From assembly GCA_964522375.1 (NCBI GenBank), contig CAZFVB010000003.1, positions 14,608-78,607 of the forward strand: 64,000 bases of DNA, given 5' to 3'. Of this stretch, positions 1-64,000 are shown piece by piece. How positions within the stretch are numbered: position 1 is the first letter of the stretch; each line of letters begins with the position of its first letter. The notes under the pieces are model-generated. The model saw only the letters and a list, made by a program, of their open reading frames with translations, did not search any database and was not told where the DNA came from. The translations under genes and the position numbers were made by a program. The stretch comes from an uncultured Chloroflexota bacterium. GTDB taxonomy: Bacteria > Chloroflexota > UBA11872.

Positions 1-558
1 GCGCCATACCAGCACTCTTCATGTGCGGTTCCAGGTCGAGGTTGTAGAGATCAGCATTCCACCACAACTCGGACATCACCTCAGGACCAGATCCAGCGAC
101 CATCATGTTGGTCAGGACCCCGGCGTATCCCACCGACGTACTTCCACCGGACCCTGAAATAATCAGGATGTCTACGGTGACATGGGGATTAGCCTTGTTG
201 TATTCCTTGGCCATGAACTTGTGCGTTTCCGCACGAACACCCTTGCTCCAGTCCGTTGAGAATTCCAGACGCACGGCCTGTTTCTGCGGCACCATTTCCT
301 TCACGATCCTGGTGACGACCTTCTCAACGACCTGCTTTTCTACCTTCGTCTTTTCAACGATCTTCTCGACCGGTACTTCTTTAATCTGTGTCTTCTGGAC
401 AATCTTCTCGACCGGTACTTCCTTGATGACGATCTTCTCAACCGGTACTTCCTGAGTCACCGTCCTGACGGTTTCCCCACACGCAGCTAGCGCAACCGCA
501 CCAGCCGCACCGAGCGCACCCGCACTCGAAGCCCGCAAGAGATTTCGCCGAGTCATTC
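1..558 (-). CDS. Sugar-type ABC transporter substrate-binding lipoprotein (family 1 SBP), 3' part outside window
   Basis: Reverse-complement translation from the ATG at 556-554 reads MTRRNLLRASSAGALGAAGAVALAACGETV.., a twin-arginine-like signal plus lipobox Cys. It continues with repeated EVPVEKIV linker units and a family-1 SBP-like body (..MAKEYNKANPHVTVDILIISGSGG..). It is absent from the ORF track because it runs off the window edge. A GGGGGAG RBS lies upstream on the minus strand. Confidence 0.6.
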
Positions 559-601
559 GAGACATCAACTCCCCCTCGTTTTTTTTTAGAATTGATGCAG
601 G

Positions 602-619
602 TGTTTTCACAGGAAAACA
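602..619. promoter_or_regulatory. Perfect 18-bp palindrome TGTTTTC-acag-GAAAACA about 40 nt upstream of the SBP start; candidate repressor operator
   Basis: Read directly: 7-bp perfect inverted arms with a 4-nt spacer. It sits between the upstream gene stop (732) and the SBP start (556), next to an A9/T9 tract at 573-592. Confidence 0.35.
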
Positions 620-731
620 TCGGCCGCACCACCCTATCGGGGGTGTTGTACTTCAACCGGAATAGGCCGTCAAGTTTCAGGGGGGAATTATCATGGACGG
701 AACCACTCCGTCCACCACGAACCAGGCAGGC

Positions 732-1862
732 CTAGACCCTTCCATTCAACACATGGCCCAGATCATCACGAGCCTCAGGATCCATTGCCTGTAAATACCG
801 CAGCGTAAACAGCACGAACGCCAGCCCATTGGTCGTACGACTGCTCGATGACTCGGACTCAGCGACATCGCTAAGCTCAAAATGATAGCCCCCACCCGTG
901 GCGGCCAGACGGTCAACCATCGCTCGCACACATCGCCGGACTGCGTCACGAACACCGCGCTGCCGATATGCCGTCCTATGGCCATATTCGGCCAAAAGAT
1001 GGACCGCATCCATGTTGGCGCACATCCCACCGTCATGAAACAGATCGTCCGACCGCTGACATGCCAGGGTCGCGTCAATCATTCGGGTAAGCCAAGGTTC
1101 CCCGATGCCCAGCGGCCACAGGAGATTTAACGCAAGGTTTCGATGCCCGCGCATCGCCCAACCCAACTCCATCCCGTAGTCCATTCCAATGAACCCTGAA
1201 CCAGCATCTCTGCGAGACTCCAAAAACGCCAGAACCCGACGACTCGTGCTGTCGAGTTGCCGGAAAGTCTGGATGCCCGCCAGACCGGTATACAACCACA
1301 GGTATTGAAAGGTTTCCTTGGCCGCCGCCCGGGTGTCGCCCGACCACACCTGTTCGAGCCATCCGTCGACTGACCGCTCCCCCTGCGGCACCCAGGGAAA
1401 AAGCTGCAATCGTTCAAGACCCTGGGGAAATCCGCGAGCCTGTTTGCCAAGAAACTCAAATCCCAAACGCACCACTACATCGTTATGCAAGCGCCAACGT
1501 CCCACACCCCCGGGCACCTGGTTTTTAGTGGGCTCGTACAACTCGAGTTCGGCGTTGAAGGCCAAGTTCAATGACGCCACGATTCGATCCCGCATCCTGG
1601 TGACAGCAGTATCGGCATGGACGTGGCGCAGCGAGGCCAGCGCCCAAACCGTCGTCTCCACGCCCGACATAGTTTCCTGATGCTGGCCTTCACGAAAAGG
1701 CTCACCGGACGCTGTCGAAGCAGTGACACTTTCGATGTAGGTGGTCACCCGATCACACAACCACCGTGGAGGATCATGGAGGCCATCTGCCATCGGCATC
1801 ACCCGCTCAACAAAACCTCCGGATGGAATAGTCCTCACGGAGTTCGACCCACGCTCGCTCAC
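732..1862 (-). CDS. Hypothetical protein, no confident family assignment; same strand and upstream of the SBP gene
   Basis: 376-aa ORF with protein-like composition; I do not recognise a family. The overlapping ORFs 746..1078, 1075..1362 and 1127..1459 are Arg/Gly/Pro-rich antisense artefacts. Confidence 0.4.
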   Translation of the reverse strand: MSERGSNSVRTIPSGGFVERVMPMADGLHDPPRWLCDRVTTYIESVTASTASGEPFREGQHQETMSGVETTVWALASLRHVHADTAVTRMRDRIVASLNLAFNAELELYEPTKNQVPGGVGRWRLHNDVVVRLGFEFLGKQARGFPQGLERLQLFPWVPQGERSVDGWLEQVWSGDTRAAAKETFQYLWLYTGLAGIQTFRQLDSTSRRVLAFLESRRDAGSGFIGMDYGMELGWAMRGHRNLALNLLWPLGIGEPWLTRMIDATLACQRSDDLFHDGGMCANMDAVHLLAEYGHRTAYRQRGVRDAVRRCVRAMVDRLAATGGGYHFELSDVAESESSSSRTTNGLAFVLFTLRYLQAMDPEARDDLGHVLNGRV

Positions 1863-2075
1863 AAGCCCTCAGCATCCATAAAGGACATCCGCCAGACACT
1901 TGTCAGGATCCCAGATCAGCGACCATCGCCACAACGCATGGAGCACCTCGCAGCTAAACCACGTCTCACCCGAAGCCACGCGTTCGACTTCGAACACCCA
2001 TAAACCTTGACGCGCTGACGTCATGCTCCGCAGACCGTAAGATCACCTCAGTGAACCGAGCACGGAGAAACACGC

Positions 2076-3287
2076 ATGAATATCGCCGTCCATTCCAGCC
2101 TCAAGGGTGGCCACGTGCCTCGCGAAACATTCCCCGGACTCTCGCCGGAACCAGCATTCCCCGAAGATGAGTTCCATCGCAGAATCAAGCAGATCCGATC
2201 TCGTATGCGAGACGCCAAGATCGACGTCATCGTGATCAAGCATCCAGCGCACCTTTTTTACGTAACTGGCTTCCAGAGCCTTGCAATGTATGAGGACGGC
2301 GCCGCCATCCTTCCGCTCGACGATGACCCCACGCTGATCCTTCACCCGCCAGAGCTTGGCACTGCGATGCTTCACTCCTGGGTCGGAACCCTGAAGGGCT
2401 TTCCGCCGGAACACAGCCATGCCCAATACCTCGCGCAAGAGCTCAGCATGACCGGTCATGCTCAAGCCCGTATTGGTCTCGAGATGCTAAGCCCGGGGGT
2501 TTCCGCCGGGTTCGTCCGAGACCTCCAGTCAGTGTTGCCGCAGGCAACATTCCATGACGCCTCGGGAGTCATCGAAGAGGTCAAACGAATAAAATCATCG
2601 GCGGAAATCGAACACTTACGTCAAGCCGCGCATTTCACCGACCAGGCCATGGCCGCCGCTATTAATGCGGCCGAGGTCGGATCAACCGACAATGATGTGG
2701 CGGCTGCCGCCGCTCAGGCCATGGTCACCGCGGGCAGTGAAGCTCCATGCATGTCCCCGATCGTCACCAGCGGACGACGCTCCGGAATTCTGCATTCCAC
2801 CCACAAACGCATTCCGCTGGGTGCCGGCGACCCGGTATTCATCGAACTCGGGGGATGCTACCAGCGGTACACCAGCCCCCTGATCCGGACCCTATCGTTA
2901 GGAGACCCGTCATCCGAATTCCGTGATGCCGCTGATGCGTGCCTCGCTGCACTAAACGCTGTCATCACAACAGTAAAACCGGGAATCTCAGCTGCTTCGG
3001 TTGCTGAACGCGGATGGGAGGAGATTTCACGCGCCGGGAGCGATTTCGTATTCCATGGCAACTTTGGGTACACCGTCGGTGCCGGATTCCCGCCCAGTTG
3101 GGCAGATGGAACCGGCCTTCTGGAACTCGAACAGGACATGATCCTTGAGTCTGGCATGGTGTTCCACCACCCCGTGGCTATTCGGCGGCTCGGACGATTT
3201 GCGGTCGGATTCAGTGAGACGACCGTCGTTACCCCTGACGGCTGCGAAGTGTTAACCACCACCCCTCGTGAATTAGCCCTCCGGTAA
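2076..3287 (+). CDS. M24-family metallopeptidase (creatinase / Xaa-Pro aminopeptidase / ectoine-hydrolase-like)
   Basis: 403 aa with the creatinase/prolidase N-domain architecture followed by a pita-bread domain (..HFTDQAMAAAINAAEVGSTDNDVAAA..SGILHSTHKRIPLGAGDPVFIELGGCYQRYTSPLIRT..). RBS GGAGAAA precedes the ATG. Confidence 0.7.
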   Translation: MNIAVHSSLKGGHVPRETFPGLSPEPAFPEDEFHRRIKQIRSRMRDAKIDVIVIKHPAHLFYVTGFQSLAMYEDGAAILPLDDDPTLILHPPELGTAMLHSWVGTLKGFPPEHSHAQYLAQELSMTGHAQARIGLEMLSPGVSAGFVRDLQSVLPQATFHDASGVIEEVKRIKSSAEIEHLRQAAHFTDQAMAAAINAAEVGSTDNDVAAAAAQAMVTAGSEAPCMSPIVTSGRRSGILHSTHKRIPLGAGDPVFIELGGCYQRYTSPLIRTLSLGDPSSEFRDAADACLAALNAVITTVKPGISAASVAERGWEEISRAGSDFVFHGNFGYTVGAGFPPSWADGTGLLELEQDMILESGMVFHHPVAIRRLGRFAVGFSETTVVTPDGCEVLTTTPRELALR

Positions 3288-3295
3288 ATATCAGT

Positions 3296-4048
3296 ATGCA
3301 GCCGACCGTTGGCATCGTTTGGCCAGAGCCCATTAGCACCGATGACCTTGGCGAGATCAACCAGTTCACACCTCCGAACATCAAGGTTGAAGCAGTAGCA
3401 GTTGAGCCAGCACCCGACCTCTCCGGGGGCATCACCCTGGACCACGTACTTTCGATCGCTGCTGACCCGAACATTGAAGCTGCCGGCCGAAAGCTCGTGG
3501 CCTCGGGAAGTCACGCCCTCGCGTACGCCTGCACGTCCGGGAGTTACGTCCGTGGCCTACACGGAGACACCGACATTGCACAGAGGATGCGTGACGCTAC
3601 CGACCGACCAAGCACAACTACCGCCACGGCAACCGTAAGAGCCCTAAAACACCTGCAGGCCAAGCGGGTTGCCGTCCTTTCACCACACATCGACAGCCTC
3701 AATGCCCGGTTACAACGCTTTCTTGAAGCCCACGGGGTCGAGGTGGTGCAGATGGTCGGCCTAAACCGGCTTAATGGGATCGAATCAATACCACCAGACG
3801 AGACCCTGGCCATCGTGCAGCAGCAAGTCGATCATCCGGACGCCGACACGATCTTTATTAGCTGCACGGGGTTACGCGTGGCACCGATCATTACAACGCT
3901 CGAACGCAAACTCGACAAACCCGTAACAACGGCCGTCCAAACGACGATGTGGGATGTCCTACGGTTAGCCCGCGCATTCTGCCCATTGCCCGACCGCGGG
4001 CATTTGTACACGCTCGATTCATCAATGATCGGCCGAGATTCCGACTAG
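3296..4048 (+). CDS. Asp/Glu/hydantoin racemase-family protein (maleate isomerase / arylmalonate decarboxylase / EutA-like)
   Basis: 250 aa starting 9 nt after the M24 gene. Two-lobed racemase-like pattern (..VASGSHALAYACTSGSY.. and ..TIFISCTGLRVAPII..). Confidence 0.55.
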   Translation: MQPTVGIVWPEPISTDDLGEINQFTPPNIKVEAVAVEPAPDLSGGITLDHVLSIAADPNIEAAGRKLVASGSHALAYACTSGSYVRGLHGDTDIAQRMRDATDRPSTTTATATVRALKHLQAKRVAVLSPHIDSLNARLQRFLEAHGVEVVQMVGLNRLNGIESIPPDETLAIVQQQVDHPDADTIFISCTGLRVAPIITTLERKLDKPVTTAVQTTMWDVLRLARAFCPLPDRGHLYTLDSSMIGRDSD

Positions 4049-4198
4049 AACTTCTCCGCAACCGTAGGTCGTAGAGGGTTTCTCTATTTCCAGCCATCGT
4101 GGTAATGTTTCCGCCACGAAATGTTCTGTGGGACATAGTTGCCGAAGCGCTTTGCGCAAAGCGCTGAACTACATCCCACGTACAGGGGAGGGGACATT

Positions 4199-6307
4199 TT
4201 GGCTAAGCACAATGTGATCACGCGACGGAAAGCACTCGTCGCAGGAGCCGGATCAGTATCAGCAGGCCTGTTACTCGCGTGTGGTGACCCTGAAGTTCAG
4301 GTCGTCACCAAGGAAGTCGCGGTCGAGAAGGTCGTTGTTAAGGAAGTACCGGTCGAGAAGATCGTCCAGAAGACACAGATCAAGGAAGTTCCGGTCGAGA
4401 AGATCGTGACACGGAACGTCGTCAAGACCGTTGAGAAGGTTGTCGACCGCATCGTAGTTAAGAAGGTCGAAGCCGAGATTCCATCCCGATTCAACGAAGC
4501 GCCCAGCCTCGCCAAGCTCGTCGCAAGTGGAGATCTTCCGAAAGTCGACGACCGACTACCGAAGGAACCACGCGTCATTGAACCCTTTGAGAAAGTCGGG
4601 AAGTACGGCGGTACGCTGCGCTACATCGACCTCGAAGGTGGTGGGCATCAGACGAGTTCCCTCCGCATTAACGGCCTCCTGACATTTAACCAGCAGGGCA
4701 CTGAGATTCGTCCCGACGTCGCCAAGAGTGCGACCTTGTCCGAGGACGGAAAAACCTTCACCTACGAGCTTCGTGAAGGCCACAAGTGGTCTGACGGCGA
4801 ACCGTTCACCACCGAGGACATCATGTTCTGGTGGGAAGACTTTATGAATGACACAGACCTGAACAAGCGTCTGTCCAGCACGTGGCGACCCGGCGGGGAA
4901 CCGGCCAAATTCACCGCGCTCAGTCCGACAAAGCTTGTGATTGAATTTGCAGTACCGCATCCGGGCATCATGGACCTCCATGGTCGCGCCGTGATGTCTG
5001 GTGATGGCAACTTCTACCTCCCCAAGCACTGGATCAAGCAGTTTCACAAGAAGTACAACCCGAAAGCGGATGAGTTGGCCAAGAAGGAAGGTCACGACGA
5101 CTGGACCCAGTTGTTCAAGACCAAGCGTAATCCGCCCGGAGGATTCCTGGTGGGCCGGCCACGACTCTTTGCCTGGGTGACTACCAAGAAGACGCTGAAT
5201 CAAATCCAGCTCGAACGAAACCCCTATTTCCACTGGGTCGACACGGACGGCAATCAGCTGCCGTATGTCGATGTGGTGGACTCAGTGCTGGTCCAAGACC
5301 AGGAGGTGTACAACCTCCGTCTCATTTCCGGTGACGTGGACTTCGCCATGGGGTACGCAAGCCTCAAGGACATGCCGGCCCTGAAGGCCGGCGAAGACGC
5401 GGGCGGATACAAGATTCGGCTGCCGAAGAGTAATCGGCCAGCGCTCCTTGCGCTGTTCCCGAACCAGACGCACGCTGACCCGGTGGTCCGGAAACTCATG
5501 GCCAATCTCGACGTCCGAATCGCGCTATCCATTGCCATCGATCGAAAGGCCATGAACGAAGCGATCTTCTTCGGGCTCGGCGAACCCTTCGCGTTCACCG
5601 TGCTTCCGAGCATGCCCTACTACAAGGAAGAGTGGGGCAAGGCGCACACCGAGTTCGACCCCGTACGGGCCAACAAGCTGTTAGACGATGCAGGCCTCAC
5701 CGAGCGTGACTCGGAGGGGTATCGCCTCCAGCCAGACGGGAATCGATTCACACTCGTCATGGAAATCGCCAACCTGGAAACCCCCAAGGAAGCGATGTGC
5801 GAGATGGTGGCCGAGAACTGGAAAGACATCGGTGTTGAAGGCATCGTCAAAGTCGAAGCCTTTGGACCCTTCCAGGAACATAAGGCCGATGGAACCATGG
5901 ATATTGGCACCTGGCATGCGGATCGAGGCGGACTGTTTGGCCGCCTAAGCCCACTCTGGTTTGCCTATAACAGCACATGGAACATGTGGGGACGCCGCTG
6001 GGTGGAATGGTTCACCTCTGATGGCGAGAACGGTGAAGAACCACCCCAGTACATCAAGGATCACAAGGCGCTCTTTGACGAGTTCCTGAAGACCCAGACC
6101 GGAACGCCTGAAAACATCAAGCTCGGGCGTGAGTACTACCAATTCTTCACCGACCAACTGCCGGTTATCGGCACGATCGGGTGGGCACCACGACCAATGC
6201 TCGTGCATAACCAGCTGATCAATGTGCCAAAGACCAACATCTGGTGGAGTTCTGACACCAGCTTCTATCCGCCCTACCGGGCCGGACAGTGGTCGTTGGA
6301 CAGGTAA
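4199..6307 (+). CDS. ABC transporter substrate-binding lipoprotein, family 5 (peptide/nickel/opine, DppA/OppA-like)
   Basis: The ORF is open from 4139, but TTG 4199 lies 7 nt after GGGGAGGGG. From there the protein reads (M)AKHNVITRRKALVAGAGSVSAGLLLACGD, a Tat-like signal plus lipobox. A repeated KEVPVEKIV linker follows, then a family-5 SBP body to 722 aa. Confidence 0.8.
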   Translation: MAKHNVITRRKALVAGAGSVSAGLLLACGDPEVQVVTKEVAVEKVVVKEVPVEKIVQKTQIKEVPVEKIVTRNVVKTVEKVVDRIVVKKVEAEIPSRFNEAPSLAKLVASGDLPKVDDRLPKEPRVIEPFEKVGKYGGTLRYIDLEGGGHQTSSLRINGLLTFNQQGTEIRPDVAKSATLSEDGKTFTYELREGHKWSDGEPFTTEDIMFWWEDFMNDTDLNKRLSSTWRPGGEPAKFTALSPTKLVIEFAVPHPGIMDLHGRAVMSGDGNFYLPKHWIKQFHKKYNPKADELAKKEGHDDWTQLFKTKRNPPGGFLVGRPRLFAWVTTKKTLNQIQLERNPYFHWVDTDGNQLPYVDVVDSVLVQDQEVYNLRLISGDVDFAMGYASLKDMPALKAGEDAGGYKIRLPKSNRPALLALFPNQTHADPVVRKLMANLDVRIALSIAIDRKAMNEAIFFGLGEPFAFTVLPSMPYYKEEWGKAHTEFDPVRANKLLDDAGLTERDSEGYRLQPDGNRFTLVMEIANLETPKEAMCEMVAENWKDIGVEGIVKVEAFGPFQEHKADGTMDIGTWHADRGGLFGRLSPLWFAYNSTWNMWGRRWVEWFTSDGENGEEPPQYIKDHKALFDEFLKTQTGTPENIKLGREYYQFFTDQLPVIGTIGWAPRPMLVHNQLINVPKTNIWWSSDTSFYPPYRAGQWSLDR

Positions 6308-6350
6308 AGCAGTCCAATACTTCTGCATACCTAGCCGCAAGCGTTGGCAA

Positions 6351-6388
6351 CCGCTCCCCGATCTTATGAATGATCGGGGGGCGGTTTG
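6351..6388 (+). terminator. Intrinsic terminator / intra-operon attenuator between the SBP gene and the permease genes
   Basis: CCGCTCCCCGATC-ttatgaat-GATCGGGGGGCGG hairpin (13-bp stem, 1 mismatch) followed by TTTGT. This is typical of differential expression of the SBP relative to the permease/ATPase genes. Confidence 0.45.
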
Positions 6389-6514
6389 TCAGCGATGCTT
6401 GGTTCCTCCAGGCCCACGACATGCGTCGTTGGCACAGAAGCCGAACCTTGGCATCATTCCCCCTAACATCGATCGCGCTGCGATGACGTCATCGCATGGG
6501 ATTCGGACACGCTC

Positions 6515-7507
6515 ATGATCGAGTACATCGGCCGGCGTCTCGTCTACATGGCCATCTCGTTTGTGCTGCTAAGCATCGCTGTCTTCGTCATCATCCGACT
6601 CCCGCCAGGCGATTACATGCAGACCTATATTCAGCAGTTGGAAGACCAGGGCGAAAAGATTGGCGCCGCCGAAATCGCGGACCTGAAGCGGTACTACGGC
6701 ATTGATGTGTCCGCGCCTGAACAATATTTCCGATGGATCACCAAGTTTGTCACCGGGGATTTTGGTCGGTCATTTGAATTTCGAGAGCCCGTACGAGACC
6801 TCCTCGACCAAATGCTTCCCTTCACGATACTCATCTCCACGCTCACGCTCATCATCACGTATGGAGTCGCGATCCCGGTTGGGATCTATGCCGCGACCCA
6901 TCAGTACAAGCTCAGTGACTACGTCACGGCGTTTATCGGATTCCTCGGCCTTGCCATTCCAAATTTCATGCTTGGCCTCATCTTGATGTACGTCTTTCTT
7001 CAATTGTTCGGCATCAGTGTGGGCGGCCTGTTTTCACGAGAAATGTCCGGGGCGCCGTGGAGCCTGGCCAAGGTCTGGGACCTCATCCAGCACCTCTGGG
7101 CCCCAATCATCATTATTGGTACGGCCGGAACCGCGGGCCTTATTCGGGTGATGCGAGGCACACTCCTAGATGAACTCGGACGCCAGTACGTGATCACCGC
7201 CCGGGCCAAAGGTGTGGCTGAACCACGCCTCTTATTTAAATACCCCGTGCGCCTGGCTATCACCCCAGTCGTCAGCACCATTGGCTGGCAACTGCCATTT
7301 ATCCTGTCCGGCGAAACGATTGTCGGCATTGTCCTTAGCCTGCCAACCGTTGGGCCATACCTCTTCCGCGCACTGATGGGACAGGACATGTTCATGGCCG
7401 GCAGCCTCGTCATGATGCTCGGAATCTTCACCCTGATCGGCACGCTGATCTCAGACCTCCTGCTCGTCATCGTCGACCCTCGTATCCGATTCGACAGGAA
7501 ATCCTGA
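6515..7507 (+). CDS. ABC transporter permease (DppB/OppB family)
   Basis: 330 aa polytopic protein with the ABC TM permease signature region (..ITARAKGVAEPRLLFKYPVRLAITPV..). Confidence 0.85.
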   Translation: MIEYIGRRLVYMAISFVLLSIAVFVIIRLPPGDYMQTYIQQLEDQGEKIGAAEIADLKRYYGIDVSAPEQYFRWITKFVTGDFGRSFEFREPVRDLLDQMLPFTILISTLTLIITYGVAIPVGIYAATHQYKLSDYVTAFIGFLGLAIPNFMLGLILMYVFLQLFGISVGGLFSREMSGAPWSLAKVWDLIQHLWAPIIIIGTAGTAGLIRVMRGTLLDELGRQYVITARAKGVAEPRLLFKYPVRLAITPVVSTIGWQLPFILSGETIVGIVLSLPTVGPYLFRALMGQDMFMAGSLVMMLGIFTLIGTLISDLLLVIVDPRIRFDRKS

Positions 7508-7508
7508 G

Positions 7509-8648
7509 ATGAGCGCTACCCCCGACACCCTGTCCAGCGAATCACCAGCCCCGGGCGGCCTTGACCCCAACGACCGATATTTCATTGCCTCGCAATGGAC
7601 GCTTATGCGGCGAAAGTTCCGGCGTCATAAGTTGGGCGTCATGAGCGTGTGGATCTTGCTGTTTCTGTACTTTATTGCGGCAACCTACGATTTCTGGGTC
7701 CCGTATCTCTCAGTCACGCGTTTCGAAAATGCGTTGGCCGGTCCACCAAGCGCGGTGCACATCGTCGACGATGACGGCCAGCTACGGCGGCCTTTCGTAT
7801 ACGGCCGTTCTGCGGTCCTCAACACCAAGACGTTCACCCGTGACTACACGGAAGACACATCCATGATCTGTGACATCGAGTTCTTCACCCAGGGCCAGGC
7901 CTACAAGATGTGGGGCCTGATCGAGACTGATCGCCATTTCTTCGGGGCCGGCGACTGCAACATCCACCTGTTTGGGACCGACGAATTTGGCCGTGATGTC
8001 TTCACCCGTACATTGGTCGGAGCCAGGATCAGTCTGTCCGTTGGTCTTGTGGGCGTGTTATTTAGCTTCATCCTCGGAACCCTGCTCGGAGGCATCTCAG
8101 GCTTCTTCGGTGGATGGATCGACATGGCGATCCAACGGGTTGTTGAGTTCTTGGTCGCAATTCCGACCACACCATTCTGGCTGGCCCTCAGCGCAACCAT
8201 CCCGGTCACCTGGTCACCCATCCAAACCTATTTTGCAATCACCGTCATTCTGTCCATCGTGGGATGGGCTCCGCTAGCCCGGACGGTTCGCGGCAACGTG
8301 CTCCAGCTACGTGAGCAGGACTATGTCATGGCCGCCAAAACAGCCGGGGCCCGGGACCGTCGGATACTGCTGGACCACCTGCTTCCCGGCTGCATGAGCT
8401 ACCTCATCGTGCACATCACCCTCTCCATCCCCGGCATGATTCTTGCCGAGACCTCGCTGAGCTTCCTCGGCCTCGGAATTCGAGCACCCGCGGTGAGCTG
8501 GGGCAGCCTGCTCCAGAGCGCCCAGAACGTCACAACGATCACCGTCCAACCCTGGCTGATGATTCCAGGCCTCTTTGTCATCGCGACCGTGCTGCTCTTT
8601 AACTTTGCCGGCGATGGGTTGCGTGACGCAGCCGATCCCTACAAGTAG
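7509..8648 (+). CDS. ABC transporter permease (DppC/OppC family)
   Basis: 379 aa starting 2 nt after the previous gene, with the N-terminal extension typical of DppC/OppC and an EAA-like motif (..VMAAKTAGARDRRILLDHLLPG..). Confidence 0.85.
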   Translation: MSATPDTLSSESPAPGGLDPNDRYFIASQWTLMRRKFRRHKLGVMSVWILLFLYFIAATYDFWVPYLSVTRFENALAGPPSAVHIVDDDGQLRRPFVYGRSAVLNTKTFTRDYTEDTSMICDIEFFTQGQAYKMWGLIETDRHFFGAGDCNIHLFGTDEFGRDVFTRTLVGARISLSVGLVGVLFSFILGTLLGGISGFFGGWIDMAIQRVVEFLVAIPTTPFWLALSATIPVTWSPIQTYFAITVILSIVGWAPLARTVRGNVLQLREQDYVMAAKTAGARDRRILLDHLLPGCMSYLIVHITLSIPGMILAETSLSFLGLGIRAPAVSWGSLLQSAQNVTTITVQPWLMIPGLFVIATVLLFNFAGDGLRDAADPYK

Positions 8649-8655
8649 GCCCCCA

Positions 8656-9651
8656 ATGCCAGACGCCGACATCCTCTTAGAAATCAAGAATCTCCGCACC
8701 CATTTCGCGCTCGAAGAAGGCACCCTAAAAGCCGTCGATGGCGTGTCACTTACGATCAGGAAGCACCGCACCCTTGGCATTGTGGGCGAGTCCGGTTGCG
8801 GCAAGAGCGTCACGGCCCAATCCATCCTTCGAATCGTTCCGAAACCAGGAACCGTGGAGGGGGAAATCCTGTTGCACACCAACGAGGACGTCGTTGACCT
8901 CGTGTCACTGAATCCATCAGGACGCTCAATTCGAAACATCAGGGGCCAGGACATCTCCATGATCTTCCAGGAACCAATGACCGCCTTTTCTCCAGTGCAC
9001 ACGATTGGGAACCAAATTATCGAAGCGATCCAGGTCCATGGGGAAGTCGCAGACGACGAGGCACGTCGCCGGGCCGTCTCCCTGCTTGAGCAAGTTGGAA
9101 TTCCAGAACCAGCCTCTCGTATCGACCAATATCCGTACGAGTTCTCCGGGGGCATGCGTCAGCGCGCGATGATCGCCATGGCCCTTGCCCTACAACCACA
9201 ATTGCTGATCGCTGATGAACCCACGACGGCGCTCGACGTCACGGTGCAGGCCCAGATTCTTCGACTCATGCAGCAGCTACAAAACGATCTGGGAATGGCA
9301 ATCATCTTCATCACGCACAATTTGGGCGTCATCGCCAACATGGCAGACGATGTCGCTGTGATGTATCTCGGGAAAGTCGTTGAACTCGGGACCGTCCAAC
9401 AGATTTTCCATGACCCCCAACATCCCTATACCCAGGCCCTACTACAATCGATCCCACAACTCGATCGGAAGCCCGGGGAACGATTGACGGCTATTGATGG
9501 CATCGTGCCAACACCGCTCGACCCGCCGGATGCCTGCGGCTTTGCCGACCGTTGCCCCAAGTTCATCCCGGGCCGCTGTGACACTGCGGTCCCGCCGTTA
9601 CTTACCCTCAGCAGCAACCAGCAGGTGCGCTGCGTGCTGTACGAACAGTAG
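8656..9651 (+). CDS. ABC transporter ATP-binding protein (DppD/OppD-like)
   Basis: Walker A GESGCGKS, signature FSGGMRQR, Walker [13 protein letters not shown], and a C-terminal oligopeptide-ABC Cys-rich tail. The ATG at 8656 follows the permease stop; the ORF-track start at 8575 overlaps the permease and is unlikely. Confidence 0.85.
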
Positions 9652-9728
9652 GCCCTAGATGTGGTTCCGACATCCCTCAGCGATTCGACACCTCGCATCG
9701 AGGCATCACCCCCAAGAGGGCGTCGTCT

Positions 9729-10763
9729 ATGAGTGAACCAAGTCCCGTCACTGACGCAGCTCCCACCCTCCTCGAAGTCCGTGGCCTCAAAAAACACTTC
9801 CCAATCAAGCAGGGGCTTTTTCGAAGAACCATCGGTCACGCGCGGGCTGTAGATGACGTGAATCTCACGGTGCGTGCGGGCACAACCCTTGGGATTGTGG
9901 GGGAATCTGGCTGTGGCAAGACGACGTTAGGCCGATGCATTGTGCGAGCTATTGATCCAACAGCTGGCCAGGTGTCCCTACGCATCAATGGCGAAATGGT
10001 TGAGATCAGCGACCTCTCCGCCGGGCGATTACGCCCCTTAAGAAAACATCTCCAAATGGTGTTTCAGGACCCCTATTCCAGCCTGAATCCCCGCAAAACC
10101 ATCCTGGATATCGTCTCAGAGCCATTACGTATTCACAATGTCGCCAAGGGTGCCGAACTCGAGGACCAAGTCTGCGAACTGCTTAAGGTCGTGGGCCTCG
10201 ACATTCGATATCTAAAGCGTTACCCGCATGCCTTCAGCGGTGGACAACGCCAGCGCATTGGGATTGCCCGAGCGCTCGGGCTAAACCCCGACCTCATTGT
10301 GTGCGATGAACCGGTGTCGGCACTGGATGTCTCAGTTCAAGCTCAAATCATCAACCTCCTCGAAGATCTCCAGCGTGAATTCGGATTAACGTACCTGTTC
10401 ATCGCACATGACCTGAGTGTGGTGAAACATATTTCCGACGAAGTTGCCGTGATGTATGTCGGAAAATTAGTTGAGCAGGCCGAAACCGAGGATTTGTTCA
10501 GGCAACCCAAGCATCCCTACACCGAGGCCTTGCTCTCCGCAGTCCCCCGTCCTAACCCCGATACGAAACTAGACGCCATCACTCTTGAGGGCGAAGTTGC
10601 GAGCCCCTCCAATCCACCATCGGGATGTTATTTCCATCCTCGCTGCCCCTACGCCGAGTCAATATGCGAAACCGAAACACCTCCGTGGACCAACGTCGGC
10701 CACAACAGATATGCCGCCTGTCACTTCGCCAATGACTTAAACCTACGGGGAGTTGACGACTAA
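9729..10763 (+). CDS. ABC transporter ATP-binding protein (DppF/OppF-like)
   Basis: Walker [10 protein letters not shown], signature FSGGQRQR, Walker [13 protein letters not shown], and a C-terminal Cys-containing tail. Confidence 0.85.
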
Positions 10764-10766
10764 ATC

Positions 10767-11195
10767 ATGCTCGTACTCGGGATTGGTATATGGCTCGTAT
10801 TCACAATCCTCATAATCATCCTGATCATTCGGTGGAACGTAGATAAATTTGGATCCCACGTTGAAGCCAACCATCGGGCAGCGGAAGACATTATCAATCA
10901 CGGGTGCGTACCCACCGCCTGGCTCCAGCCATTTCACGACCAACTCACCGAAACATCCCAGCAGGAAACCCCGGAAAACCTTAAGGAATCCGTTGGCCAA
11001 CAAATACTTGATCACTGTGTCGAAAAACTTGACACGTTAATCCGATACTTCGAAAAGAATCGGTTCGCGGCCGACGAGGAGGCCCGCTCAATTCTTCTGG
11101 AATCACTCACCAGCCGTAAGTCGGAATGGATGAATGGGGGTGGCCAGTCAATGCTGGCCCTCGCCGCCAACCAAAAAGGAGCCAGACAGCCATGA
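10767..11195 (+). CDS. Small hypothetical membrane-anchored protein at the end of the transporter operon
   Basis: 142 aa with an N-terminal TM (LVLGIGIWLVFTILIIILII). The start is 4 nt after the ATPase stop, and the stop overlaps the next gene's ATG (ATGA coupling at 11192-11195). Confidence 0.35.
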   Translation: MLVLGIGIWLVFTILIIILIIRWNVDKFGSHVEANHRAAEDIINHGCVPTAWLQPFHDQLTETSQQETPENLKESVGQQILDHCVEKLDTLIRYFEKNRFAADEEARSILLESLTSRKSEWMNGGGQSMLALAANQKGARQP

Positions 11196-12049
11196 AAATT
11201 GCTTATGGAACGTATGCCATGCCAACCGTGGCGTTAGAAGACGCCATCCCGGCCCTCGCGGATATCGGCTACGACGGCGTCGAAATCTGTATCGGGGAAC
11301 GGCATATCGGATCCATGCCAAGCGAATTGACACCGGACCGTCGGACACAGCTCAAGCAACTGTTAACCCAGCACGAGCTGGGAATCCCGGCGTTTTATGT
11401 ATCTGGCGCTCACACTCTCGAACTCGATGATGCGCAACATCAGACCAACCTCGAACACGTCCGTCGTGTCGCCCAACTCGGACACGAACTGGAGGCAGTC
11501 GGAGCCTGGGGGGGGCCGGTCGTAAGTCTTGGAATTGGCGGAAAGTCTGACCAGTGGGAACACATCAAGCACGACATCGTCCGGCGGTTGAACGATTACG
11601 CCGCCATGGCCGTAGAGGAAAATGTCCTGGTCGCGGCAGAAGCTCATTCAGGGGCTGCCGTTGACCGAACGGAACGAGCCTTGTGGGTCATTGAGCAGGT
11701 CGATAGCCCGCTGGTGAAATTGCACTTCGATATTGTGCATACCTTCCTGGCCGGTGAGCGTGTGCAAGATTCGGTACGAGATCTGGTCCCCATAACTGGG
11801 CACACACACATCACAGACGCGCACATCTATCCTGACGGATCTCGAGATCTCCTCCTGCTCGGCCAGGGCCAGCTCGATACCGTCGGGTATCTCAAGGCCA
11901 TGCATAAGGCTGGCTGGACTGACTTCATCACGCTGGAAGTTAGCGGCATGGTCTGGGGCCGAGATGACTACGATCCGATCGCAGCCGCTGTGTTTTCCTA
12001 CCAGACCATCGATCGAGCCTTTGGAGAAGCGGGGGTACCCCGTGAGTAG
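11192..12049 (+). CDS. Sugar phosphate isomerase/epimerase (xylose-isomerase-like TIM barrel)
   Basis: MKIAYGTYAMPTVALEDAIPALADIGYDGVEIC.. is typical AP-endonuclease-2/xylose-isomerase-like TIM barrel. RBS AAAGGAG lies upstream. The ORF-track start at 11126 is upstream and overlapping. Confidence 0.65.
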   Translation: MKIAYGTYAMPTVALEDAIPALADIGYDGVEICIGERHIGSMPSELTPDRRTQLKQLLTQHELGIPAFYVSGAHTLELDDAQHQTNLEHVRRVAQLGHELEAVGAWGGPVVSLGIGGKSDQWEHIKHDIVRRLNDYAAMAVEENVLVAAEAHSGAAVDRTERALWVIEQVDSPLVKLHFDIVHTFLAGERVQDSVRDLVPITGHTHITDAHIYPDGSRDLLLLGQGQLDTVGYLKAMHKAGWTDFITLEVSGMVWGRDDYDPIAAAVFSYQTIDRAFGEAGVPRE

Positions 12050-12135
12050 CTCCGCCTTGCCACGACGCAGGCCACGGGACCTACGAATAGCCGCATTCCG
12101 TTGGAACGGCACCATCACGAAAGACCGAGGTTGGC

Positions 12136-13221
12136 ATGGCGAGTAACCCGGAATTATCGATAGGCATTATTGGCGCGGGAAGCATTGGAACACGACATGT
12201 GTCGAACCTCGAGGTCATGGGTGACGTCACGGTATCCGCCGTATGCGACACCGTTCCCTCACAACTCGAGACGCTCGCAGGCCGGGCCAAGGCTCACGCC
12301 TATACCGACATCGCCGAGATGTTCAAGGGGGAGCCAGACCTTGATGCAGTCGTGATCTGTGTGCCCCCGGTCATCCGCCAACAAATCTTCGAACTTGCCG
12401 CTGCACATGAGGTTGCCGTGTTCTGCGAAAAACCGCCGGCATCAAGCATGGAGGACGCACAGGCGGTGGCCCGGATTGTTCGCGATAGCGGAATGATTTG
12501 CAGTGTCGGGTTCAACTGGCGGTATTCGCCGGCCGTCCAGTACATGCGACGGTTACTGCACGAACAACCCGCCCAACTGGTGCTCAGCACGTTTCTTTCA
12601 GGGGGTGGGTCGGTCGTTGGCCTACGACGAGAGGCCAGTGGCAATTGGTTCTTTAAGAAAGCAATATCCGGTGGGCCGAATCTCGATCAGGCAATCCACG
12701 TTATCGACCAAATGCGCTTTCTCATGGGCGAAATTGTGAAAGTCCAAACGTTTGCCACCAACCTCATTCCCAAATCACAGGACTTTACGGTTGAAGACAC
12801 CACCTCCACGAACCTGCAGTTTGCGAGCGGCGCCACGGGGATGCACGTGCACTCGTGGGGCACACCGCCTCCAGGTGATAACCGCTTCAAACTCATCGGG
12901 CTCGATTATTGGCTCGAACTTAAACCGTATACCCCCGCCCAGGTTCAAGGATCGATGGGGGATACGAGCGACAATTTGGAAGAAATCGACAAAACGTTCG
13001 CCCAGGATTTCACGGATGCACGAAACGAGCGGGTCGTCGAACCACCAGACCCGTGGCACTACGAAGAAATTAAAGTGTTTCTGGACGCCGTCCGAACGCG
13101 CGACACGAGTCGAGTACATAGCAGTTACGACGATGGCATGCGGTCACTAGCCGTGGTTCTGGCCATGAATCGATCCATTGACTCGGGGGAAGCTGAGGCC
13201 ATCGGAGAACTAACACCATGA
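12136..13221 (+). CDS. Gfo/Idh/MocA-family NAD(P)-dependent oxidoreductase
   Basis: N-terminal Rossmann motif IGIIGAGSIGTRH and the EKP motif (FCEKPPA). Confidence 0.75.
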   Translation: MASNPELSIGIIGAGSIGTRHVSNLEVMGDVTVSAVCDTVPSQLETLAGRAKAHAYTDIAEMFKGEPDLDAVVICVPPVIRQQIFELAAAHEVAVFCEKPPASSMEDAQAVARIVRDSGMICSVGFNWRYSPAVQYMRRLLHEQPAQLVLSTFLSGGGSVVGLRREASGNWFFKKAISGGPNLDQAIHVIDQMRFLMGEIVKVQTFATNLIPKSQDFTVEDTTSTNLQFASGATGMHVHSWGTPPPGDNRFKLIGLDYWLELKPYTPAQVQGSMGDTSDNLEEIDKTFAQDFTDARNERVVEPPDPWHYEEIKVFLDAVRTRDTSRVHSSYDDGMRSLAVVLAMNRSIDSGEAEAIGELTP

Positions 13222-13260
13222 CCCCAATCCGTTTCCTCCCATACCCTGCGTCTCTCATCC

Positions 13261-14181
13261 GTGACAAGAGGAGATCTGGCCATGCATCACTCAACTGACC
13301 AGCAGGCCATCCTTACGGCCGACCAAAAACAGTTCTGGCAGGACAATGGCTACCTTCGACTGGAGAAGGTTTTCACTCCCGAACAAGTCCAGGACCAATC
13401 GGATGAACTTGAGCGGATGATGCAGGAATGGGGTGCCATGGGACAGGGATGGCGTGGACCATGGCGCAAAGCGATCATGGAAGCCGATGAAGCCGATCAA
13501 GCCAAGGCCCTGATCCTTGCCGGACTTCAGAACTACTCGGCCACGTATCTGCAAGCCGTCGTCAACCCCACACTGACCGGCGCCGTCAGTACATTGCTCG
13601 GCGATACCGCCGTTGAATTCCACCACTCCGTCCTTCACGCCAAGGCCCCAGGCCTCGGCACCCCCTTCCCCATGCACCAGGACTGGCCCTTCTACCCGCA
13701 CTGGGGTCCAGGATGCGTGGCCGCCATCATGCATATCGATGCAGCAAATGAAGACAACGGATGCCTTTCCTTCCTCCCTGGCAGCCACAAGAATGGCCCG
13801 CTTCAACACGTGCTGCATACCGTCGAGGACTACGGCGAATACGAGCAGCCCTACCTTCCAGTCGAGGAATATCCGCTCGAATCGGCCGTCTTATGCCCGG
13901 CAGATGCTGGCGATGTCGTGTTCTTCAACGTGAACACGGTGCACGGATCGGCGCCAAACCGGACCGACGGATGGCGACGGCTTATTCGGGTCGTGTACCG
14001 GGACCCAGAAAACCCAGCCCTCTTGCCGCAACATACCCACTGGACCGGGCCAACTCACAACCGCAGCAAGTCAAAACCTTCGGAAGACCCACGAGGAATG
14101 ATTGTCCACGGCAAATATCATCGCCCGGAAACAACACCCGAACCGTCCGAACCCACGCTAACCGGACAAGCACCGAATTAA
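13261..14181 (+). CDS. Phytanoyl-CoA dioxygenase (PhyH) family Fe(II)/2-oxoglutarate dioxygenase
   Basis: PhyH-like pattern (..WQDNGYLRLEKVFTPEQV.., HQDWPFYPH, ..NTVHGSAPNRTD..). Start could be ATG 13282. Confidence 0.6.
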   Translation: MTRGDLAMHHSTDQQAILTADQKQFWQDNGYLRLEKVFTPEQVQDQSDELERMMQEWGAMGQGWRGPWRKAIMEADEADQAKALILAGLQNYSATYLQAVVNPTLTGAVSTLLGDTAVEFHHSVLHAKAPGLGTPFPMHQDWPFYPHWGPGCVAAIMHIDAANEDNGCLSFLPGSHKNGPLQHVLHTVEDYGEYEQPYLPVEEYPLESAVLCPADAGDVVFFNVNTVHGSAPNRTDGWRRLIRVVYRDPENPALLPQHTHWTGPTHNRSKSKPSEDPRGMIVHGKYHRPETTPEPSEPTLTGQAPN

Positions 14182-14233
14182 TGAATCCACAACGTCAATG
14201 TGGAGCTAAGTTCACACCTGTCGGAGGACGTCC

Positions 14234-14638
14234 ATGAGCAGCAGTCAAATGACGGAGCGGGACGCAAAAGTCATTTCCAACACTGCGGTCGAACCCGAGC
14301 GCATCGAACTGGAAGGATTTCAACGGACCGTTACTAAGTTGCTCGAAACAACCCGCATGACCGTCCACGTTGCGACCTTTGACCCGCAACAGGCTGGTTC
14401 TCATCATGTCCATCCCAAATCCGAGGAAGTGACGTACATCATCAGTGGGGCAGGTGCCGTTACGGTTGGAACTCGAACCCTCGATCTGTCGGCCGGCGAC
14501 CTGTTCTACGGTCCGCCGAATGTCCCGCACCAATTCCGCAATACCACCAACGAACCGCTTGTCCTATTTTCGATCTATAGCCCACCTGACGAACTCCCGC
14601 TCTACGGAAATCTGCCAACCGCGAACGACGAGGCGTAA
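14234..14638 (+). CDS. Cupin-domain protein
   Basis: 134 aa with cupin motifs (HHVHPKSEEVTYIISGAG.. / ..GDLFYGPPNVPHQFRN). Confidence 0.6.
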   Translation: MSSSQMTERDAKVISNTAVEPERIELEGFQRTVTKLLETTRMTVHVATFDPQQAGSHHVHPKSEEVTYIISGAGAVTVGTRTLDLSAGDLFYGPPNVPHQFRNTTNEPLVLFSIYSPPDELPLYGNLPTANDEA

Positions 14639-14645
14639 TCCCCCG

Positions 14646-16223
14646 TCAACACCCTTCCAGGTGACGAAGTTCCGGCCATATGGACTTCATCGACCATGCC
14701 GACAGCGACTGGAGACGGGCCGGACCTCCACGGGCAAAAAGCGCCACCCCGGCACTATCCTCCCGCGACGGATAGGTGCGAAGGGTTAAGCATTGTTGAT
14801 CACCCACAAATACTTCCACCACGCTTCTATCAACGAATACGCGGAGACGCAACAAGTCGTCCGGGTCCGATGTGAGCGGCCCAATCTCAGGATCTCGTGC
14901 ATACACATCCTCACGTAGTGACGCCTGAGAGATATCGATTTGCAAACGAGGTGTTCCGCCCACTTGGCCGGTCTTGGCCTGAAGTAACGAGATCCGTGTC
15001 TGTTCTACGCCGTCAGGAGATCGAAGCACCGCAATCCCGACCTCACGAGCCTCTCCCGGATCAATCACCGCCTGGATCTCGAGCGCTTTTCCATTCACCG
15101 TGTCGATCGGAATCTCCGTATTCCCAGGAATCTCCATTGAATCGACGACCACCTCATCGCCCCGTAGCGACTCAATCTCCTCGACTGGCGCCATACGAAG
15201 CGACGCGTCCGAATCCAACCAATAGTGACGGGGCAGCGTCATCACATCGGTCCACGCCGTTCCAGCACGACCTTCCTTCACATTAAACACACCGATGTAC
15301 CGACCCTGGTCATCCACCGTCGCGGTTGGCGCGTGCAGGCTACCCGTTGCAAACGCGCCATAGTTCATCCGTCCAAACCGTTCAGGATTCAGACGATGCG
15401 TCTCACGGTCATAGGTTCCGATGTAGTACTGCCCGGCCCGTTTATGACTAAAGAAAAGCATCATGTGGCGACCGTCGCCAATGGGCCAGAAATTCGGCAC
15501 CGCGCCGTCCTCACCGGGTTCCGAGTGAAAACCGCCTTCGATAAGCGTGCCAACATGTTCCCAGGTAGAAAGGTCCGACGATCGAAAGAGGTGGTCTATT
15601 GCGCGGCAATCCGCCCGTAATTCACCATCCTTATAAGTGCCTGAAATGGCGTAGTACCCGTCATCTTCTTTCCAGATGCACGGATCGAACACCCGGTATG
15701 GAGATCCATCCGCATCAATCGGAACCATCGGAATAACCGGGTTATCCGGATGCTTGGCCCAATTCAGCAGCAACGGATCCGTCGCCGTCGCAATACTGTT
15801 ACCGGATTCAGTACCGTGATAAATCGCAATCACTCGATCCGGTTCGACCAGCGTTTGCCCGCTATAACAATGATGCTCGGTTGTCGGATAGAGGGCCGGC
15901 GGAAGATCCGTCCAGCGGACGAGATCATCACTGACCGTGTGCCCCCAATGCACCCGGTTTTCGTTATCAGGTTTCCCCCACTGCGGGCGAAACTGATAGA
16001 ACATGTGAAAACGTCCTTGCCACTGACATAACCCATTGGGGTCATTCATCATTCCCTGCGGTGGCGAAAAATGAAACAGCGGACGATAGGGATCCGTAGC
16101 AAGTGCCTGCCGCGAAGCCAAGAACTCCGCAAGGTCAGGATCTTCGGCTAATGCCGAACGCTGGGCCTCTAATTCATCCGGAAAGATCCGACCATACAGA
16201 GGTGTGTGGGCCATTGCTCTCAA
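14646..16223 (-). CDS. Glycoside hydrolase family 32 (beta-fructofuranosidase / levanase / inulinase-like)
   Basis: GH32 hallmark MMNDPNGL near the N-terminus (..FHFSPPQGMMNDPNGLCQWQGRFHMFYQF..), an RDP-like region and a C-terminal beta-sandwich, 525 aa. Confidence 0.8.
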   Translation of the reverse strand: MRAMAHTPLYGRIFPDELEAQRSALAEDPDLAEFLASRQALATDPYRPLFHFSPPQGMMNDPNGLCQWQGRFHMFYQFRPQWGKPDNENRVHWGHTVSDDLVRWTDLPPALYPTTEHHCYSGQTLVEPDRVIAIYHGTESGNSIATATDPLLLNWAKHPDNPVIPMVPIDADGSPYRVFDPCIWKEDDGYYAISGTYKDGELRADCRAIDHLFRSSDLSTWEHVGTLIEGGFHSEPGEDGAVPNFWPIGDGRHMMLFFSHKRAGQYYIGTYDRETHRLNPERFGRMNYGAFATGSLHAPTATVDDQGRYIGVFNVKEGRAGTAWTDVMTLPRHYWLDSDASLRMAPVEEIESLRGDEVVVDSMEIPGNTEIPIDTVNGKALEIQAVIDPGEAREVGIAVLRSPDGVEQTRISLLQAKTGQVGGTPRLQIDISQASLREDVYARDPEIGPLTSDPDDLLRLRVFVDRSVVEVFVGDQQCLTLRTYPSREDSAGVALFARGGPARLQSLSAWSMKSIWPELRHLEGC

Positions 16224-16286
16224 TATTCCCGTGTCATACCTGTCTTCATCATCGCACTTTCGCGCACGATCTTCGGCGACCTGAAT

Positions 16287-17534
16287 CTAGGTGACATGGC
16301 CATCCCCCTTTGTCCCTCGAAGCCCCTCAACCACCGTTGCCAGAACCTCGACAAATTCACGCGCGTGCGTCACATCCCGATGGGGATGGATCGACAACCG
16401 AATACGTCCGGTCCCACCCGATTGCCCGTAGGTACTCCCCCAACCTGACTTCCGCAATTCCAGGTGCAGTTGCTGGACATCCACAACATCAGAGGTGAAA
16501 TTGACCACGCCAAGCCCCGGGCGGGCCAGTAATCGAAGCCCTGCAATCGCATCGATCCCTTCACTGACAATCTGGACAACCTCCAACAAATTTTTAATGG
16601 ACGCCCGATAACCACTCCGACCCAAATGCCGCATAACCGCCCATGCTGCAGCCGCATGATCACCAGGCTTTGTCGCTGTAATGGTGTGAATAACCGTTGA
16701 GTCCGATGGGATGGCGTTCAACATATCGGCATCGCGGACCAGGAAAAACCCGGTAGCCACGGGAAGCAAGCCGAGCTTGTGCCCGTCGGTCATCATCGAA
16801 CTCACGCCCGGCAGACTGAAATCAAATGCAGGCACCTGGTACCCGAGTTCACGAACAAAGGGCAACCCAAACCCGCCGAACGCAGCATCGACGTGTAGAT
16901 ACAGACCATGTCGTTCCGCAATAGCCGAGAACTCTTCAACCGGATCAAGTTGTCCGAAATTGCCTTCCGGAGCTGAACACACCAGGGCAACCGTGTGTTG
17001 ATTAAGGAGTTGCTCCACCTGGCTCATATCGGGCCGCATCGCATCATCGACAGGGATTTCTCGCAATCGAAGCCCGAACAATTCAGCCGCCATACGAAAG
17101 CTATAGTGCGCGGACACTGGCAGCACGACCTCGGGTTCGGACACACCCGCCAGGTTTCTGGCCAATCGCATGGCCATTAAATTCGACTCGGTCCCCCCAC
17201 TGGTGATAAATCCGACGGCCTCCGGATGTCCCAGGAGAGAACCCAACATGCGGACCGCCTGCTTTTCAAACAGGTCGGTAGCGGGATTCATCTCACGAGC
17301 CCATTCCACAAAAAAACGGCCGGCCGTGAGGTCACGCACCCGCTCCACAATGGCATGCGGCGGGCCCACATAACTCACACCAAAGTTTTTCTCCACGGCA
17401 TATGGATCAGACGTGAGATGCGCTGCAAGATCAGCCAGCACGTCCTCCTCAGGCGCACCGTGTTCGGGGAAATCCATCGGCGGCGGCATGGGGATCGCCG
17501 AGCGATCGCCGGTCCGGTCAAATTCCTTGGCCAC
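16287..17534 (-). CDS. Pyridoxal-phosphate-dependent decarboxylase (group II; MfnA / Glu / diaminobutyrate-decarboxylase-like)
   Basis: 415 aa fold-type I PLP enzyme with the DGHK lysine motif (..SMMTDGHKLGLLPVATGFFLVRD..). Confidence 0.65.
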   Translation of the reverse strand: MAKEFDRTGDRSAIPMPPPMDFPEHGAPEEDVLADLAAHLTSDPYAVEKNFGVSYVGPPHAIVERVRDLTAGRFFVEWAREMNPATDLFEKQAVRMLGSLLGHPEAVGFITSGGTESNLMAMRLARNLAGVSEPEVVLPVSAHYSFRMAAELFGLRLREIPVDDAMRPDMSQVEQLLNQHTVALVCSAPEGNFGQLDPVEEFSAIAERHGLYLHVDAAFGGFGLPFVRELGYQVPAFDFSLPGVSSMMTDGHKLGLLPVATGFFLVRDADMLNAIPSDSTVIHTITATKPGDHAAAAWAVMRHLGRSGYRASIKNLLEVVQIVSEGIDAIAGLRLLARPGLGVVNFTSDVVDVQQLHLELRKSGWGSTYGQSGGTGRIRLSIHPHRDVTHAREFVEVLATVVEGLRGTKGDGHVT

Positions 17535-17613
17535 AACACTTTCTCCTCATCCCGCAACAGACTCCAGTCTATCCAGCAGCTAAATCTATAAGATCGATAA
17601 GAGCGTCATATCC

Positions 17614-19209
17614 CTATAGATCACGATCCCCGGCAAAGCCCGGACCTCCAGCAGCTACGTAACCCCGACTCGATCCTGACTTCGACGTGCTGACCCAGAA
17701 GGCATAGAACTTGCCCCGACGGATCTGAAACCGAAAGCGAACCGGCCGTCCAACGACCGACGCTAGATGGTCGACCTCTCGCCAACCCACGCTCACGCAC
17801 GTCGAATCGACAGCCACCGGCTGACACGCGTCAAGCGTGAATGGCTCGATGACATTGCCATGCTCATCCAAAACTTCGACACGCAATTCGCCCCTGGGGT
17901 TATCCACGTTAAGGAACAGGTGCTCGCCACGAAACGTCACCAACCGGGTCACCAGAGTTTCCAGATCATCACCAGCATCCATCGACGCAAACCCGTCGCG
18001 GCGGAGCGTCGCGAGCCCCGTATGACCGCCTGCATACATCGCGTTGTCCTGGGGAAAGTCATCCCCGGTTTGACCCGGGCCTAACACAGACCCCTGACCA
18101 GAAAACGCCCCGTAGTAAAACCACAATTCTTCACCCACTACAAGACACACACCTCCGGCAGCATGGATATACCCGTAGTTCCAATCCCCCCATTCGTGAC
18201 TTGACCCAATAAAGGCCTTCCGATGAGGACGATGCCAATGAAATCCATCGCGGCTATACGCGATTTGGACATCATTGATCTTGGGACGGCTGATGCGAGC
18301 CGCCTCCTCATTATGTGGCCCGTGAAAAATCGAGATCGCCCCCAACATGATGCTCTCGTATGCCACTGCAGTAAGATCGTAGAGCTGGGGCTGAAGGCCA
18401 ATTTGTGGGATTGGACGATCGAAATGGTCCGCTCGAGCCCATTGCACCGGGACGTCCTCAGCCCACGATCCCACACGAGCAAAGCTCGGATGCTCGACGT
18501 ACATTCGCGCACGATCACCGCCATTCCAACCCCGGCGAATGCTAAAGACCCATTGCTTACGAAATGGGTTATAGAAAAAACTTGTGTTATCGCCACACTC
18601 AGACACGGGCGCGACTTCTTCCCAGTGTGCACCGTCCGGCGACGCATAGATCCAACCACCATTTCGATGAACGCCTCGCCAGTAGATGAACATTTTGAAA
18701 CGTTCGGCCGATGGCGCATCCGCATCACGCCACACCAGGGCGCCATCGCGCCGATCGGTCGTGGGGTGCGCTACAACCGCGTTCGTGCCCTCTACCACGT
18801 CCAACATCGGACGGTCCCACTGAATCCCATCGGCACTGGTGGCTAACGCCGTGCCATCAAACCATCCGGCGTGATACCAGAGCTTGAATTGCCCTTCCTC
18901 GGGGTCATACCACGCCCCGTCGTTAAATGGAGCAGCCACTGGACAATGGTCATCGTTACGTTCCAACCGCGTTCGTGGTGACAGGACAGGTGCAGCCTCG
19001 TGAATGGTGGCGGTGTGGTGGGTGCGGTTCAACGACGATTCCTCGATCAGGAAGTCATCAACGAAGAGTTGCCGCCCAATGTCAATCGGGACTACCCGGG
19101 GCCTGTCCACCAGATATGGCACCGGCAACGGGTCAGAGCCAGCCACAATCCCGGTCGGAGGCCAGGTATCGGGACGCGAAATTCCGTTGTACATGGGTCG
19201 GGATGTCAC
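17614..19209 (-). CDS. Putative beta-propeller glycoside hydrolase-like protein (GH130/GH43/GH32-clan-like), family unassigned
   Basis: 531 aa. N-terminal region ..AAPVLSP..PFNDGAWYDPEEGQFKLWYHAGW.. and recurring ..SRDGFHW.. / ..WGDWNYGYIHAAG.. blades resemble 5-bladed propeller hydrolases. I cannot name a family from reading alone. Confidence 0.3.
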   Translation of the reverse strand: MTSRPMYNGISRPDTWPPTGIVAGSDPLPVPYLVDRPRVVPIDIGRQLFVDDFLIEESSLNRTHHTATIHEAAPVLSPRTRLERNDDHCPVAAPFNDGAWYDPEEGQFKLWYHAGWFDGTALATSADGIQWDRPMLDVVEGTNAVVAHPTTDRRDGALVWRDADAPSAERFKMFIYWRGVHRNGGWIYASPDGAHWEEVAPVSECGDNTSFFYNPFRKQWVFSIRRGWNGGDRARMYVEHPSFARVGSWAEDVPVQWARADHFDRPIPQIGLQPQLYDLTAVAYESIMLGAISIFHGPHNEEAARISRPKINDVQIAYSRDGFHWHRPHRKAFIGSSHEWGDWNYGYIHAAGGVCLVVGEELWFYYGAFSGQGSVLGPGQTGDDFPQDNAMYAGGHTGLATLRRDGFASMDAGDDLETLVTRLVTFRGEHLFLNVDNPRGELRVEVLDEHGNVIEPFTLDACQPVAVDSTCVSVGWREVDHLASVVGRPVRFRFQIRRGKFYAFWVSTSKSGSSRGYVAAGGPGFAGDRDL

Positions 19210-19299
19210 GAGGAACGGTCAATATACGGTCGTAACAGGCACACGCGAACCATCAGGAGCCGCCCTGCCCGTCGACGATTACAACGGACCATTGCTCAC

Positions 19300-21573
19300 T
19301 CACGATGCTGGCACATCCGTCATAAAGCGGCGCAGCACATTCGCTGTGATCCGGGAAACATTATTCTCGTATTGGTTGTAAGACAGACTCCCACGCCAGG
19401 CGATGGACCCCACCGAAAACACCGCGCCGCCACCAGGAAGTTGGAGATACGTCATATCGGCTCGAACAAATGGGTGCGGCACGCCGGTAACTGGAGGTTC
19501 TCCCGGAAGCACACCATCTTTCCCCTGGGTGAATTGGAGGATTTCATCCATAAAGGTCACATACTTGGACGAGTGGTTTATTGACGATGCGAGCAGCAGC
19601 GTGTGCGGCGGAGTTCCGAGTTCGTCATCGGCACGATCCATCTCATACCCCGCAGCACCGTGCTGGACCATCAACGATGGGAAATCCCCAATTAACTCGG
19701 TGTCGTCAACACCTTCAAATATAAATGCCGCCGCCGGGTCAAAGCTTTCAGCCTGCCGAAGATATGGCGAGCCACGGTCAAACCCGGCCGAACACGACCC
19801 CACGCCAACCAGCGCCTGAGGAGTCTGACCACGATTCCGCCACGTGCCTCCCGGTTCACCCGTCGTACTGTGCACCCGTTCGCCTGGCAGCATCTCAAAT
19901 GGCCAACTCGTGCCCCATCGACGCACCTCCACAATATGGGACCGTTCCTCATCGATCGAGGTCACACCAAAAAACCCGTTGCCGCCCAGGTACATCAACC
20001 GACCGCCGTCCCCCAAATACGTCTCCAACCCCGCGCGCATCGATGCTGTCCAGTACTCAGGATGTGCTCCGGTCAAAACCACGCGATATGGAGCTAAGAG
20101 GTCCTCACCCTCAGCGTGGAGATCGTGATCTGTAAGAACGTCAACCTCAAAACCCAGCGCGTCCAACCAGTCAATGAGATAGAGATCGGCAGGGAACCGC
20201 GCTGGCGTCCCCCAGACGCGATATCGGAACTTCGGGCGCATGTTCAAGATGGGCCGCCGATGCGAAACATACGTCGTGCCGGAACCATCAGAATGTCGCT
20301 CGTAAAGCCCAGGCAACCCGTTCTCACGGATATATGCAAACTCTGCCTGGTGAAGATCCGGATCGACATTCGGTAAGCGCTCAGGATCCCAGAACCCGCC
20401 ATCGATATCTCGAAAGTTGGCATAAACGACGTAGGTCAGCGTCGGCATCAACACTGCAACGCGAGCCCTAGCCGTACCTCGAGGTGGTCTCACAAAGAAT
20501 GGGAGGTACTCTTCATCCTCCCCAGCACGAAGACGAGCGGCATACACGCCGCTGGACAGATCATCTGGAATTGTCAGGCGAAAATCTGGCACCCATCGGG
20601 CATCCTCAAGATCGTCATCATGAAAATGGATAGCTCCGTACTCATCAGGTGCCAAGCGAAAACTCGTTTCATCGCCGGTCCAGTTGAAACCGGTTACACC
20701 ACGCGTCGGCATGTTGACCGTGTCGCCATGCATCGCATGCGGCCCATGATCAATCACCCGGTGTTGATCGAGGTCGACATCAAAGCGCCAAGCCGCCACC
20801 AGCGAGTCGGCCAAGTCGTCGAATCCAGGCCAATCGATTTGCCCGGTTGCAGGACAGCCGACCACTGCACGGCTATAGATGCGTGGACTATCAACCTTCC
20901 CGTTGTAGGCACCACGTATCGGTGCAGCCACCTCAGGGCCATCGGTACTCAGCGCACCGATCACCAATGGTCGGCCCGTAGTCACGTGAACAGGCCGATC
21001 CACAACGTCTTCTGCGATGGCCTGTCCTCGCCCGTCCGACGACGGAACCTTCGGAAGCTGCCAGACAACGACACGACCAGTGTCCCCGTCATAACTAGCC
21101 CCGACCAGACTCCAAGAAGCCGCGAGCAACGGGACTCCGGAGGAAACTTCCGTCAAGTCACCGTGCTGTCCCCGAAGCCAGAACCGCAGCACACCGTCAT
21201 CGCCAATCACGAGCGCAAAACCTGGAACGTCCGACGACTCGGGCCACTGCGAGATGAGGCCTTGAAGCCTACCCGCAGGAGCGGTCGGGAAAACCCATGC
21301 CGTCACCGTAAAACTACGCATCGCCTCTACCGCTTCATGACCAGGCACCCGCACGCATGACCCGCTATAAATCGCCTGCATACGCCCCGGATAGTGCCCG
21401 GCAATTGACGACGACACTTCACGTTCCCGATATCCGGGACCACGTGGGCTTTCATCACCGTGGATCAACTGAACAAGCTCTACCTGATACCGAGCATGGC
21501 GACTACTCACCATGAATTCGATGACATCTCCGGGCCCAGCGCTTAACCGATCTGTATAACCCACAAGATTCAT
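19300..21573 (-). CDS. N,N-dimethylformamidase large(beta)-subunit-like protein with N-terminal LamG/concanavalin-like domain
   Basis: 757 aa, similar in size to DmfA2. It has an N-terminal jelly-roll region (..VTAWVFPTAPAGRLQGLISQW..) and a C-terminal region (..ADLYLIDWLDALGFEVDVLTDHDLHAEGEDLLAPYRVVLTGAHPEYWT..LMYLGGNGFF..) that I recall as characteristic of the DMFase beta-subunit / DUF6605 family. Confidence 0.4.
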   Translation of the reverse strand: MNLVGYTDRLSAGPGDVIEFMVSSRHARYQVELVQLIHGDESPRGPGYREREVSSSIAGHYPGRMQAIYSGSCVRVPGHEAVEAMRSFTVTAWVFPTAPAGRLQGLISQWPESSDVPGFALVIGDDGVLRFWLRGQHGDLTEVSSGVPLLAASWSLVGASYDGDTGRVVVWQLPKVPSSDGRGQAIAEDVVDRPVHVTTGRPLVIGALSTDGPEVAAPIRGAYNGKVDSPRIYSRAVVGCPATGQIDWPGFDDLADSLVAAWRFDVDLDQHRVIDHGPHAMHGDTVNMPTRGVTGFNWTGDETSFRLAPDEYGAIHFHDDDLEDARWVPDFRLTIPDDLSSGVYAARLRAGEDEEYLPFFVRPPRGTARARVAVLMPTLTYVVYANFRDIDGGFWDPERLPNVDPDLHQAEFAYIRENGLPGLYERHSDGSGTTYVSHRRPILNMRPKFRYRVWGTPARFPADLYLIDWLDALGFEVDVLTDHDLHAEGEDLLAPYRVVLTGAHPEYWTASMRAGLETYLGDGGRLMYLGGNGFFGVTSIDEERSHIVEVRRWGTSWPFEMLPGERVHSTTGEPGGTWRNRGQTPQALVGVGSCSAGFDRGSPYLRQAESFDPAAAFIFEGVDDTELIGDFPSLMVQHGAAGYEMDRADDELGTPPHTLLLASSINHSSKYVTFMDEILQFTQGKDGVLPGEPPVTGVPHPFVRADMTYLQLPGGGAVFSVGSIAWRGSLSYNQYENNVSRITANVLRRFMTDVPAS

Positions 21574-21619
21574 TGGTTATGGATCCCTTCGCGAACGCTT
21601 AGTCATCGAATGGACTCGG

Positions 21620-23203
21620 CTAGCTGGCCGGAAGATGTGCAGCAAGCACATGCCCATCCGTCATGATGGCTCTCACAGCAAACACCCATGAACCCCAGGC
21701 AAAACCAGAATACCCACCGCCAGGACCAGGAGCGCACAGCCTGATCCGGACTCGATTCGCTCCGCGCCGAAGATCCGCAGATATGGTGACGGTATCGAAC
21801 AACGCATGCGATCCCAGGGGCTGCCACGGACCGTCATTCACCTGAATTTGAAGATCGCCGATCCACCCGACATGCAGGTCAACGGCCCCATCCGACGGTG
21901 CCACCAGTTCCGTCTGAGCCAGGCCAACAGCGGGACGGGAGCGTTCATCGTCTAGCTCTGGCAGCACAAACACGCGGGCAAAATCTACAAAGCCGTGGAT
22001 GTCTCGAACCTGTTCCCAACAAGCGACGGCTCGATCAGCCCGCCGCCATGGTGAATCTTCGGAATACCCGGTATCCGGGTATCGGTGCCGGACATCAGGG
22101 ACATCCTTTTCAGCCCCTAGTGATCCCTCATGATCTTGCACACTGGGATGAAATGGCCCACAGACCCACCAGGTCGGCGTGGTCTCCATCCGTTCGAGAT
22201 CGGCTCGGCCCGAATCGGTCCCCGCTGCCAACGCACTCCATGCCGGCAGCGTGGTAAACGGTTGATGTGGAGGCTCCTGATACCAATACGCAGTGCTACA
22301 TATGTCATTCGCCATACAAGCAAAATGCACTTGAATGGCCTGATCAAACGTAATCACGTCATGCTCAAAGAATCGGTATGCCGCCAGGCGATGTCGGGCC
22401 AGCGCCTGGCCGTGCCCCCAGTCTTCATGCACGTAGTACGGCATACCCTGATCCAGGTGAGAACTTGGCGAGTGCGTCACCCCGCCATACGCCGCACCAA
22501 ACGTGTCCTCACCGCCGCTGCCTCGCAAGTGAGAGAAAGCACCACCCGGGGCATCCACATTGTTGGCAAGATAAATGTTTTCAGCCCCCGCATGCGACCA
22601 TCGAGATCGGTCGTCATACAGCCGCACACCGTATCCGAACCCCAGAAATCGCCCCCGCCCGACCGCGTCAAGAATCATGTAGCCTGGTCCAAACGCCTCG
22701 CATGGGAACTCGCGCCGGAATTGCGCATGGAATCGCATCGGTTCCGTCAACGCGTCATTGTTGTAGCGATGCCAGTCCACATGCCATACAAGCGATTGTC
22801 CTTCGGCAGCCGGACCCCCTTCGACTTCAATCCTCGCCCGTCGAGAAAATGGCATAGGGAAAAACGAGGTCACACCAGTTCGCGTCTGCGAAATCAAGTA
22901 CCGAGAATTCAACGGGTAGTGCGGGACGCCATGCAGCAATCCGAAGAAATCGGGTAAGGGCACCTCCACTGCCGGAATCTCCGCATCATCCCAACGTACC
23001 CGCAGAATCATCTGGCGTAACGCCTCCGGAGTACTGCGTCGGCTCATCGCAAACCATATGCGCCGGATACAGCCTGGCCCGTCAAGATCAGCCAAGAGCG
23101 ATGGCTTCCCCATTTGCAGTGTTATGGCACCCAGCGTCCGTGATGGGGCAACCCGATCAGGCAACGTCAACCCAGCATCCATCGATCCGCGTCCTACATC
23201 CAT
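21620..23203 (-). CDS. DUF2961 / GH172-like protein (tentative)
   Basis: 527 aa. The ..DLDGPGCIRRIWF.. motif and overall size resemble DUF2961 (GH172 difructose-dianhydride hydrolase family). Low certainty without an HMM. Confidence 0.3.
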   Translation of the reverse strand: MDVGRGSMDAGLTLPDRVAPSRTLGAITLQMGKPSLLADLDGPGCIRRIWFAMSRRSTPEALRQMILRVRWDDAEIPAVEVPLPDFFGLLHGVPHYPLNSRYLISQTRTGVTSFFPMPFSRRARIEVEGGPAAEGQSLVWHVDWHRYNNDALTEPMRFHAQFRREFPCEAFGPGYMILDAVGRGRFLGFGYGVRLYDDRSRWSHAGAENIYLANNVDAPGGAFSHLRGSGGEDTFGAAYGGVTHSPSSHLDQGMPYYVHEDWGHGQALARHRLAAYRFFEHDVITFDQAIQVHFACMANDICSTAYWYQEPPHQPFTTLPAWSALAAGTDSGRADLERMETTPTWWVCGPFHPSVQDHEGSLGAEKDVPDVRHRYPDTGYSEDSPWRRADRAVACWEQVRDIHGFVDFARVFVLPELDDERSRPAVGLAQTELVAPSDGAVDLHVGWIGDLQIQVNDGPWQPLGSHALFDTVTISADLRRGANRVRIRLCAPGPGGGYSGFAWGSWVFAVRAIMTDGHVLAAHLPAS

Positions 23204-23293
23204 GAATTCGAGATCCCTACCACATAAACCGAGCGCCTCTAACCTTACGATAAGCGCGCGGTCGGATAAGCCAGCCGCACGGCCTCACCATCG

Positions 23294-26188
23294 TTGCTCC
23301 CACAAATGGAAACGAATACGTACCCTAACCACATGAGAGCCTTGATAACCCGAGCGACGTCACATCCAACGGCGCTCGCGTGCATCGTCCTTGCCGCGGT
23401 CGTCCTGGCAGCCAACGCACCCGCATGGGCAACCGGCCGGGTGTTCTACGAACTCGATACGATCAAGCAAAACGCCCCGTTCCTGGAATATGCAGCTGCC
23501 AGCATGCGAGGCGGCGAACTCCCGCTCTGGAACCCATATCTAGCCAACGGCCTTCCGCAATTTGCCGAAGGACAAACCGGAGCCCTCCACCCGTTCCACA
23601 TCCTCTTCCTGATGACTGGCGCCTACGACCTACTGCTTGTCTGGGGCCCGGTACTGCGAGCGCTTGCAGCGACGCTCGCAACCTATTGGCTAGCACGAAC
23701 CCTTCACGTCTCACGTCCTGGCGCGATGCTTGCTGCCTTAACGTACGGCCTTGGCGGTTTCCTGACCGCCCAGCAGCACCACTTGAACATTGCGAATACA
23801 GCATTCGTATTACCGACCGTCCTTGCCGCCTGGGAATCCGCTTTCGCCACCTCACGGCCCGGACGTCGGGTCGCCTGGCTGACAGGAGCCGGCGTCGCTC
23901 TGGCAACGTCCTTACTGGCCCTACATGCCCAGATGGTGATGATCACCATCGCAGCAACAGGTGTCTGGATCCTGGCCTCTGTCGGACTCCGTCGGTGGCG
24001 AAGTGGCGGAACTCACTGTGGCCGAACCACGCTTGTCTGGATGTGTGCGGGAACCGGCTTGATGTCGCTAGTTGCCATAGGTCTGTCGGCTATCCAGACA
24101 GTGCCATTTCTTGAGTTAGTCCAACAGTCCGGTCGATCCGAGTCACTGACGACCGTCGAAGCCTCACGATTTTCCATTCCATCACTTGGTCTCATTCAAC
24201 TCATATTCCCGGGAGTTCTCGGACGACAAGACGACTTCTGGTTTTCCTGGAACGCCTGGGAGTCACTGGTGTATACCGGCCTCGTACCACTGGTCCTCGC
24301 ACCCATCGCCTTGCGACGGCCAAATCGATTTACTCTCAGTCTCGCCGCACTAGCTGTGCTGTCTGGCCTCGTAGCCCTCGGGTCACAATCCCCGATCCCC
24401 ATTGCCGAAGCGATCGACAACCTTCCTGGGTTTGACCGGACTCGAGCACCCGGACGGTTTAGCATGGCCCTTACGTTAGCCATAGGGCTACTCGGGGGAA
24501 TGGGCCTCGATTCCATTCGTAACCGGCCGAGTCGACGATTGACTCTCGGGCTGACGGCCCTTGTCGCCCTTTCCATCACCGCATTAGCCATCACCAATTA
24601 TTGGCTGCGCACGCAACCGTCAGCCCTCGGCACATTCAATGCCTGGGTCGCAACGCAGCCGGACCTTATCCCCGTGGCACCCGGTATTGATCGGTATGAT
24701 CTCGCGATCGCATCCACCGATCCGCGAAACCTCCTGACGTTGCTGCCCTCGGCCGCAGCACTCGTAGCACTCGTGATCGCAGCTTTCGTGCGGCGGCCGC
24801 TTGTAGGCCCTCTCGTCGTAACCATCGCAGCTATCGAGCTTGGGGGATTTGCCGCCACCTTTCATCCCACAGCCACGCTGACCACGATTTTCACGCCGAC
24901 ACCGTATGCAAACTTCGTCCCATCCGGCACCTATCCCCGCGCGTTTGTGTCGGAATCGATCGCACTCGGATCAAACCGCCTGCTCGTGGAACGCCGACCT
25001 GAAACCTCCGCCTATACACCCCTGGTCCCCAATCGCATGCGACTCCTGCTTGAAGCCTGGCCTCGAAATCCCCCGCGGATCGCGTCAGTCCTCGGTGTCG
25101 CTACCGCCGTCCATCTTTCGAACGCTCGCCATGGCCATGAAAGCCACTTCGATGAATCAGATGGGCTCGTGTACTCGATCAATCGGCCAGTTCTAGCTAT
25201 TGACCGGTGGTCGACAGCCGCCGAGGCCACCGTGCATTTACCCCAGGACGATCGATCACGTGAGCTACATCTTGTGACATCACTCGACGGAGCGCTCGAC
25301 CTCCCGAACAACCATGTTGTAGCGATAGCTCGACTGCTCGACGGCAAAAAACTGATCAGCGAGCACTCCATCCGTACCGGGCAGGACGTTTCTGAGCGAA
25401 CCGGGTTTGGAGCTTTGCAGCATCGGCCGTCCGCCCACACGATGGCCGATGTCGTCGCCACTGTGGGAAGCAGGCAAAGCAGCATCTACACTCGCACCCG
25501 AATCCCTCTGCCGACGACCGGAACAGCTTCACTTGTGCTGCTCAAGGTCAACGTTCCCGGGCCCAGACTCACCATCCATGGAGCCGCCGTAATGAACGAG
25601 GCAGGCACCCTAACGCCAGTAGAGATTCCGGAACAGGTTCAGGTGCCCGCAGACCCACCGATACTTGTCCTGCCGTACGAAGCAGGACCTCGATTTGCGC
25701 TCTATTCGCGTATACGACTCACCACCAATCCCGAGGAGAGCCTGGACCGCATGCTCCGCGGTACATGGGAATTCCCGATCCGCCCGGTGGTCGAAGCCGG
25801 CCCGTGGGGCCCGTCTATTCATCCAGATCTCTTGGAGCCACTCCCGACCACGTCCACTCGAATCGGCACGATCACAAAAATCGAGGAACAGCCCACGGCC
25901 ATGTCGTTCCAGACCGATGCCAAGACCCCAACCATCTTGCTCCTCAAAGACATGGTCTATCCCGGATGGAAAGCGTTTGTGGACGGCGTCGCAACACCGA
26001 TTCTTCCCGCCAACATCGCGGCTCGCGCCATCCCGCTAGCAGCCGGCACCCATCGCGTCGATCTTCGCTATGAACCGCAATCCTTGCGCATTGGCCTAAT
26101 GGCCTCAGCCGCAACAGGTTTCAGCCTGCTTGCCGGCGTCGTCATCGCCAAGTTCCGTCGCCCAAAATCTAAAACGGTCACCCCTTAG
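23294..26188 (+). CDS. YfhO-family large polytopic membrane protein (putative glycosyltransferase-like)
   Basis: 964 aa with many TM segments in the first ~560 aa. The N-terminal region (..KQNAPFLEYAAASMRGGELPLWNPYLANGLPQFAEGQTGALHP..) is typical of YfhO. It has a large extracytoplasmic C-terminal domain and a final TM. Confidence 0.55.
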   Translation: MLPQMETNTYPNHMRALITRATSHPTALACIVLAAVVLAANAPAWATGRVFYELDTIKQNAPFLEYAAASMRGGELPLWNPYLANGLPQFAEGQTGALHPFHILFLMTGAYDLLLVWGPVLRALAATLATYWLARTLHVSRPGAMLAALTYGLGGFLTAQQHHLNIANTAFVLPTVLAAWESAFATSRPGRRVAWLTGAGVALATSLLALHAQMVMITIAATGVWILASVGLRRWRSGGTHCGRTTLVWMCAGTGLMSLVAIGLSAIQTVPFLELVQQSGRSESLTTVEASRFSIPSLGLIQLIFPGVLGRQDDFWFSWNAWESLVYTGLVPLVLAPIALRRPNRFTLSLAALAVLSGLVALGSQSPIPIAEAIDNLPGFDRTRAPGRFSMALTLAIGLLGGMGLDSIRNRPSRRLTLGLTALVALSITALAITNYWLRTQPSALGTFNAWVATQPDLIPVAPGIDRYDLAIASTDPRNLLTLLPSAAALVALVIAAFVRRPLVGPLVVTIAAIELGGFAATFHPTATLTTIFTPTPYANFVPSGTYPRAFVSESIALGSNRLLVERRPETSAYTPLVPNRMRLLLEAWPRNPPRIASVLGVATAVHLSNARHGHESHFDESDGLVYSINRPVLAIDRWSTAAEATVHLPQDDRSRELHLVTSLDGALDLPNNHVVAIARLLDGKKLISEHSIRTGQDVSERTGFGALQHRPSAHTMADVVATVGSRQSSIYTRTRIPLPTTGTASLVLLKVNVPGPRLTIHGAAVMNEAGTLTPVEIPEQVQVPADPPILVLPYEAGPRFALYSRIRLTTNPEESLDRMLRGTWEFPIRPVVEAGPWGPSIHPDLLEPLPTTSTRIGTITKIEEQPTAMSFQTDAKTPTILLLKDMVYPGWKAFVDGVATPILPANIAARAIPLAAGTHRVDLRYEPQSLRIGLMASAATGFSLLAGVVIAKFRRPKSKTVTP

Positions 26189-26250
26189 CCCAAGTCGAAC
26201 GTTTTCAAGTAGATGTGGATAATGACCAAAACGACACGTCGTGAGACACG

Positions 26251-27162
26251 ATGACTGCCACCCTTACTAACGACATTCAGCTGAGCAAATACAACCCGCT
26301 ACCCCGCATCCTGTCCTTCGATGATTTTGACAAGGGGGCTCAGGGGTGGTGCGAACTTGTGGGCAATCACAATGGCGACCTCAACGAGTTGCAGCCGGTC
26401 TTCAGTGATATGCGGCCCGTCCAGCTCAGCACCTGCACCTTTTTTGATCTCGGTACCCACGGCTCCATGAACGGCACCTATTCGCTCAAGCTCGCCACCC
26501 GGCCCCGCCAATTCCACCAGGCTGTCGGCATCAAGCGGCTCACCTCGCCCACCAACGGTCGGGTCCAGGTCGAAACCTGGTTCACGTATAAAGCCGAACA
26601 AACGTTCGGCCCCAACGCCTCCGAAATCCGGTCCTGGGACGGGAATTACCACCCCTCCGAAGCCCAGTTTGGGTCGTTCACCATCTGGAATGATATCTGC
26701 GAAGGCACAGACCCCGGGCAGCGATACATGTGCGCGTTGCGCTATGAAAACACCAACGAGACCGGTGAATTCACCCAGCGGTGGATGTACAAGACGGCCC
26801 TCCATCCCACAACCCGCATGCTGCAAGGCGGCACGCCCTCGGCCCAAAACGACGTTCATGTCGCTCGGCCGGACCAGTGGGCACCCGTCCCGGGCGGCAA
26901 CCAACAACTCTGCTTTAACGAAGTGCCCACCAAGGTCAATTGGCATTACCTCCGCTGGCAGTTCGATCTCGAATCCCGACAAAACATTGAGTTACAGGTC
27001 AATGACCTCACACTGGATCTCGCCGGCGTACCGGTATTACCGACCGACGAGAGCTACTGGGGTATTAACCGCTTGTTGAACTTTTGCTTCGATGTCCGAA
27101 CCACCAGCAACGTCCGCAATTTCCTCTACCTAGACTCTGTCCTGATCTCAGTAGATTGGTAA
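26251..27162 (+). CDS. Hypothetical protein (possible jelly-roll fold), C-terminal tail NFLYLDSVLISVDW
   Basis: 303 aa, W/Y/N-rich, no signal peptide. The antisense ORF 26299..26982 is Gly/Pro/Arg-rich and rejected. Confidence 0.4.
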   Translation: MTATLTNDIQLSKYNPLPRILSFDDFDKGAQGWCELVGNHNGDLNELQPVFSDMRPVQLSTCTFFDLGTHGSMNGTYSLKLATRPRQFHQAVGIKRLTSPTNGRVQVETWFTYKAEQTFGPNASEIRSWDGNYHPSEAQFGSFTIWNDICEGTDPGQRYMCALRYENTNETGEFTQRWMYKTALHPTTRMLQGGTPSAQNDVHVARPDQWAPVPGGNQQLCFNEVPTKVNWHYLRWQFDLESRQNIELQVNDLTLDLAGVPVLPTDESYWGINRLLNFCFDVRTTSNVRNFLYLDSVLISVDW

Positions 27163-27167
27163 CTTCC

Positions 27168-27503
27168 ATGCGTCACTTCTTTACCGCTGTCATCGAAAAA
27201 AACGCCACCTTTGAGTCCGACTTTTCGACCGAGCCGTACGAGTGCGCATGGGCCAGTGAGGCTCGCTGGTTTATCCAGGTGGCGGACATGGCTGGTGGAA
27301 ACGCTGAACTCAAGGCCCGTGTTCAGGTGTCCCCGGATGGCCTCTTCTGGTGCGACCACGGATCCGAATTTCCCACCATAAGTGGCCCTGGCCTGTACAC
27401 CCTGCCACTCCGAGACTTCGGGGGATGGCTCCGCCTGGATTGTTCCTTGAGTGGCCAGAACCCCCAGACCCGCGTCATGATTCACCTCGTCCTCAAAGAA
27501 TAA
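27168..27503 (+). CDS. Small hypothetical protein (112 aa), flanked by duplicated gene-junction repeats
   Basis: MRHFFTAVIEKNATFESDF..QTRVMIHLVLKE. The ATG is 5 nt after the upstream stop. The ORF-track start at 27084 overlaps the upstream gene. Confidence 0.35.
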   Translation: MRHFFTAVIEKNATFESDFSTEPYECAWASEARWFIQVADMAGGNAELKARVQVSPDGLFWCDHGSEFPTISGPGLYTLPLRDFGGWLRLDCSLSGQNPQTRVMIHLVLKE

Positions 27504-27579
27504 CTACCGATGCGGAAATCGACGGCCACCACCACGTCGGCAATTTCATCTACCTGGACTCTGTCCTGATCTCCACGGA

Positions 27580-28620
27580 TTGGTAACACCTGTGCGAGCT
27601 GTCATCTATGAGCAATTCGGAGGGCCCGACGTCCTCACAATGATCGAGATACCAGAACCATCGCCAGGTCACGACGAAGTGCAAGTTCGGGTACTGGCCG
27701 TAGCCGTGGATTTCATCGAACTCCATAAACGGCATGGTGGTAGCGGACGAGTCGGATCCCCCGAGGAACCGAGCTACGGCATAGGGGCTCCACCATGGTT
27801 CCCGGGTGGGACCGCGTGCGTTGAAATCATTGGTCTTGGATCCAGCGTAAGTGGCCTCGAAGTTGGCGACCGACACCTGGTCGGCGGCCTCCATCCCGGG
27901 GCCTACGTCGATATCGCAGTACTTCCCGCAACGAAGCTTACTGCCGGCACACCCGAAGCCCCAGGACCCACCGAATTCCCGGAATCTCTCACCCCTACAG
28001 AAGCCGCCGCCTTCGATTATGCCCCCGTGGCCTATCACACGCTCCGAACGGCTGCTGGCCTCCAAGCTGGAGAGACCGTATTAATTCATGCCGCATCCGG
28101 CGGCACGGGGGTGCTCGCGGTTCAACTGGCCAAACATTTTGGGGCCACCGTGATTGGTGTTGTGGGCAGCAGGCATAAGGTCGATCCGATCCTCGCCTTA
28201 GGTGCCGATTACGTACTCAATAGCGAGACGGACGATATCGCGAGCGAAGTCGCCCGGTTGACGGGAACTACCGGCCCGGACGTAGTCTGGGATCCTGTCG
28301 GCGGTGACATCTTCACGACTAGTCCTGCTCTCATGGCTGAAGGCGGCCGCCTCGTGAGCCTGGGCTCAAACTCCTTCACAGGGGCCGCGACGGTAGATTT
28401 TTTGCCGTTCTGGACAAAAAACATCCGACTTATCGGTTGGGGCGGGCGTAGCAATCACGATGCCCACGCCCCCGCCATCATGCGAGATCTCCTCACGCTC
28501 GTCGCAGCGCAACAACTACGCCCGATCGTCGGGGCTGAATACTCACTCCATCAGGCCAGCGACGCCCATGCCGCAGTGGAATCCCGACAACATGTGGGAA
28601 AAGTCGTGCTGGTGCCCTAA
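27580..28620 (+). CDS. Zinc-binding alcohol dehydrogenase / NADPH:quinone oxidoreductase (MDR superfamily)
   Basis: 346 aa. GroES-like N-domain and Rossmann motif ..AASGGTGVLAVQLAKHFGATVIGVVG... GTG start. Confidence 0.75.
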   Translation: MVTPVRAVIYEQFGGPDVLTMIEIPEPSPGHDEVQVRVLAVAVDFIELHKRHGGSGRVGSPEEPSYGIGAPPWFPGGTACVEIIGLGSSVSGLEVGDRHLVGGLHPGAYVDIAVLPATKLTAGTPEAPGPTEFPESLTPTEAAAFDYAPVAYHTLRTAAGLQAGETVLIHAASGGTGVLAVQLAKHFGATVIGVVGSRHKVDPILALGADYVLNSETDDIASEVARLTGTTGPDVVWDPVGGDIFTTSPALMAEGGRLVSLGSNSFTGAATVDFLPFWTKNIRLIGWGGRSNHDAHAPAIMRDLLTLVAAQQLRPIVGAEYSLHQASDAHAAVESRQHVGKVVLVP

Positions 28621-28635
28621 GCACGAATTGGCCGC

Positions 28636-30303
28636 CTAAACCGACCCGTCCACCACAACGTCGATGAGCGCCGGCCCACCCAGGGCCAGGGCCCGTCGAA
28701 TAGCCGGTGCAACTTCATCCGCGTCCTCAACCCGTTCAGCTGACACGCCGAACGCCTGGGCAATCGCCGCCAGATCAAACGGCCGATCAAAGTCCATGCC
28801 GAGATACTTGCTGGACGCTGACGGATCATCCAAGACATCAGTAAACCAACGCTGCAAGTTCACCTTGAGGATTCGATAGGACGCGTTGTTACAGATGACG
28901 TACACCACGGGCAGTTGATAGGTCATCGCTGTCCATAGTGCCTGGATCGTCATCATGGCGCTTCCATCACCGATCACTCCAACTACCGGAACGCCCGGAG
29001 CACCGAGCGATACACCGAGCGTCGCGCCCATCCCCCACCCGATCGCACCACCAGCTCGTTCGGCATGCACCCGACGTCGCTCGTCAAAACACACCGCGGC
29101 GTGGAGATCCATGCGGGCCGACACGCTATCGTCGACAATAATCACCTCATCGGGCAGCGCCTCGTTAAGCGCGGCCATCATGGATGCGACCGACATCGGA
29201 CGGTCCAGCCCGCCCACCTGTGCGCCATGACCAGCTTGACGTCGTCGATCCGCGCTCGATGAAGCCAGCAAGGCCGATCGGTGAACCACCGTCGCCTTCT
29301 GTGCATCCGTCTGTACCGCAGCCACCGCCAAACAGAGCCCCTGCAACGCACGGCCAGGGTCCGCCCAGATCCCTACATCCACAGGTTCAGTGCGTGCGAT
29401 CTCATCCTGATTGATATCAATCTGAATTAACTGCGCATCCGCCGGCAGGACATCCGTTGCCGCCTTGAAAAAATCGTGAAACACTCGAGCTCCAACCGCG
29501 ACCAATACGTCCACATCAGCAAGCGCTTCCCGATAAAACGGGACGTACGGCGGAAGCAAGCCCTGCCAGTGATCATGAGAGGTTGGAAACACCATTGCCG
29601 GATAGGACACTCCGTAAACAGCCGCCCCAACTAATTCGGCCAAGGCAACCGCTGGCTTTACTGCGCCGTACTGAGCCACACGATCGCCGACGAGTAACGC
29701 CGGACGCTTCGCACCCACCAGCACATGGGCTGCCGTCTCAATCATCGACTGGTCGGCTGCCACCGCCGTTCCCAGATCCCCCGAAGCTATCACCTCGTCA
29801 TCGGTGAGTTCGTCCAGGACGTTTTGCGCAATGGACACATAGGTCGGCCCTGTTGGTGGCGTCTTGGCCGTCCGAAACGCCCGTCGCATCACGCGACCAA
29901 GTTGATCCGCACGGGTCACCTCGGCCCCCCACTTGGTAAAAGGCCGGGTCAATTCCACGAGATCCGTCCGGCCCTCAGCCACCTTGTCCACATCGCTATT
30001 CGCGGATGTAAGGACCATCGGGGTGCCGCCCGCCGAGGCATTGAAGAGCAGCCTTAACCCGTTCGACAAGCCGGTCTCAATATGAAGGTTCACGAAAGCA
30101 GGCTGGCCGGACTCCCGGGCATACCCATCAGCCATACCCATCGCCACACCCTCCTGCGTCACCAGGAAATATTCCAGATCCCCACATGTCTCAAGGGCAT
30201 GCATGATGGCGCCTTCAGTCGTGCCGGGGTTGCCAAAGATATAGCGCACACCCTCAGCCTTGAGAATCTCAAGAAGCACCTCGCGCCCCGGTCGAGCACT
30301 CAT
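28636..30303 (-). CDS. Thiamine-pyrophosphate-binding enzyme (acetolactate-synthase large-subunit / benzoylformate-decarboxylase-like)
   Basis: 555 aa with the N-terminal TPP-Pyr domain (..YIFGNPGTTEGAIMHALE..) and C-terminal TPP motif (..GDGSAMMTIQALWTAMTYQLPVVYVICNN..). Confidence 0.8.
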   Translation of the reverse strand: MSARPGREVLLEILKAEGVRYIFGNPGTTEGAIMHALETCGDLEYFLVTQEGVAMGMADGYARESGQPAFVNLHIETGLSNGLRLLFNASAGGTPMVLTSANSDVDKVAEGRTDLVELTRPFTKWGAEVTRADQLGRVMRRAFRTAKTPPTGPTYVSIAQNVLDELTDDEVIASGDLGTAVAADQSMIETAAHVLVGAKRPALLVGDRVAQYGAVKPAVALAELVGAAVYGVSYPAMVFPTSHDHWQGLLPPYVPFYREALADVDVLVAVGARVFHDFFKAATDVLPADAQLIQIDINQDEIARTEPVDVGIWADPGRALQGLCLAVAAVQTDAQKATVVHRSALLASSSADRRRQAGHGAQVGGLDRPMSVASMMAALNEALPDEVIIVDDSVSARMDLHAAVCFDERRRVHAERAGGAIGWGMGATLGVSLGAPGVPVVGVIGDGSAMMTIQALWTAMTYQLPVVYVICNNASYRILKVNLQRWFTDVLDDPSASSKYLGMDFDRPFDLAAIAQAFGVSAERVEDADEVAPAIRRALALGGPALIDVVVDGSV

Positions 30304-31529
30304 TGCATCACCTCCGGACTCCAGGCCCGGAGAGCACCGGACACGTCAAGCACATACATTTGCCGAGAGCCTTCATGGACCGAGTCGATACACACCGAGT
30401 TTCCACCACGATTCCACCGCGGATGGAGATCACACCGAACTGATCCATGGTATCGAGAAGGCACGTGAAATCTGGCAAGACTGAGAACACGCTCCGTCAG
30501 TTCATCAAATATCAAGAGTCCTCGCATCCCATTCTGATCCACAGGCGTGTCAGTCAGAATATAACGACCGCCAGGCCGATAGGTGCAGTGGCCATCAGGA
30601 GGTAGCAATTGCGCACCGATACGCCTCGCATTCCCCATCGCTACATCAAGAATGCGAAATCCCATATCGTGATACGGGATCGTGGGCGCAAAAGGATCTA
30701 CTTCCACGTCAGCCGCCACACCCGAAACCACAATCTCGGTAGGCGACCGCCAGCACATGTGAGACACGCGCGCTGGCCATATTTCACGAATCGAAAAATC
30801 ATCCAGCGTAAGCAGCATAAATCTGGTCCGAAATCGAGGCGCGCTGGGAGGCCACCATCGATGGACAAACATAGCGGCAGCGTCATCCGGGCTAACTATC
30901 AGATGGTTCACCCAGTTCACAGCCCCGTCCATGGATGGGTCGTGACAGGTCGTCACAATCGCATCTAGCGACGCGACCAGTCGTTACTAACCCGACTCGA
31001 GGTCATCCACAAAATTTCCATCGTCCTCAGAATGGTCGACACCTTCCCACGGATCAGGCACTCCCGGATAACCAACCTCCGGCCGAACTCGGAGCCTGGC
31101 AAAGTTAAGACTCAAGGCCCGTGACTGATCGTGAGTCAGGGCTGCGATCGGCCGATCAAGCACCCGTAGCACACCTGAATCAACATCGCGGACCCTGGCC
31201 ACAAAACGACCGCGGTCAATGTCATTGTGTACAAAGGTCCGCGGGCCCTGCTCGGGCAACCAATGCAACATCGCTCCTTGCTGCCACGACCAGGTACGCG
31301 TTGTCGCAACTGGTTCGAATCGGCACAAGCCCTGGGTGTCAATGAGGCCAATGGTCGCCATGTCTCCACTCGTCGGTATCCCAACATCACGGGTCACGCG
31401 CTGTGCCAACATCCACCGATCGGACATGTCCCATGCTGGCATGTCGTAGTAGCCAAAAAAGTGACCTGCAGGGCCAGCGGTGATTCGCCGCACCTGCACA
31501 GCGACCCCACTCGCACATTCAATAGCCAT
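30300..31529 (-). pseudogene. Frameshift-disrupted oligogalacturonide-lyase-like (PL22 / Ogl-like) beta-propeller gene
   Basis: ORF 30987..31529 (180 aa) has the PL22-like N-terminus (..VQVRRITAGPAGHFFGYYDMPAWDMSDRWML..). ORF 30300..30956 (218 aa) has the matching C-terminal part (..HGSVRCDLHPRWNRGGNSVCIDSV..). The sum is ~398 aa, which is Ogl-sized. The two ORFs are in different frames, separated by ~30 nt. Confidence 0.4.
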
Positions 31530-31644
31530 GACGACCCCTCGAGAACAAGGGCCAATAATTGTAACGAGGCCCTACACCGAAACGTCCACGCAGAAGGTGC
31601 ATTACTCTTTGTCTCTGTACAGGCCCTAAGACTGGAGATCAAAC

Positions 31645-32409
31645 GTGCGCCTCAAAAATAAAGTCATCGGAATTTCAGGCGCCGCATCTGGAATCGGCCA
31701 AGCATGTGCTGTGGCTGCTGCTGCTGAAGGTGCAAACGTGGCCCTCGGCGACATCGACCAGGAAGGCCTTACCGAAACTGCACGACTAGTGGAAGAAACC
31801 GGCCAACAAGCCGTGAGCCACCTCGTAGACGTCACCTCAGAAACCGACCAATCCGATCTCGTAACCCTTGCCACCGAGAAACTCGGCGGCCTTCACGGGT
31901 GGATTGGAAGTGCAGGGACTGGGTCGTCTGACACCGTCCTTGACCACTCGCGCGACGAATGGCGACGAGTAATGCATATCAATGTGGAAGGTGTGTTTTT
32001 CGGTGCCCAGGCCGCAGCCCGATATATGCGTGAGCACGGCGGTGGCTCCCTGGTCAACATAGCCTCAATGTACGGCCAGCGCGCCTTCCCACTACGGGCT
32101 GCCTACTGCACCTCCAAGGCCGCCGTCATCATGTTGACCCAAGTGATGGCACTCGAACTAGCCGAACACAATATTCGCGTTAATGCCGTAGCACCCGGCT
32201 ATACCGACACACCACTCTTTCAGGCTGGGCTTGTGAGGGACGGCCAATGGAAGCTCGATCGAATGCTCGAGCGCGTCCCCACCGGTCGACTGGCACACCC
32301 AGATGAAATCGCAAAGGCCGCCATCTTCCTCCTATCAGATGACGCGAGCTATGTAAACGGACACACCTTGACGGCTGACGGGGGATGGGTCATCAATGGC
32401 AAATGGTGA
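31645..32409 (+). CDS. SDR-family short-chain dehydrogenase/reductase
   Basis: GISGAASGIGQA glycine motif, NVA.G, and catalytic Y..K (..SMYGQRAFPLRAAYCTSKAAV..). Confidence 0.85.
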   Translation: MRLKNKVIGISGAASGIGQACAVAAAAEGANVALGDIDQEGLTETARLVEETGQQAVSHLVDVTSETDQSDLVTLATEKLGGLHGWIGSAGTGSSDTVLDHSRDEWRRVMHINVEGVFFGAQAAARYMREHGGGSLVNIASMYGQRAFPLRAAYCTSKAAVIMLTQVMALELAEHNIRVNAVAPGYTDTPLFQAGLVRDGQWKLDRMLERVPTGRLAHPDEIAKAAIFLLSDDASYVNGHTLTADGGWVINGKW

Positions 32410-32489
32410 TCCCACCGTCCAAGTGCTCAACCCGACACTATTGCTGACTTACACTAGGCCATCAATCTGTCATCGATAGAAACTCTTTC

Positions 32490-33485
32490 GTGAAACTCAC
32501 CGAAACAGACGTGGAATTCTTCACCCGTGAAGGCTATCTCGTCGTCCCCAAGGCCTTTGATCCGATAGGCCTCCAGCCAGCTATTGATGAGATCACCGCT
32601 GTGATTGATGACCGAGCAACGCAGGCCGTGACGCGAGGGGATCTAAGCCAAACCTACGCCGATGAACCGTTTGAAACCCGCCTCTGGAAAATCCATCAGG
32701 AACATGAAGACCTGTATTGGTCGTTGTTAGGACGATCACTTGAAGCCCAAGGAGTTTTTCCTCTCCTTACAAATCCCGGCCTTTTAGACATTGCCGAAAG
32801 CATCGTAGGCCCAGAAATCATCGCGTCGGCGGTATATGTACTGCGACCAAAACTTCCAGGGCATTGGCATGGGGAAGTCCCATGGCATCAGGATTCCGGA
32901 TACTTCGAACCGGTTTGCGACAAGAGCCTAATCCTCACCGTCTGGGTGCCATTTGTTGATGCGACCGTAGAGCGAGGCTGCCTCGAGGTGATGCCCCGAA
33001 GCCATACAGGAGGCATCGTGCGTCACCGAGAACTGCCTGCCGGCGGGACAGCCCCAGAGCTAAATGTGCCCGGCAGAACGCCAAGTCGCGGATACCTGGA
33101 AATTTCGGAGGATGACCTCCCTGGAGAACGGATTGTTCCAGTCCCTATCAACAGGGGTGGTGTCGTTCTACTTACAAACCGAACTGCCCACCGATCCACG
33201 CCTAACCTTAGCGACGTCGTCCGATGGAGCATCGACATTCGATACCAAAGCACCGACTTGCCCACAAATTTTCCGCTGTCTTCCCCGAGTGATAAGACGC
33301 ACAACAATGGGACACCTGCAGAAAACAGTGAGAGATCAGGCTTGAGTTGCTATCCGCCAGAACCTGACTTTCTCGTGCGCAGCCGTTTACGGCCAGAACG
33401 AGTAATCAGCACGTGGGAAGCCTTTGATCAGCATCGACGAACACATGAGCCGGCCCAAAGCACAACGCGCTGGCAACCCGCTTAA
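32490..33485 (+). CDS. Phytanoyl-CoA dioxygenase (PhyH) family protein, second paralog in the window
   Basis: GTG start. Motifs ..FFTREGYLVVPKAFD.. and ..WHQDSGYF.. resemble PhyH. Confidence 0.55.
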   Translation: MKLTETDVEFFTREGYLVVPKAFDPIGLQPAIDEITAVIDDRATQAVTRGDLSQTYADEPFETRLWKIHQEHEDLYWSLLGRSLEAQGVFPLLTNPGLLDIAESIVGPEIIASAVYVLRPKLPGHWHGEVPWHQDSGYFEPVCDKSLILTVWVPFVDATVERGCLEVMPRSHTGGIVRHRELPAGGTAPELNVPGRTPSRGYLEISEDDLPGERIVPVPINRGGVVLLTNRTAHRSTPNLSDVVRWSIDIRYQSTDLPTNFPLSSPSDKTHNNGTPAENSERSGLSCYPPEPDFLVRSRLRPERVISTWEAFDQHRRTHEPAQSTTRWQPA

Positions 33486-33535
33486 CAAGGTCAGGATCAG
33501 GACAAGCTGATCCCCCGCCATCAGGCGAGTGAGAC

Positions 33536-34807
33536 TCATGGACGATCTGGGAGGCCCTCGTATTCTGGCTGCAGGTTCCACAGATTGCGGGCCCAGAGCA
33601 GAACACAAACCCCGACGGCGAAGGTGGAAAGCCCGCCCAGCCACATTGCCATCGAGACACCTCGGACTTCGGCAATGTATGACATCGGGAGCAGACCGAG
33701 CGGCGACAGACCGAACGTCATCATCCGTAATGACATCACCCGACCACGAAGATCGTCAGGAACAAGCAGCAACAATGTCGCTTGGTTTGTAGCCATATAG
33801 ACGGACTGAAAAAACCCCACGAACGCGATTGCGATTGCGGCAGTCTCGATAGAACGAGTAAACGACAAGCCCACTAACAACAAGCCGTGCATCAGTATTG
33901 CGCCGAACAGGACTCGGCCTTTGAACCTGAAATTCGAATAAGTGACCACAACAACCGAGCCTGCTAGCGCACCCACGCCCAACGCCCCGAGCAAGAACCC
34001 TAACGCTTCCGGGCCAGCCCCCAAGCTTTGCCGAACAAATGCCGGCATTAAGTACGTGACCGGCATACCAAAAAGCGATGGACCCAGTGCCAATAACATT
34101 AAGGCCAACATGGTCTTGGTCCGGGCAACGTACGCAAACCCTTCACGCAAGTCCGTCAAAGTTGAGGTCCGAGGACGTTTCGCACGCGGTGGCGACGTGA
34201 TCCGAAACATGTTCAAGGTGCTCCACACATAACCAAGAACCTGTGTGAAATAGGTCACTGCGATACCGAACGCCCCAATGAGCAAACCTGCTATCGACGG
34301 ACCCAAAATTCGCGCACTGTTCATCGTCGTACTGTGAAGGGCAATGGCATTACTCAGATGTTGCCGGGGGACTAACCCAGCCACCAAGGAGGTGCGCGAC
34401 GGCATATTGATCGCAAACGACGTGCCCACGACCAATGAAGAAATAACGAGGTGCACCATATGAATACGCTCAATCTGCACCAATAAGGCAATCATTAACA
34501 TCGTGACGCCGATTAGGGCCTGCGCTGTGATCACAATGGCCCGTCGGTCAAGCCGATCGGCAAGCACTCCTCCGATAGGCGACAGCAGCAACATGGGGAT
34601 CGAACGAAAAAAGGCCAATAGGCCCAACGCAAAAGCTGATTCGGTTAATTCCAGCACAAGCCAACCCTGAGAAACTTGTTGCATCCAGAAAGCGATTTGG
34701 CTTCCAGCATTGGCCTGCCACAAGCGTGAATACTGGGCATAGGCAAGCGCGGGTGCCAGGCGATCCCGAACACGAGTAAGCGACTGTATTAGCAACGCGA
34801 CCCTCAC
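33536..34807 (-). CDS. MFS transporter
   Basis: 423 aa with ~12 TM segments and MFS-like motifs (..GGVLADRLDRR..). Confidence 0.8.
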   Translation of the reverse strand: MRVALLIQSLTRVRDRLAPALAYAQYSRLWQANAGSQIAFWMQQVSQGWLVLELTESAFALGLLAFFRSIPMLLLSPIGGVLADRLDRRAIVITAQALIGVTMLMIALLVQIERIHMVHLVISSLVVGTSFAINMPSRTSLVAGLVPRQHLSNAIALHSTTMNSARILGPSIAGLLIGAFGIAVTYFTQVLGYVWSTLNMFRITSPPRAKRPRTSTLTDLREGFAYVARTKTMLALMLLALGPSLFGMPVTYLMPAFVRQSLGAGPEALGFLLGALGVGALAGSVVVVTYSNFRFKGRVLFGAILMHGLLLVGLSFTRSIETAAIAIAFVGFFQSVYMATNQATLLLLVPDDLRGRVMSLRMMTFGLSPLGLLPMSYIAEVRGVSMAMWLGGLSTFAVGVCVLLWARNLWNLQPEYEGLPDRP

Positions 34808-34899
34808 CTAGCTTTCAGAACTGCCCACGTGTCGTCGATGAAACAAATCTGGATGCTTCCACTCACTTCGTTAGCCCACAATCGAGTGCTAACAACACG

Positions 34900-36948
34900 T
34901 TACACGGTTAGCGACGACAGCTCTTCTCGCATCCTGCTTATTTCATCCCTCAACACAGCAGCCTTCTCAAAATCCAAACTGTCAGCCGCCAGACGCATCC
35001 GGCTCTCGAGTTCCTTAATTGCTTGAGCAACTTCCAACCGCGACATTTGATCGATACGAACAAAACCCATCTGTTCCCTAATCGCATCTTCATCGATGCC
35101 TGTCGAACGTTCGTCTCCAGACTCCTTGGCAACCCGGTCCGTCAGGTCACTGAGCCCTTTGACAATAGAAGCTGGCGTAATGTCATGCTCCGTGTTGTAG
35201 GCCACCTGTAGTTCCCGACGACGGGATGTTTCGTCAATCGCACGCTGCATGCTCCGCGTAATGACGTCCGCGTACATGAGAACTCGACCATTCACATGCC
35301 GAGCCGCACGACCAATGGTTTGAACCAGTGAAGTATCGGAACGAAGAAACCCTTCCTTGTCGGCGTCCAAAATTGCGACAAGGCTCACTTCGGGCAAATC
35401 AATACCCTCGCGCAAGAGGTTGATACCCACCACCACGTCATACACGCCTCGGCGCAAATCACTCAAGATTTCAACACGTTCGAGGGTTTCAACCTCCGAA
35501 TGCAGGTAATGCACCCGGATACCCAGTTCCGCAAGATACTCAGACAACTCCTCGGCCATCCGCTTGGTTAAGGTCGTAATCAATACTCGTTCGTTAACCT
35601 GCACTCGATTGTTGATCTCACCAACCAAATCATCAATCTGCCCCCTGGTGTCACGAACTTCTATAGCTGGATCAATCAAACCTGTCGGCCGCACGATCTG
35701 CTCCACGATTTGCTCGCTATGTTCGTGTTCATAAGCACCTGGGGTCGCCGACATAAAGACAGCCGTGTTGAAGTGCTGCTCAAATTCCTCAAACGATAAA
35801 GGCCGGTTATCGAATGCTGACGGGAGACGAAACCCGTATTCCACAAGAGCCTCTTTCCTGGCCCGATCACCGGCCAACATGCCCCGTACCTGCGGCAACG
35901 TCACATGTGACTCGTCAACTACCAGTAAATAGTCCTCCGGCAGGTAGTCCAAGAGCACCCACGGGGGGTCACCTGTTTGTCGAACGTTGAGATGGCGACT
36001 GTAGTTCTCGATGCCCGAACACGTCCCCGTTTCCCTCAACATCTCGATATCGAAATTTGTTCGTTGCCGGAGCCGAGCAGCCTCCAAAACCTTGCCCCGG
36101 GCCTCCAATTGAGCGAGGCGTTCATCAAGTTCTTGGCCAATCGTCGTAACAGCTGCAGTTAGCCGCTCGGCCGGAGTGACATAGAACCGAGCCGGATAAA
36201 TCGTGACACGTTGCAGTTCTTCCAATATCTCCCCGGTGAGCGGCTCGAGCTTCACAATTCGTTCAAGCTCATCGCCAAAAAACTCGATCCGAACCGCAAA
36301 GTCATCGTAGGTCGGGAAAATCTCAAGCACCTCACCACGCACTCGGAAACGTCCATGCTCAAGCGACGCGTCGTTCCGCATGTATTGCAGCCCTACAAGA
36401 GTTCGTAAAAGACGCTGCCGCTCAAACTCGCCGCCCACATCAAGGGAAAGGCTTAAATCGCCGTAGTCCTCCGGCGGGGTGATTCCGTAAATGCATGAGA
36501 CTGTCGCGACGACGATGACATCTCGTCGTTCAAACAAAGAGCGGGTCGTCGAATACCGGAGTTTCTCGATCTCCGCGTTGATGTCGGTGTCTTTTTCAAT
36601 GTACGTGTCAGACCTAGCAATATAGGCCTCGGGTTGATAGTAGTCGTAATAACTGACGAAATACTCCACCGCATTTCGAGGGAAGATCTCCTTGAACTCG
36701 GTTGCCAGCTGCGCAGCCAGCGTCTTGTTATGCGCAAGAACAAGAGCCGGACGCTGAATCTGTTGAATGACGTTGGCCACCGTAAACGTTTTGCCTGAAC
36801 CCGTTACTCCTAGCAACGTTTGTGCACGATGGCCGGCCTCTAGACCTTGCACCAAGTTCGCGATGGCTCGCGGTTGATCGCCGGCCGGTTGGTAACCCGC
36901 CGCCAACTCAAAACCAGCCGACACGCCGCTCTTAGGAAGAGTAGCCAT
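34900..36948 (-). CDS. uvrB: Excinuclease ABC subunit B
   Basis: Walker A GVTGSGKT, beta-hairpin region [14 protein letters not shown], helicase motifs, and the C-terminal UvrB/UvrC interaction domain. Confidence 0.95.
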
Positions 36949-37176
36949 CGTAAACTCGCCATCGACGACATACAGCCGCAGCAGTCAGCAAATCGTCAAG
37001 CAACTCTTGGCCAACGCTGTAGTAGTTGCGGATATAAAACATCCCAACTGAATGGTCATCCTCGAACCTAAGCAAATCCCCTCCGTACAAATATCGGCTT
37101 AAATAGGAATCCCCCACATATCAAGCCAACTATCTAATAATTAACTACCAGTCCATCCAAGCGTAAGGCTACACAT

Positions 37177-37473
37177 ATGCTCTTTCACATTACACACCGT
37201 CACGATGAATCCACATGCCCACTGCACGACGAGGAGGCAGGCAATGCCACCTTCGGGTCTGTGCTATCTGCGCTCGAAGCCAATGTGGACAACGTCATTG
37301 GCGCATGGACTGATCCTGCCGGGCATCGGGTGTTCTTCGTTGTCGAGGCAAGCGACGCCACACAAATTCTGATGGGGCTCTGGCCCATCATTCCAGCTGG
37401 AACCGCCGACATCGTGCCCGTCCTAGATACGGCCAAAATGCTGGCTGCAAGGGAAGCCAAGTTGAAGTCTTAA
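37177..37473 (+). CDS. Small hypothetical protein (98 aa), possible dimeric alpha/beta-barrel (DUF3303-like)
   Basis: MLFHITHRHDES.. Compact ORF divergent from uvrB, with an A/T-rich promoter-like region upstream. Confidence 0.3.
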   Translation: MLFHITHRHDESTCPLHDEEAGNATFGSVLSALEANVDNVIGAWTDPAGHRVFFVVEASDATQILMGLWPIIPAGTADIVPVLDTAKMLAAREAKLKS

Positions 37474-37623
37474 CAGGCCAAACCGAACACCCTGACCTCG
37501 GGCCAAACGAAAACATGTCATGCCTAGTGCGATGCCCCCCTAACTCCTGCACAGGTGAATATGTGCGACAACGCCGTACCATGTATTGTGACCTCCCGAC
37601 ACATTCGCACTAGCGATCAGTAA

Positions 37624-38244
37624 ATGGTTGCCATACGTCCGGCAACAGCAACGAGTAGAGACATCGAATCGGTCGGTCGGCTCATGCTGGATGCCTTCCC
37701 GGAAACGTTCACATACATCTTCGGTGACCGAGATCGCCAAGCAGCCTTGGCCATTGGTTACGGCTTACACGCGTTTGGATCCCTTCCCGACGCTTGGCTA
37801 GCGGAGCGACACGGGACGTGCGTCGGCCTCATCCTCATACGATGGCGCAATGGAGCCACACCAGCCGCTGGCACGCGAGCATTTTTCGCAATGGCGCGCG
37901 CGCTCGGTCCTCTCCGGGCCTTGCGAGTGGCTTATCACATCCCGCCGCTACCGCCGCATTGGCTACACGAAGGTGAGGCCTACATCAGCGCGCTAGCGGT
38001 TGCCTCGAATGAGCGAGGTCGCGGTTATGGATCCGCATTGCTTCTTCACGCCGTCAAGTTAGCGCAAGCGCGTCACTACGACCGAATCACACTCCGGGTT
38101 GAAGGCGAAAACGCACCTGCTCGCTTGCTGTTCGAGCAACACGGGTTCCTGAATGACCCGCGACCTTTCCAATGGTTTTTCAACATGGTGAGAAGGCATT
38201 TTGGGGAAGTCGTGATGAGCCTGCACCTCAAAAAGAACAACTAG
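37624..38244 (+). CDS. GNAT-family N-acetyltransferase
   Basis: Acetyl-CoA-binding motif ..ERGRGYGSALLLHAVKLAQARHYDRITLRVEGENAPARLLFEQHGF.. Confidence 0.7.
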   Translation: MVAIRPATATSRDIESVGRLMLDAFPETFTYIFGDRDRQAALAIGYGLHAFGSLPDAWLAERHGTCVGLILIRWRNGATPAAGTRAFFAMARALGPLRALRVAYHIPPLPPHWLHEGEAYISALAVASNERGRGYGSALLLHAVKLAQARHYDRITLRVEGENAPARLLFEQHGFLNDPRPFQWFFNMVRRHFGEVVMSLHLKKNN

Positions 38245-38384
38245 GGTGGGGCTCGTCGAATCCCGTGACCGCCTTCGGCCCCAAAGTGTTCGCACATTGG
38301 CATCACGACACACAGACCCAGAAAATTCTCACGTGCTAAATTCTGGCACCATTCATCATGGAACATATCCGGGTGAAATCATCA

Positions 38385-38534
38385 ATGGCCACGAAGATAT
38401 TCAGAGCCCTGCTGGGTGGAGCATTGCTCGTCATGACCAGCATCTCATTTGCCACTTCCGGAGGCGATGAAGATCGGTACGGGGGCAAGAAAAGTGGTGC
38501 GCTCCAATACCGGCAATGCCGACCATGTCCATAA
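38385..38534 (+). CDS. Candidate 49-codon ORF encoding a signal-peptide-like small protein (below ORF-track length cutoff)
   Basis: MATKIFRALLGGALLVMTSISFATSGGDEDRYGGKKSGALQYRQCRPCP. It has an n-region with K/R, a hydrophobic core, then a polar tail with a CxxC pair. It lies in the 311-nt convergent gap between the GNAT gene and lepA. A longer start is possible at 38358. Confidence 0.2.
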   Translation: MATKIFRALLGGALLVMTSISFATSGGDEDRYGGKKSGALQYRQCRPCP

Positions 38535-38554
38535 ATGGATTTATTTTGATTGCC

Positions 38555-40387
38555 CTAGTGTTGGCGCGTCCCGACTCCACTCATTTCCAGAACGGCAGAA
38601 AACGCTTCCTGGGGAATATCAACCTGACCTACCCGCTTCATACGCCGTTTGCCTTCTTTTTGAGACTCAATAAGCTTTTTCTTCCGAGAAACGTCACGTC
38701 CATAGCACTTGGCCAACACATCTTTCCGTAACGGACGCACCGTCTCCCGAGCCACTATCCGAGACCCCACAGCTGCCTGAACTGCCACCTCATAAAGCTG
38801 TCGAGGGATTTCACGCTTTAGTCGAAGTGCCAGGTCTCGCCCAATAGCCGCCGCACGATCACGCATGACAATCGTCGAAAGCGCATCCACAGGTTGGCCA
38901 TTAACCCGGATGTCCAGCTTTGTGAGATCCGCAGCCCGATAGCCCAAAAACCCGTAGTCCATCGATGCGTACCCACGACTTACCGACTTTAGAGAATCGA
39001 AAAAACCGCTCAGCATTTCCGCCAACGGCATATCGTATTCGATCAAAACTCGGGTCGGCTCTAAATGTTCGAGCTTGTGGTGCTCGCCGCGACGGTTGGA
39101 TAACAACTCGCTTACAGAGCCAATATAGTCCGTGGGGGTGACCACACTAAGCCGCATCCATGGTTCCCGAATTTCCGCAATGGCGGAAGGCTCGGGGAAT
39201 TCCCCTGGGCTGTCGAGAACCGTCACGGTGGCGTCTCGATGCTCAAGTTCGTATTCGACTTGCGGTGTCGTAATAACTAACTCAAGTCCAAACTCGCGCT
39301 CGAGACGCTCACGAACAATGTCCATGTGCAACACACCTAAGAATCCTGCACGAAACCCGAATCCTAGAGCGGCTGATTTTTCGGGCTGAAAGGTAAGGGC
39401 CGGATCACTCAGCCGGAGCCTCGCCAACGCGTCACGTAAATCTGGATAGGCTTCCGGGTCAGTCGCATAGAGACCAGCAAAAACCAGAGGCTTAGGTGAT
39501 CGATACCCGGGTAATGCGTCCTGACTCCCATCCCGCTCCACCGTCACGGTGTCACCCACCGGCCAATCGTGGGCATCCTTAAGCCCGGTCGCGACAAACC
39601 CAACTTCGCCAGTCTTGAGAGTGTCCTGCTGCTTACGTGTCGGCACGAAAACGCCAACCTCGACAGCCTCGGCACGAGTGCCCGCTTGGACCAGTCGAAG
39701 CCGATCTCCTTTATTCAGACTCCCGTCAACCACACGCACATAGGCAACGACACCTAGATGCTGGTCATATGTCGAGTCGAAAACAAGCGCACGAAGTTTC
39801 GATTCAGGATTTCCTTCAGGAGCCGGCGTAACCTCCACCACTCGATCTAGCAGCCGACGAACCCCGAGTCCAGATTTAGCAGACACTTGAATGACTTCGG
39901 ATTCAGCAACACCCAAAAATTCAGCGAGCTCTTTGACGACGTCATCGGTCCGAGCCGTTGGCAACTCAATCTTGTTAACCACCGGAATGATCACTAGATC
40001 CAACTCAGTAGCGGCATACGCATTCGCGAGAGTCTGAGCCTCCATCCCCTGGGTGGCATCCACGAGCAATACAGCAGCATCACACGCTGCAAGCGACCGT
40101 GAAACTTCATAGCTGAAATCAACGTGCCCGGGAGTATCGATTAAGTTCATCGCATAGATTTCACCAGCAAACTCATGTGTCATATGTACTGGGTGCGCCT
40201 TGATCGTGATACCTCGTTCCCGTTCAAGATCCATCGAGTCAAGCACCTGCTCACGCATCTCTCGAGCCTGGAGCGTAGCGGTGAGCTCAAGCATTCGATC
40301 CGCCAGCGTGGACTTTCCATGATCAATATGAGCAATGATGCAAAAGTTGCGCGTTTGGATCTGTGGGATTTCGGCTTCCATAACCAT
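38555..40387 (-). CDS. lepA: Elongation factor 4
   Basis: GTP-binding motif ..FCIIAHIDHGKSTLADR.., 610 aa, with the LepA-specific C-terminal domain. Confidence 0.95.
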   Translation of the reverse strand: MVMEAEIPQIQTRNFCIIAHIDHGKSTLADRMLELTATLQAREMREQVLDSMDLERERGITIKAHPVHMTHEFAGEIYAMNLIDTPGHVDFSYEVSRSLAACDAAVLLVDATQGMEAQTLANAYAATELDLVIIPVVNKIELPTARTDDVVKELAEFLGVAESEVIQVSAKSGLGVRRLLDRVVEVTPAPEGNPESKLRALVFDSTYDQHLGVVAYVRVVDGSLNKGDRLRLVQAGTRAEAVEVGVFVPTRKQQDTLKTGEVGFVATGLKDAHDWPVGDTVTVERDGSQDALPGYRSPKPLVFAGLYATDPEAYPDLRDALARLRLSDPALTFQPEKSAALGFGFRAGFLGVLHMDIVRERLEREFGLELVITTPQVEYELEHRDATVTVLDSPGEFPEPSAIAEIREPWMRLSVVTPTDYIGSVSELLSNRRGEHHKLEHLEPTRVLIEYDMPLAEMLSGFFDSLKSVSRGYASMDYGFLGYRAADLTKLDIRVNGQPVDALSTIVMRDRAAAIGRDLALRLKREIPRQLYEVAVQAAVGSRIVARETVRPLRKDVLAKCYGRDVSRKKKLIESQKEGKRRMKRVGQVDIPQEAFSAVLEMSGVGTRQH

Positions 40388-40395
40388 TGGTCATT

Positions 40396-41988
40396 CTATC
40401 GACGTGGACCGGAAACCCGCGCTCGCAGATTCATCCGAGTTCTCAGTTCTACAAGCTCCCCACTACCAAGCAGAGCCATCACAAACAGATAAATCCCCAG
40501 CGAAAGCACTACATACATGAGCACTAGAAGTGACGATCCCGCATCGACAACTCCGGGTGACCAGGTCAGCATGCGCAGTATGGCCACAGTAGCCCCCATT
40601 ATCAGTGCAGCCATAACAGCCGAAAACACACTTCGTATTTCCTCCGTACCGATCCGAACACCCGATCGACGCCGAAAAACAAGCGCAAGAATCACCGCCT
40701 CGATCAGCACGCCGATCGAGACGCCAAGAGCAATTCCGCCAATGCCCATCCATAGCCCGAGCAACCATGACAGCACCACATGCGCCAAGAGACTGATCGA
40801 ACCGACAACAACCGGGGTACGCGTGTCATGCATTGCGAAAAATCCACGGACAAGAATCTCGACAACCGCATGACCGGCCAAGCCAATCGCAAAGTATCGA
40901 AGCGCGATCGCAGTAAGCTCGGTCGCACGAATATCAAATGCGCCACGCTGGAAAAGCACTGCAACTAGGGGCTCAGCCAAAACAACCAGGCCAACCGCCG
41001 AAGGAATGGTCAGGAACATCACGTGGCGCCATATACCACTCATACGCAGGGCAAACGTCTTGTGATCACCCGTCGCCCATCGTTCTGACAATTCAGGTAG
41101 AGACGCTTCACCCAGAGACATTGCAAAGATGCCAAGCGGCAACAACATCAACATGAATCCGTTATTGATCGCGGCCACGCTTGAGGGGCCATGCGTCGAG
41201 GCCAATATTGTCACAGCGATCAAGCTAGCCTGCAGGACCGCTACTCCAAGCAATCGAGGCCACATAAGCCCAAGCACACGGAGCACATCCGGATTGTTGT
41301 AACCAAGCATCACCCGCGGAACCCGACGAACAAGAACACCCGGAAGTTGAATGCCAATATGCAGGCATACACCAACAAGCGTGCCCCACACCAAGCCCAT
41401 TAACCCATGGGTGTATGAAAGAAATACTGCACCCAAAATTATCCCTAAGTTGTAGAAAACTGGACTAAGCGCCGGCAACACAAACCTTCGTTCGGATTGA
41501 AGAGCCGCCTTTACTACTGCGCTCAACGCCAGAAGTACTGGCGACAGCATCAACCACCGAGATGCCTCAATCGCTAACGTCTTGGTCGCAGCATCAAAGC
41601 CTGGTGTAATTACCGACATGAGGGGAACTGCCAGTAATATGCCGAGAGCGGCCAACACGATAGTGGCAAAGAGAACAAGGGAAGCCACACCGCAAAGAAG
41701 CCGATACAGCGCCTCTGGCTCGCCACGTGCCTTGACCTCCGCATATACAGGAATCAACGCAGAAACCAGCGCACCACCGGCAAGCAACATGAAAACCGTG
41801 TCGGGAATGCGGAACGCTGCAAACCAAGCATCAGCTTCGGCACCCACCCCGAATCTGGCGTTGATCACCGCCTGTCTGACAAATCCCAGTCCACGACTAA
41901 CAGCAATCGACGCAACCACGATGGAGGCTGCTGACGCGATACCTCCGCCTAATCCGGGATTAGGAGCAACACCCGATTTATTTATCAT
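40396..41988 (-). CDS. murJ: Lipid II flippase MurJ (MviN family)
   Basis: 530 aa, 14-TM MOP-superfamily pattern. The stop is 9 nt upstream of the lepA start. Confidence 0.8.
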   Translation of the reverse strand: MINKSGVAPNPGLGGGIASAASIVVASIAVSRGLGFVRQAVINARFGVGAEADAWFAAFRIPDTVFMLLAGGALVSALIPVYAEVKARGEPEALYRLLCGVASLVLFATIVLAALGILLAVPLMSVITPGFDAATKTLAIEASRWLMLSPVLLALSAVVKAALQSERRFVLPALSPVFYNLGIILGAVFLSYTHGLMGLVWGTLVGVCLHIGIQLPGVLVRRVPRVMLGYNNPDVLRVLGLMWPRLLGVAVLQASLIAVTILASTHGPSSVAAINNGFMLMLLPLGIFAMSLGEASLPELSERWATGDHKTFALRMSGIWRHVMFLTIPSAVGLVVLAEPLVAVLFQRGAFDIRATELTAIALRYFAIGLAGHAVVEILVRGFFAMHDTRTPVVVGSISLLAHVVLSWLLGLWMGIGGIALGVSIGVLIEAVILALVFRRRSGVRIGTEEIRSVFSAVMAALIMGATVAILRMLTWSPGVVDAGSSLLVLMYVVLSLGIYLFVMALLGSGELVELRTRMNLRARVSGPRR

Positions 41989-42302
41989 CTACCTCGTCAA
42001 TCACTACCCATGGGCGATCCACCCCACTGCGAAAAATCAAGAACCTCAACCATCCGCATCGCAGACAAAGCTGGAACAGGTGAGGGAAAAGCCTACGCGT
42101 TTCTTGAAGCACGCCACTATGTTCAAAACGACATTGGTTCCCATGGTCGTGCTTCGCTCATAGTAAAAGCAAGATTCCCTCGCAATCCGATCCACGTTTC
42201 AGCAAGACAACCAAGAAGGCACCCCGTTGAGAATCGACAGCCAACATGCCCACCAAGCACCAGTTGGCCTTCAGGTAGCATCAGATATGCAACAAGCGGC
42301 CC

Positions 42303-43526
42303 GTGCCCCCTTATCGATCGAACCCAGTCATCGCTGACCACCTGGTTATCTATACGCTGATACATCAGCCTCGACGGATACGCATCCCAGCCGCTCCGAT
42401 CCCTAAGAGGGCTTCCGTTGAAACTCTTGAACAAACGCTGTTTGATGATGAACTCAATCGAGCCTACCTAGAGAAAGTAGCGAGACGCTCCTATCGGCCA
42501 GCCATACAAATCTGGCGAGAACTTCTCACTAAAGGGATGAAACTTGGACTCGGCATCCCTCTATCAACAATTTTTCAGTTCGAGGCCTGGGATCCTCAAC
42601 TGCTTGCCACCCTCAAGACCTTAGTGGGTCATGACCGTTGCGAACTTGTTGCCACCGAGCCATATCACGCAATTTCGATGCTGCTTGACCTACAGCTATT
42701 TTCGAAGGGGATGCAGCGCTCGGTTTACGACCTACAACGCCACTTCGGGAAAACCCCACGAGTTGCAGACACCACTGAATTGATGATGTCTCCAAGCATT
42801 GCGCAGATACTTGCAGGAGCTGGGTTCGATGGTGGCTTTGTTGATGGACGTTCCTGGGTGCTGCATGAGGAAAGTGCCCCTCTCTACAGTGAGAGAGGAA
42901 GGCTCCCGTTGCTAGCACGTCACCTTCAATTAAGCGATGACGTGGCATATAGATTTTCAGACCGTATGTGGCCAAACTGGCCGTTGACGGCCGAGCATTT
43001 TGCCGACCGGGTTTCAAGCGCCCCCAATGAACTCGTAACGCTCGGATGGGATTTTGAAACATTTGGTGAACACCACGACGCCGAGACGGGAATACTCGAT
43101 TTTTTACGAGCTCTTCCCTCTGCTTTAGACAGCCGTGGAATCATCTGTCTCACCCCGTCAGAAGCCATTACCCACTTCCGGCCAAAGGCTTGTGACCTCC
43201 GACTGTCCGCATTTCCCTCCACCTGGGCCGGCCACCATGGGGGACTGGACTTCTTTCTTGGTAACGACTCCCAACACGTCTTATTCGGCCTCATGATGTC
43301 AGCGTACGGTGCTGCAAAACTTTCGGAAGATGAAAACGTAATCGATATAGCCCACTTACTTATGCAATCCGACAATCTCCACTGGCTGCAATGGATTGGA
43401 CAAGAAGGATCGGATGCAGAGGTATCGGAATATTTCACTCCAATGGAGTGGAAAAGTCTAGGAACAGATACCTTTACCAACCACCATCGCCAAGTTTATG
43501 TCAACTTCATAAACGCAATTAGCTAA
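42303..43526 (+). CDS. Glycoside hydrolase family 57-like protein
   Basis: GH57 region 1 HQP (..LVIYTLIHQPRRI..), region 2-like ..HDRCELVATEPYHAIS.., and region 4-like ..WDFETFGEHH... I could not place the canonical WLPE nucleophile motif. Confidence 0.5.
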   Translation: MPPYRSNPVIADHLVIYTLIHQPRRIRIPAAPIPKRASVETLEQTLFDDELNRAYLEKVARRSYRPAIQIWRELLTKGMKLGLGIPLSTIFQFEAWDPQLLATLKTLVGHDRCELVATEPYHAISMLLDLQLFSKGMQRSVYDLQRHFGKTPRVADTTELMMSPSIAQILAGAGFDGGFVDGRSWVLHEESAPLYSERGRLPLLARHLQLSDDVAYRFSDRMWPNWPLTAEHFADRVSSAPNELVTLGWDFETFGEHHDAETGILDFLRALPSALDSRGIICLTPSEAITHFRPKACDLRLSAFPSTWAGHHGGLDFFLGNDSQHVLFGLMMSAYGAAKLSEDENVIDIAHLLMQSDNLHWLQWIGQEGSDAEVSEYFTPMEWKSLGTDTFTNHHRQVYVNFINAIS

Positions 43527-43533
43527 TCGTCAA

Positions 43534-44349
43534 ATGAAGGAAATATCCCTCGGTCAAACAGAAACAACAGTCCCAATAATCGGGCTTGGGACGGCTCGCT
43601 ATTTCGGTGGACGCAATGTACTTACCCTAGGCGTACGTGCCGGAATGCGACTAATCGACACCGCGGAATCGTATAACGCTACCGGTGATACACCCGGCCA
43701 TACAGAAGCACTCGTAGGTTCCGAGATCGCTAATGTGCGCGAACAAGCTTTTGTAGCAACCAAGATATCCGCTCAAAATCTTTCGTGCGACAAGGTTCCA
43801 ATGCATGCACGTGCCAGCGCCGCCAGACTCCGCGTATCAACAATCGACCTGTACCAAATCCACTCTCCTAACAGCGGAATCCCTATTCTTGAGACAATGG
43901 CTGCAATGGAACGACTCGTTGATGAGGGAATTGTTCAGCACATCGGTGTTAGCAATTTCTCAAGTGACCAACTTAAAGAGGCTCTGGACGTAATGCGTTC
44001 CTATCCCATCGTCTCAAACCAGATCAGGTACAACCTTTTTGAAAGATCGGTAGCAACTGATGTCCTCGAAACCTGCCGTGAAGCCGGAGTGACCGTAATT
44101 GCCCACACACCCCTGGCGATGGCCAATTTCGACCGTTTCCCGGGTGCATCCGTACTACACGAGTTAAGCCACTCACTGCATCGACCACCAGCGCATATCA
44201 TGTTGACCTGGCTCGTAAGCCAGGAAAACGTGATAGCAATCCCAAAGACTGACCGCCCAGAACGCGTCGCAGAACTGTCCACAGCAACCGATTGGATCCT
44301 GGAACCGTACGTTCGTGAAATGCTCGACCAATGTGAGGGCTCCTCATAG
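43534..44349 (+). CDS. Aldo/keto reductase
   Basis: AKR motifs (..IDTAESYNATG.. / ..IGVSNFSSDQLKEAL..). Confidence 0.8.
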   Translation: MKEISLGQTETTVPIIGLGTARYFGGRNVLTLGVRAGMRLIDTAESYNATGDTPGHTEALVGSEIANVREQAFVATKISAQNLSCDKVPMHARASAARLRVSTIDLYQIHSPNSGIPILETMAAMERLVDEGIVQHIGVSNFSSDQLKEALDVMRSYPIVSNQIRYNLFERSVATDVLETCREAGVTVIAHTPLAMANFDRFPGASVLHELSHSLHRPPAHIMLTWLVSQENVIAIPKTDRPERVAELSTATDWILEPYVREMLDQCEGSS

Positions 44350-44383
44350 AACTGCTATCCCACATGCATACCTTCTGAACAAC

Positions 44384-45583
44384 ATGCGGATTGCGATGGT
44401 TACATGGGAATATCCGCCCCACATGGTGGGAGGACTCGGAACCTACGCTGGGGCTATGGTTCCAGCTCTTCGATCCGCCGGTCATGAGGTTGAGGTGTTT
44501 TCAGCTCTTCGGAATGACGTTAGCGCTCCTGCGGATGGCACACACTGGGCGCGGGTGCTTGGTTTGCCTTCCGCCTACGAGGCTATTCCTAACCAGGGTG
44601 CATCATCATGGGGACTTTTCTTGAGCGAGTTGTACTCGGCCAACCTGTATTGGGCTGATGCGATCCGAAGGCAACACCGAGCAGCCCCGTTCGACATCCT
44701 CGCCATCCACGATTGGCTCGCGGCTCCATGCGCGCTCATGCTCAGCCAGCACATTAACGTTCCGATAGTCCTTCATGTCCACAGCACCGAATGGGGTCGG
44801 CAACCGGACACGCCATCTCCGGTCGTATCCGGTTGGGAATTGGCTGCCGGGCAAGCAGCAGACGCCACTATCACCGTGAGCAACGCAATGGTCGAGGACT
44901 TGATTGATCATGGCTGGCAACCCAGCACCGTTCATGCAATATGGAACGGTGTTGATACGGACATATTTGACCCGAGATCTCAGGGCGGACCAGCGTTGCG
45001 CGCTCGATATGGTCTCGATAAAGCAACCTCGGTAGTCCTTTTTATCGGAAGATTGACCGGGGTAAAGGGAATCATCAATCTGCTGACCGCCTGGCCGGAC
45101 ATATCTTCCCATCACCCTAACGCGCATTTGGTCGTGCTTGGCACAGGTGATCTGAATCACGCCGCCCATCAGATGGTGGCCGATCTCGACATTCAATCCT
45201 CCGTGAGCCTCATCACCAAATGGGTCGAGGACCCGGAACGCGTCGCTCACTTCCTGGCAGCTGATCTCGTCGTGCTGCCATCTACATACGAACCGTTCGG
45301 GATTGTCGGCCTTGAAGCCATGGCTTGCGAGCGCGCCGTCGTTGTCGGAACCACCGGCGTGGTTGGATTCAGGGAGCAGGTTGTTGGCAGTGGTCCGAAC
45401 AAGTGTGGCATCCATGTGGATGCTAATGACCCTGAGGACGTGAGCCGCGGCATCCGCACCGCGCTAAGCAACCCACAACAATTGCAAGACTGGGGCAAGA
45501 ATGGTCGACAGAGGGCTGCCACAATGTTCACGTGGGAAAAAGCCGCGATTCGAACACTTAATGTCTACCAAGGCTTGCTCTAG
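44384..45583 (+). CDS. GT4-family glycosyltransferase (glycogen-synthase-like alpha-glucosyltransferase)
   Basis: MRIAMVTWEYPPHMVGGLGTYAGAM.. and the C-terminal E..E motif ..EPFGIVGLEAMACERAVVVGTTG... The ORF-track start at 44315 overlaps the AKR gene. Confidence 0.75.
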   Translation: MRIAMVTWEYPPHMVGGLGTYAGAMVPALRSAGHEVEVFSALRNDVSAPADGTHWARVLGLPSAYEAIPNQGASSWGLFLSELYSANLYWADAIRRQHRAAPFDILAIHDWLAAPCALMLSQHINVPIVLHVHSTEWGRQPDTPSPVVSGWELAAGQAADATITVSNAMVEDLIDHGWQPSTVHAIWNGVDTDIFDPRSQGGPALRARYGLDKATSVVLFIGRLTGVKGIINLLTAWPDISSHHPNAHLVVLGTGDLNHAAHQMVADLDIQSSVSLITKWVEDPERVAHFLAADLVVLPSTYEPFGIVGLEAMACERAVVVGTTGVVGFREQVVGSGPNKCGIHVDANDPEDVSRGIRTALSNPQQLQDWGKNGRQRAATMFTWEKAAIRTLNVYQGLL

Positions 45584-45654
45584 CATCCATGCTCGTCGCT
45601 ATCGGCAACACCTACTATGACGCTTAAGCCCGCGCCCGAGAACACGAGAGGCTC

Positions 45655-47952
45655 ATGCTGAGCTTGCTGGACTCGATCATTGGAAAATCAGCCACTGCGG
45701 ACAACCATCACGTGCCGCCCGTGACCATCGGGGAAGATACCCCGACAAATTTCGGGGATTACGTACACGTTGATCCCCACTTCACCGAGATCCTTGGCAC
45801 ACGATTCCCACGACGCGTGTTCAACAACACCAGCCATCAACCCATTCCGGCGGATCTTAAAGAACAACTAGCCTGGCAAGCTTCGCCTGCTGTTGATCCA
45901 AGAAGCCTGGTCCCCTCATCACACGACATTTTTCATCACATCACAAAATCGATGGCGGAAACATTACTTCGCCTGGCAGAACTCGAACGAGACATCGACC
46001 AACGACCTTCCGTGCTGCTCACCGGGCCAACTGGATGTGGAAAGACGACAATCGTAAAAACCGCATGTTTTCTCGCCAACGAGCCATGCATTGAATTGAC
46101 CTTCAGTGGCGATACCACGCTCACTGATTTCTTTCATCGGACTGAAGTAATCAGAGAATCTGGAGGAACATCGACGGTAGCCGTGCTGGGACCCGCAATC
46201 CAAGCGATGCTGCACGGATACAAGTTGTTGATCAACGAGATCAACATGCTACCCCCAGACCTACTAAGCGCTCTTACACAGGCCATGGATACAGGCCATC
46301 TAATCGTCTCTGGAACAGAGATGGGGAACATCGAGATTGAAGTCCACGAACGATTTGGTGTGATCGCAACAGCCAATCCAAACTACGTCGGAACCACCGA
46401 ATTAGGTCGTGCTTTCCAACGTCGATTTGGTTGGGGTCTGGGCATGATCCCTATGGGCTTCCTTCCGTGTGACGAAGAGGTGACAGCGGTACTAGCCGAA
46501 TTCAACCGTCAGCCGATAACCCAAGCCCTGGATTTTCGCGCAGATCGTTCCGTCGTAGAACGCCTGGTCGCTATAACCGCTCAGCTACGCGAACACTCTG
46601 ATTTCGGACCGACCCTGCTCAACCGGCTCTCGACTCGGACGTTGGTGCACTGGCTCACACTCGGACACACAACCGGCTTGCCACTTGCTGACATTGCCGA
46701 GCGTGCTCTTCTTTCCACAGTACCGAAAGATCTTGTAGAAGGTGTTGCCACCGTAATCCGGCAAGCCCTCGGCCGTCTCATGACGTCAGCTTCAGAGGTT
46801 AGTCCGAACACGTTGCGCTCTGTCATGCTGACAGGTGATGCCCCGACAGTCGGATGTGCCATCGCGATTCCCGACAATACTGAAGTGATAACCGACGCAC
46901 AGATCGTGGAACACCCCTCAGGATCAAAGGTGCGACTGGCCAATGGAGATGATGTGAACATCTTTGTGGAGGCAAAACGACCACCCAAAGTTTCACTGTC
47001 AAATGGCTCGTCAAACGATGAACACGATGTCAGCACGGTCCGTCGCGCCCTGCGCGACCAACACGGAATAAACCTCGCCTCAGCACTCGGTCACCTGCCG
47101 TCCCCTGAAAGCACGCTGCCCTGCCTCACCTCCTCGTCATGGAGCGCATTACGGTTGGCGCAAGGCACCCTGATAGCCGGCCATCCAGTATTCCTCCGAG
47201 GCCCAACTGGCTGTGGAAAATCCGCGCTAGCCCGAACAATTGGACGACTCTGGAATCTATCAGTCGTCGAGTTCAGCCTCACCGGGGAGACAAGTAAAGC
47301 CGATCTAACAGCGACACGACAATTAGACGCAGGCATAACCACGTGGTCAATCCAAGCGTTCCTCGAAGCCGCGCATGACGGGAAGTTCGTCATAGTCAAC
47401 GAGTACAACCTGGCTTATCCAGACGTACATTCAATTATCAACGGGCTCTTCGACAAGACCCGCAGCATACGCCTCGCCGACGGACAGATCATCCGAGCCC
47501 ATAAAAACTTCCGACTGGTTGCAACCGGTTTCCCAGAAGGACCTGGGGTCAAACCCTTAAACGAAGGCGTTGAAAATCGGTTCGGCGCGGTGATCCATAT
47601 GGACTACCCCTGTCAGGAAGAGGAGTTAGCCATCCTTGCATTCGTGAGCAACGAAAAGATTGACGTATCTCTCCTGAACAGCGCTGTCGAGCTTGTCAGC
47701 GCCGGCCGGTCCATCCTGTCTGGCACCTGGGACAAAGACCAAGACCATCCTCTCAACAACGTTCCTACAGATCTTTCAGGAGCTGCGGCCGACCGGACGG
47801 GCTTAACGACAGCTGAACTCATAGCAATGGTTAGAGTCAGCACCGACGCGGACGCTTTCGTGGGTTCGCTACGCCACGGAGTTCTGGATGGCTCAGACAA
47901 TGAGGTCAAGCCGGTGTTAGAAGCAACGTTAGCCGGATATGGCCTTGTCTGA
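45655..47952 (+). CDS. MoxR-class ATPase with two tandem AAA_5 (dynein-related) domains
   Basis: Domain 1 has Walker A LLTGPTGCGKTT and Walker B ..LLINEIN.., plus the AAA_5 hallmark ..ATANP.. (..FGVIATANPNY..FQRRFG). Domain 2 has Walker A LRGPTGCGKSA and Walker B ..FVIVNEYN..; its ..FRLVATGFPE..ENRFGAVIHMDYP.. sits at the corresponding position (PN swapped for FP). Confidence 0.7.
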   Translation: MLSLLDSIIGKSATADNHHVPPVTIGEDTPTNFGDYVHVDPHFTEILGTRFPRRVFNNTSHQPIPADLKEQLAWQASPAVDPRSLVPSSHDIFHHITKSMAETLLRLAELERDIDQRPSVLLTGPTGCGKTTIVKTACFLANEPCIELTFSGDTTLTDFFHRTEVIRESGGTSTVAVLGPAIQAMLHGYKLLINEINMLPPDLLSALTQAMDTGHLIVSGTEMGNIEIEVHERFGVIATANPNYVGTTELGRAFQRRFGWGLGMIPMGFLPCDEEVTAVLAEFNRQPITQALDFRADRSVVERLVAITAQLREHSDFGPTLLNRLSTRTLVHWLTLGHTTGLPLADIAERALLSTVPKDLVEGVATVIRQALGRLMTSASEVSPNTLRSVMLTGDAPTVGCAIAIPDNTEVITDAQIVEHPSGSKVRLANGDDVNIFVEAKRPPKVSLSNGSSNDEHDVSTVRRALRDQHGINLASALGHLPSPESTLPCLTSSSWSALRLAQGTLIAGHPVFLRGPTGCGKSALARTIGRLWNLSVVEFSLTGETSKADLTATRQLDAGITTWSIQAFLEAAHDGKFVIVNEYNLAYPDVHSIINGLFDKTRSIRLADGQIIRAHKNFRLVATGFPEGPGVKPLNEGVENRFGAVIHMDYPCQEEELAILAFVSNEKIDVSLLNSAVELVSAGRSILSGTWDKDQDHPLNNVPTDLSGAAADRTGLTTAELIAMVRVSTDADAFVGSLRHGVLDGSDNEVKPVLEATLAGYGLV

Positions 47953-49882
47953 AACCGAGCACCTTTCAGCCACCCAATTCGAGCTGGCTGCCCAACTTTT
48001 ACTCGGCCGACTTCCCGTGCAGGTTGAAGCTGGGCCATGGTGGGCTTATCGCCCGGCACAAGCCACCATTGATTATCCACGCGCGCTACTGAGCACATGG
48101 CCTAAAGAGTGGCTAGTTGCAGCGTTTTCTCACGAAGCAGCGGAGGCAAGATTCACGGGTGTCGCAGGCGGCCGCGCTGTGGCGGACTGGATAAAACTGC
48201 ATACGGATGAGTTGGTTACCCCGGCAAACCTGACTGTCCTCGCCAACGTCATTAACGATATGCGTGTCAACCGACTACACATAGCGAGATACCCGAGAAC
48301 CGCCCGTCTTTTTCGCCAGCTCTATACACGAGGGATTGAGATTGAAGCCATGACCGATATACCAAGTGTCCGGCAGGAAGACTCGACACCCCTACATCAC
48401 CAGTACCTCGACGCACTCATTCATACGTGGACGGAAAGCCAATGGCCGGGAAACCGCACTCTACCGGAGTTGGAGGAAACAGTAGCCGATGGATTGTCAA
48501 AGACATGTCACGCTGCGCTCGCCGCGGCCGAACACGACGACATCCAGACCTTGCTCGATTCCGTGACGACGGACCTATTACCAACCTACCGGGCCCTTCT
48601 CCAAACAGACCAAATGTCCCGCGACCGGACAAAAGGCGTAGCACATCATGGGCCGAACACCCCTGATGATGCTGATCCAGGACTAACAACGCCATCGACA
48701 GACAATGAAGATGCTCAGGCTGATGGTTTCGCCTCTGTGAACCACATCGATTCCGACGAACATGACACGGACACAGATGATCTGGATGCAACCGCACGGT
48801 TCACGACCGATCGTTCCGACAACCCTTCGATGAAACAGCAAGCACCGACCTCCCCAGCCTCAATCACACAGGAGCAGCGCCGCAAATCAAGTTCGAAAAA
48901 CATTCGTGATCAAGTGTTGGGATCGACAGGAGACTCATGGCATCCCGGCCTGATTTCCACGCTGCGGCAAGGCGATGGAACGCAAGTCAACTATGAAACC
49001 TTCAGCTACATATCCGCCGCTGAAAAGTTAGCTCCGTTCATCCACGAAGCCATTTATGGAAACAGTCAGCGGAGCGGCCTGGCGGAAATAATGAATCGTC
49101 GTCGTCATGGTGCAGTAGATCCATGGCGACGGCCTCGGAAGATGCGTAGCCGTGAAACCGGCGAGATTGACCTCGAACATCCCGAACGGCTTCTCACCGA
49201 TCCGACACAAGCATTCCTACACGGCATTCGTATAGCTCGCGAGGATCGTCAGCGGGATTTTGCTAACGCCATCCTGCTCGACATTAGTGGGAGCATGGTG
49301 CAACGCGGTTTCCCCACGAAAAAATTTGACCGCTTGGTTGACGCCGCTGTGATGTTCATTGAGATTCATGAGCGGCTAAAAATCCCTTATGCAGTCCTAA
49401 GTTTCAGTTCAACCACAACCGTGCACTGGCGCTTCAACGAAAGCGTATGGACGTCACCGAGCATTGCCTCAGCGTCAAAATACCAACCGCGTGACCATAG
49501 CCTTATCTTCCGAACACTCTACGCGCTAGACCACAGGGACACCGACGACGCCAACGCAGTAACCCGTGCCGTTAGTGAAACCTTGCCTCAGAAAGGACTA
49601 AAGAGTGTTCTCGTCATCACCGACGGCATCAGCACCAATCCAGCAGAGCTCCGCCGTGTCCTGACCGATATTGATCGGCGCAACCAAAATCTTCCACCAT
49701 CACAAGCCACGAAAATCCTAGCTTTTGGGATCGGAGTAGCTCAGAACGAATTCGAAACCTCCTACATGCCATACAGTTCTGGTAAACCGCTCCGATGCTG
49801 CTACGGCGAAACAGTGCATGACATTAGTCTCCTACCAACTCTTATTCGAGATTGTGTCGATCGGCGCATCCGTGAAGCTTAG
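47939..49882 (+). CDS. von Willebrand factor A (VWA/MIDAS) domain protein with ~400-aa acidic N-terminal region (CobT/NorD/ViaA-like partner of the AAA_5 ATPase)
   Basis: C-terminal VWA with the MIDAS motif ..ILLDISGSMV.., then ..VITDGISTNP... It overlaps the ATPase gene by 14 nt. Confidence 0.7.
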   Translation: MALSETEHLSATQFELAAQLLLGRLPVQVEAGPWWAYRPAQATIDYPRALLSTWPKEWLVAAFSHEAAEARFTGVAGGRAVADWIKLHTDELVTPANLTVLANVINDMRVNRLHIARYPRTARLFRQLYTRGIEIEAMTDIPSVRQEDSTPLHHQYLDALIHTWTESQWPGNRTLPELEETVADGLSKTCHAALAAAEHDDIQTLLDSVTTDLLPTYRALLQTDQMSRDRTKGVAHHGPNTPDDADPGLTTPSTDNEDAQADGFASVNHIDSDEHDTDTDDLDATARFTTDRSDNPSMKQQAPTSPASITQEQRRKSSSKNIRDQVLGSTGDSWHPGLISTLRQGDGTQVNYETFSYISAAEKLAPFIHEAIYGNSQRSGLAEIMNRRRHGAVDPWRRPRKMRSRETGEIDLEHPERLLTDPTQAFLHGIRIAREDRQRDFANAILLDISGSMVQRGFPTKKFDRLVDAAVMFIEIHERLKIPYAVLSFSSTTTVHWRFNESVWTSPSIASASKYQPRDHSLIFRTLYALDHRDTDDANAVTRAVSETLPQKGLKSVLVITDGISTNPAELRRVLTDIDRRNQNLPPSQATKILAFGIGVAQNEFETSYMPYSSGKPLRCCYGETVHDISLLPTLIRDCVDRRIREA

Positions 49883-49906
49883 AACCCAACTGGAATTTCG
49901 AGAATT

Positions 49907-50896
49907 ATGAGAACGGCGTTCGGTACCGTCACTCCAGGTTGTCCTGAAGATCGGGAACACTCAGACCTCGCCATACGACTGATGATCCGTGAGGGGTATC
50001 CACCCCGCGAAGCCGCTCGTGAGTACATCAGCTATCGGGCGCGGGTGCGCGAAGCCATATCCTCATGGAAAACCACGGTGCTCGCTGGTCTTATCAGCGG
50101 CGTCATCCTCGGAATCTCCATGATAGGAATACTGGCAATTGGAGCCGTCTTTATGTGGGTGCTACAAGCATCAACATCGAGCCAGAATTCTGCTCAGTTA
50201 CCTCTTGAACAAGTTCTGGGGTTCGCGCCAGCAGCTGGCGCGACAGCAACGCTCCTCGGAATTGTTTGCATGGGCCTAGCAGCTATAGAAAAACATAGAC
50301 GACGACGTGAAGGCGTGCATGTTCACATGCGCAAACGATCAACCGACACATCACACCTAATATTCCAACTCTTACTGTGGACATTTGTGCTCGGGGTTCT
50401 GGCCGGCATCATTTACCTGTATATAGGGTCCCGGGAAGCCAATGCTTTTATTGGCCTTGGCATAGTGCTCGGCTTCCCAACAAGTTTCGTTATTCGCTAT
50501 TACTTTTACCGGTCTTACCCAACCATTCTCAGCTACGTCAGCACTGCACCTGCCGGCCGCGAGTCTCGACGCGTCGTCGAGTATGAACTCAACCCAAAAG
50601 CAGATATGCCCAATGCCCATGTGGCGCCACGGGAACAACGCACCGACCCGACGAAATATGGGCCTGCGGCCCAACGGAGTGGTAGCCGCCGGATAAAACC
50701 ACGCTACCTTGCAATCTTCCTGGGAACGATAATTGGCTGGTGGGGCTTGGTACGTTGGTGGGTTTGGATGTCGAGCGACATCTCTTTCCTACCATTTACA
50801 GACAACCTCACCGCAGACATCATCGGCCTAGGCCTCGGCCCAATTATTGGCTTTGGACTCACGCTCTTCTACATACGAATCATCGAAGATTCATAA
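49907..50896 (+). CDS. Polytopic membrane protein, hypothetical (last gene of the AAA_5-VWA block)
   Basis: 329 aa with at least 6 hydrophobic segments and a soluble N-terminal ~60 aa. It starts 25 nt after the VWA gene. Confidence 0.45.
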   Translation: MRTAFGTVTPGCPEDREHSDLAIRLMIREGYPPREAAREYISYRARVREAISSWKTTVLAGLISGVILGISMIGILAIGAVFMWVLQASTSSQNSAQLPLEQVLGFAPAAGATATLLGIVCMGLAAIEKHRRRREGVHVHMRKRSTDTSHLIFQLLLWTFVLGVLAGIIYLYIGSREANAFIGLGIVLGFPTSFVIRYYFYRSYPTILSYVSTAPAGRESRRVVEYELNPKADMPNAHVAPREQRTDPTKYGPAAQRSGSRRIKPRYLAIFLGTIIGWWGLVRWWVWMSSDISFLPFTDNLTADIIGLGLGPIIGFGLTLFYIRIIEDS

Positions 50897-50907
50897 ACGT
50901 CACTGAG

Positions 50908-51912
50908 TTAGTCTTCAGCCAAGGAAACTCGATCGAGCACATCACGGTTCCACACATATTCCGGCATCTTCCCTTGTAATACACGAACCACCGCAGCCGC
51001 AGCGCGACGTTCAAGTTCCAGCACTGATTCCTCAGATAGGAAGGCTGCATGTGGAGTAACGATCGCATTTTCAAGACCAAGTAACGGATGTTCCGCTGGT
51101 GGAGGTTCCTCTTCGAGGACATCGATCCCTGCCCCTGCTATCCAGCCGTCCTTTAAAGCCTGTGCGAGCGCATATTCGTCAACAAGCGGCCCACGCGAGG
51201 TGTTTATGACATACGCGGTAGATTTCATCGCACGCAACTCTGGTTCGCCAATACTGTGTCGCGTCTCAGGCGTGAGAGGTGCATGAACTGAAATAACATC
51301 AGATTCGGCAATAAGTCGTTCCTTGTTAACAAGTTCAGCACCGATATCAGCCACTTGATCGGAATCCACGTATGGATCGTGCACCAAGATTCTGAGTCCA
51401 TGAGGAGCCGCACGTAAACCAAGAGCTCGACCAATACGACCGTATCCAAGGATCCCAAGAGTTCGACCCCGCATACGATGCATGGGCCGCGCCGGCTTGG
51501 TGCTCCACTCACCTTTGCGAACATGCCGATCAAGCTTCGCGATACCCCGGCTCATGGCCATGAGCAAAGCAATCGCGTGATCAGCCACCTCTTCATAGCC
51601 GTAATCCGGCACATAGGTCACCGGGATGTCCAGCTCGGAACACACGTCCACCGCAATGTTGTCCGTGCCCACGCCATACCGACCAACCACGCCTAAGCGG
51701 GGTGAAGCTCGAACAACCTTCTCGGTTACTTTCGCAAAGCAAGTAAGAATGCCGGTTACATCGGCTGCAAGCTCCACTAAACGATCCTCATCCCCAGAAT
51801 CAGACTCAACAATATCCGCATCAAGTTCCGCCAAAACTTCTCGTTCCGGAACCGTCGACGGCCATACGTAGTCGGTGATTAAAATCTTGTGCTTCGGGGC
51901 TCGTCCGACCAC
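50908..51912 (-). CDS. D-isomer-specific 2-hydroxyacid dehydrogenase (PGDH/GHPR-like)
   Basis: NAD motif ..LGILGYGRIGRALG.. and the catalytic-domain pattern. It is convergent with the membrane gene, with an 11-nt gap. Confidence 0.8.
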   Translation of the reverse strand: MVGRAPKHKILITDYVWPSTVPEREVLAELDADIVESDSGDEDRLVELAADVTGILTCFAKVTEKVVRASPRLGVVGRYGVGTDNIAVDVCSELDIPVTYVPDYGYEEVADHAIALLMAMSRGIAKLDRHVRKGEWSTKPARPMHRMRGRTLGILGYGRIGRALGLRAAPHGLRILVHDPYVDSDQVADIGAELVNKERLIAESDVISVHAPLTPETRHSIGEPELRAMKSTAYVINTSRGPLVDEYALAQALKDGWIAGAGIDVLEEEPPPAEHPLLGLENAIVTPHAAFLSEESVLELERRAAAAVVRVLQGKMPEYVWNRDVLDRVSLAED

Positions 51913-52078
51913 CAGTCAGCCTCCTGACAAATCTTGTGGGGCGAAGTCGTTTGCTAGGAGCTTATGGAGCCATCGAAATAAGTGTCAACGGGCTTCTACA
52001 TCTAAAAACCATTCTTTTCCTGCATCAGGCCTCTGAAAAAGCTTGTTATGGTCAATCAACCATCTGAGAGCTAACCGA

Positions 52079-52462
52079 ATGCCCCGCCCAATAAGAATTA
52101 CCGTCGGCGACATTGAGCTTGATGCACACCTATCAGAAACACCGTCCGCGCTTGCCCTATGGGACGCGCTCCCTATAGAACGAACCGTAAACACATGGGG
52201 ACACGAGTTCTACTTTGACATTGGGATCCGGATCGAAAACTCGCCTGATGCATCTGACATTGTTGAACTTGGAGACATAGCCTACTGGTCCCCAGGATCG
52301 GCGTTATGCATTTTCTTTGGACGAACGCCTGCAAGCCAAGGCCAAGAGATCAGAGCAGCTAGTCCAGTCACGGTGTTGGGATCCGTGATCGATATCCCCA
52401 CAGACAAGCTTAGACGTGTTCGAACCGGAACATCGATACGCATCGAAGCAAAAGACGTTTAG
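52079..52462 (+). CDS. Cyclophilin-like fold protein (PF04126-like)
   Basis: MPRPIRITVGDIELDAHLSETPSALALWDALPIERTVNTWGHEFYF.. matches the cyclophilin-like small-protein pattern. The ORF is open from 52043. Confidence 0.5.
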   Translation: MPRPIRITVGDIELDAHLSETPSALALWDALPIERTVNTWGHEFYFDIGIRIENSPDASDIVELGDIAYWSPGSALCIFFGRTPASQGQEIRAASPVTVLGSVIDIPTDKLRRVRTGTSIRIEAKDV

Positions 52463-52569
52463 GAAACATTCGGAACGCTGCTATTTAGTCAACCATTAAA
52501 TAGCACCATACGCCTGACAATCAAAGCTTGACTGTTCGCTTCTTGTCTGGCACCGTCGATCTTGTACAG

Positions 52570-52598
52570 ATTGTTATGAGGACTCTCCTCAGAACAAT
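52570..52598. promoter_or_regulatory. Imperfect 13-bp-arm inverted repeat 36-64 nt upstream of lexA; candidate LexA operator (autoregulation) or promoter-overlapping regulatory hairpin
   Basis: ATTGTTATGAGGA-ctc-TCCTCAGAACAAT (one mismatch), followed by RBS GAGGAAG and the GTG start at 52634. A second palindrome, CTATTTA-N9-TAAATAG, lies at 52481-52503. Confidence 0.3.
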
Positions 52599-52633
52599 AC
52601 AGGTGCTCAAACTGGGCTTGAGGAAGTTCGCTA

Positions 52634-53233
52634 GTGACTACCCCGCTGACGCAGCGACAACACCGCGTGTTACAAGCGATTGAGCGATTTATTGAAGACG
52701 AGGGCTACACGCCGAGCGTACGTGAAATCGGCACTGCCATAAATCTAGCGCCGGCCACAGTCCAACAACATATCCAGGCCCTTGAGCGAAAAGGATACCT
52801 CCAACGTTCTGGCCAATCACACGGAATCCAGCTACTTAAGAACGGCCTGTCAACTGGAGTCATAAATATTCCGATCGTGGGGGAAATTGCAGCTGGAAAC
52901 CCAATCGAAGCTTACGAATCAAGGTTCGACACAATCGCAATTCCCAGTGAACTATCGCCGCAATCGACCGCGTATGCGCTTAGGGTTCGAGGCGACAGCA
53001 TGATCGAGGACCACATATGCGACGGCGACATAGTCATCGTTGAGCCAGCAACAACCGTTAATGACGGCGAGATCTCCGTTGCCATGCTGAACGACGACAG
53101 CGTTACGCTAAAGCGAATCTATCGGGAAGGTGACCGGGTTCGGCTTCAACCCGCCAATTCAAAAATGAAGCCTATGTACAGTAGTGATGTTCGTTTACGA
53201 GGCCGGGTCGTTTCGATCATGCGCCAAACCTAA
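52634..53233 (+). CDS. lexA: LexA repressor (SOS regulator, S24 peptidase)
   Basis: N-terminal wHTH (..LTQRQHRVLQAIERFIEDEGYTPSVREIG..), Ala-Gly cleavage region (..IVGEIAAGNPIEA..), and S24 catalytic Ser/Lys (..VRGDSMIEDHI..TLKRIY..). Confidence 0.9.
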   Translation: MTTPLTQRQHRVLQAIERFIEDEGYTPSVREIGTAINLAPATVQQHIQALERKGYLQRSGQSHGIQLLKNGLSTGVINIPIVGEIAAGNPIEAYESRFDTIAIPSELSPQSTAYALRVRGDSMIEDHICDGDIVIVEPATTVNDGEISVAMLNDDSVTLKRIYREGDRVRLQPANSKMKPMYSSDVRLRGRVVSIMRQT

Positions 53234-53248
53234 CTACCACCTGAAAAC

Positions 53249-53962
53249 ATGCCTCAGTTTCAAGACTGCCGAGACGATATTGCAGATCTGCTTACAGCAG
53301 GGCAGATCGACGCAGCTGCCCAGCGAGCCCTCTTAGCGATCGATGCCGAGACCCCAAAGTCCGCCACGATGACTTCCGCGTTTCATTTTGTCGGCCTTGC
53401 AGTTCGCTATGCCACACAAGGTGATAACACAGCCGCTCGGGAAGCCATGGATCATGCTCTGGACATCGCAACTGGCTCCTCAGACCAAGACGATCTAAGG
53501 CCCCAGTTGTATCGTCATGTCGCAGCCTCGCTGGAAGTCGCCGGTCAGCCCGCATCGGCGGCCCGTTGCCTCGAAACCGGCATTGAATATGGCGCAGACG
53601 GTCCGGCTGTATGGCAAGCGTTAGGTCGGGCTCGTCTAAAGTCAGACGACCCATATGGTGCCCTGGAAGCGCTTAGCCATTCCCAACGCCTTAAGCCCTC
53701 GGCCGAAGTGGTCAGCGATCGAATCCTGGCAGAACTAGCGGTAGATCCGTCACCGGGAACCGCACGACAGTCCCTCAGCCGTCTTGAATCCAGCCGTCCT
53801 GAGCAGGTTTCTGTTCGATGGGATTTTGCCTTGGGTCGGGCTCATGAGGTTTCTGGAAACACAGATGCGGCGCGCGCTGCATACCAACGAGTACTCGAGC
53901 ATGTGGATGAAGACCTGGGACCAAAAGAACTAGAACACGCTAAAGGTTTTATATCGACGTAA
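53249..53962 (+). CDS. TPR-like helical repeat protein, hypothetical
   Basis: 237 aa, Ala/Leu-rich, with TPR-like pairs (..AVWQALGRARLKSDDPYGALEALSHSQRLKP..). Starts 16 nt after lexA. Confidence 0.4.
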   Translation: MPQFQDCRDDIADLLTAGQIDAAAQRALLAIDAETPKSATMTSAFHFVGLAVRYATQGDNTAAREAMDHALDIATGSSDQDDLRPQLYRHVAASLEVAGQPASAARCLETGIEYGADGPAVWQALGRARLKSDDPYGALEALSHSQRLKPSAEVVSDRILAELAVDPSPGTARQSLSRLESSRPEQVSVRWDFALGRAHEVSGNTDAARAAYQRVLEHVDEDLGPKELEHAKGFIST

Positions 53963-54053
53963 CGGGCTGTATTCGCATATTCGAAAACTGTCGAGCGAAA
54001 AGACCTTCACGGAACGGGTATTAGCCGTACAGTGCGCTACCATTTCCATTGCT

Positions 54054-55223
54054 ATGCCACGCAGTCTGTGTGGCAGCACCGCGGGAGGCAAGGGTGGTCC
54101 TCTCGTCGTGCCGTTTTACCGGTCGCAACAACTACACACGCGCCTTGCACTAGCGTCTGGGTTACATCTCGGAGCATCACCTACCTCGCTCGCTCCTAGC
54201 CAACGTGATCTGTTCTGTGATCTTTGCCAACAATCTTTAGGCAGTGCGGTTGATCAAGCACTCCGAATGAAGGCCAGTGCATTCATCATGTGCGGCGGCC
54301 TGTTCGCAGACGACAATCCATCCCTCGATCATGTGCGTGGGGCAATGGCTGCACTAGAAAATGCGCGCAGGTCTGACCTTCCCGTGCTAGCAGTCGTCAG
54401 CCGTCGTTCCTTACGAACCGACGGCGTACAGTTTCTCACCGAGCTTGGACTCATTACTCATGTTTTGGACCAAACAAGCCAAGCGGCATCGATCAAGACG
54501 GAAAACGGGCAAAACATCCTCTTTAGAACCGGAAGCTCAGCGAACCGCTTGATCGAACCACCGGAACCGGATGTAAGTGTAGAAATACTTCCGCTAGGAC
54601 TCGATACAACCTCGCCTCTAGATTATGCGGGACAAACTGATCTGATTGTCGATGCGCGATCCTCGGCACCAGACTTTGATCTGGGCACCGCACCTTCGAA
54701 GATAAGGCCAGGGCATGCTGCCCCTTCGCTAAACGTTGGAGCAGTTTCTGGATTTACCGTGGTTGACATCGAAAATCGTCGGATCTCCAATGCAACGTTC
54801 GTTGAGATAGAGGCGGTTCGATCAGTACAAATACAAATCGACTGTAATGCTCCAGGTCAAGAAAACCTTGCAACTCAGATCAATCGTTCGATAGCCCCAA
54901 TGCTCGGAAAAGCCTCCATTCTGAACCTCGAGCTATCCGGATCAGCATCACGCGACAATTGGCATACCGTAAACCCCAGAAAACTTGTAACAGCCGCGGC
55001 AGCGGTAGGCACCCTTATTCGAATGGATCTATCGAAACTTTTGGTAGACCACCCGATCGCAGCCAGAAAAGACCGAAGCTCGTTCCTGGTACATGCACGA
55101 CGAATTGCCGATGCAATGACCTCGTCCACCGAAGATCCTGTTGAACAACACGCGATTTCATCAGCACGAATCCACGTTTCATCAACGGCTAGAGCACATG
55201 ACCCCCTTGAGGCCGCACCATGA
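54054..55223 (+). CDS. SbcD/Mre11-like calcineurin-fold protein with all metal-ligand motifs substituted (predicted catalytically inactive)
   Basis: Motif I: SbcD ..HTSDWHLG.. versus ..LALASGLHLG.. (D to G). Motif II: GDLFD versus GGLFADD. Motif III: GNHD versus VVSRRS, with SbcD-like spacing (~40 and ~30 aa). The start may be GTG ~54106 rather than ATG 54054. Overlaps the next gene by 4 nt. Confidence 0.4.
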   Translation: MPRSLCGSTAGGKGGPLVVPFYRSQQLHTRLALASGLHLGASPTSLAPSQRDLFCDLCQQSLGSAVDQALRMKASAFIMCGGLFADDNPSLDHVRGAMAALENARRSDLPVLAVVSRRSLRTDGVQFLTELGLITHVLDQTSQAASIKTENGQNILFRTGSSANRLIEPPEPDVSVEILPLGLDTTSPLDYAGQTDLIVDARSSAPDFDLGTAPSKIRPGHAAPSLNVGAVSGFTVVDIENRRISNATFVEIEAVRSVQIQIDCNAPGQENLATQINRSIAPMLGKASILNLELSGSASRDNWHTVNPRKLVTAAAAVGTLIRMDLSKLLVDHPIAARKDRSSFLVHARRIADAMTSSTEDPVEQHAISSARIHVSSTARAHDPLEAAP

Positions 55224-58219
55224 TCCTGATTGAACGGCTACTTGTTCACCAGATAGGAGCCATCAAAAACGTCGATCTTCGATTTGCGGCTATGGGAACT
55301 CACATATTGCGTACATCTGTCGAGGAAGCGCTCGGCATTCGAGAAGCTCTTCGTTTCGCTCTTTTCGGAGATTCGGCCATACCATCTGATCGTCGTCCGG
55401 GTGGATACGCTGCCCTTTCAATAGTCGTCGGCGGCATTACCTACATCATCGAGCGACAAATAGGTGACGACCGCATGGTCACAACTAGACTCGGTCGATC
55501 CGGACCTAAAGGACTGGTTCAAATCACAGAGGCCTCTCGAATCGATAGAGAACTCGACAACATCCTAGGCCCCAACATCACCGCGTTCGAAAGCCTGATT
55601 TGGCCCATTGGAAATTTTGATAAAACCGCCAGGCGGTTACCTGATGTTATGCGAGCTTGGCTTGGCACACGCCGCATGCACCTCTTGGATGCACATGTCG
55701 AGATAAGCCCGGACATGAAAGAAACAGAAAAGGCGGCCAAGCTTCACCTCCGACTTGCAGAAATCGCCCAAGACCATAAAGAAACATCTCAGATAGTTAA
55801 GGATTTGGATTTGGCGCTTAAACGCGATCGCGTTTGGCGTGCGATACAGCAGGTCGAAAAAGCTGACCAACTTATAACCTCATCTCGCGAAACCCACACC
55901 GATATGGAGATCCTAGCCAAGAAGTTTTCCCACCTATTGGACGATGCCGCTAGATCGCTCGAGGTCATGCAACTATTCCGACATCGTGATGCAGCAATTT
56001 CCCGCGTAAAGTCGGCCCAGTCACGACAATCGGGTCATGAACGAAAACTATCCGAATTACATAAGCTCAAACTCACTGTATCCGAGCTTGAACGCAAACT
56101 TGACACGCTTGATCGAATTTTGGCGGCTTATACACGATCCGAAAACTCTGCGGCGGCGGCGAAAAAAGCTCGGGAACAAATAGATTCGATTAGCAAGGAA
56201 CTCAACGCCCTGGAATCTACACGAAATGACCTCAGGCTAGAGCGCCGACGTCTTGATCGCCTGTCACTTGATGCCACCCGAGCCCAAACTTTGACCGGAC
56301 GTGCGCATGAAGAAGTACATCAACCGAATGCCACTAGGCTCTGGGATCTGTGGGTCAAATCAACCTCGGAGATAGACGCCCTAAACGCCATCGATGAACA
56401 GGAATTAGCCCACAACCAGGAACTCAACCAAGTAATCGTAAGGATTCGCGATGCCGACCGCAGCAGTCGAAGCAGAGCGCAGCAGCGAGGGCTAGCAACG
56501 GTCGGGACCATCGTGGGAACTGCTATAGCCGGGCTAGGTCTAGGTATCGCAGCTCCCCTTGTTCCAGTCGGATTGCTTGTCGGAATCCTTTCAACGACCA
56601 CTGGGTTGTGGCTGAACATCTCACACGGCTCTCTAAAGACACGCCGAAGCGGGTTGATTGGTCGCCGATCACAACTTCAATATGCGTTACGAAAAATTGA
56701 TCATGGCAAAGCTGCTCGCATTAATGCCCGGCAATCGCAAGGTCAGGCCGTTTCGGCTCTACGAGAGATAGATATGGAAGTACCCTCAAGCATTGAGCGT
56801 GCGATGACACTTCGTGACAGTGCAACCGCCCGTCTTAGAAAATTTTCGCTTGGTGACGAACGTCGCGACGCCGACGAACTCAAAGCCGCCTACTCTTCAG
56901 CCGCTAGCGCGTTAAGCGATGCTCAAAACGAGGTTCTGCGTCTCGAGGCCCGTGAAGAGGCACTAACCGATAGGCAAATTGAATACCAACGAACCGTCAT
57001 CACAGCTGACCTAAAAACTCAACTGGAAAAATCGGCTGAAGCCCAGCACGAAATTGAAAGCCTCGCAGGCAGCTTGTCCCTTAAGAAATCCCGTGAGGTT
57101 GCGCAAGCAGCCCAGATAAAGACCACGCAGAATCTCCACAAGCTCCGAGACACCATTAACACGCAGGCAGAGCTTGAGTTGGACAGGCAAGTCTCAGTTC
57201 GAGATCAAACTCGAGCGACTTCTGAAGTCGTTCGAATAGAAGAGATGATTGGGCCCCGTCATATGCAACTCGAACGCAACATGACCGGTGAAAGCGCCAG
57301 ACGTGACCGAGCCACAATCTTGGCTGAGTTTGTCGCGAGCCTTGGGGAGATTGGCTCGAAAAGGTCACTCGCGACGGCTCACGCAGCTTCCATTCGCGAA
57401 AGATCCGCACGCTCTGCATTTCAACGACACACTACAGACCTAGCGAATTCTTTGCGTTCGCTCGGTGTCGAGACCAGAATGGACCCCACCAGCGCTGAAG
57501 CCCGTGCGGCAGTACCCACACCGACCGATCAGCCTGCGAACTTACAGGACATCCGAACATCGCTTCGACGAGCCAGGGAATCCGCTAAGAAAACTGAAAA
57601 ACAGCTTCAGACACTGGAGTTGCGCACGGGAATCGACAGCTCCGATATAAATAGTCAGGATGCAAAACGTCGCCTCACGGACATCGTTCTTGCCAGACGA
57701 GCGAAAGAAATAGGGCAAGTCCTCACCTCCAAGGCGCTCACAAAAACACTTGCTGGAATCCCAGCCGCAGTTGAGCACACGTATCGAGCGGCGCTACCGC
57801 TAGTAACCAACGGTCACTTTTGGGATGTCCGATTAGACAGCGACTTCGCTGTAGAACTTTGGGACAGCTCAAGAAACATCTGGCTATCACTCGACGAACT
57901 CGACGATGACCAAAAATGTCGAGCGGAATGCACCCTTGCTCTTTCGTTCGCCTCTGCGGCCCCACCATTGGATGCCACCGACCTTCCAGCCTTTCTATGG
58001 CTTGAGCAAAATGAAAGTGATCACGATGGATCTTTAGTTACAGCGTTGGCAAATACCGCCTGCCAAGGAGAAACGGCCCGGAGATATCGGCAACTTATTG
58101 TGGTGCTAAGACCAGATATGACATTGCAGCCACATTTTGAATATGTCTCACAGGTAGCTACCAAGACAAACCGGATTGACCTTCATAATACGATTTCACA
58201 TATGCGGCAGGCAGGCTAG
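55220..58219 (+). CDS. SbcC/Rad50-like coiled-coil SMC-type protein with degenerate ATPase motifs (predicted ATPase-dead)
   Basis: N-terminus MILIERLLVHQIGAIKNVDLRFAAMGTHILRTSVEEALGIREALRFALFG aligns to the SbcC head (MKI..L.L.NF....I.F..GL.LI.GPNGSGKSSI.DAI.FALYG) with the P-loop replaced by RTSVEEAL. ~800 aa of heptad-rich coiled coil follow. In the C-terminal head, LSLDELDDDQK stands in place of LSGGE and ..AFLWLEQNESDHD.. in place of Walker B ..LFLDEGFG.. Confidence 0.55.
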   Translation: MILIERLLVHQIGAIKNVDLRFAAMGTHILRTSVEEALGIREALRFALFGDSAIPSDRRPGGYAALSIVVGGITYIIERQIGDDRMVTTRLGRSGPKGLVQITEASRIDRELDNILGPNITAFESLIWPIGNFDKTARRLPDVMRAWLGTRRMHLLDAHVEISPDMKETEKAAKLHLRLAEIAQDHKETSQIVKDLDLALKRDRVWRAIQQVEKADQLITSSRETHTDMEILAKKFSHLLDDAARSLEVMQLFRHRDAAISRVKSAQSRQSGHERKLSELHKLKLTVSELERKLDTLDRILAAYTRSENSAAAAKKAREQIDSISKELNALESTRNDLRLERRRLDRLSLDATRAQTLTGRAHEEVHQPNATRLWDLWVKSTSEIDALNAIDEQELAHNQELNQVIVRIRDADRSSRSRAQQRGLATVGTIVGTAIAGLGLGIAAPLVPVGLLVGILSTTTGLWLNISHGSLKTRRSGLIGRRSQLQYALRKIDHGKAARINARQSQGQAVSALREIDMEVPSSIERAMTLRDSATARLRKFSLGDERRDADELKAAYSSAASALSDAQNEVLRLEAREEALTDRQIEYQRTVITADLKTQLEKSAEAQHEIESLAGSLSLKKSREVAQAAQIKTTQNLHKLRDTINTQAELELDRQVSVRDQTRATSEVVRIEEMIGPRHMQLERNMTGESARRDRATILAEFVASLGEIGSKRSLATAHAASIRERSARSAFQRHTTDLANSLRSLGVETRMDPTSAEARAAVPTPTDQPANLQDIRTSLRRARESAKKTEKQLQTLELRTGIDSSDINSQDAKRRLTDIVLARRAKEIGQVLTSKALTKTLAGIPAAVEHTYRAALPLVTNGHFWDVRLDSDFAVELWDSSRNIWLSLDELDDDQKCRAECTLALSFASAAPPLDATDLPAFLWLEQNESDHDGSLVTALANTACQGETARRYRQLIVVLRPDMTLQPHFEYVSQVATKTNRIDLHNTISHMRQAG

Positions 58220-58222
58220 GAC

Positions 58223-58714
58223 ATGACCCCAATAGCCACCGAAAAATCTACTGACCGAGAAAACAGCCAGTTGACACTTGACCTTAAAGAGCCCGTAGCA
58301 CAAGCGTATCGGCCCTCAAATCCTCCCCCTAAAGAACATATAAATTTCAGCCTTTTTCTCGCAAGAATATGTGTCTTCGGTGCGCTCGGCTGCGTCGGAT
58401 TACTCGCTTATCTGGTAGTAATTACTAACCCGACCACAAACACCAACGTACTCGCTGTACTTACGACCATATTTTTTGGAGTGTTCTTCTCGTCATGGTC
58501 ATTCGAACACTGGGCTCTTAGCGCCGATGAGAATGCACAAAAACAGCAGCTTTCCACGTGGTCTGTAACCAGGCACGCCTTACTTGTCGCTGTAAGCGTA
58601 TCGACTCTCGCAGGAGCCGCCCTAAATGGCAGCGCAAGTTTCGGCCTCATTGTGTTGCTGATATTCACCGCGGCAATTGGGAACCATGTGCTTCGCCGAG
58701 TGAGGGTCCGATAA
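58223..58714 (+). CDS. Small membrane protein (3 predicted TM), hypothetical
   Basis: 163 aa with a polar N-terminal 45 aa, then hydrophobic segments (..LFLARICVFGALGCVGLLAYLVVI.. etc.). Starts 4 nt after the SbcC-like gene. Confidence 0.4.
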   Translation: MTPIATEKSTDRENSQLTLDLKEPVAQAYRPSNPPPKEHINFSLFLARICVFGALGCVGLLAYLVVITNPTTNTNVLAVLTTIFFGVFFSSWSFEHWALSADENAQKQQLSTWSVTRHALLVAVSVSTLAGAALNGSASFGLIVLLIFTAAIGNHVLRRVRVR

Positions 58715-58720
58715 CAATCG

Positions 58721-59494
58721 ATGGAAGAACCCGTTCATGACCCTTACGCCTCGATAGCAAAACTCTACGAAGCAGAACACCAGCATTGGTTAGAAGATAT
58801 AGAAATGTATCGTGCTCTCTCGGCTCGAGCGGGAAGTCCGGTACTAGAACTTGGATGCGGATCAGGTCGAGTAATACTTCCCTTAGCTGAAGATGCTTAC
58901 GAAGCGCACGGTATCGACATATGCGAGCCGCTCCTGAGAATTGCCGCTGAAAAAGCTAAGCGCAAAGGAATCCCTGTCCTCCTCACCCAAAAAGACATGC
59001 GGGCCTTCTCTAGCCCCTCCAAATTTCGTCTAGTGTTCTGTGCCCTAGACTCCCTGCTTCATCTGCCTCAATACGAAGATCTCTTGTCGATGCTTACCTC
59101 AGCCTTTAACGCACTTGTTCCAGGTGGGTTTTTCGCTCTCGATGTCGTGAATCCGACCCCCGACTTACTTGCCCAAGGAGACGGACTCGTTCGAAGACAA
59201 TCCTCATTCATTGGACCATCAGGAACCAACGTTACTCACTTTGTCGCATGGGACATAGATCCAAACATCCAAACAATTAAGAGTCATCACTTTTATGATT
59301 GGATAAGCAGTAATGATCAGATGAATCGGCGTACAGCTTCAATATGCCTGCGATATTGGACTAAAGATCAGATTAAAGAAGCCCTCAATGCCACGGGGTT
59401 CACATCACCTGAACTATACGGATCTGTACAACTAGATACGTTTGAGCTGGACAGTGAACGGATGATTTTCGTCACCACCCGTCCTACTGCCTAA
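58721..59494 (+). CDS. Class I SAM-dependent methyltransferase
   Basis: Motif I ..VLELGCGSGRV.. and post-I acidic residue (..AHGIDICE..). 257 aa, 7 nt after the membrane gene. Confidence 0.75.
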   Translation: MEEPVHDPYASIAKLYEAEHQHWLEDIEMYRALSARAGSPVLELGCGSGRVILPLAEDAYEAHGIDICEPLLRIAAEKAKRKGIPVLLTQKDMRAFSSPSKFRLVFCALDSLLHLPQYEDLLSMLTSAFNALVPGGFFALDVVNPTPDLLAQGDGLVRRQSSFIGPSGTNVTHFVAWDIDPNIQTIKSHHFYDWISSNDQMNRRTASICLRYWTKDQIKEALNATGFTSPELYGSVQLDTFELDSERMIFVTTRPTA

Positions 59495-59623
59495 ACAATA
59501 GAGCGGGCTGAAGCACGATGCCGTCCCGCCACATACCTGCAGCCGCCGCAACCGAGCCCCTTCAGCACAAGCACGTTAAAATCATTTCGGAAATCCGACG
59601 CAGGTAGTAAAACAAACCCATCC

Positions 59624-60811
59624 ATGTCCAACACCCGATACCCACAACTTGCCAGCACGATGAGTCGGCTAGGAACAGAAACTGCCTTTTCGGTCCTCGC
59701 ACGCGCAAAAGAACTCGAACGCACCGGGAAACACATAATTCATCTTGAAATCGGTGAGCCGGATTTCGATACACCTCCAAACATCGTAGAAGCTGCAAAA
59801 CGAGCGCTAGACCAAGGATTTACCAGCTACGTGCCATCTGCGGGGATCCTGGAAGCTCGAGAGTCGATAGCTCAGGAAGTCTCCGAAACTCGTGGCGTCG
59901 ATATTTCAGCAGACCAGGTAGTAATCACACCAGGCGCAAAACCAATCATGTTTTTCGGAATTACTGCCTTGTGTGAGCCCGGGGACGAAGTGCTTTATCC
60001 AGACCCAGGATTTCCAATTTACGAATCAATGATTAGATTTGTCGGCGCAAAGCCAGTGCCGCTGAGCCTCCGTGCAGAAAATCAATTCCGCTTAGACATC
60101 GACGAGCTTGCATCGAAAATCTCGGAGCGAACCAAACTTGTCATCATTAATTCCCCCCAAAACCCCACAGGTGGGATGCTGACACCAGACGACATCGACC
60201 GTGTCGCAGCGCTTCTGGCCGAACGATCCCTGTACGTGCTCAGCGACGAAATATATGGGCGAATAGTCTATGGAGAAACAGAACAAACATCGATCGTCTC
60301 CCGACCAGGTATGGCTGAAAAGACAATCATCCTCGACGGCTTTTCAAAAACATACGCGATGACAGGATGGCGCCTAGGCTACGGAGTCATGAATACTGAA
60401 CTAGCCTCTGCCATCGCCCAACTACAGACAAACAGTACGAGTTGCACAGCTGCATTTGTACAAATGGCTGGCATTGAAGCCCTCACAGGCCCGCAGAACG
60501 AGGTTGACGTATTTGTAAATGAATTCCGACACCGACGAAATGTGCTTGTCGACGGACTCAACAGTATCGAAGGCGTTACTTGCCAAAAACCCGCCGGCGC
60601 CTTCTACGTTTTTCCTCAATTGCAGGGGTTTCGCTTCTCGGCCGACGAGATCGCGACCCGCCTTCTTGAAGACGCCGGGGTAGCCGTGTTATCTGGCACC
60701 GCCTTCGGAGCAGTGGGTTCCGATTCGCTGCGGCTATCTTTCGCCAACTCAGTAGAGAATCTCGAACAAGCCATCAACCGAATAAAAGAGCTTCTCGACC
60801 AGCTTCGTTAG
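59624..60811 (+). CDS. Class I/II pyridoxal-phosphate-dependent aminotransferase (aspartate/aromatic aminotransferase-like)
   Basis: ..IINSPQNPTGGMLT.., PLP-lysine region ..ILDGFSKTYAMTGWRLGY... 395 aa. Confidence 0.85.
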   Translation: MSNTRYPQLASTMSRLGTETAFSVLARAKELERTGKHIIHLEIGEPDFDTPPNIVEAAKRALDQGFTSYVPSAGILEARESIAQEVSETRGVDISADQVVITPGAKPIMFFGITALCEPGDEVLYPDPGFPIYESMIRFVGAKPVPLSLRAENQFRLDIDELASKISERTKLVIINSPQNPTGGMLTPDDIDRVAALLAERSLYVLSDEIYGRIVYGETEQTSIVSRPGMAEKTIILDGFSKTYAMTGWRLGYGVMNTELASAIAQLQTNSTSCTAAFVQMAGIEALTGPQNEVDVFVNEFRHRRNVLVDGLNSIEGVTCQKPAGAFYVFPQLQGFRFSADEIATRLLEDAGVAVLSGTAFGAVGSDSLRLSFANSVENLEQAINRIKELLDQLR

Positions 60812-61155
60812 AGAGGTTCTACCCTGTCAACATCCAGCATTAAGACGGTGGCCCCACCAACCTGAATCTCAAAAGGAAAAGGGAAACCCTCTTCTTGCAT
60901 GTCCTGCTGCTGAGGCTGATTGGCTATCTGGACGCGAGTCGTGGCATTACGACGAAAATACCCGAGCAACTCACCCAGCCTTCGTTCTTCAACACCCACC
61001 ATGAAGGTAACGTTACCCTCCCGAAGAAACCCTCCAGCTGTTTCAATTCGGGTAAATCGGAAGCCCTGTTCCACCAACGTCTCAGCCACACCTTCAGCAT
61101 CAGCACTCTGCACGACACCAAAAAACAGCTTTACCTTGTCGTTACGTGTATCCAA
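60808..61155 (-). CDS. darA: PII-like cyclic-di-AMP receptor DarA (YaaQ/PstA family)
   Basis: ..GFRFTRIETAGGFLREGNVTFMVGVEE.. and ..FEIQVGGATVLMLDVDRVE.. match the DarA/YaaQ pattern (..T.L.TTGGFLR.GNTTF..G..). Immediately downstream of tmk, as in Firmicutes. Confidence 0.7.
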   Translation of the reverse strand: MDTRNDKVKLFFGVVQSADAEGVAETLVEQGFRFTRIETAGGFLREGNVTFMVGVEERRLGELLGYFRRNATTRVQIANQPQQQDMQEEGFPFPFEIQVGGATVLMLDVDRVEPL

Positions 61156-61174
61156 ACTACGCCGCCTCCGACAC

Positions 61175-61888
61175 TCAGGTTGCGTCCATAGGAAAAGAAC
61201 GCTGTACTAAACCAGTTGACTGCCGCAATTCACGACTGTCAATCAACACACCTACCCGATCAAGGATGTCAGAAGCGATCATTGCAAGCGGAGCATTCGC
61301 ATCAGCCACCAGCCATTGCTCCATATTCTCTCGCGCCTGACTCAGGAAGGATTCCCGAACCCTCTCATGAAAATCTATTCCGTGCCAATTAATACCTCCG
61401 GCCTTCTCCCAATCAGTATCTCGGTGACTAAAACTCCGCTTAAGACCATCCTGCACGTCTAAATCAAGCAGCACCGTAAGATCCGGACGCACACCATCCG
61501 TCGAAAACTCTCCAATTCTCTCAATATCCCTTCGAGACATCCTAAATCCTGCCCCTTGATAGGCCTGAGTCGATCCAGTGAAGCGATCGCAAATAACCAC
61601 TCCACCTCGGTCTAGCTGTGGCCGGATTCTCTGGGAAACATGTTGCGCACGTGCAGCCGACACCAGTAACACCTGTACACGAGGATCTACCGTCTGCATT
61701 TCCTGCTCATTAAGAAGCAGCCGTCGAACTCGCTCGCCCAGGGGCGTGCCTCCAGGCTCGCGAGTGACATCCACATCTAGACCACGCCGTCGCAACGAAT
61801 CTGAGAGCAGCTGCGTTTGCGTTGTCTTACCGGCGCCCTCAGCACCTTCGAAAACGATAAACAGACCCTTCTGAAGATCGACGCTCAT
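61175..61888 (-). CDS. tmk: Thymidylate kinase
   Basis: P-loop ..FIVFEGAEGAGKTTQ.. and DRF-like region (..VICDRFTGSTQAYQG..). Confidence 0.9.
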   Translation of the reverse strand: MSVDLQKGLFIVFEGAEGAGKTTQTQLLSDSLRRRGLDVDVTREPGGTPLGERVRRLLLNEQEMQTVDPRVQVLLVSAARAQHVSQRIRPQLDRGGVVICDRFTGSTQAYQGAGFRMSRRDIERIGEFSTDGVRPDLTVLLDLDVQDGLKRSFSHRDTDWEKAGGINWHGIDFHERVRESFLSQARENMEQWLVADANAPLAMIASDILDRVGVLIDSRELRQSTGLVQRSFPMDAT

Positions 61889-63372
61889 TCCTGAACACCT
61901 GTGTCGGTCAGCACCCGCAAATGTTGTCGAACAACACTATTGTTATGGACTCCGCCAAGAAAACCAGACCCATCCGTCGCAGATTGGTTACTCTCTGAAT
62001 CGATTAAGGTGCTCAAACAGGCCTCCATCTGAACAACAGTGTTGTTTCTCAGCACATATACCGGGACACCACGAGCTTCCGCATCTCGCAGAATGCGTGG
62101 ACGTTTCCGGTGAAAACTCCGAGACGTGACCACGACATCTGCCTGAGCCAAGTGTCGAACTAGCCGGACCTCATCAGTCCTTGTGTTGCCAATCGCGTTT
62201 TCAAAACGACTGCGACTAATGCCGAACGTGAGAATATGCAACCGACCATGTTGACGCCCCGAATCAATCCCATCCGCATGCTCAGAGATCGGATCGACTG
62301 AGCCAGCACGAGCCTCTGCATTAATATCGCGCACCACACGACCATCATCCAAACGAACACGAGACTCAGCACGCACACTGGATCCACGCAAAATGCCATC
62401 AACTGCGCTCGAAACGTTGTGATGAATCACAAACGTATCTCGCGAATGCAATTCAATGAGAGTCTCGAACGTTGGCGTCGATCGTCGCTCTAACACCGTC
62501 TTCTGAGTCTGTCGGCGTCGCGCTTCATCGTCCCCTAAAGTCACTGACTCAACGCCGCCAACCAGATCGCTCAGCAGAGGATTTAAGAGAACATTGTCGA
62601 GCGTCTGACCATGGGCGGTCCCGATTAACCGGACCCCTCGTTCTGCAATTGTTCGAGCAGCGTTGGCCTCAAGTTCTGTGCCAATTTCGTCCACCACAAT
62701 CACTTCTGGCATATGGTTCTCGACAGCTTCAATCATGACCTGATGCTGGCGGTTTGGAGCAGACACCTGCATTCGACGCGCCCTACCAATCCCGGGATGG
62801 GGAACGTCCCCGTCACCACCAATCTCATTCGATGTATCCACAATAACGACCCGCTTACGATGTTGCTCGCTAAGCACCCGGGCCATCTCGCGAAGCATTG
62901 TGGTCTTCCCCACACCTGGAGGACCTAACAGCAATAAACTTTGGACCCCAGCGACAATATCTCTCACGATCGCTGTCGTGCCTCGCATTGCCCGACCACG
63001 TCTAACTGTAAGTCCCACGATGCGACCTGATCGGTTTCGTATCGCCGAAAATCGGTGAAGTGTCCCTGGCACACCTGCCCGATTGTCTGCCGTAAACTCC
63101 CCAATCGAAGAAACCACGGCTTCTATTTCAGAACTCTGAATTTGACCCGAAAGGACAGGTTCTGATCCGTCACTTAGCCGAACCTCCGGTGGACGCCCAA
63201 GATCAAACACGAGTTCAACCATCTCGTTCCACCGGGGTAGCGCCAGCAACTCCTCTCGAATATTCCTAGGCAACGCAACAAGAAGAGCGTTGAGTTCGGC
63301 CTCGTCTCCATCCGCTATCTGCGGTGTCGGAACTACCTCCGGAGGTGCAGATACATCCCTGATTTCTTGCAT
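61885..63372 (-). CDS. SpoIIIAA/Ycf45-like AAA ATPase with C-terminal nucleic-acid-binding (R3H-like) region
   Basis: Walker A ..LLLGPPGVGKTTMLRE.. and Walker B ..VIVVDEIGTELEA... 495 aa. Overlaps the tmk start by 4 nt. Confidence 0.55.
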   Translation of the reverse strand: MQEIRDVSAPPEVVPTPQIADGDEAELNALLVALPRNIREELLALPRWNEMVELVFDLGRPPEVRLSDGSEPVLSGQIQSSEIEAVVSSIGEFTADNRAGVPGTLHRFSAIRNRSGRIVGLTVRRGRAMRGTTAIVRDIVAGVQSLLLLGPPGVGKTTMLREMARVLSEQHRKRVVIVDTSNEIGGDGDVPHPGIGRARRMQVSAPNRQHQVMIEAVENHMPEVIVVDEIGTELEANAARTIAERGVRLIGTAHGQTLDNVLLNPLLSDLVGGVESVTLGDDEARRRQTQKTVLERRSTPTFETLIELHSRDTFVIHHNVSSAVDGILRGSSVRAESRVRLDDGRVVRDINAEARAGSVDPISEHADGIDSGRQHGRLHILTFGISRSRFENAIGNTRTDEVRLVRHLAQADVVVTSRSFHRKRPRILRDAEARGVPVYVLRNNTVVQMEACLSTLIDSESNQSATDGSGFLGGVHNNSVVRQHLRVLTDTGVQE

Positions 63373-63380
63373 GTCGAGGG

Positions 63381-63989
63381 TTAACTCGTTACCCGGTCAA
63401 ACACCTGAGCAGGCGATCCCGCATGTACTCGCACCGCCATTTGGTGAACCATCAACTCACGCGTATCCGTGAGATTGAACCCTTCGAACTCTACAGCCCG
63501 CCGCAAGACGTCATCGTGTGACCGAACCATGATCCGCGTTGGGATCGAGGCACCTTGCGTAAGTCTCCAAAGAGCAAATCGAATGAGGGGAGAAGCGGAA
63601 GACGAATTTCGAGGATGGAGCATTAAGCTTATTGTGTGACAGCCATGATTCGCAGCCGTTACTCGAACCCATGCGTCGAGCCCACGTCCCTCGCTGCTCC
63701 CAATGACAAACTCCCGGGACCTCCTCGATAGCCAAGAGTCGAAAACATGGTCTTGAAAACCACCGGCAAGTTTGGCATCAGGAAAATCCGCTAACTGCAC
63801 CGCAGCCGGGGTGACCGCTCTGTACAGCTGTGAAACATCCCATGCATCGGCTGCCTCCATCGATCTAAGGCCCTCAATTACGTGAGGAACACCCATAGGC
63901 CTGGGGTTCCTCACATACACATCCTCTCGAACCGCAACTACAAACCCAAGGCCTTGAAAAGTGTGAACGAAAGGACTATCGATAGCCAA
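63381..63989 (-). CDS. Hypothetical protein
   Basis: 202-aa ORF with protein-like composition and no recognisable family. Its start lies near the window end. Confidence 0.3.
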   Translation of the reverse strand: MAIDSPFVHTFQGLGFVVAVREDVYVRNPRPMGVPHVIEGLRSMEAADAWDVSQLYRAVTPAAVQLADFPDAKLAGGFQDHVFDSWLSRRSREFVIGSSEGRGLDAWVRVTAANHGCHTISLMLHPRNSSSASPLIRFALWRLTQGASIPTRIMVRSHDDVLRRAVEFEGFNLTDTRELMVHQMAVRVHAGSPAQVFDRVTS

Positions 63990-64000
63990 TCGAACAAAAA

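Follow-up and report, generated by a model that had tools for sequence, protein, structure and literature searches.

In this work we have found that the inverted DNA repeat near one end of a 64,000-nucleotide stretch of DNA from a Chloroflexota bacterium, probably a marine one (the window), is coding DNA of an N-terminal tether common to two divergent genes, here called A and B. Where unrelated lipoprotein genes of these genomes have DNA repeats in common, these represent the sharing of a protein module and not mobile elements or switches. Taken as a whole, we consider it probable that this module is an extended spacer peptide, that the likeness of its DNA comes from a codon pattern of the family together with past copying of a short core, and that the conserved DNA may serve as a recombination junction.

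The products of genes A and B are predicted to be lipoprotein substrate-binding proteins of ABC importers. The gene A protein starts with MSRMTRRNLLRASSAGALGAAGAVALAAC followed by a tether of 65 residues, and the gene B protein with (M)AKHNVITRRKALVAGAGSVSAGLLLAC followed by a tether of 66 residues and an SBP_bac_5 domain (PF00496, 189.5 bits). In both of them a basic n-region and a hydrophobic core precede a lipobox of the form [LVI][ASTVI][GAS]C (LAAC in A and LLAC in B), which stands directly before the tether repeats, and a lipobox scan revealed no other convincing lipoproteins in the window. The n-regions contain twin-arginine-type motifs (TRRNLL and TRRKAL) and gave no match to Tat-signal HMMs in Pfam or NCBIfam at E <= 0.01. 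The start of gene A is more likely ATG 565 than 558, because in the related contig L121 the second Met is replaced by Leu, and the start of gene B is backed by the protein P0001 (MAKHNV...). The fragment of gene A contained in the window (188 aa) had no Pfam match, and NCBIfam gave no name for gene A, for its L121 variant or for the ORF at 732-1862. The full-length form of gene A, P0008 (543 aa, on the 96%-identical contig L123), matched SBP_bac_1 (PF01547) with 28 bits against a cut-off of 26 and has a BPD_transp_1 permease gene next to it. Gene A therefore belongs to family 1, and the specificity for sugars given in the initial annotation is not demonstrable. Gene B is followed by two BPD_transp_1 genes and two genes with ABC_tran and oligo_HPY domains. 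The genes and their parts are the following:

1-565, minus strand: gene A, 5' part, leaving the window at its start; RR-type signal peptide, lipobox, tether and start of the family-1 binding domain
482-565, minus strand: gene A signal peptide MSRMTRRNLLRASSAGALGAAGAVALAA, lipobox LAAC (Cys codon at 479-481)
287-481, minus strand: gene A tether, 65 residues from the lipobox Cys to KEMVP, from the translation
732-1862, minus strand: ORF between the repeat arms, no Pfam or NCBIfam family
2076-3287, plus strand: M24 peptidase gene between the arms, from the domain search
3296-4048, plus strand: Amdase/Asp_Glu_race gene between the arms, from the domain search
4199-6307, plus strand: gene B, TTG start; RR-type signal peptide ITRRKALVAGAGSVSAGLLLAC, tether and SBP_bac_5 domain
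4280-4477, plus strand: gene B tether, 66 residues from the lipobox Cys, from the translation; TRF period 30
6515-7507 and 7509-8648, plus strand: Opp/Dpp-type permeases served by gene B (BPD_transp_1)
8575-9651 and 9729-10763, plus strand: ATPases served by gene B (ABC_tran and oligo_HPY)

Only one inverted repeat of at least 40 nt was detected by the repeat search within the 64-kb window. It is 104 nt long and 87% complementary, its arms (357-460 and 4304-4407) are separated by 3843 nt, and they share the codon register. Over a 69-nt core, the reverse complement of 356-424 is identical to 4340-4408 at 64 positions (92.8%) and in 18 of 23 codons, the longest perfect run is 23 nt, and all five differences are synonymous, both copies encoding the 23-residue peptide KEVPVEKIVQKTQIKEVPVEKIV. 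A 26-nt unit, AAGGAAGTACCGGTCGAGAAGATCGT, is present in six copies with up to 3 mismatches (0 expected from 100 shuffles), all of them in the two tethers and none elsewhere in the window. Tether units are spaced at 30 and 42 nt, equivalent to 10 and 14 residues, and TRF reported a period of 30 at 4299-4366 in the gene B tether. The two tethers can be aligned along their full length, beyond the core. Rfam and tRNA scans of the window gave no matches, and megablast of window positions 1-8000 against plasmids returned a trivial permease match only. The elements of the repeat are located as follows:

357-460, no strand assigned: inverted-repeat arm 1, from the repeat search
4304-4407, no strand assigned: inverted-repeat arm 2, from the repeat search
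356-424, minus strand: 69-nt core of gene A, encoding KEVPVEKIVQKTQIKEVPVEKIV; 64/69 identical to 4340-4408
4340-4408, plus strand: 69-nt core of gene B, encoding KEVPVEKIVQKTQIKEVPVEKIV; 64/69 identical to the reverse complement of 356-424
357-382, 399-424 and 429-454, minus strand: copies of AAGGAAGTACCGGTCGAGAAGATCGT with <=3 mismatches
4310-4335, 4340-4365 and 4382-4407, plus strand: copies of AAGGAAGTACCGGTCGAGAAGATCGT with <=3 mismatches

According to this, the initial annotation was right in reporting near-identical tether DNA in inverted orientation in two substrate-binding protein genes, and self-comparison of the window stayed above the levels (80% identity and 30 nt) under which the repeat was to be dismissed. 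The positions given there, 352-420 and 4348-4415 at ~94%, are 4-8 nt away from the correct ones, and identity amounts to 93%. The translations also bear out that a low-complexity tether of KEVPVEKIV type stands directly after the lipobox Cys in both genes: it consists of units of 10 and 14 residues (KEVPVEKIV plus 1 or 5 residues) and is rich in V, E, K, P, T, Q and I.

The same peptide is found in many other lipoproteins. By scanning the contigs of species-representative genomes with a degenerate DNA pattern, we detected more than 119 stretches coding for KEVPVEKIV; the scan was keyed on this one exact 9-mer, so that these numbers should be taken as minimum values and the range of taxa as incompletely sampled. 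In at least 49 genes from at least 32 MAGs, with Chloroflexota, SAR202, Dehalococcoidia or Anaerolineales labels, the motif lies 8-59 residues past a lipobox, the usual arrangement in the Chloroflexota tether genes being LAAC followed by GETQVVTKEVPVE, and the tethers measure 27-120 aa among the matches listed. Several of the tether-bearing MAGs have sponge-type bin names or are long-read chromosomes. Complete Chloroflexota chromosomes with the module include OZ244802, OZ242271, OZ240251 and OY764080. The domains placed after the Chloroflexota tethers include SBP_bac_1, SBP_bac_8, SBP_bac_6, SBP_bac_5, PBP_like_2, OpuAC, Peripla_BP_6 and DUF4349, and at least eight protein families carry the tether. 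A profile search with the signal and tether gave 263 clusters at E <= 1e-3 among 1.84 billion representatives; an RR signal, a lipobox and the tether were all present in ~120 of the best 150 of these clusters, and most of the family members found by this search have the RR. A word-indexed search for homologues of the gene A tether returned three short fragments and nothing more, the tether had no match in Pfam, NCBIfam or the PDB, and by full-text searching we found no description of it in the literature on the motif, on Chloroflexi lipoprotein linkers or on SAR202 and sponge binding proteins. The tether is therefore, apparently, undescribed so far.

The linker had been proposed to be lineage-specific, and this stands for the signal-lipobox-tether arrangement, which among the matches listed was found in Chloroflexota-labelled MAGs only, but not for the KEVPVEKIV motif itself, which is wider. 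The motif is also present in linkers of diderm OmpA proteins, in large repeat proteins of Clostridia and Spirochaetes and in eukaryote-like proteins, and long internal VEKIVEKEV.VEVPVE arrays without a preceding lipobox are found in Clostridia, Spirochaetes, Verrucomicrobia/Kiritimatiellae, Bacteroidales and others.

How much of the identity between the two window tethers calls for an exchange of DNA depends on the null model with which it is compared. With a generic codon null (window usage, same peptide) the core is expected to be 80.4 +/- 3.3% identical, against the 92.8% observed (P = 3e-4). This null is too generous, because the tether has a position-specific codon pattern and the tethers of other species match those of the window at 80-85% DNA identity over 113-124 nt. 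The pattern, AAG GAA GTn CCG GTC GAG AAG ATC GTn, recurs across Chloroflexota: in the units of 51 genes, GAA encodes 84% of the Glu at position 2 (35% in the background), GTC 84% of the Val at position 5 (35%) and CCG 78% of the Pro (46%). When the position-specific codon frequencies of other genomes are used as the null, the expected identity of the core rises to 85.7% and the excess becomes modest (P = 0.023). Furthermore, pS between A and B over the whole tether is 0.58 and saturated, and the two window tethers are mutual best DNA matches by a small margin, scoring 88 against 83 for other species. On these grounds (the position-specific null and the saturated pS), most of the A/B DNA identity belongs to the tether family and the core alone is modestly in excess.

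All of these data could also be read as no DNA exchange at all, the tethers being alike merely through a shared peptide vocabulary and context-dependent codon choice. This reading is possible, though we rate it as rather doubtful. It draws on the position-specific expectation, on the nearly equal score of other species and on the saturated pS, and also on the choice of GAA in the AAG-Glu-GTn context, which avoids the Shine-Dalgarno-like AAGGAGGT and is found in 118 of 131 cases within tethers against 38% GAA elsewhere. We rejected Shine-Dalgarno avoidance as a proven cause of this choice, since the effect, strong in the tethers, amounts to only 13 of 27 cases in the mature domains, against 35%. 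Against the reading speaks the excess of the core over even the position-specific null, and also the QKTQI spacer, which is common to A and B of the species group while other genomes have TQTQI, MQTQI, IQTQI or RETEV. Moreover, the synonymous rates of the tether are not below those of the mature domains (in gene B, dS of 0.30-0.52 against 0.23-0.25), so that selection at the nucleotide level cannot hold the paralogues together, and we discarded it as the cause of their likeness. Two further objections, from the reconstruction of the ancestral cores and from mosaic tethers in another genome, come from the comparisons described below.

A metagenome scan with gene B provided the relatives L120, L121 and L122, and exact-protein look-ups provided L123, L124, L125 and L126. 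L122 is 99.7% identical to the window and collinear with 1870-5231; L121 is 91.6% identical, is collinear with 288-16318 and retains the divergent arrangement of A and B; L120 is 93.9% identical and collinear only from 3911 on, with different genes upstream; and L124, which is likely the outgroup, is 84% identical overall. These contigs also bear on whether the repeat could be an artefact of assembly or a chimera. Short repeats can mislead assemblers, and the end of one short contig among the relatives, L125, is plainly chimeric; but both arms with their flanks recur in independent contigs from other samples (L122 at 99.7%, L123 at 96% and L121 at 91.6%), which refutes an artefact and leaves its probability negligible.

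Twelve sites distinguish A from B orthologues; at these, gene B of the window is B-type up to 4339 and has A-type states at 4348, 4375, 4378 and 4379. We rejected this as firm evidence of a recent A-to-B conversion tract at 4348-4379, because the more distant L124 shares most of the A-like states of the window gene B and these are therefore probably ancestral. The simpler reading would be that the cores of A and B were almost the same in the ancestor and have been drifting apart since, and parsimony with L121 and L124 in fact places the ancestral cores closer to each other than the present ones are. In that case the copying or conversion would predate the diversification of the species group and would not be an ongoing exchange. 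We also discarded the EK-to-DR replacement in both L121 genes as proof of conversion, since the codons differ (GAC CGG and GAT AGG) and the change is a parallel one. In another genome, the tethers of the tandem paralogues L046a, L046b and L089 are mosaics, so such exchange does occur in the tether family. The gene conversion between linkers suggested in the initial annotation is thus plausible but old: it is favoured modestly by the excess of the core over the codon null and tempered by the probable ancestry of the A-like states. Two sources of the A/B identity may then be distinguished: first, a common peptide written in a position-specific codon pattern, which would give ~86%, and second, an old copying or gene-conversion event that the comparison suggests has shaped the core of ~70 nt.

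The initial annotation also considered that the repeats could mediate inversion of the 3.8 kb between them. The arms would then be the ends of an invertible segment whose flip, as a switch or a frequent rearrangement, swaps the promoters and signal peptides of both substrate-binding protein genes. The layout would allow it, as inverted repeats flank the segment, genes A and B are divergent with both 5' ends inside it, and exchange between arms of common codon register would leave both genes in frame. Nevertheless, all eight arm-spanning observations in the seven related contigs (L120-L126), including a relative at ~92% identity, had the parental orientation, with three contigs spanning arm 1 and five spanning arm 2, and none showed the inverted isomer. 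Pfam and NCBIfam searches detected neither recombinase nor integrase domains between the arms or next to them, and the flanks consist of transporter genes. The longest perfect match within the 87% identity is 23 nt, a length at the lower limit for RecA-type exchange. Finally, tether DNA is tandem or dispersed in other genomes, which makes the inverted orientation incidental. We therefore regard an invertible segment as very improbable. In the module explanation that we prefer, the inverted orientation of the copies would simply follow from the divergent layout of the genes and would have no switch function.

A different kind of rearrangement is seen in the relatives where the gene A tether ends. 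In L121, gene A is ~90% identical to that of the window across the signal peptide and the whole tether, but from approximately window position 288 onwards identity drops to ~50% in nucleotides and ~35% in amino acids, and the downstream permease shares only 66% identity with that of L123, which is of the window type. The feature involved is:

288-325, minus strand: gene A tether 3' end and recombination breakpoint; 325-291 is a 35-nt perfect match to L121 and similarity collapses at ~288-290

L126 carries a signal and tether of the window type (96%) fused to a domain of the L121 type with an identical junction, and P0006 is the same chimera at the protein level. As judged from these sequences, two deeply divergent transporter cassettes circulate behind one promoter, signal and tether, with the 3' end of the tether as the endpoint; this is direct evidence that recombination has used the tether boundary, from a single junction in two contigs. 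It means that in related strains the mature domain of gene A and the downstream permease were exchanged for a divergent cassette, and that the tether can act as a recombination junction because its DNA is conserved between otherwise dissimilar transporter genes.

Purifying selection on the peptide itself is strong, and among paralogues the tether has changed far less than the binding domains. The dN/dS of the gene B tether is 0.04-0.17 between the window and L120 or L121, and gene B has 696 codons in the three of them without any change in the length of the tether. In paralogues of other genomes, amino-acid identity is 0.85-0.91 in the tether against 0.35-0.52 in the mature domain, pN is 0.05-0.09 against 0.34-0.47, and the tether DNA retains 81-93% identity over more than 200 nt. 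The A/B pair of the window, with 82% DNA identity over 159 nt, is a modest instance of this general pattern. The number of tether units is constant among the window and these related strains, while orthologues of other species differ, an automatic linker measure giving 94 aa for the L001 orthologue and 72 aa for the window.

With regard to its function, the tether would be an extended, zwitterionic spacer without a globular fold. A beta-branched, Pro-rich composition argues against helices. AlphaFold2, run on the single sequence of gene B residues 1-174, gave a pLDDT of 40 throughout, with 33-47 in the tether and equally poor values in the adjacent domain, so that this model is uninformative about the fold. 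At 0.30-0.35 nm per residue, the 65-66 residues could reach ~20-24 nm if fully stretched, and the spacer may in this way hold the binding domain off the lipid anchor so that it works within or beyond the wall layers. By analogy, this role is backed by a Deltaproteobacteria MAG, a Prevotella MAG, a Perlucidibaca genome and a Melioribacteraceae MAG, four diderm genomes in which the KEVPVEKIV motif immediately precedes the peptidoglycan-binding domain of OmpA. The terms envelope-spanning and monoderm, which the initial annotation applied to the tether and its lipoproteins, are inferences, that of an envelope linker being a reasonable one.

The degree of conservation is unexpected for a mere spacer and suggests a specific interaction, which leaves room for a possible sequence-specific role such as lateral association. 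One could go further and propose that signal, lipobox and tether form an exchangeable unit, with portable DNA homology for swapping transporter cassettes behind a fixed promoter, and that in addition the tether is a sequence-specific element of the Chloroflexota envelope (for lateral association or wall docking) and not a passive spacer; both things together seem unlikely to us.

A structural role of another kind could be imagined from the likeness of the tether to the repeats of articulins, alveolins and plateins (IMCp, PF12314), which are likewise built from short units in tandem in which V, P, E and K abound and the charges are in register, and which contain nearly the same words (EKIVEVP and VPVEKIV). 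The repeats of articulins and alveolins form filaments (PMC2120578, PMC4303705), and the tether could accordingly be a self-associating, beta-rich element linking lipoproteins into a layer at the membrane surface. In favour of this idea are the conservation of the peptide, unusually high for a spacer, its resemblance to the articulin VPVP--V-V-V- and the alveolin units (PMC2120578, PMC4303705), and the fact that a spirochaete array of the motif reaches Pfam IMCp with 27.2 bits against a cut-off of 21.1. However, PF12314 had no match at E <= 10 in both window tethers and two other Chloroflexota tethers, the periods of the window tethers are 10 and 14 residues and not the 12 of IMCp, a PDB sequence search found no solved relative, and the presence of the motif in OmpA linkers suits a spacer equally well. 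Articulins, alveolins and plateins are, unlike the tether, filament-forming proteins of the eukaryotic cortical cytoskeleton, and we found no evidence of common descent between their repeats and the tether. Self-association of this kind is therefore an improbable explanation, and an extended spacer remains our preferred one.

Several known systems resemble the tether in part. The linker of OmpA-family proteins between the beta-barrel and the peptidoglycan-binding domain is an envelope-spanning connector, as the tether is proposed to be, but the motif is there internal instead of post-lipobox, belongs to other lineages and has one to a few units; the hinge of E. coli OmpA is rich in Ala and Pro. 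The PEVK segment of titin and the Pro-Glu/Pro-Lys spacer of TonB are non-globular, extended, elastic or rigid spacers dominated by P, E, V and K, although these are unrelated proteins and the likeness is in composition only. As in the concerted evolution or domain shuffling of paralogous surface-protein genes, a short module is alike between genes and the junctions fall at its boundary; unlike the usual cases, the homogenised part is the tether and not an antigenic or functional domain, and recent conversion is weakly supported. The closest in position are the intrinsically disordered N-terminal linkers of E. coli outer-membrane lipoproteins, for which a role in Lol sorting to the outer membrane has been shown (bioRxiv 10.1101/2021.01.05.425367). 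Like them, the tether directly follows a Cys predicted to be lipidated, is of low complexity without a recognisable fold and separates the anchor from the globular domain. Those linkers are non-repetitive and their sequence is not conserved between proteins, whereas the tether is a conserved repeated peptide of 27-120 aa, present in at least eight Chloroflexota families mostly with RR-type signals. N-terminal linkers of lipoproteins are therefore known, and what is new here is a repetitive and conserved sequence, its presence in many families and its distribution among lineages.

Chloroflexota, including the SAR202 and sponge-associated lineages from which many of the matching MAGs come, make heavy use of ABC importers, and little is understood of how their cell envelope is built. 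A conserved tether of 27-120 residues could mark the lipid-anchored surface proteins of these bacteria, its length could be a rough gauge of the distance that such proteins must span, and it is a possible target for antibodies or tags in envelope imaging. Finally, the cassette swap that ends at the tether boundary suggests one route by which transporter repertoires may be reshuffled between strains.

When the window was aligned to L120, a related contig with 94% identity, collinearity was found to begin at 3911, with none before this point. Window 1-3910 has the family-1 binding-protein gene (gene A), the ORF at 732-1862, the M24 peptidase gene and most of the Amdase-type gene, in place of which L120 1-9730 has different genes, one of them a minus-strand ORF of 1116 aa. 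The 732-1862 ORF is kept in L121, another related contig, and searches of it against Pfam and NCBIfam gave no match:

732-1862, minus strand: ORF of 376 aa (2783-3904 in L121)

Gene content between gene A and the divergently oriented family-5 binding-protein gene (gene B) is different among strains.

The 5' end of gene B was compared with both relatives over window 4199-4400, in which the first ∼180 nt correspond to the signal peptide and the start of the tether, the V/E/K/P-rich repeat peptide that follows the lipobox Cys. Successive 60-nt blocks of these ∼180 nt carry 14, 8, and 8 substitutions with respect to L120 and 10, 7, and 7 with respect to L121, which is 2-3 times higher than the about 3-4 substitutions per 60 nt of the mature domain in the same comparisons. 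Across 21 codons of the signal peptide, the window and L120 differ by 15 synonymous changes and by 0 that are non-synonymous. The 5' module of gene B may have had a history different from that of the remainder of the gene.

Glu codon choice was counted in the tether units of the window (357-454 and 4310-4407) and in L001-L119, the loci from the genome scan for the KEVPVEKIV coding pattern. GAA was used in 118 of the 131 tether cases of the context nAG-GAR-Gnn, by which the Shine-Dalgarno-like string AAGGAGGT is avoided, whereas at other tether Glu sites GAA represented 38%; mature domains showed only a weak shift in the same context (13/27).

The wider window codes for a GH32 hydrolase, a DMFA2_C/Laminin_G_3 protein, a DUF2961 protein and two PhyH-type dioxygenases (noted coordinates 14646-16223, 19300-21573, 21620-23203, 13261-14181, and 32490-33485), and the housekeeping genes uvrB and lepA adjoin them. 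Scans of the 64 kb for tRNA genes and Rfam families gave no match. The window also contains a 63-nt direct repeat (83% identity between copies):

26251-27162: DUF6772 gene, 3' end in repeat copy 1
27110-27172: repeat copy 1, the final 17 codons and stop of the DUF6772 gene (...NFLYLDSVLISVDW*)
27168-27503: 111-aa ORF between the two copies
27534-27596: repeat copy 2, coding for ...NFIYLDSVLISTDW*, without a proper gene upstream

The 27110-27596 stretch looks like either a decayed tandem copy or a small gene whose insertion was accompanied by duplication of its neighbour's 3' end.

Several Clostridia/Christensenellales loci of the scan (L003, L005, L011, L031, L034, L051, and others) code for very large proteins of up to about 2100 aa, with many paralogues in each MAG, in which VEKIVEKEVKVEVPVEVEKIV arrays directly precede a conserved C-terminal segment (...PRLTLDEAYA.LSKEQKKYFD.L...); L023, the sole one tested against Pfam, gave no match. 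Among protein cluster representatives, three matches of the signal and tether profile (P0005, P0059, and P0142) are eukaryote-type proteins with CAP-Gly, PDZ, and Mcp5_PH/PH domains, and up to eight internal stretches fit the tether profile. Because of these stretches, the V/E/K/P repeat vocabulary is also found outside bacteria.

Follow-up and report, generated by a model that had tools for sequence, protein, structure and literature searches.

We analysed a window of 64,000 nt, meaning the whole stretch of DNA considered here, from an uncultured marine Chloroflexota bacterium (UBA11872; assembly GCA_964522375.1, contig CAZFVB010000003.1, positions 14,608–78,607 of the forward strand). It contains a compact array of five co-directional minus-strand genes, flanked by a divergent YfhO gene and a convergent gene cluster (Table 1). 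The gaps between the five ORFs measure 46, 90, 79 and 63 nt in the order of the table, and start codons are placed to within a few codons, relatives being called at 526 aa (P3), 522 aa (GH32-like) and 518–520 aa (GH172-like). A sequence-only reading of this DNA had listed the same five genes with gaps of 46–91 nt, and HMM searches confirmed its family calls of GH32, Pyridoxal_deC, Laminin_G_3 plus DMFA2_C, and DUF2961/GH172.

Table 1. Features of the five-gene array and its surroundings in the window.
Feature	Position	Strand	Length and basis
GH172-like (DUF2961) protein	21620..23203	-	527 aa; PF11175
DMFase-large-subunit-like mononuclear-iron amidohydrolase (amidase)	19300..21573	-	757 aa; LamG-like domain + DMFA2_C
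P3, predicted five-bladed beta-propeller + C-terminal beta-sandwich	17614..19209	-	531 aa; structure model
PLP enzyme, fold-type I, MfnA / sphingosine-1-phosphate-lyase clade	16287..17534	-	415 aa; PF00282
GH32-like protein	14646..16223	-	525 aa; PF00251 + PF08244
Divergent intergenic region, GH172-like gene / YfhO gene	23204..23293	.	90 nt; ORF map
M24 hydrolase (ectoine-hydrolase/creatinase-like) + Amdase/EutA-like protein	2076..4048	+	Pfam, NCBIfam
Convergent cluster	4139..14638	+	ends 7 nt from the GH32-like stop codon; Pfam, NCBIfam

A scan found no terminator-like site in any of the four gaps and, with co-directional genes separated by no more than 90 nt, the DNA is compatible with a single transcript. 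The operon proposed in the sequence-only reading is therefore plausible. That reading had also placed a promoter in the region shared with the YfhO gene, which from the ORF map is the sole possible place for a promoter of the whole array; however, scanning this region gave no sigma-70-like or consensus match, every hit being at or below chance. No regulator was found for the array, and a check of all five proteins for signal peptides found no signal-peptide-like N-terminus in any of them.

The amidase matches Laminin_G_3 (44 bits) and DMFA2_C (PF20254, 295 bits) in Pfam. Among PDB sequences, it aligns over its full length (residues 4–756) with the DMFase large subunit 6LVB at 508 bits, and scores 390 bits against 8HUY, an N-acetyl-(R)-beta-phenylalanine acylase. 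DMFase residues with assigned catalytic roles (PMC7686228) are all identical in the alignment: the 2-Tyr-1-carboxylate iron site (Y399, Y440 and E521) corresponds to Y384, Y424 and E506, and the essential H519, N547 and E657 to H504, N532 and E644. Because all of these are retained, the amidase looks active. We rejected its identification as a DMF-hydrolysing alpha2beta2 DMFase. The preprint (PMC7686228) describes DMF as synthetic, with no known natural occurrence, and reports that the large subunit of Paracoccus DMFase is inactive without its small subunit. The sequence-only reading had noted the lack of a small-subunit gene, and we likewise found none nearby: the gaps in the array are too short for one, the one ORF of comparable size that lacks an assignment (142 aa, 10767–11195) has no PDB match, and neither this ORF nor a 129-aa ORF in locus L003 matches the DMFase small-subunit chain. 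Furthermore, the constriction formed by F693, which limits DMFase to small formamides (PMC7686228), is not kept; F693 aligns with a Leu, and the constriction loop is 9–10 residues longer. The 8HUY structure was deposited without a separate small-subunit chain, and its name indicates that the DMFase-type family handles N-acyl amines.

The PLP enzyme matches Pyridoxal_deC (PF00282) at 98 bits, and its PLP-binding lysine, K253 in the motif DGHK, is invariant across 26 homologues. The earlier label, group II PLP decarboxylase, therefore holds for the fold and the lysine, but as an exact name it is approximate. The score of 273.9 bits against the NCBIfam MfnA model TIGR03812 lies under the equivalog cut-off of 299.4, which led us to reject an MfnA (tyrosine/aspartate decarboxylase) identity, and in the PDB the bacterial sphingosine-1-phosphate lyase (SPL) StSPL scores higher than MfnA (186 versus 135 bits). 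An SPL identity was rejected as well, since the StSPL phosphate/head-group residues Y105, N126, H129 and K317 align with Y55, V76, A79 and V259, so that only the Tyr is retained and three of the four are gone. The enzyme thus appears to fall between MfnA and SPL, fitting neither, with either alpha-decarboxylation or C-alpha–C-beta cleavage as its candidate reaction.

In the sequence-only reading, the amidase and the decarboxylase had been unexpected genes in a glycosidase operon with no obvious role there. Comparison with relatives overturned this view: the two genes are adjacent, in variable order, in four Chloroflexota lineages (A–D), and in two of these lineages P3 separates them. Lineage A consists of the window and two relatives (L085 and L086). 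In lineage B, nine MAGs with 89–95% mutual identity, the end of the amidase gene and the start of P3 are only a few bases apart in most members, and the flanks of the amidase–P3–PLP triad are entirely different. Lineage C (L087) has the amidase–PLP pair only, its neighbours there including three BNR sialidase-like genes and one DHDPS/NanA-like gene. In lineage D, where identity is about 50% (L089 and L090), the pair stands in reversed order and adjoins genes for a class-III aminotransferase, an MFS transporter and a gamma-glutamyltranspeptidase. An amidase neighbour was found for none of 76 more distant PLP homologues (best-segment identity at most 57%, mostly 33–43%), and one locus with 62% PLP identity (L088) has no amidase gene and carries a BNR-like gene immediately before the PLP gene. 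These neighbourhoods mark the amidase–PLP pair as the evolutionarily conserved core of the array; as lineages A–C are related Chloroflexota, part of the synteny may be simply inherited.

The complete five-gene arrangement, in contrast to this core, was seen only in the window's species-level group, whose members share about 97% identity in the PLP enzyme, which makes the functional link of the GH172-like and GH32-like proteins to the core a weak one. GH172 was found in the array only in one such relative (L085), and the GH32-like gene is rare in the other sampled loci. It may be, then, that only the triad or the pair is functional and that the two glycosidase-like genes are chance flankers in this species, unrelated members of gene families that have expanded in these genomes. 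The absence of GH172 from all 84 P3-anchored loci would fit such a mosaic, as would the changed flanks of the triad in lineage B, a frameshift in the GH32-like gene of L085 (a 97% relative), and the occurrence of the GH32-like gene elsewhere in an unrelated context (L170) or, together with a sulfatase, in tandem arrays (L171). The tight, co-directional and terminator-free packing of the five genes argues against it. So do two further observations: in one related assembly, M24 and Amdase-like gene pairs adjoin both the amidase–PLP pair (L087) and the GH32-like gene (L169), a hint of a common pathway, and in L004 a P3 homologue has as its neighbour a GH32-like paralogue from the subclade of the window's own protein. 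We consider chance flanking rather unlikely, though a serious competitor.

P3, which the sequence-only reading had described as a 531-aa beta-propeller without a confident family, remains so: it has no match in Pfam, NCBIfam or PDB sequences, and its family of more than 5,766 homologue clusters is without a Pfam model. The protein is probably 526 aa long, starting at an internal ATG, and its AF2 model (pLDDT 86.8) has a five-bladed propeller and a C-terminal beta-sandwich. Foldseek matched this model to GH32, GH130, GH43 and GH159 with probability 1.0 and target-normalised TM-scores of up to 0.68, and also to 6N1B, with sequence identities of 10–13%. P3 could not be classed as a GH32 by sequence, since hhalign gave its family a probability of 0.5% against the GH32 profile and there was no Pfam match; the likeness is in fold only. 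We propose D97, D207 and E285 as candidate catalytic residues, from their blade position only. The relatives of P3 in other phyla adjoin genes for sulfatases, SusC-like receptors, DHDPS and MFS proteins, with no universal partner gene among their neighbourhoods. A link to glycans therefore seems to recur, through the BNR genes of L087 and L088 and the sulfatase and SusC-like genes near P3 relatives, but it is not intrinsic to the amidase–PLP pair, which in lineage D has no glycosidase neighbours.

The GH172-like protein scores 151 bits against PF11175 (cut-off 27) and 76 and 68 bits against the PDB entries 8IC8 and 7V1V. In the GH172 enzyme alphaFFase1, E291 together with D292 provides the nucleophile and E270, in W-W-G-E-G, the acid/base, and an E270A variant retains at most 0.6% activity (PMC8605356). 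The nucleophile pair is retained in the window protein as E232–D233 (GGEDTF), as is W202. At the position of E270 it has A205, preceded by a conserved H204 and followed three residues later by E208, with no indel in the alignment between A205 and the downstream strand. The motif W-x-H-[GA]-G-x-[DE], present in 45 of 150 representatives, marks the divergent clade to which the protein belongs and in which the acid/base Glu is replaced by Ala or Gly.

The GH32-like protein, probably 522 aa long, scores 154 bits against PF00251 and 82 bits against PF08244 (cut-offs 22). Its subfamily comprises at least 121 clusters, and the nucleophile D61 (in MMNDPNG) and D239 are present in all 121 sequences. 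The RDP motif of GH32 reads R177-V-F179-D180-P, with the Asp retained; the alignment to 1ST8 shifts the Arg by two residues, whereas that to 7VCO puts Phe in its place. The EC region reads E238-D239-G-A241-V242; anchored on P-[DN]-F-[FW]-P, A241–V242 align with the E–C of 7VCO and 7BWB, and Ala occupies the position of the EC Glu in 120 of the 121 sequences. The protein thus belongs to a marine subfamily that is conserved and whose active site has been remodelled, the changes being fixed across its members. The strict conservation of these residues within the subclades of both the GH32-like and the GH172-like protein implies function rather than decay.

These active sites bear on the suggestion, made from the sequence alone, that the two proteins would fit fructan or difructose-anhydride metabolism. 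Spelled out, GH32 would act on beta-fructofuranosides and GH172 on alpha-fructofuranosides or DFA I, and the amidase and decarboxylase would be passengers. Both do belong to the families in question, and the Bifidobacterium dentium GH172 enzyme alphaFFase1 acts on DFA I and inulobiose (PMC8605356). But with the canonical acid/base Glu absent across both subclades, neither beta-fructofuranosidase nor alpha-fructofuranosidase/DFA I activity can be assumed; the loss of activity in E270A alphaFFase1 also counts against the suggestion. Moreover, no fructose kinase or sugar-type transporter was found nearby, the supposed passengers are the conserved core, and GH32 and GH172 occur together only in the window's species-level group. 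The array is probably not the ordinary fructan-degrading operon of first impression, and we regard such a role as very unlikely.

The convergent cluster encodes an Opp/Dpp-type (peptide/opine) ABC importer, made up of a 722-aa binding protein with a lipoprotein-like N-terminus, two permeases and two ATPases, together with the unassigned 142-aa protein, a xylose-isomerase-like TIM barrel, a Gfo/Idh/MocA oxidoreductase, a PhyH dioxygenase and a cupin. Its conservation alongside the array is limited to the relatives with about 97% PLP identity (L085 and L086), and it is likely to be the uptake and sugar-modifying partner of the array. The M24 and Amdase-like pair could tentatively be counted as an accessory of the system.

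This last pair also raises an alternative, in which the locus would break down a cyclic amide or an osmolyte resembling ectoine, with the glycosidase-like genes as accessories. The M24 protein (DoeA/EutD-like) would open a cyclic amidine or lactam and the Amdase-like protein would take the role of EutA; the amidase would replace DoeB/EutE as N-acetyl-diamino-acid deacetylase, and the PLP enzyme would decarboxylate the amino acid thereby set free, such as 2,4-diaminobutyrate or aspartate. Ectoine hydrolase and EutA are indeed among the best NCBIfam matches of the two proteins, which in L087 lie immediately beside the amidase–PLP pair; the class-III aminotransferase that neighbours the pair in L090 is of the DoeD-type family, and the amidase relative 8HUY deacetylates an N-acetyl amino acid. 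However, the scores against the DoeA/EutD and EutA models are all far under their equivalog cut-offs (235 versus 575 bits for the M24 protein and DoeA_2, 164 versus 613, and 99 versus 318 for the Amdase-like protein and EutA), and we rejected the presence of Doe/Eut orthologues in the window on this basis. Known ectoine transporters are of the TRAP or Ehu type, not the Opp/Dpp type found here. The M24 and Amdase genes of the window are at least 15 kb from the amidase gene and on the opposite strand, and ectoine breakdown would leave no role for three glycosidase-fold proteins. Altogether, we find it improbable.

The explanation we prefer, tentatively and at somewhat less than an even chance, is that the five genes form a cytoplasmic catabolic unit in which a glycoconjugate is trimmed, its N-acyl group removed and the freed amine passed to the PLP enzyme. 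All five would probably share one transcript, built around the two-enzyme core. In the first core step, the amidase would hydrolyse an N-acyl amide of the formyl or acetyl type, unmasking a primary amine; in the second, the PLP enzyme, which requires a free amine to form the external aldimine, would cleave at the alpha-carbon, most likely by decarboxylation. We infer this order of steps, and a substrate class of N-acylated amino compounds that carry, or derive from, a glycoconjugate. In this lineage, the pair would have recruited three glycosidase-fold proteins, with P3 inserted between its two members, and these would strip or rearrange a furanosyl-type sugar decoration of the imported substrate, uptake probably being through the convergent Opp-type importer. 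The retained nucleophiles and replaced acid/base residues of the GH172-like and GH32-like proteins suggest that the acid/base residue has been relocated, or else that the bond or leaving group is not that of an ordinary O-glycoside.

Read in the opposite, biosynthetic direction, the PLP decarboxylase would make a tyramine- or beta-alanine-type amine for later glycosylation or acylation, and the glycosidase-fold proteins would act as transglycosylases. Archaeal MfnA-type enzymes are biosynthetic, as the NCBIfam name states, and loss of the acid/base can tip a retaining glycosidase towards transglycosylation. Against this, no glycosyltransferase, ligase, NRPS/PKS or exporter genes were found in the array, its neighbours are importers, hydrolases and oxidoreductases, and the characterised DMFase-family members among the matches are hydrolytic. 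Of the explanations we considered, this is the least probable, and we think it highly improbable.

Compared with known systems, the locus recalls ectoine catabolism (DoeA/EutD, EutA, DoeB and DoeD) in that M24 and EutA-like proteins are repeatedly found together with an amide hydrolase and a PLP enzyme that handles amines; it differs in its scores, all far below the orthologue cut-offs, in its transporter type and in its glycosidase-like genes, and its deacetylase would be a non-homologous replacement. The amidase shares with DMFase (6LVB) and 8HUY a three-domain layout with a LamG-like domain, the iron ligands and the catalytic His, Asn and Glu. Unlike DMFase, it has no small-subunit gene nearby, carries a Leu in an F693 loop that is about 10 residues longer, and stands with a PLP enzyme instead of genes for amine or formate oxidation. 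The PLP enzyme has the fold-type I, group II character of MfnA and bacterial SPL (StSPL, 3MAD/5EUD), with the PLP-binding Lys, His and Asp conserved. It aligns to the MfnA model over nearly the full length and, unlike SPL, lacks N- and C-terminal extensions and is hydrophobic at three of the four head-group positions.

P3 combines a propeller with a beta-sandwich as GH32, GH43, GH130, GH159 and the Flavonifractor plautii GalNAc deacetylase 6N1B do, but differs from those five-bladed enzymes in its low identity and in having no profile-level similarity to GH32. The GH172-like protein shares PF11175, the Glu-Asp pair and the Trp of the -1/+1 subsites with alphaFFase1 (7V1V, a DFA I synthase/hydrolase) and the exo-alpha-D-arabinofuranosidase 8IC8, and unlike both carries a C-terminal extension of about 200 residues; relative to alphaFFase1, E270 is changed to Ala/Gly, the neighbouring Gly to a conserved His, and a conserved Asp/Glu stands at +3. 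Finally, the GH32-like protein has both domains, the nucleophile and the transition-state Asp of GH32 beta-fructofuranosidases such as sucrose-6-phosphate hydrolase (7VCO) and Thermotoga invertase (1UYP), but in place of their EC it has AV, the RDP Arg has shifted or been substituted, and a new invariant E–D pair lies two to three residues upstream.

The array consists of five minus-strand open reading frames whose coordinates agree exactly with those of the sequence-only reading (see table), separated by the short gaps it described, which measure 46, 90, 79 and 63 nt; the last stop codon, that of the GH32-like gene, and the stop of the cupin gene converging on it are 7 nt apart. GC content is ~0.56-0.59 over the region, and the start codons of the array genes are uncertain by a few codons. 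Consensus scans gave only chance-level hits: nothing terminator-like in the array gaps, and nothing resembling a sigma-70 promoter in the 90 nt common with the divergent YfhO gene. An operon of five genes is plausible, being compatible with the DNA. Pfam bore out the family calls for four of the five proteins. A signal-peptide check, which that reading had also proposed, found no signal-peptide-like N-terminus among the five, unlike the binding protein of the adjacent transporter, which carries a lipoprotein-like leader. Nothing in the array is an artefact and all families are recognisable; three of the five proteins are atypical family members, and one, the propeller protein P3, stands outside any described family.

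Features of the array and its flanks, with matches and lengths (window coordinates)
Feature	Position	Strand	Description
M24 hydrolase	in 2076-14638	plus	DoeA/creatinase-like; best match ectoine hydrolase, 235 bits (cut-off 575)
Amdase/EutA-like protein	in 2076-14638	plus	
Opp/Dpp-type ABC importer	in 2076-14638	plus	unusually large 722-aa binding protein
142-aa protein	in 2076-14638	plus	no assigned function
Xylose-isomerase-like TIM barrel	in 2076-14638	plus	
Gfo/Idh/MocA oxidoreductase	in 2076-14638	plus	
PhyH dioxygenase and cupin	in 2076-14638	plus	
GH32-like	14646-16223	minus	Pfam GH32 N- and C-terminal domains
PLP enzyme	16287-17534	minus	Pfam Pyridoxal_deC
P3	17614-19209	minus	531 aa; no Pfam, NCBIfam or PDB sequence match
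Amidase (DMFA)	19300-21573	minus	Pfam Laminin_G_3 and DMFA2_C
GH172-like	21620-23203	minus	Pfam DUF2961/GH172
964-aa membrane protein	23294-26188	plus	YfhO match confined to last ~50 residues
DUF6772 protein	26251-27162	plus	391 bits; directly downstream of the membrane protein gene

The sequence-only reading had called for operon structure to be compared across relatives. We collected 80 P3-anchored loci from reference genomes, 80 PLP-anchored loci from metagenomes and nine further contigs (12 loci: L001-L004, L085-L088, L169-L171), searched all the P3- and PLP-anchored loci with the window proteins, and obtained five lineages. The nearest relatives of P3 and the PLP enzyme are from uncultured Chloroflexota MAGs, and identical or ~97% identical proteins are present in NCBI, ENA, JGI, Logan and Tara Oceans assemblies under names that are all automatic ("hypothetical protein", "beta-fructofuranosidase", "N,N-dimethylformamidase"). 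Lineage A (the window, L085 and L086; PLP enzyme identity 97%) has the full array together with both its surroundings, the plus-strand cluster that converges on it and the YfhO/DUF6772 flank. Lineage B comprises nine MAGs (mutual identity 89-95%, PLP identity 71-74%) that keep DMFA, P3 and PLP genes in window order with no other gene in common, only a few bases at most separating the DMFA end from the P3 start in the majority. In lineage C (L087, 76%) DMFA is followed directly by the PLP gene, without P3, among genes for Amdase, creatinase-like M24, a DHDPS/NanA-like protein and three BNR sialidase-like proteins. Lineage D (L089 and L090, 50-52%) has the DMFA-PLP pair in reversed order, next to a class-III aminotransferase and an MFS transporter in L090, and lineage E (L088, 62%) lacks DMFA and has a BNR-like propeller gene directly upstream. 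In L089 (743-5951) the PLP gene precedes two tandem DMFA2-like paralogues and then a gamma-glutamyltranspeptidase gene, an arrangement which suggests that the amidase family diversified in an amide/amine catabolic setting.

A DMFA neighbour is missing from all 76 other PLP homologues, which are more distant (best-segment identity <=57%, most 33-43%); the PLP-anchored metagenome set consists mostly of such 33-43% relatives without partners, and L089 and L090 alone were informative. GH172 was found at none of 84 P3-anchored loci, and a GH32 gene of the window subclade only at L004. Because of this scarcity and the synteny of lineages A-D, the conserved core is the amidase and the PLP enzyme, the two genes formerly regarded as unexpected, and the GH32-like and GH172-like genes are recent, lineage-specific additions. 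Our literature search found no description of the amidase-PLP pairing and no paper describing such a five-gene array. Lineage B agrees with the main rival to the model proposed below, namely that function is confined to the DMFA-P3-PLP triad, with which the glycosidase-like genes on its flanks would have no connection; we consider this possible, on the unlikely side.

Two structures aligned with the amidase over its full length: the large subunit of Paracoccus DMFase (6LVB) at 508 bits, and N-acetyl-(R)-beta-phenylalanine acylase (8HUY) at 390 bits. In DMFase a mononuclear Fe(III) is held by Y399, Y440 and E521, and H519, N547 and E657 are essential (PMC7686228); all six are identical in the amidase (Y384, Y424, E506, H504, N532 and E644). 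Paracoccus DMFase requires a small subunit (PMC7686228), and as noted earlier from sequence, no gene for one was found near the amidase. The array gaps have no room for such an ORF. We rejected the window's 142-aa ORF, which has no PDB match, and a 129-aa ORF overlapping the DMFA start in L003, which is low-complexity, has no PDB match and is also unlike the C-terminal part of the GH172-like protein. The 8HUY entry gives one molecule name only for its chains, and a genomic survey found that large-subunit homologues far outnumber small-subunit genes (bioRxiv 10.1101/2021.03.18.435917).

The PLP enzyme carries its predicted PLP lysine, K253, in a DGHK motif that is invariant in 26 homologues. 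Its best NCBIfam match is the archaeal MfnA tyrosine/aspartate decarboxylase, at 274 bits, below the cut-off of 299, while among solved structures bacterial sphingosine-1-phosphate (S1P) lyase (186 bits) scores above MfnA (135 bits). The head-group residues listed for StSPL are Y105, N126, H129 and K317 (PMC10243590); in the alignment Y105 is kept as Y55 and the others are replaced by V76, A79 and V259, and we rejected S1P lyase, with the glycosphingolipid pathway it would imply. The below-cut-off score keeps the enzyme from being a certified MfnA, and the lost head-group residues take it out of the S1P lyases; its likelier chemistry is decarboxylation rather than C-alpha-C-beta cleavage.

Both glycosidase-like proteins depart from their families at the acid/base. 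In pairwise alignments of the GH32-like protein to 7VCO and 7BWB, A241-V242 lies opposite the "EC" acid/base motif, with the conserved P-[DN]-F-[FW]-P just after it as anchor, and "RDP" reads R177-V-F179-D180-P. Its subfamily was represented by 121 sequences sharing 60% identity or more, from SAR202, Anaerolineaceae, Phycisphaeraceae and Tara Oceans. All of these have D61, 120 have D180, 120 have A241, and a new E238-D239 pair is essentially invariant. A 46% identical paralogue beside a P3 homologue in L004 has "AC" at this position, and a canonical GH32 paralogue in the same locus has "EC". The conserved replacement and the new pair point to an active site that is remodelled and under selection, for which canonical beta-fructofuranosidase chemistry would not be safe to presume. 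In the GH172 enzyme alphaFFase1 the nucleophile is E291 and the acid/base E270, the E270A mutant retaining <=0.6% activity (PMC8605356). The GH172-like protein keeps E232-D233 and W202, and has A205 at the E270 position, preceded by H204 and followed, three residues on, by E208; residue counts from the conserved strand downstream show no indel. In a MAFFT --auto alignment of 150 GH172 representatives, 45 carry this W-x-H-[GA]-G-x-[DE] motif, 43 of them with Asp/Glu at +3, and a further 53 have the canonical WWGEG. The loss of the canonical acid/base in two nucleophile-retaining glycosidases suggests a leaving group with no need of protonation, a self-assisting substrate or a relocated acid/base. 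Fructan or difructose-anhydride use, the original interpretation of the array, has the family memberships in its favour; with neither enzyme canonical at the acid/base and both genes recent additions, it is now weak, and we think it very unlikely. Family-level CAZy-style labels such as "beta-fructofuranosidase" are probably wrong for hundreds of GH32-like and GH172-like proteins of marine Chloroflexota, Planctomycetota and others, whose catalytic machinery is not canonical.

Two further observations concern the GH32-like family. One frameshift, near residues 184-204, breaks the L085 homologue (11312-12933) in two and could be an assembly error or early pseudogenisation; the gene in L086 is intact. 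The Anaerolineaceae locus L171 (4116-16302) shows a striking local expansion, with four tandem remodelled paralogues, a fifth GH32/GH43-like gene and then a sulfatase, and with PhyH, BNR-like and ABC permease genes close by.

Homologues of P3 form more than 5,766 clusters, all of them lacking a Pfam domain and spread over Chloroflexota, Planctomycetota, Verrucomicrobiota, Bacteroidota, Latescibacterota, Poribacteria, Spirochaetia and other groups. The beta-propeller first proposed from sequence agrees with an AlphaFold model (27 sequences; pLDDT 86.8, pTM 0.88), which has five blades and a C-terminal beta-sandwich. Its Foldseek matches (probability 1.0, identity only 10-13%) are enzymes of GH32, GH130, GH43 and GH159, together with a GalNAc deacetylase of propeller fold. 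A few sources label its relatives as GH32, and P3 as a divergent GH32 was rejected on sequence (hhalign probability 0.5% against the GH32 profile), the likeness being confined to the fold; nor does P3 resemble the BNR-like protein of L088. Its invariant acidic residues D97, D207 and E285 lie at or beside strands assigned to blades 1, 3 and 4, a placement that would fit the layout of the GH32 catalytic triad. Three Asp-box-like turns, S-x-D-G-x-x-W (residues 125-131, 190-196 and 319-325), read TSADGIQW, ASPDGAHW and YSRDGFHW, each one residue short of the classical BNR motif. In the 75 loci compared, no gene accompanies P3 throughout; the neighbours that recur are sulfatases (at 11 loci), GH32 (7), MFS transporters (6), SusC-like receptors (5), adjacent DHDPS/NanA-like lyases (4), and alcohol and short-chain dehydrogenases. 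These are glycan-utilisation contexts, and P3 stands for thousands of unannotated propeller proteins in such loci of many phyla, a candidate new glycosidase family.

A co-directional cluster of twelve plus-strand genes (2076-14638) converges on the array. Its M24 and Amdase pair recurs beside DMFA-PLP in L087 and, in L169, beside the GH32-like gene (which in L170 has no relevant neighbours), and the L087 DMFA-PLP and L169 GH32-like proteins are both recorded on a 3.33-Mb contig. This recurrence hints that the M24 and Amdase, DMFA-PLP and GH32-like families work together, which bears against unrelated flanking genes. The M24 hydrolase also brings in an ectoine-like pathway, ectoine hydrolase being its best match; with the score so far under the cut-off, we regard such a pathway as distinctly improbable.

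Other features of the surroundings were recorded. The TIM barrel and Gfo/Idh/MocA combination weakly resembles oxidative glycoside-cleavage and levoglucosan-type enzyme sets, with NCBIfam scores in the cluster all far under cut-offs (glycoside 3-dehydrogenase 25 bits, disaccharide 3-dehydrogenase 33, levoglucosan dehydrogenase 70). ORFs overlap by ~70 nt at the permease (7509-8648) and ATPase (8575-9651) and at the 142-aa ORF and TIM barrel (jointly 10767-12049). In relatives the starts are placed further in, the L085 TIM barrel being called at 285 aa, and the listed window starts are thus probably too far upstream. The DUF6772 and membrane protein genes are conserved with the array in L085. 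Positions 28636-33485 encode a ThDP enzyme resembling benzoylformate decarboxylase (337 bits against a cut-off of 493), along with a 218-aa protein, an SDR and a second PhyH dioxygenase, and PhyH genes recur by P3 and GH32-like genes (L001, L004, L040, L048, L171). GC skew is negative in every 2-kb bin except 4001-6000 (+0.012) and cumulative skew falls almost steadily, so the window lies on one replichore, without origin or terminus.

We propose, tentatively and with somewhat less than even confidence, a four-step catabolic model. A substrate would be imported, probably via the Opp-type system; the three glycosidase-fold proteins would remove or rearrange its sugar decoration; the putative iron amidase would take off an N-acyl group; and the PLP enzyme would cleave the freed amino compound, most likely by decarboxylation. 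The amidase would have to precede the PLP enzyme, on chemical grounds, because PLP enzymes bind free amines only. The hosts are abundant ocean heterotrophs, thought to be degraders of recalcitrant organic matter, and to know what they take in here would help in understanding carbon and nitrogen cycling in the sea. Plausible substrates, as a class, are amino acids, amino sugars or amino-sugar acids in N-acylated form, and since 2-amino-2-deoxy-aldonic acids are alpha-amino acids, we infer how a decarboxylase might come to lie among glycan genes. The PLP enzyme might also be imagined in a biosynthetic cluster; beside an importer, we hold this to be extremely unlikely. The array, which we take to be a catabolic gene cluster, provides several testable leads without a demonstrated new function.

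A more ambitious joint reading, which we rate as rather improbable, is that the amidase-PLP pair is an undescribed natural module, coupled in this lineage to three furanosidase-type proteins (P3 and members of a GH32 and a GH172 subclade). If true, the GH32 and GH172 subclades would have exchanged their general acid/base because the furanosyl conjugates they act on are not O-glycosides or activate themselves, as glycosylamines (N-glycosides), esters or phosphates might. As many as three carbohydrate-active specificities would then be new, as would a catabolic pathway of abundant marine Chloroflexota. The module would also give the widespread DmfA2 family a role beyond solvent degradation, unmasking N-formyl- or N-acyl-protected amines for PLP cleavage.

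DMFase homologues are common in genomes, and we found only two activities for the family in the literature, one of them on a synthetic solvent; the conserved partnership with a PLP enzyme is a concrete, testable lead to their natural role. In DMFase, F693, contributed by the neighbouring subunit, forms a constriction that keeps out larger amides (PMC7686228). The window amidase differs from DMFase in having Leu at this position, within a loop ~10 residues longer, and with the catalytic residues all kept it is very probably an active iron amidohydrolase whose substrate is different from, and probably larger than, that of DMFase.

Follow-up and report, generated by a model that had tools for sequence, protein, structure and literature searches.

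The two adjacent genes at 54054–55223 and 55220–58219 of the window, by which we mean the whole 64-kb stretch of DNA analysed, from an uncultured Chloroflexota bacterium, encode a protein pair that is, on balance, best explained as a catalysis-free, Mre11-Rad50-like scaffold that would be membrane-anchored and SOS-linked; we infer the SOS control and the function from sequence comparisons. The ancestors of the pair appear to have been an Mre11-type phosphoesterase and a Rad50-type ABC ATPase, both active, whose catalysis is now lost. The family was seen only in Chloroflexota genomes, in one lineage of this phylum. A limited literature search returned no earlier report of a catalytically dead SbcD/SbcC-like pair beside lexA, in agreement with the initial annotation, which knew of no described system in which such a pair keeps its scaffold. 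The pair belongs to a cluster of six co-directional ORFs (52634–59494), all of which had been correctly located: lexA (52634–53233), a TPR-repeat protein gene (53249–53962, 237 aa), the genes of the 389-aa and 999-aa proteins, a small membrane protein gene (58223–58714, 163 aa), and a class I SAM-dependent methyltransferase gene (58721–59494, 257 aa). These genes and all features described below lie on the + strand. The intergenic gaps from lexA to the methyltransferase gene are 15, 91, −4, 3, and 6 nt. Two ATGA overlaps had been claimed, but the cluster contains only one (55220–55223), at the Mre11-like/Rad50-like junction; short gaps separate the genes at the other two junctions. No + strand terminator-like sites were found in the window's intergenic gaps.

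The 389-aa protein, the longest ORF at its position, was assigned as an Mre11/SbcD-like pseudo-nuclease using profiles, hhalign, Foldseek, and a motif table. The family profile matched P. furiosus Mre11 in the PDB (E=4e-4) across motifs II–III, and NCBIfam Mre11_Halo matched the protein at 2.8e-7, below its cut-off. The hhalign score against seven SbcD sequences was 31.1, compared with at most 23 for the controls, which comprised cross, reversed, and 40 column-shuffled alignments for each cognate comparison. The best 26 Foldseek matches, obtained with a poor query model, were all Mre11. When the protein was aligned with active relatives and genuine SbcD, SGLH was found in place of (S/A)DxH, GGLF in place of GDLF, and SRRS in place of GNHD, so the metal-ligand substitutions listed in the initial annotation are at the correct positions. 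Alignment and a regular-expression scan detected no intact phosphoesterase metal-ligand motif anywhere in the sequences of the Mre11-like members (0/23). The only nearly invariant histidine is H304, and certain members contain just three histidines in total.

The 999-aa protein was identified as a Rad50/SbcC-like pseudo-ATPase by a PDB profile match, hhalign, and a whole-library HMM search. In the PDB, its N-terminal head profile had T. maritima Rad50 as its sole match (E=0.013, colinear), and a search of 1.84 billion proteins with the C-terminal head retrieved Rad50-like ATPases at E values of 1e-9 to 1e-3. The hhalign scores were 28.7 and 26.7 for the N- and C-terminal heads, respectively, with controls of at most 21.5; both proteins of the pair are thus true homologues of Mre11/SbcD and Rad50/SbcC, with signals above chance. 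About 650 residues, mostly helical, lie between the two head halves. At the Walker A position (residues 31–38, 55310–55333), RTSVEEA-L stands where the active relatives have GxNEAGKS and SbcC has GPTGAGKT, and the lysine is deleted. In the region of the signature motif and Walker B (57899–58009), aligned with FSGGT/LSGGE and FIFLDE/LFLDE, LDDDQ (L894-D-D-D-Q898) stands in place of (F/L)SGG(T/E) and FLWLEQ (F925-L-W-L-E-Q930) in place of FIFLDE; PPLDATDLPAFLWLEQ in this region is nearly invariant within the family. The substituted motifs pointed out earlier are therefore placed correctly by alignment. Walker A, Q-loop, signature, Walker B, and H-loop are lost in all Rad50-like members (28/28), and [AG]x4GK[ST] occurs nowhere in them (0/28); intact motifs elsewhere, as expected from a mis-threaded alignment, were found in no member of either family.

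The pair resembles Mre11-Rad50/SbcCD in several ways: its two genes are neighbours that overlap, the Mre11-like one leading; one protein gives an Mre11-type fold signal and the other has a Rad50-type split head; and every motif position is colinear. It differs in that the ATPase motifs and metal ligands are all substituted, and the homology is detectable only by profiles and intermediate sequences; no Pfam or NCBIfam model matched either protein at threshold. The loss of all catalytic motifs, together with evolution much faster than that of the neighbours (35–39% identity for the pair versus 54–75%), would also fit decaying relics of a once-active SbcCD-like operon with no present function. 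This explanation is largely refuted and hardly credible, as more than 25 genomes keep the ORFs intact together with the 4-nt overlap; stops and frameshifts are absent, and the length of the Rad50-like protein remains at 994–1005 aa among sequences down to approximately 25–40% identity. Purifying selection was also evident: dN/dS was 0.22–0.29 for the Mre11-like gene and 0.22–0.31 for the Rad50-like gene in three diverged pairs (dS 0.19–0.55), with values up to 0.38 for two near-identical pairs, and many non-catalytic positions are invariant. The fast evolution of the pair also weighs against the favoured scaffold reading.

A feature not mentioned in the initial annotation lies in the middle of the coiled coil. 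The CxxC zinc hook of Rad50/SbcC is absent from the 999-aa protein, and its position is occupied by a hydrophobic hairpin of about 40 residues, GLATVGTIVGTAIAGLGLGIAAPLVPVGLLVGILSTTTGLWL (residues 424–465, 56489–56614). Its 19-residue Kyte-Doolittle maximum is 2.27, whereas genuine SbcC proteins, which carry CPxC, remain below 1.55. All relatives, whether degenerate or active, have a hydrophobic segment here, and the hairpin contains a conserved P-L-x-P turn; P446, L447, P449, and G451 are invariant. Pfam C19orf12 was matched by 7 of 20 Rad50-like members, and this match appears to fall on the hairpin. A comparable arrangement is known from SbcE/SbcF (YhaN/YhaO), a second SbcC-like/SbcD-like pair of B. 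subtilis (PMC2811018). SbcE has no CxxC hook, and its central domain is unique, includes a conserved proline, and is hydrophobic in the first half; its Walker motifs are diverged but recognisable, and it has a role in double-strand-break repair and competence (PMC2811018). Compared by description only, this central domain agrees with the hairpin and its conserved P-x-x-P turn, but the window protein differs from SbcE in lacking ATPase motifs and has no Pfam AAA_27 match.

Since all ATPase and nuclease residues are lost and the hairpin takes the place of the zinc hook, the dead pair probably acts as a non-enzymatic scaffold. An Mre11-like dimer may still bind the base of the Rad50-like coiled coil, giving an M2R2-like assembly, and the hairpin at the apex would enter the cytoplasmic membrane and could also substitute for hook-mediated dimerisation. 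With the hairpin inserted, the heads would hang into the cytoplasm on coiled-coil arms of about 250–350 residues, and, with neither ATP binding nor DNA cutting, the assembly would act by binding alone. Most likely, it would serve as a tether or platform at the membrane, to which damaged DNA ends, stalled-replication structures, or repair and translesion factors could attach, a role analogous to that of the inactive ImuA/ImuB scaffolds in the SOS mutasome. The AF2 models of the two proteins were poor (pLDDT 53.6 and 44.3), and we infer complex formation, membrane insertion, and DNA binding alike.

Pseudoenzymes often regulate active paralogues, and the dead pair could accordingly target a genuine Mre11-Rad50/SbcCD or a related nuclease from another part of the genome, as a decoy or regulator that forms mixed inactive or redirected complexes during SOS. 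Conservation of the scaffold and of the presumed interaction surfaces despite the loss of chemistry is consistent with such a role, as is the invariant SFLV..RR in the conserved C-terminal helices of the Mre11-like protein. However, because identity to real SbcC and SbcD is very low and visible only at the profile level, mixed complexes seem unlikely, and the predicted membrane anchoring implies a separate location. We therefore regard this explanation as improbable.

The closest detectable active relatives are uncharacterised, hairpin-bearing Rad50-like ATPases of about 1000 aa (P0033, P0037, P0040, and P0046) whose architecture resembles that of SbcE. Those retrieved with the C-terminal head matched Pfam AAA_23 and SbcC_Walker_B, and NCBIfam Rad50 at 1e-20 to 1e-30, below cut-off. 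This clade shares with the dead family its length, the MI(K/R/L)... N-terminus, the hairpin position, and the C-terminal head layout YxDaxlxxDyxIxVWDexxxxW..., but unlike the dead family it keeps GxNEAGKS, FSGG, FIFLDE, and the H-loop histidine in (I/T)SH/TTH. Upstream of P0037 lies an overlapping Metallophos gene whose motifs are all intact and which gave BLASTP matches to the dead family at 1e-6 to 1e-4. The genomic contexts of the active clade vary, without lexA, the small membrane protein, or the methyltransferase, and most lack an adjacent Mre11-like gene; the missing lexA linkage and the usual lack of this partner count against the SOS-linked scaffold.

Rad50/SMC-like sensors are common in defence systems, which favours the idea that the locus provides anti-phage defence that relies on a Rad50-like sensor, in the manner of Lamassu or Gabija, if it does not retain activity through non-canonical residues. 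An example of such a sensor is given in PMC12663957, and active P0037 matched PADLOC LmuB at 8.5e-23. The window proteins, in contrast, had no significant PADLOC match, no effector domain was found, and the locus is chromosomal and syntenic with ordinary base composition, not a variable island. Residual activity is opposed by the lack of a P-loop lysine and a Walker B glutamate and by too few conserved histidines for a dimetal site. Taken as a whole, we consider this alternative very unlikely.

The lexA product scored 198.8 bits against NCBIfam TIGR00498 (cut-off 110.95) and matched Pfam LexA_DNA_bind and Peptidase_S24; its translation contains a readable Ala-Gly cleavage site (IAAGNP), the GDSM serine, and the TLKR lysine. 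A candidate LexA operator, GTTCGCTTCTTGTCT (52534–52548), of the form GTWCG-N4-TTGTMC, directly follows TTGACT, a −35-like hexamer at 52528–52533, and is the only exact match to the motif in the 64-kb window. The initial annotation had suggested LexA footprinting or EMSA on 52560–52610 and 53963–54110, but the only candidate box is the one at 52534–52548, and none lies directly before the Mre11-like/Rad50-like pair in the window. In the related loci of about 20 kb, the motif was found upstream of lexA and a Y-family polymerase gene only. The module may thus be expressed as part of a LexA-controlled DNA-damage response, which in the window would start at the lexA promoter and read through, at the module's own conserved leader, or at both.

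The six-gene neighbourhood is largely shared by the related loci. The TPR protein (Pfam TPR_2 at 3e-12, plus TPR_14) is 60–92% identical across loci (dN/dS 0.08–0.15), and its gene follows lexA by 14–20 nt in nearly all of them, with no TPR gene call in L035. In most relatives, an intact Y-family (DinB-like) polymerase gene, preceded by tandem copies of the lexA-upstream motif, and a gene of 185–201 aa are located between the TPR gene and the pair; the window lineage has neither. The lexA-headed arrangement of the initial annotation, with the module beside lexA, looks derived in the window lineage. The ImuA-ImuB-DnaE2 SOS mutagenesis cluster is also LexA-linked, and its inactive DNA-enzyme homologues are adaptors beside an active polymerase. 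The inactive pair of most relatives, following an intact DinB-like polymerase, has a similar logic, which the window, having no polymerase gene, does not reproduce; the protein families are unrelated, and the likeness is one of analogy, not homology. The cassette is mentioned in PMC4951493.

The pair is always accompanied by a multi-pass membrane protein and an amine-type SAM methyltransferase. The 163-aa protein has 3–4 transmembrane segments predicted from hydropathy (49–67, 76–94, and 119–152), had no significant family match, and resembled no known SOS division inhibitor; its gene always follows the Rad50-like gene, and all related loci have it, L018, L033, L035, and L036 among them. The methyltransferase matched Pfam Methyltransf_25 (1.3e-16), NCBIfam daptide_MTase (69 bits, below the cut-off of 175), and, in the PDB, 9sot (3e-19), CcbJ (3e-15), YunM, CypM, and sugar N,N-dimethyltransferases; its closest solved relatives are amine methylating enzymes.

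These partners, which include no DNA enzymes, raise the alternative that the module, though it had a Rad50-like ancestor, is a coiled-coil or cytoskeletal system of the membrane that has nothing to do with DNA damage and serves, for instance, in envelope organisation or membrane remodelling. Active P0033 gave a match below cut-off (3.6e-10) to the Rad50-like cytoskeletal protein arcadin-4. The lexA adjacency would then be inherited synteny that carries no regulatory meaning: the flanking genes (aminotransferase, thymidylate kinase, and 2-hydroxyacid dehydrogenase) are likewise syntenic, and, because the whole region including these housekeeping flanks is conserved, the adjacency may reflect shared ancestry and not function. 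In L018, the four-gene core, with its methyltransferase, persists with neither lexA nearby nor a LexA box. In the window, too, the pair has no box of its own but follows a separately conserved leader, possibly an independent promoter. Nevertheless, the position of the pair behind the motif-preceded polymerase in most relatives argues against this alternative, as does L035, in which the genes from polymerase to methyltransferase overlap or are spaced by 6 nt directly behind the tandem boxes. An Mre11-like partner, which is kept here, is moreover only known from DNA-end complexes. We consider the non-DNA system unlikely, though it deserves serious attention, and favour the SOS-linked scaffold.

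The leader of the Mre11-like gene (54033–54107) is conserved at the nucleotide level across clades, and translation of this gene probably begins with the GTG at 54108, which gives 371 aa, and not with the ATG at 54054. The leader contains GTGCgcTACCAT, a hairpin at 54055–54075 whose sequence varies among clades, and the invariant GGGAGGCAAGG at 54083–54093. It had no Rfam match and may represent a promoter or 5' UTR. It is conserved in L033, where the main ORF is in another frame, and in L022 despite an in-frame TGA.

The initial annotation had reported six co-directional genes at 52634-59494, and six + strand ORFs were found exactly there: lexA (52634-53233), a TPR protein recognized by family search (53249-53962), the 389-aa Mre11/SbcD-like protein (54054-55223), the 999-aa Rad50/SbcC-like protein (55220-58219), a 163-aa protein with three to four hydrophobic segments (58223-58714), and a class I SAM methyltransferase, again recognized by family search (58721-59494). 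LexA scored 198.8 bits against TIGR00498 (cut-off, 110.95), and its Ala-Gly site, GDSM serine, and TLKR lysine were readable. The successive intergenic gaps are 15, 91, -4, 3, and 6 nt, so the earlier claim of two ATGA overlaps contained a small error, and only the junction between the 389-aa and 999-aa genes overlaps in this way. No terminator-like site was found on the + strand within the intergenic gaps of the six-gene run, and the base composition of the region is unremarkable.

The SbcD/SbcC-like ancestry proposed for the 389-aa and 999-aa proteins was upheld by profiles, hhalign, and transitive HMM links. Single-sequence searches with the 999-aa protein returned nothing in Pfam, NCBIfam, or the PDB, and those with the 389-aa protein returned only sub-threshold Mre11 matches (NCBIfam, 2.8e-7; PDB, 0.26). 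A profile of 20 sequences of the 389-aa family matched P. furiosus Mre11 at E=4e-4 across motifs II-III, with GDLF aligned to GGLF and GNHD aligned to a non-conserved stretch. For the 999-aa family, a profile of the N-terminal 170 residues gave two PDB matches only, both to T. maritima Rad50 (E=0.013); the match was colinear over residues 5 to 136, and the P-loop was aligned to "aspee-a". The C-terminal head profile of this family gave no meaningful PDB match. Using alignments from seven annotated SbcC/SbcD pairs as references, hhalign gave 28.7 for N-head against N-head, 26.7 for C-head against C-head, and 31.1 for the SbcD-like protein against SbcD. The controls (cross pairs, reversed templates, and 40 column shuffles each) all remained at or below 23, and at or below 21.5 for the heads.

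An HMM search of 1.84 billion representatives detected approximately 45 proteins outside the family that match the C-terminal head (query positions approximately 820-965) with E values of 1e-9 to 1e-3. All ten of those scanned were Rad50-like ATPases with matches to Pfam AAA_23, SbcC_Walker_B, SMC_N, and AAA_27, and eight of the ten are 856-1216 aa long; the four run on NCBIfam all gave below-cut-off matches (1e-20 to 1e-30) to archaeal Rad50 models. One of these ATPases, P0037, whose motifs are intact, has an overlapping upstream gene for a 395-aa Metallophos protein, which matched real SbcD (6.7e-10) in BLASTP and also the dead family, at 1.3e-6 for the member from locus L033 of another genome and 1.6e-4 for the window protein. 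Of these comparisons, the exhaustive HMM search was decisive. AlphaFold2 models built from shallow alignments were poor (pLDDT 53.6 for the 389-aa and 44.3 for the 999-aa protein). Foldseek with the 389-aa model placed Mre11 structures in all of the first 26 positions, with TM-scores of only 0.24-0.30 from this poor model, and the predicted resemblance was considered supporting evidence only; the 999-aa model gave no significant match and was disregarded. The models predict almost continuous helices from approximately residue 165 to 860 of the 999-aa protein (pLDDT 44) and two C-terminal helices, 344-358 and 362-386, after the invariant SFLV..RR of the 389-aa protein (pLDDT 53.6).

The initial annotation had also read both partners as catalytically dead, and this holds throughout the family of 28 Rad50-like and 23 Mre11-like members. 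When the Rad50-like members were aligned to the active relatives and SbcC, the Walker A motif GxNEAGKS corresponded to RTSVEEA-L, with a one-residue deletion and the lysine gone; the Q of the Q-loop to I, P, or D; the signature FSGGT / LSGGE to LDDDQ or unrelated residues; the Walker B motif FIFLDE to FLWLEQ (D-H, D-A, Q-V, E-V, or E-A in distant members); and the H of the H-loop to R, G, or A. Regular-expression scans found neither a P-loop, nor SGG at the signature position, nor hhhhDE at the head position in any of the 28. Among the 23 Mre11-like members, DxH of motif I is changed to GxH, GxR, or GxL and GD to GG, GP, or GA, while GNHD, the motif IV histidine, and GHxH are gone from every one, some members holding only three to five histidines in total. 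The active relative has all of motifs I-V intact, as do four SbcD sequences. The Pfam scan of all 20 family members showed no ATPase and no Metallophos match. A mis-threaded alignment, with intact motifs lying elsewhere in the proteins, had been named as the observation that would undo this reading; such motifs were looked for in every member, and mis-threading was rejected because not one was found anywhere in any of them.

That the genes are relics is one of the less supported readings. All copies are intact (994-1005 aa for the Rad50-like and approximately 365-392 aa for the Mre11-like proteins), the 4-nt overlap of the pair is universal among them, and many non-catalytic positions are invariant (e.g., LRxALFGD, IWP, WLGxRRM, and PPLDATDLPAFxW). 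In the three more diverged pairs of loci (dS 0.19-0.55), dN/dS was 0.22-0.29 for the Mre11-like and 0.22-0.31 for the Rad50-like gene, compared with 0.05-0.09 for lexA and 0.08-0.15 for the TPR gene. The dead pair is under purifying selection that is more relaxed than that on its neighbours, and the interpretation as pseudogenes or relics without present function was rejected on the basis of dN/dS and the intact ORFs.

Close homologues are very few. A word-indexed homologue search returned three close relatives only and an alignment-based repeat added none; a pattern scan covering one genome per GTDB species gave 22 loci, all in MAGs labelled Chloroflexota/Chloroflexi, with many of the source samples being marine or sponge. 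Complete MAG chromosomes carrying the module include OZ242271.1, OZ253587.1, OY764080.1, and OY282448.1. According to tblastn, the entire region is syntenic among the loci, housekeeping flanks included. In the more distant loci, identity to the window is approximately 75% for the aminotransferase, 72% for lexA, 60% for the TPR protein, 54% for the methyltransferase, 42% for the membrane protein, 39% for the 999-aa protein, and 35% for the 389-aa protein. Most loci contain two additional genes between TPR and the 389-aa gene. The first additional gene encodes a DinB-like Y-family polymerase whose DMDAFY and SLDE motifs are intact, and the second a protein of 185-201 aa with a weak DUF4130 match; together they occupy 8069-9943 in locus L001, 6775-8749 in L033, and 6932-8882 in L035. 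Both are missing between TPR and the 389-aa gene in the window, L002, and L003, and no copy of either was found anywhere in the 64-kb window. The GH15 and acetyltransferase genes bordering the cluster in relatives were likewise not found there. In L018 (OY282448.1, high-GC), the 389-aa, 999-aa, membrane, and methyltransferase genes stay together at 8826-15598, and the approximately 23 kb examined gave no match to lexA or TPR; since this locus retains just those four genes, they are treated as the core module. The membrane-protein homology in L018 is located at the C-terminal end of a far longer ORF (13001-14683, 560 aa). Across the family, the pair always precedes the small membrane protein and the methyltransferase, and the set lies in a lexA/DinB neighbourhood.

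A feature of the 999-aa protein that escaped the initial annotation is a hydrophobic, glycine-rich segment of approximately 40 residues (424-465) with an invariant P-L-x-P turn, which by its length could form a two-helix membrane hairpin. All degenerate members carry a hydrophobic segment at the same place, and so do the active Rad50-like relatives. None of the 28 Rad50-like family members contains any CxxC, the motif of the zinc hook, and the SbcC proteins of E. coli, Listeria, and Salinibacter have CPxC at the hook position without the hydrophobic segment. Pfam C19orf12 was matched by 7 of 20 family members, and these matches are assumed to fall on the hairpin region. Although its ancestry places the pair in the Rad50/Mre11 superfamily, the catalytic and zinc-hook features that define SbcCD are absent from it; the two proteins are Mre11-like and Rad50-like pseudoenzymes, restricted to one lineage and under selection, with a hydrophobic apex hairpin. 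A decoy of a real SbcCD is a further reading of such a pair, and it too has less support.

No description of such a dead pair was found in a limited literature search. The closest described architecture is that of B. subtilis SbcE (YhaN), an SbcC-like protein without CxxC whose partner is the SbcD-like YhaO/SbcF (PMC2811018, Krishnamurthy et al.); the central domain of SbcE is unique, with a conserved proline and a first half that is hydrophobic and insoluble (PMC2811018). As in the window pair, a hookless protein with a hydrophobic, proline-bearing centre is accompanied by an SbcD-like partner, the two systems being matched here by description and not by their sequences. Membership in SbcE/SbcF would call for similarity to YhaN/YhaO or a match to Pfam AAA_27, and for intact ATPase and nuclease motifs; the window proteins and 20 family members do not match AAA_27, and these motifs are lost in the family. 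The active relatives match AAA_27 only near its 22-bit cut-off. A Bacillaceae match that was hoped to supply YhaN/YhaO proved to be a NurA-HerA-Mre11-Rad50 cluster.

Outside the family, no relatives of the 163-aa membrane protein were detected in Pfam, NCBIfam, or PADLOC, and none of these gave a significant match to SOS division inhibitors of the SulA, YneA, or SidA/DidA types; SOS-induced cell-division inhibitors are very diverse in sequence. Among solved structures, the methyltransferase comes closest to amine N-methyltransferases (9sot, CcbJ, YunM, the cypemycin N-terminal or CypM-type enzyme, and sugar N,N-dimethyltransferases), and its score against a daptide methyltransferase model was under the cut-off. 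Judging from these relatives, a protein or peptide amine within the module is a possible substrate. The module might also be a cryptic enzyme or a defence system, a reading with less support; against defence, no module protein matches a known anti-phage system in the PADLOC models, where a generic methyltransferase-domain match to mad2 (1e-15) and marginal matches with E values of at least 0.002 were all that was left.

The LexA box published for the Firmicute, Actinobacteria, and Chloroflexi type, GAAC-N4-GTTC (PMC4951493), was not enriched (31 matches against 28.7 expected) and did not occur upstream of lexA. When the lexA upstream regions of the loci were aligned, an invariant block, TTGACC-GTTCGTTTATTGTCCGG-TA, was observed, and the same motif appears upstream of the polymerase gene, singly or as a tandem pair. 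In related loci, its exact form, GTWCG-N4-TTGTMC, is confined to two places, ahead of lexA and ahead of the Y-family polymerase gene (e.g., 6492-6506, 8025-8039, and 8040-8054 in L001), and a slightly relaxed form occupies both of these in L033 and L035, which are more distant. The window contains it once, at 52534-52548, directly after a TTGACT -35-like hexamer. One-mismatch copies at 14129-14178 were taken as chance because they lie inside an ORF. We propose that GTWCG-N4-TTGTMC, defined by phylogenetic footprinting only, is a candidate for the LexA operator in this lineage of Chloroflexota; it is unlike the motif type reported for the phylum, as its direct-repeat-like form GTTC-N7-GTCC is nearer to the alphaproteobacterial GTTC-N7-GTTC than to the Chloroflexi GAAC-N4-GTTC variants. 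Between the candidate operator and the lexA start codon, the window has an inverted repeat (52570-52598) with 13-nt arms, ATTGTTATGAGGA and TCCTCAGAACAAT, and a 3-nt loop; by eye, it is partly conserved in L002 and absent from more distant loci.

In the main rival explanation, the pair has a membrane or cytoskeletal role apart from DNA damage, and its adjacency to lexA is inherited synteny. The best argument for placing the module in an SOS transcription unit comes from L035, where each gene from the polymerase through the methyltransferase either overlaps the next or is separated from it by 6 nt, and tandem boxes stand directly ahead of them. No candidate LexA box was found before the pair in the window, or within 800 nt upstream of the four-gene core in L018. 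Ahead of the Mre11-like gene, the window has a leader (54033-54107) whose nucleotide sequence is conserved; it contains GTGCgcTACCAT, a clade-variable hairpin, and the invariant GGGAGGCAAGG. With no box before the pair and a leader of its own instead, SOS control in the window genome is therefore something we infer. The leader, which matched no Rfam family and gave only a weak RNAalifold consensus (-6.15 kcal/mol), may serve the module as a promoter or 5' UTR of its own. Its sequence is maintained even in L033, where it lies out of frame, and in L022, where a stop interrupts it, which makes ATG 54054 an unlikely start for the Mre11-like gene. The true start is probably GTG 54108; this codon lines up with the M-R-x starts seen in distant relatives and also with the P0005/P0006 gene calls. 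In the spacer between the TPR and Mre11-like genes (window 54008-54029), GGAACGGGTATTAGCCGTAC agrees by eye at 11 of 19 positions with polymerase box 1 of L001 (8025-8043), GTTCGTAATTTGTCCGTAC, and could be a decayed LexA box left by deletion of the polymerase and the 185-aa gene, or chance.

Rad50, SbcC, and SMC proteins are understood as ATP-driven machines, and ATP-dependent head engagement is seen as the core of DNA recognition and of the licence for Mre11 to cut. A pair that has been kept by selection across a bacterial lineage without any catalytic residue raises the question of what shape and binding, on their own, allow the Mre11-Rad50 architecture to do, and it offers a natural separation-of-function version of that complex. 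In the mechanism that we propose, the Mre11-like and Rad50-like proteins would assemble into an M2R2-like complex, the apex hairpin would anchor it in the membrane, its expression would accompany the SOS response, and it would act by binding and not by catalysis, tethering damaged DNA or repair factors or serving as a platform for them. The inactive adaptors ImuA/ImuB may be comparable in the logic of such a non-catalytic scaffold. We hold it possible, though rather doubtful, that a Mre11-Rad50-type machine has here been turned into a nucleotide-independent, membrane-anchored, damage-induced device that holds broken or stalled DNA, or the translesion or repair machinery, at the membrane, or that couples damage to division or segregation via the small membrane partner. 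If true, it would be the first SMC/Rad50-family complex to operate wholly without ATP.

The apex hairpin also draws attention to a wider Rad50-like clade, including active members and probably SbcE, that is apparently membrane-anchored and not linked by a zinc hook. To our knowledge, this hairpin-bearing clade has apparently never been characterized. Its active ATPases are widespread and approximately 1000 aa long, with the hairpin replacing the hook (P0033, P0037, P0040, and P0046; loci L031 and L037-L040). One has an adjacent intact Mre11-like gene and the others lie in varied contexts, and P0037 matched the PADLOC model of Lamassu LmuB at 8.5e-23.
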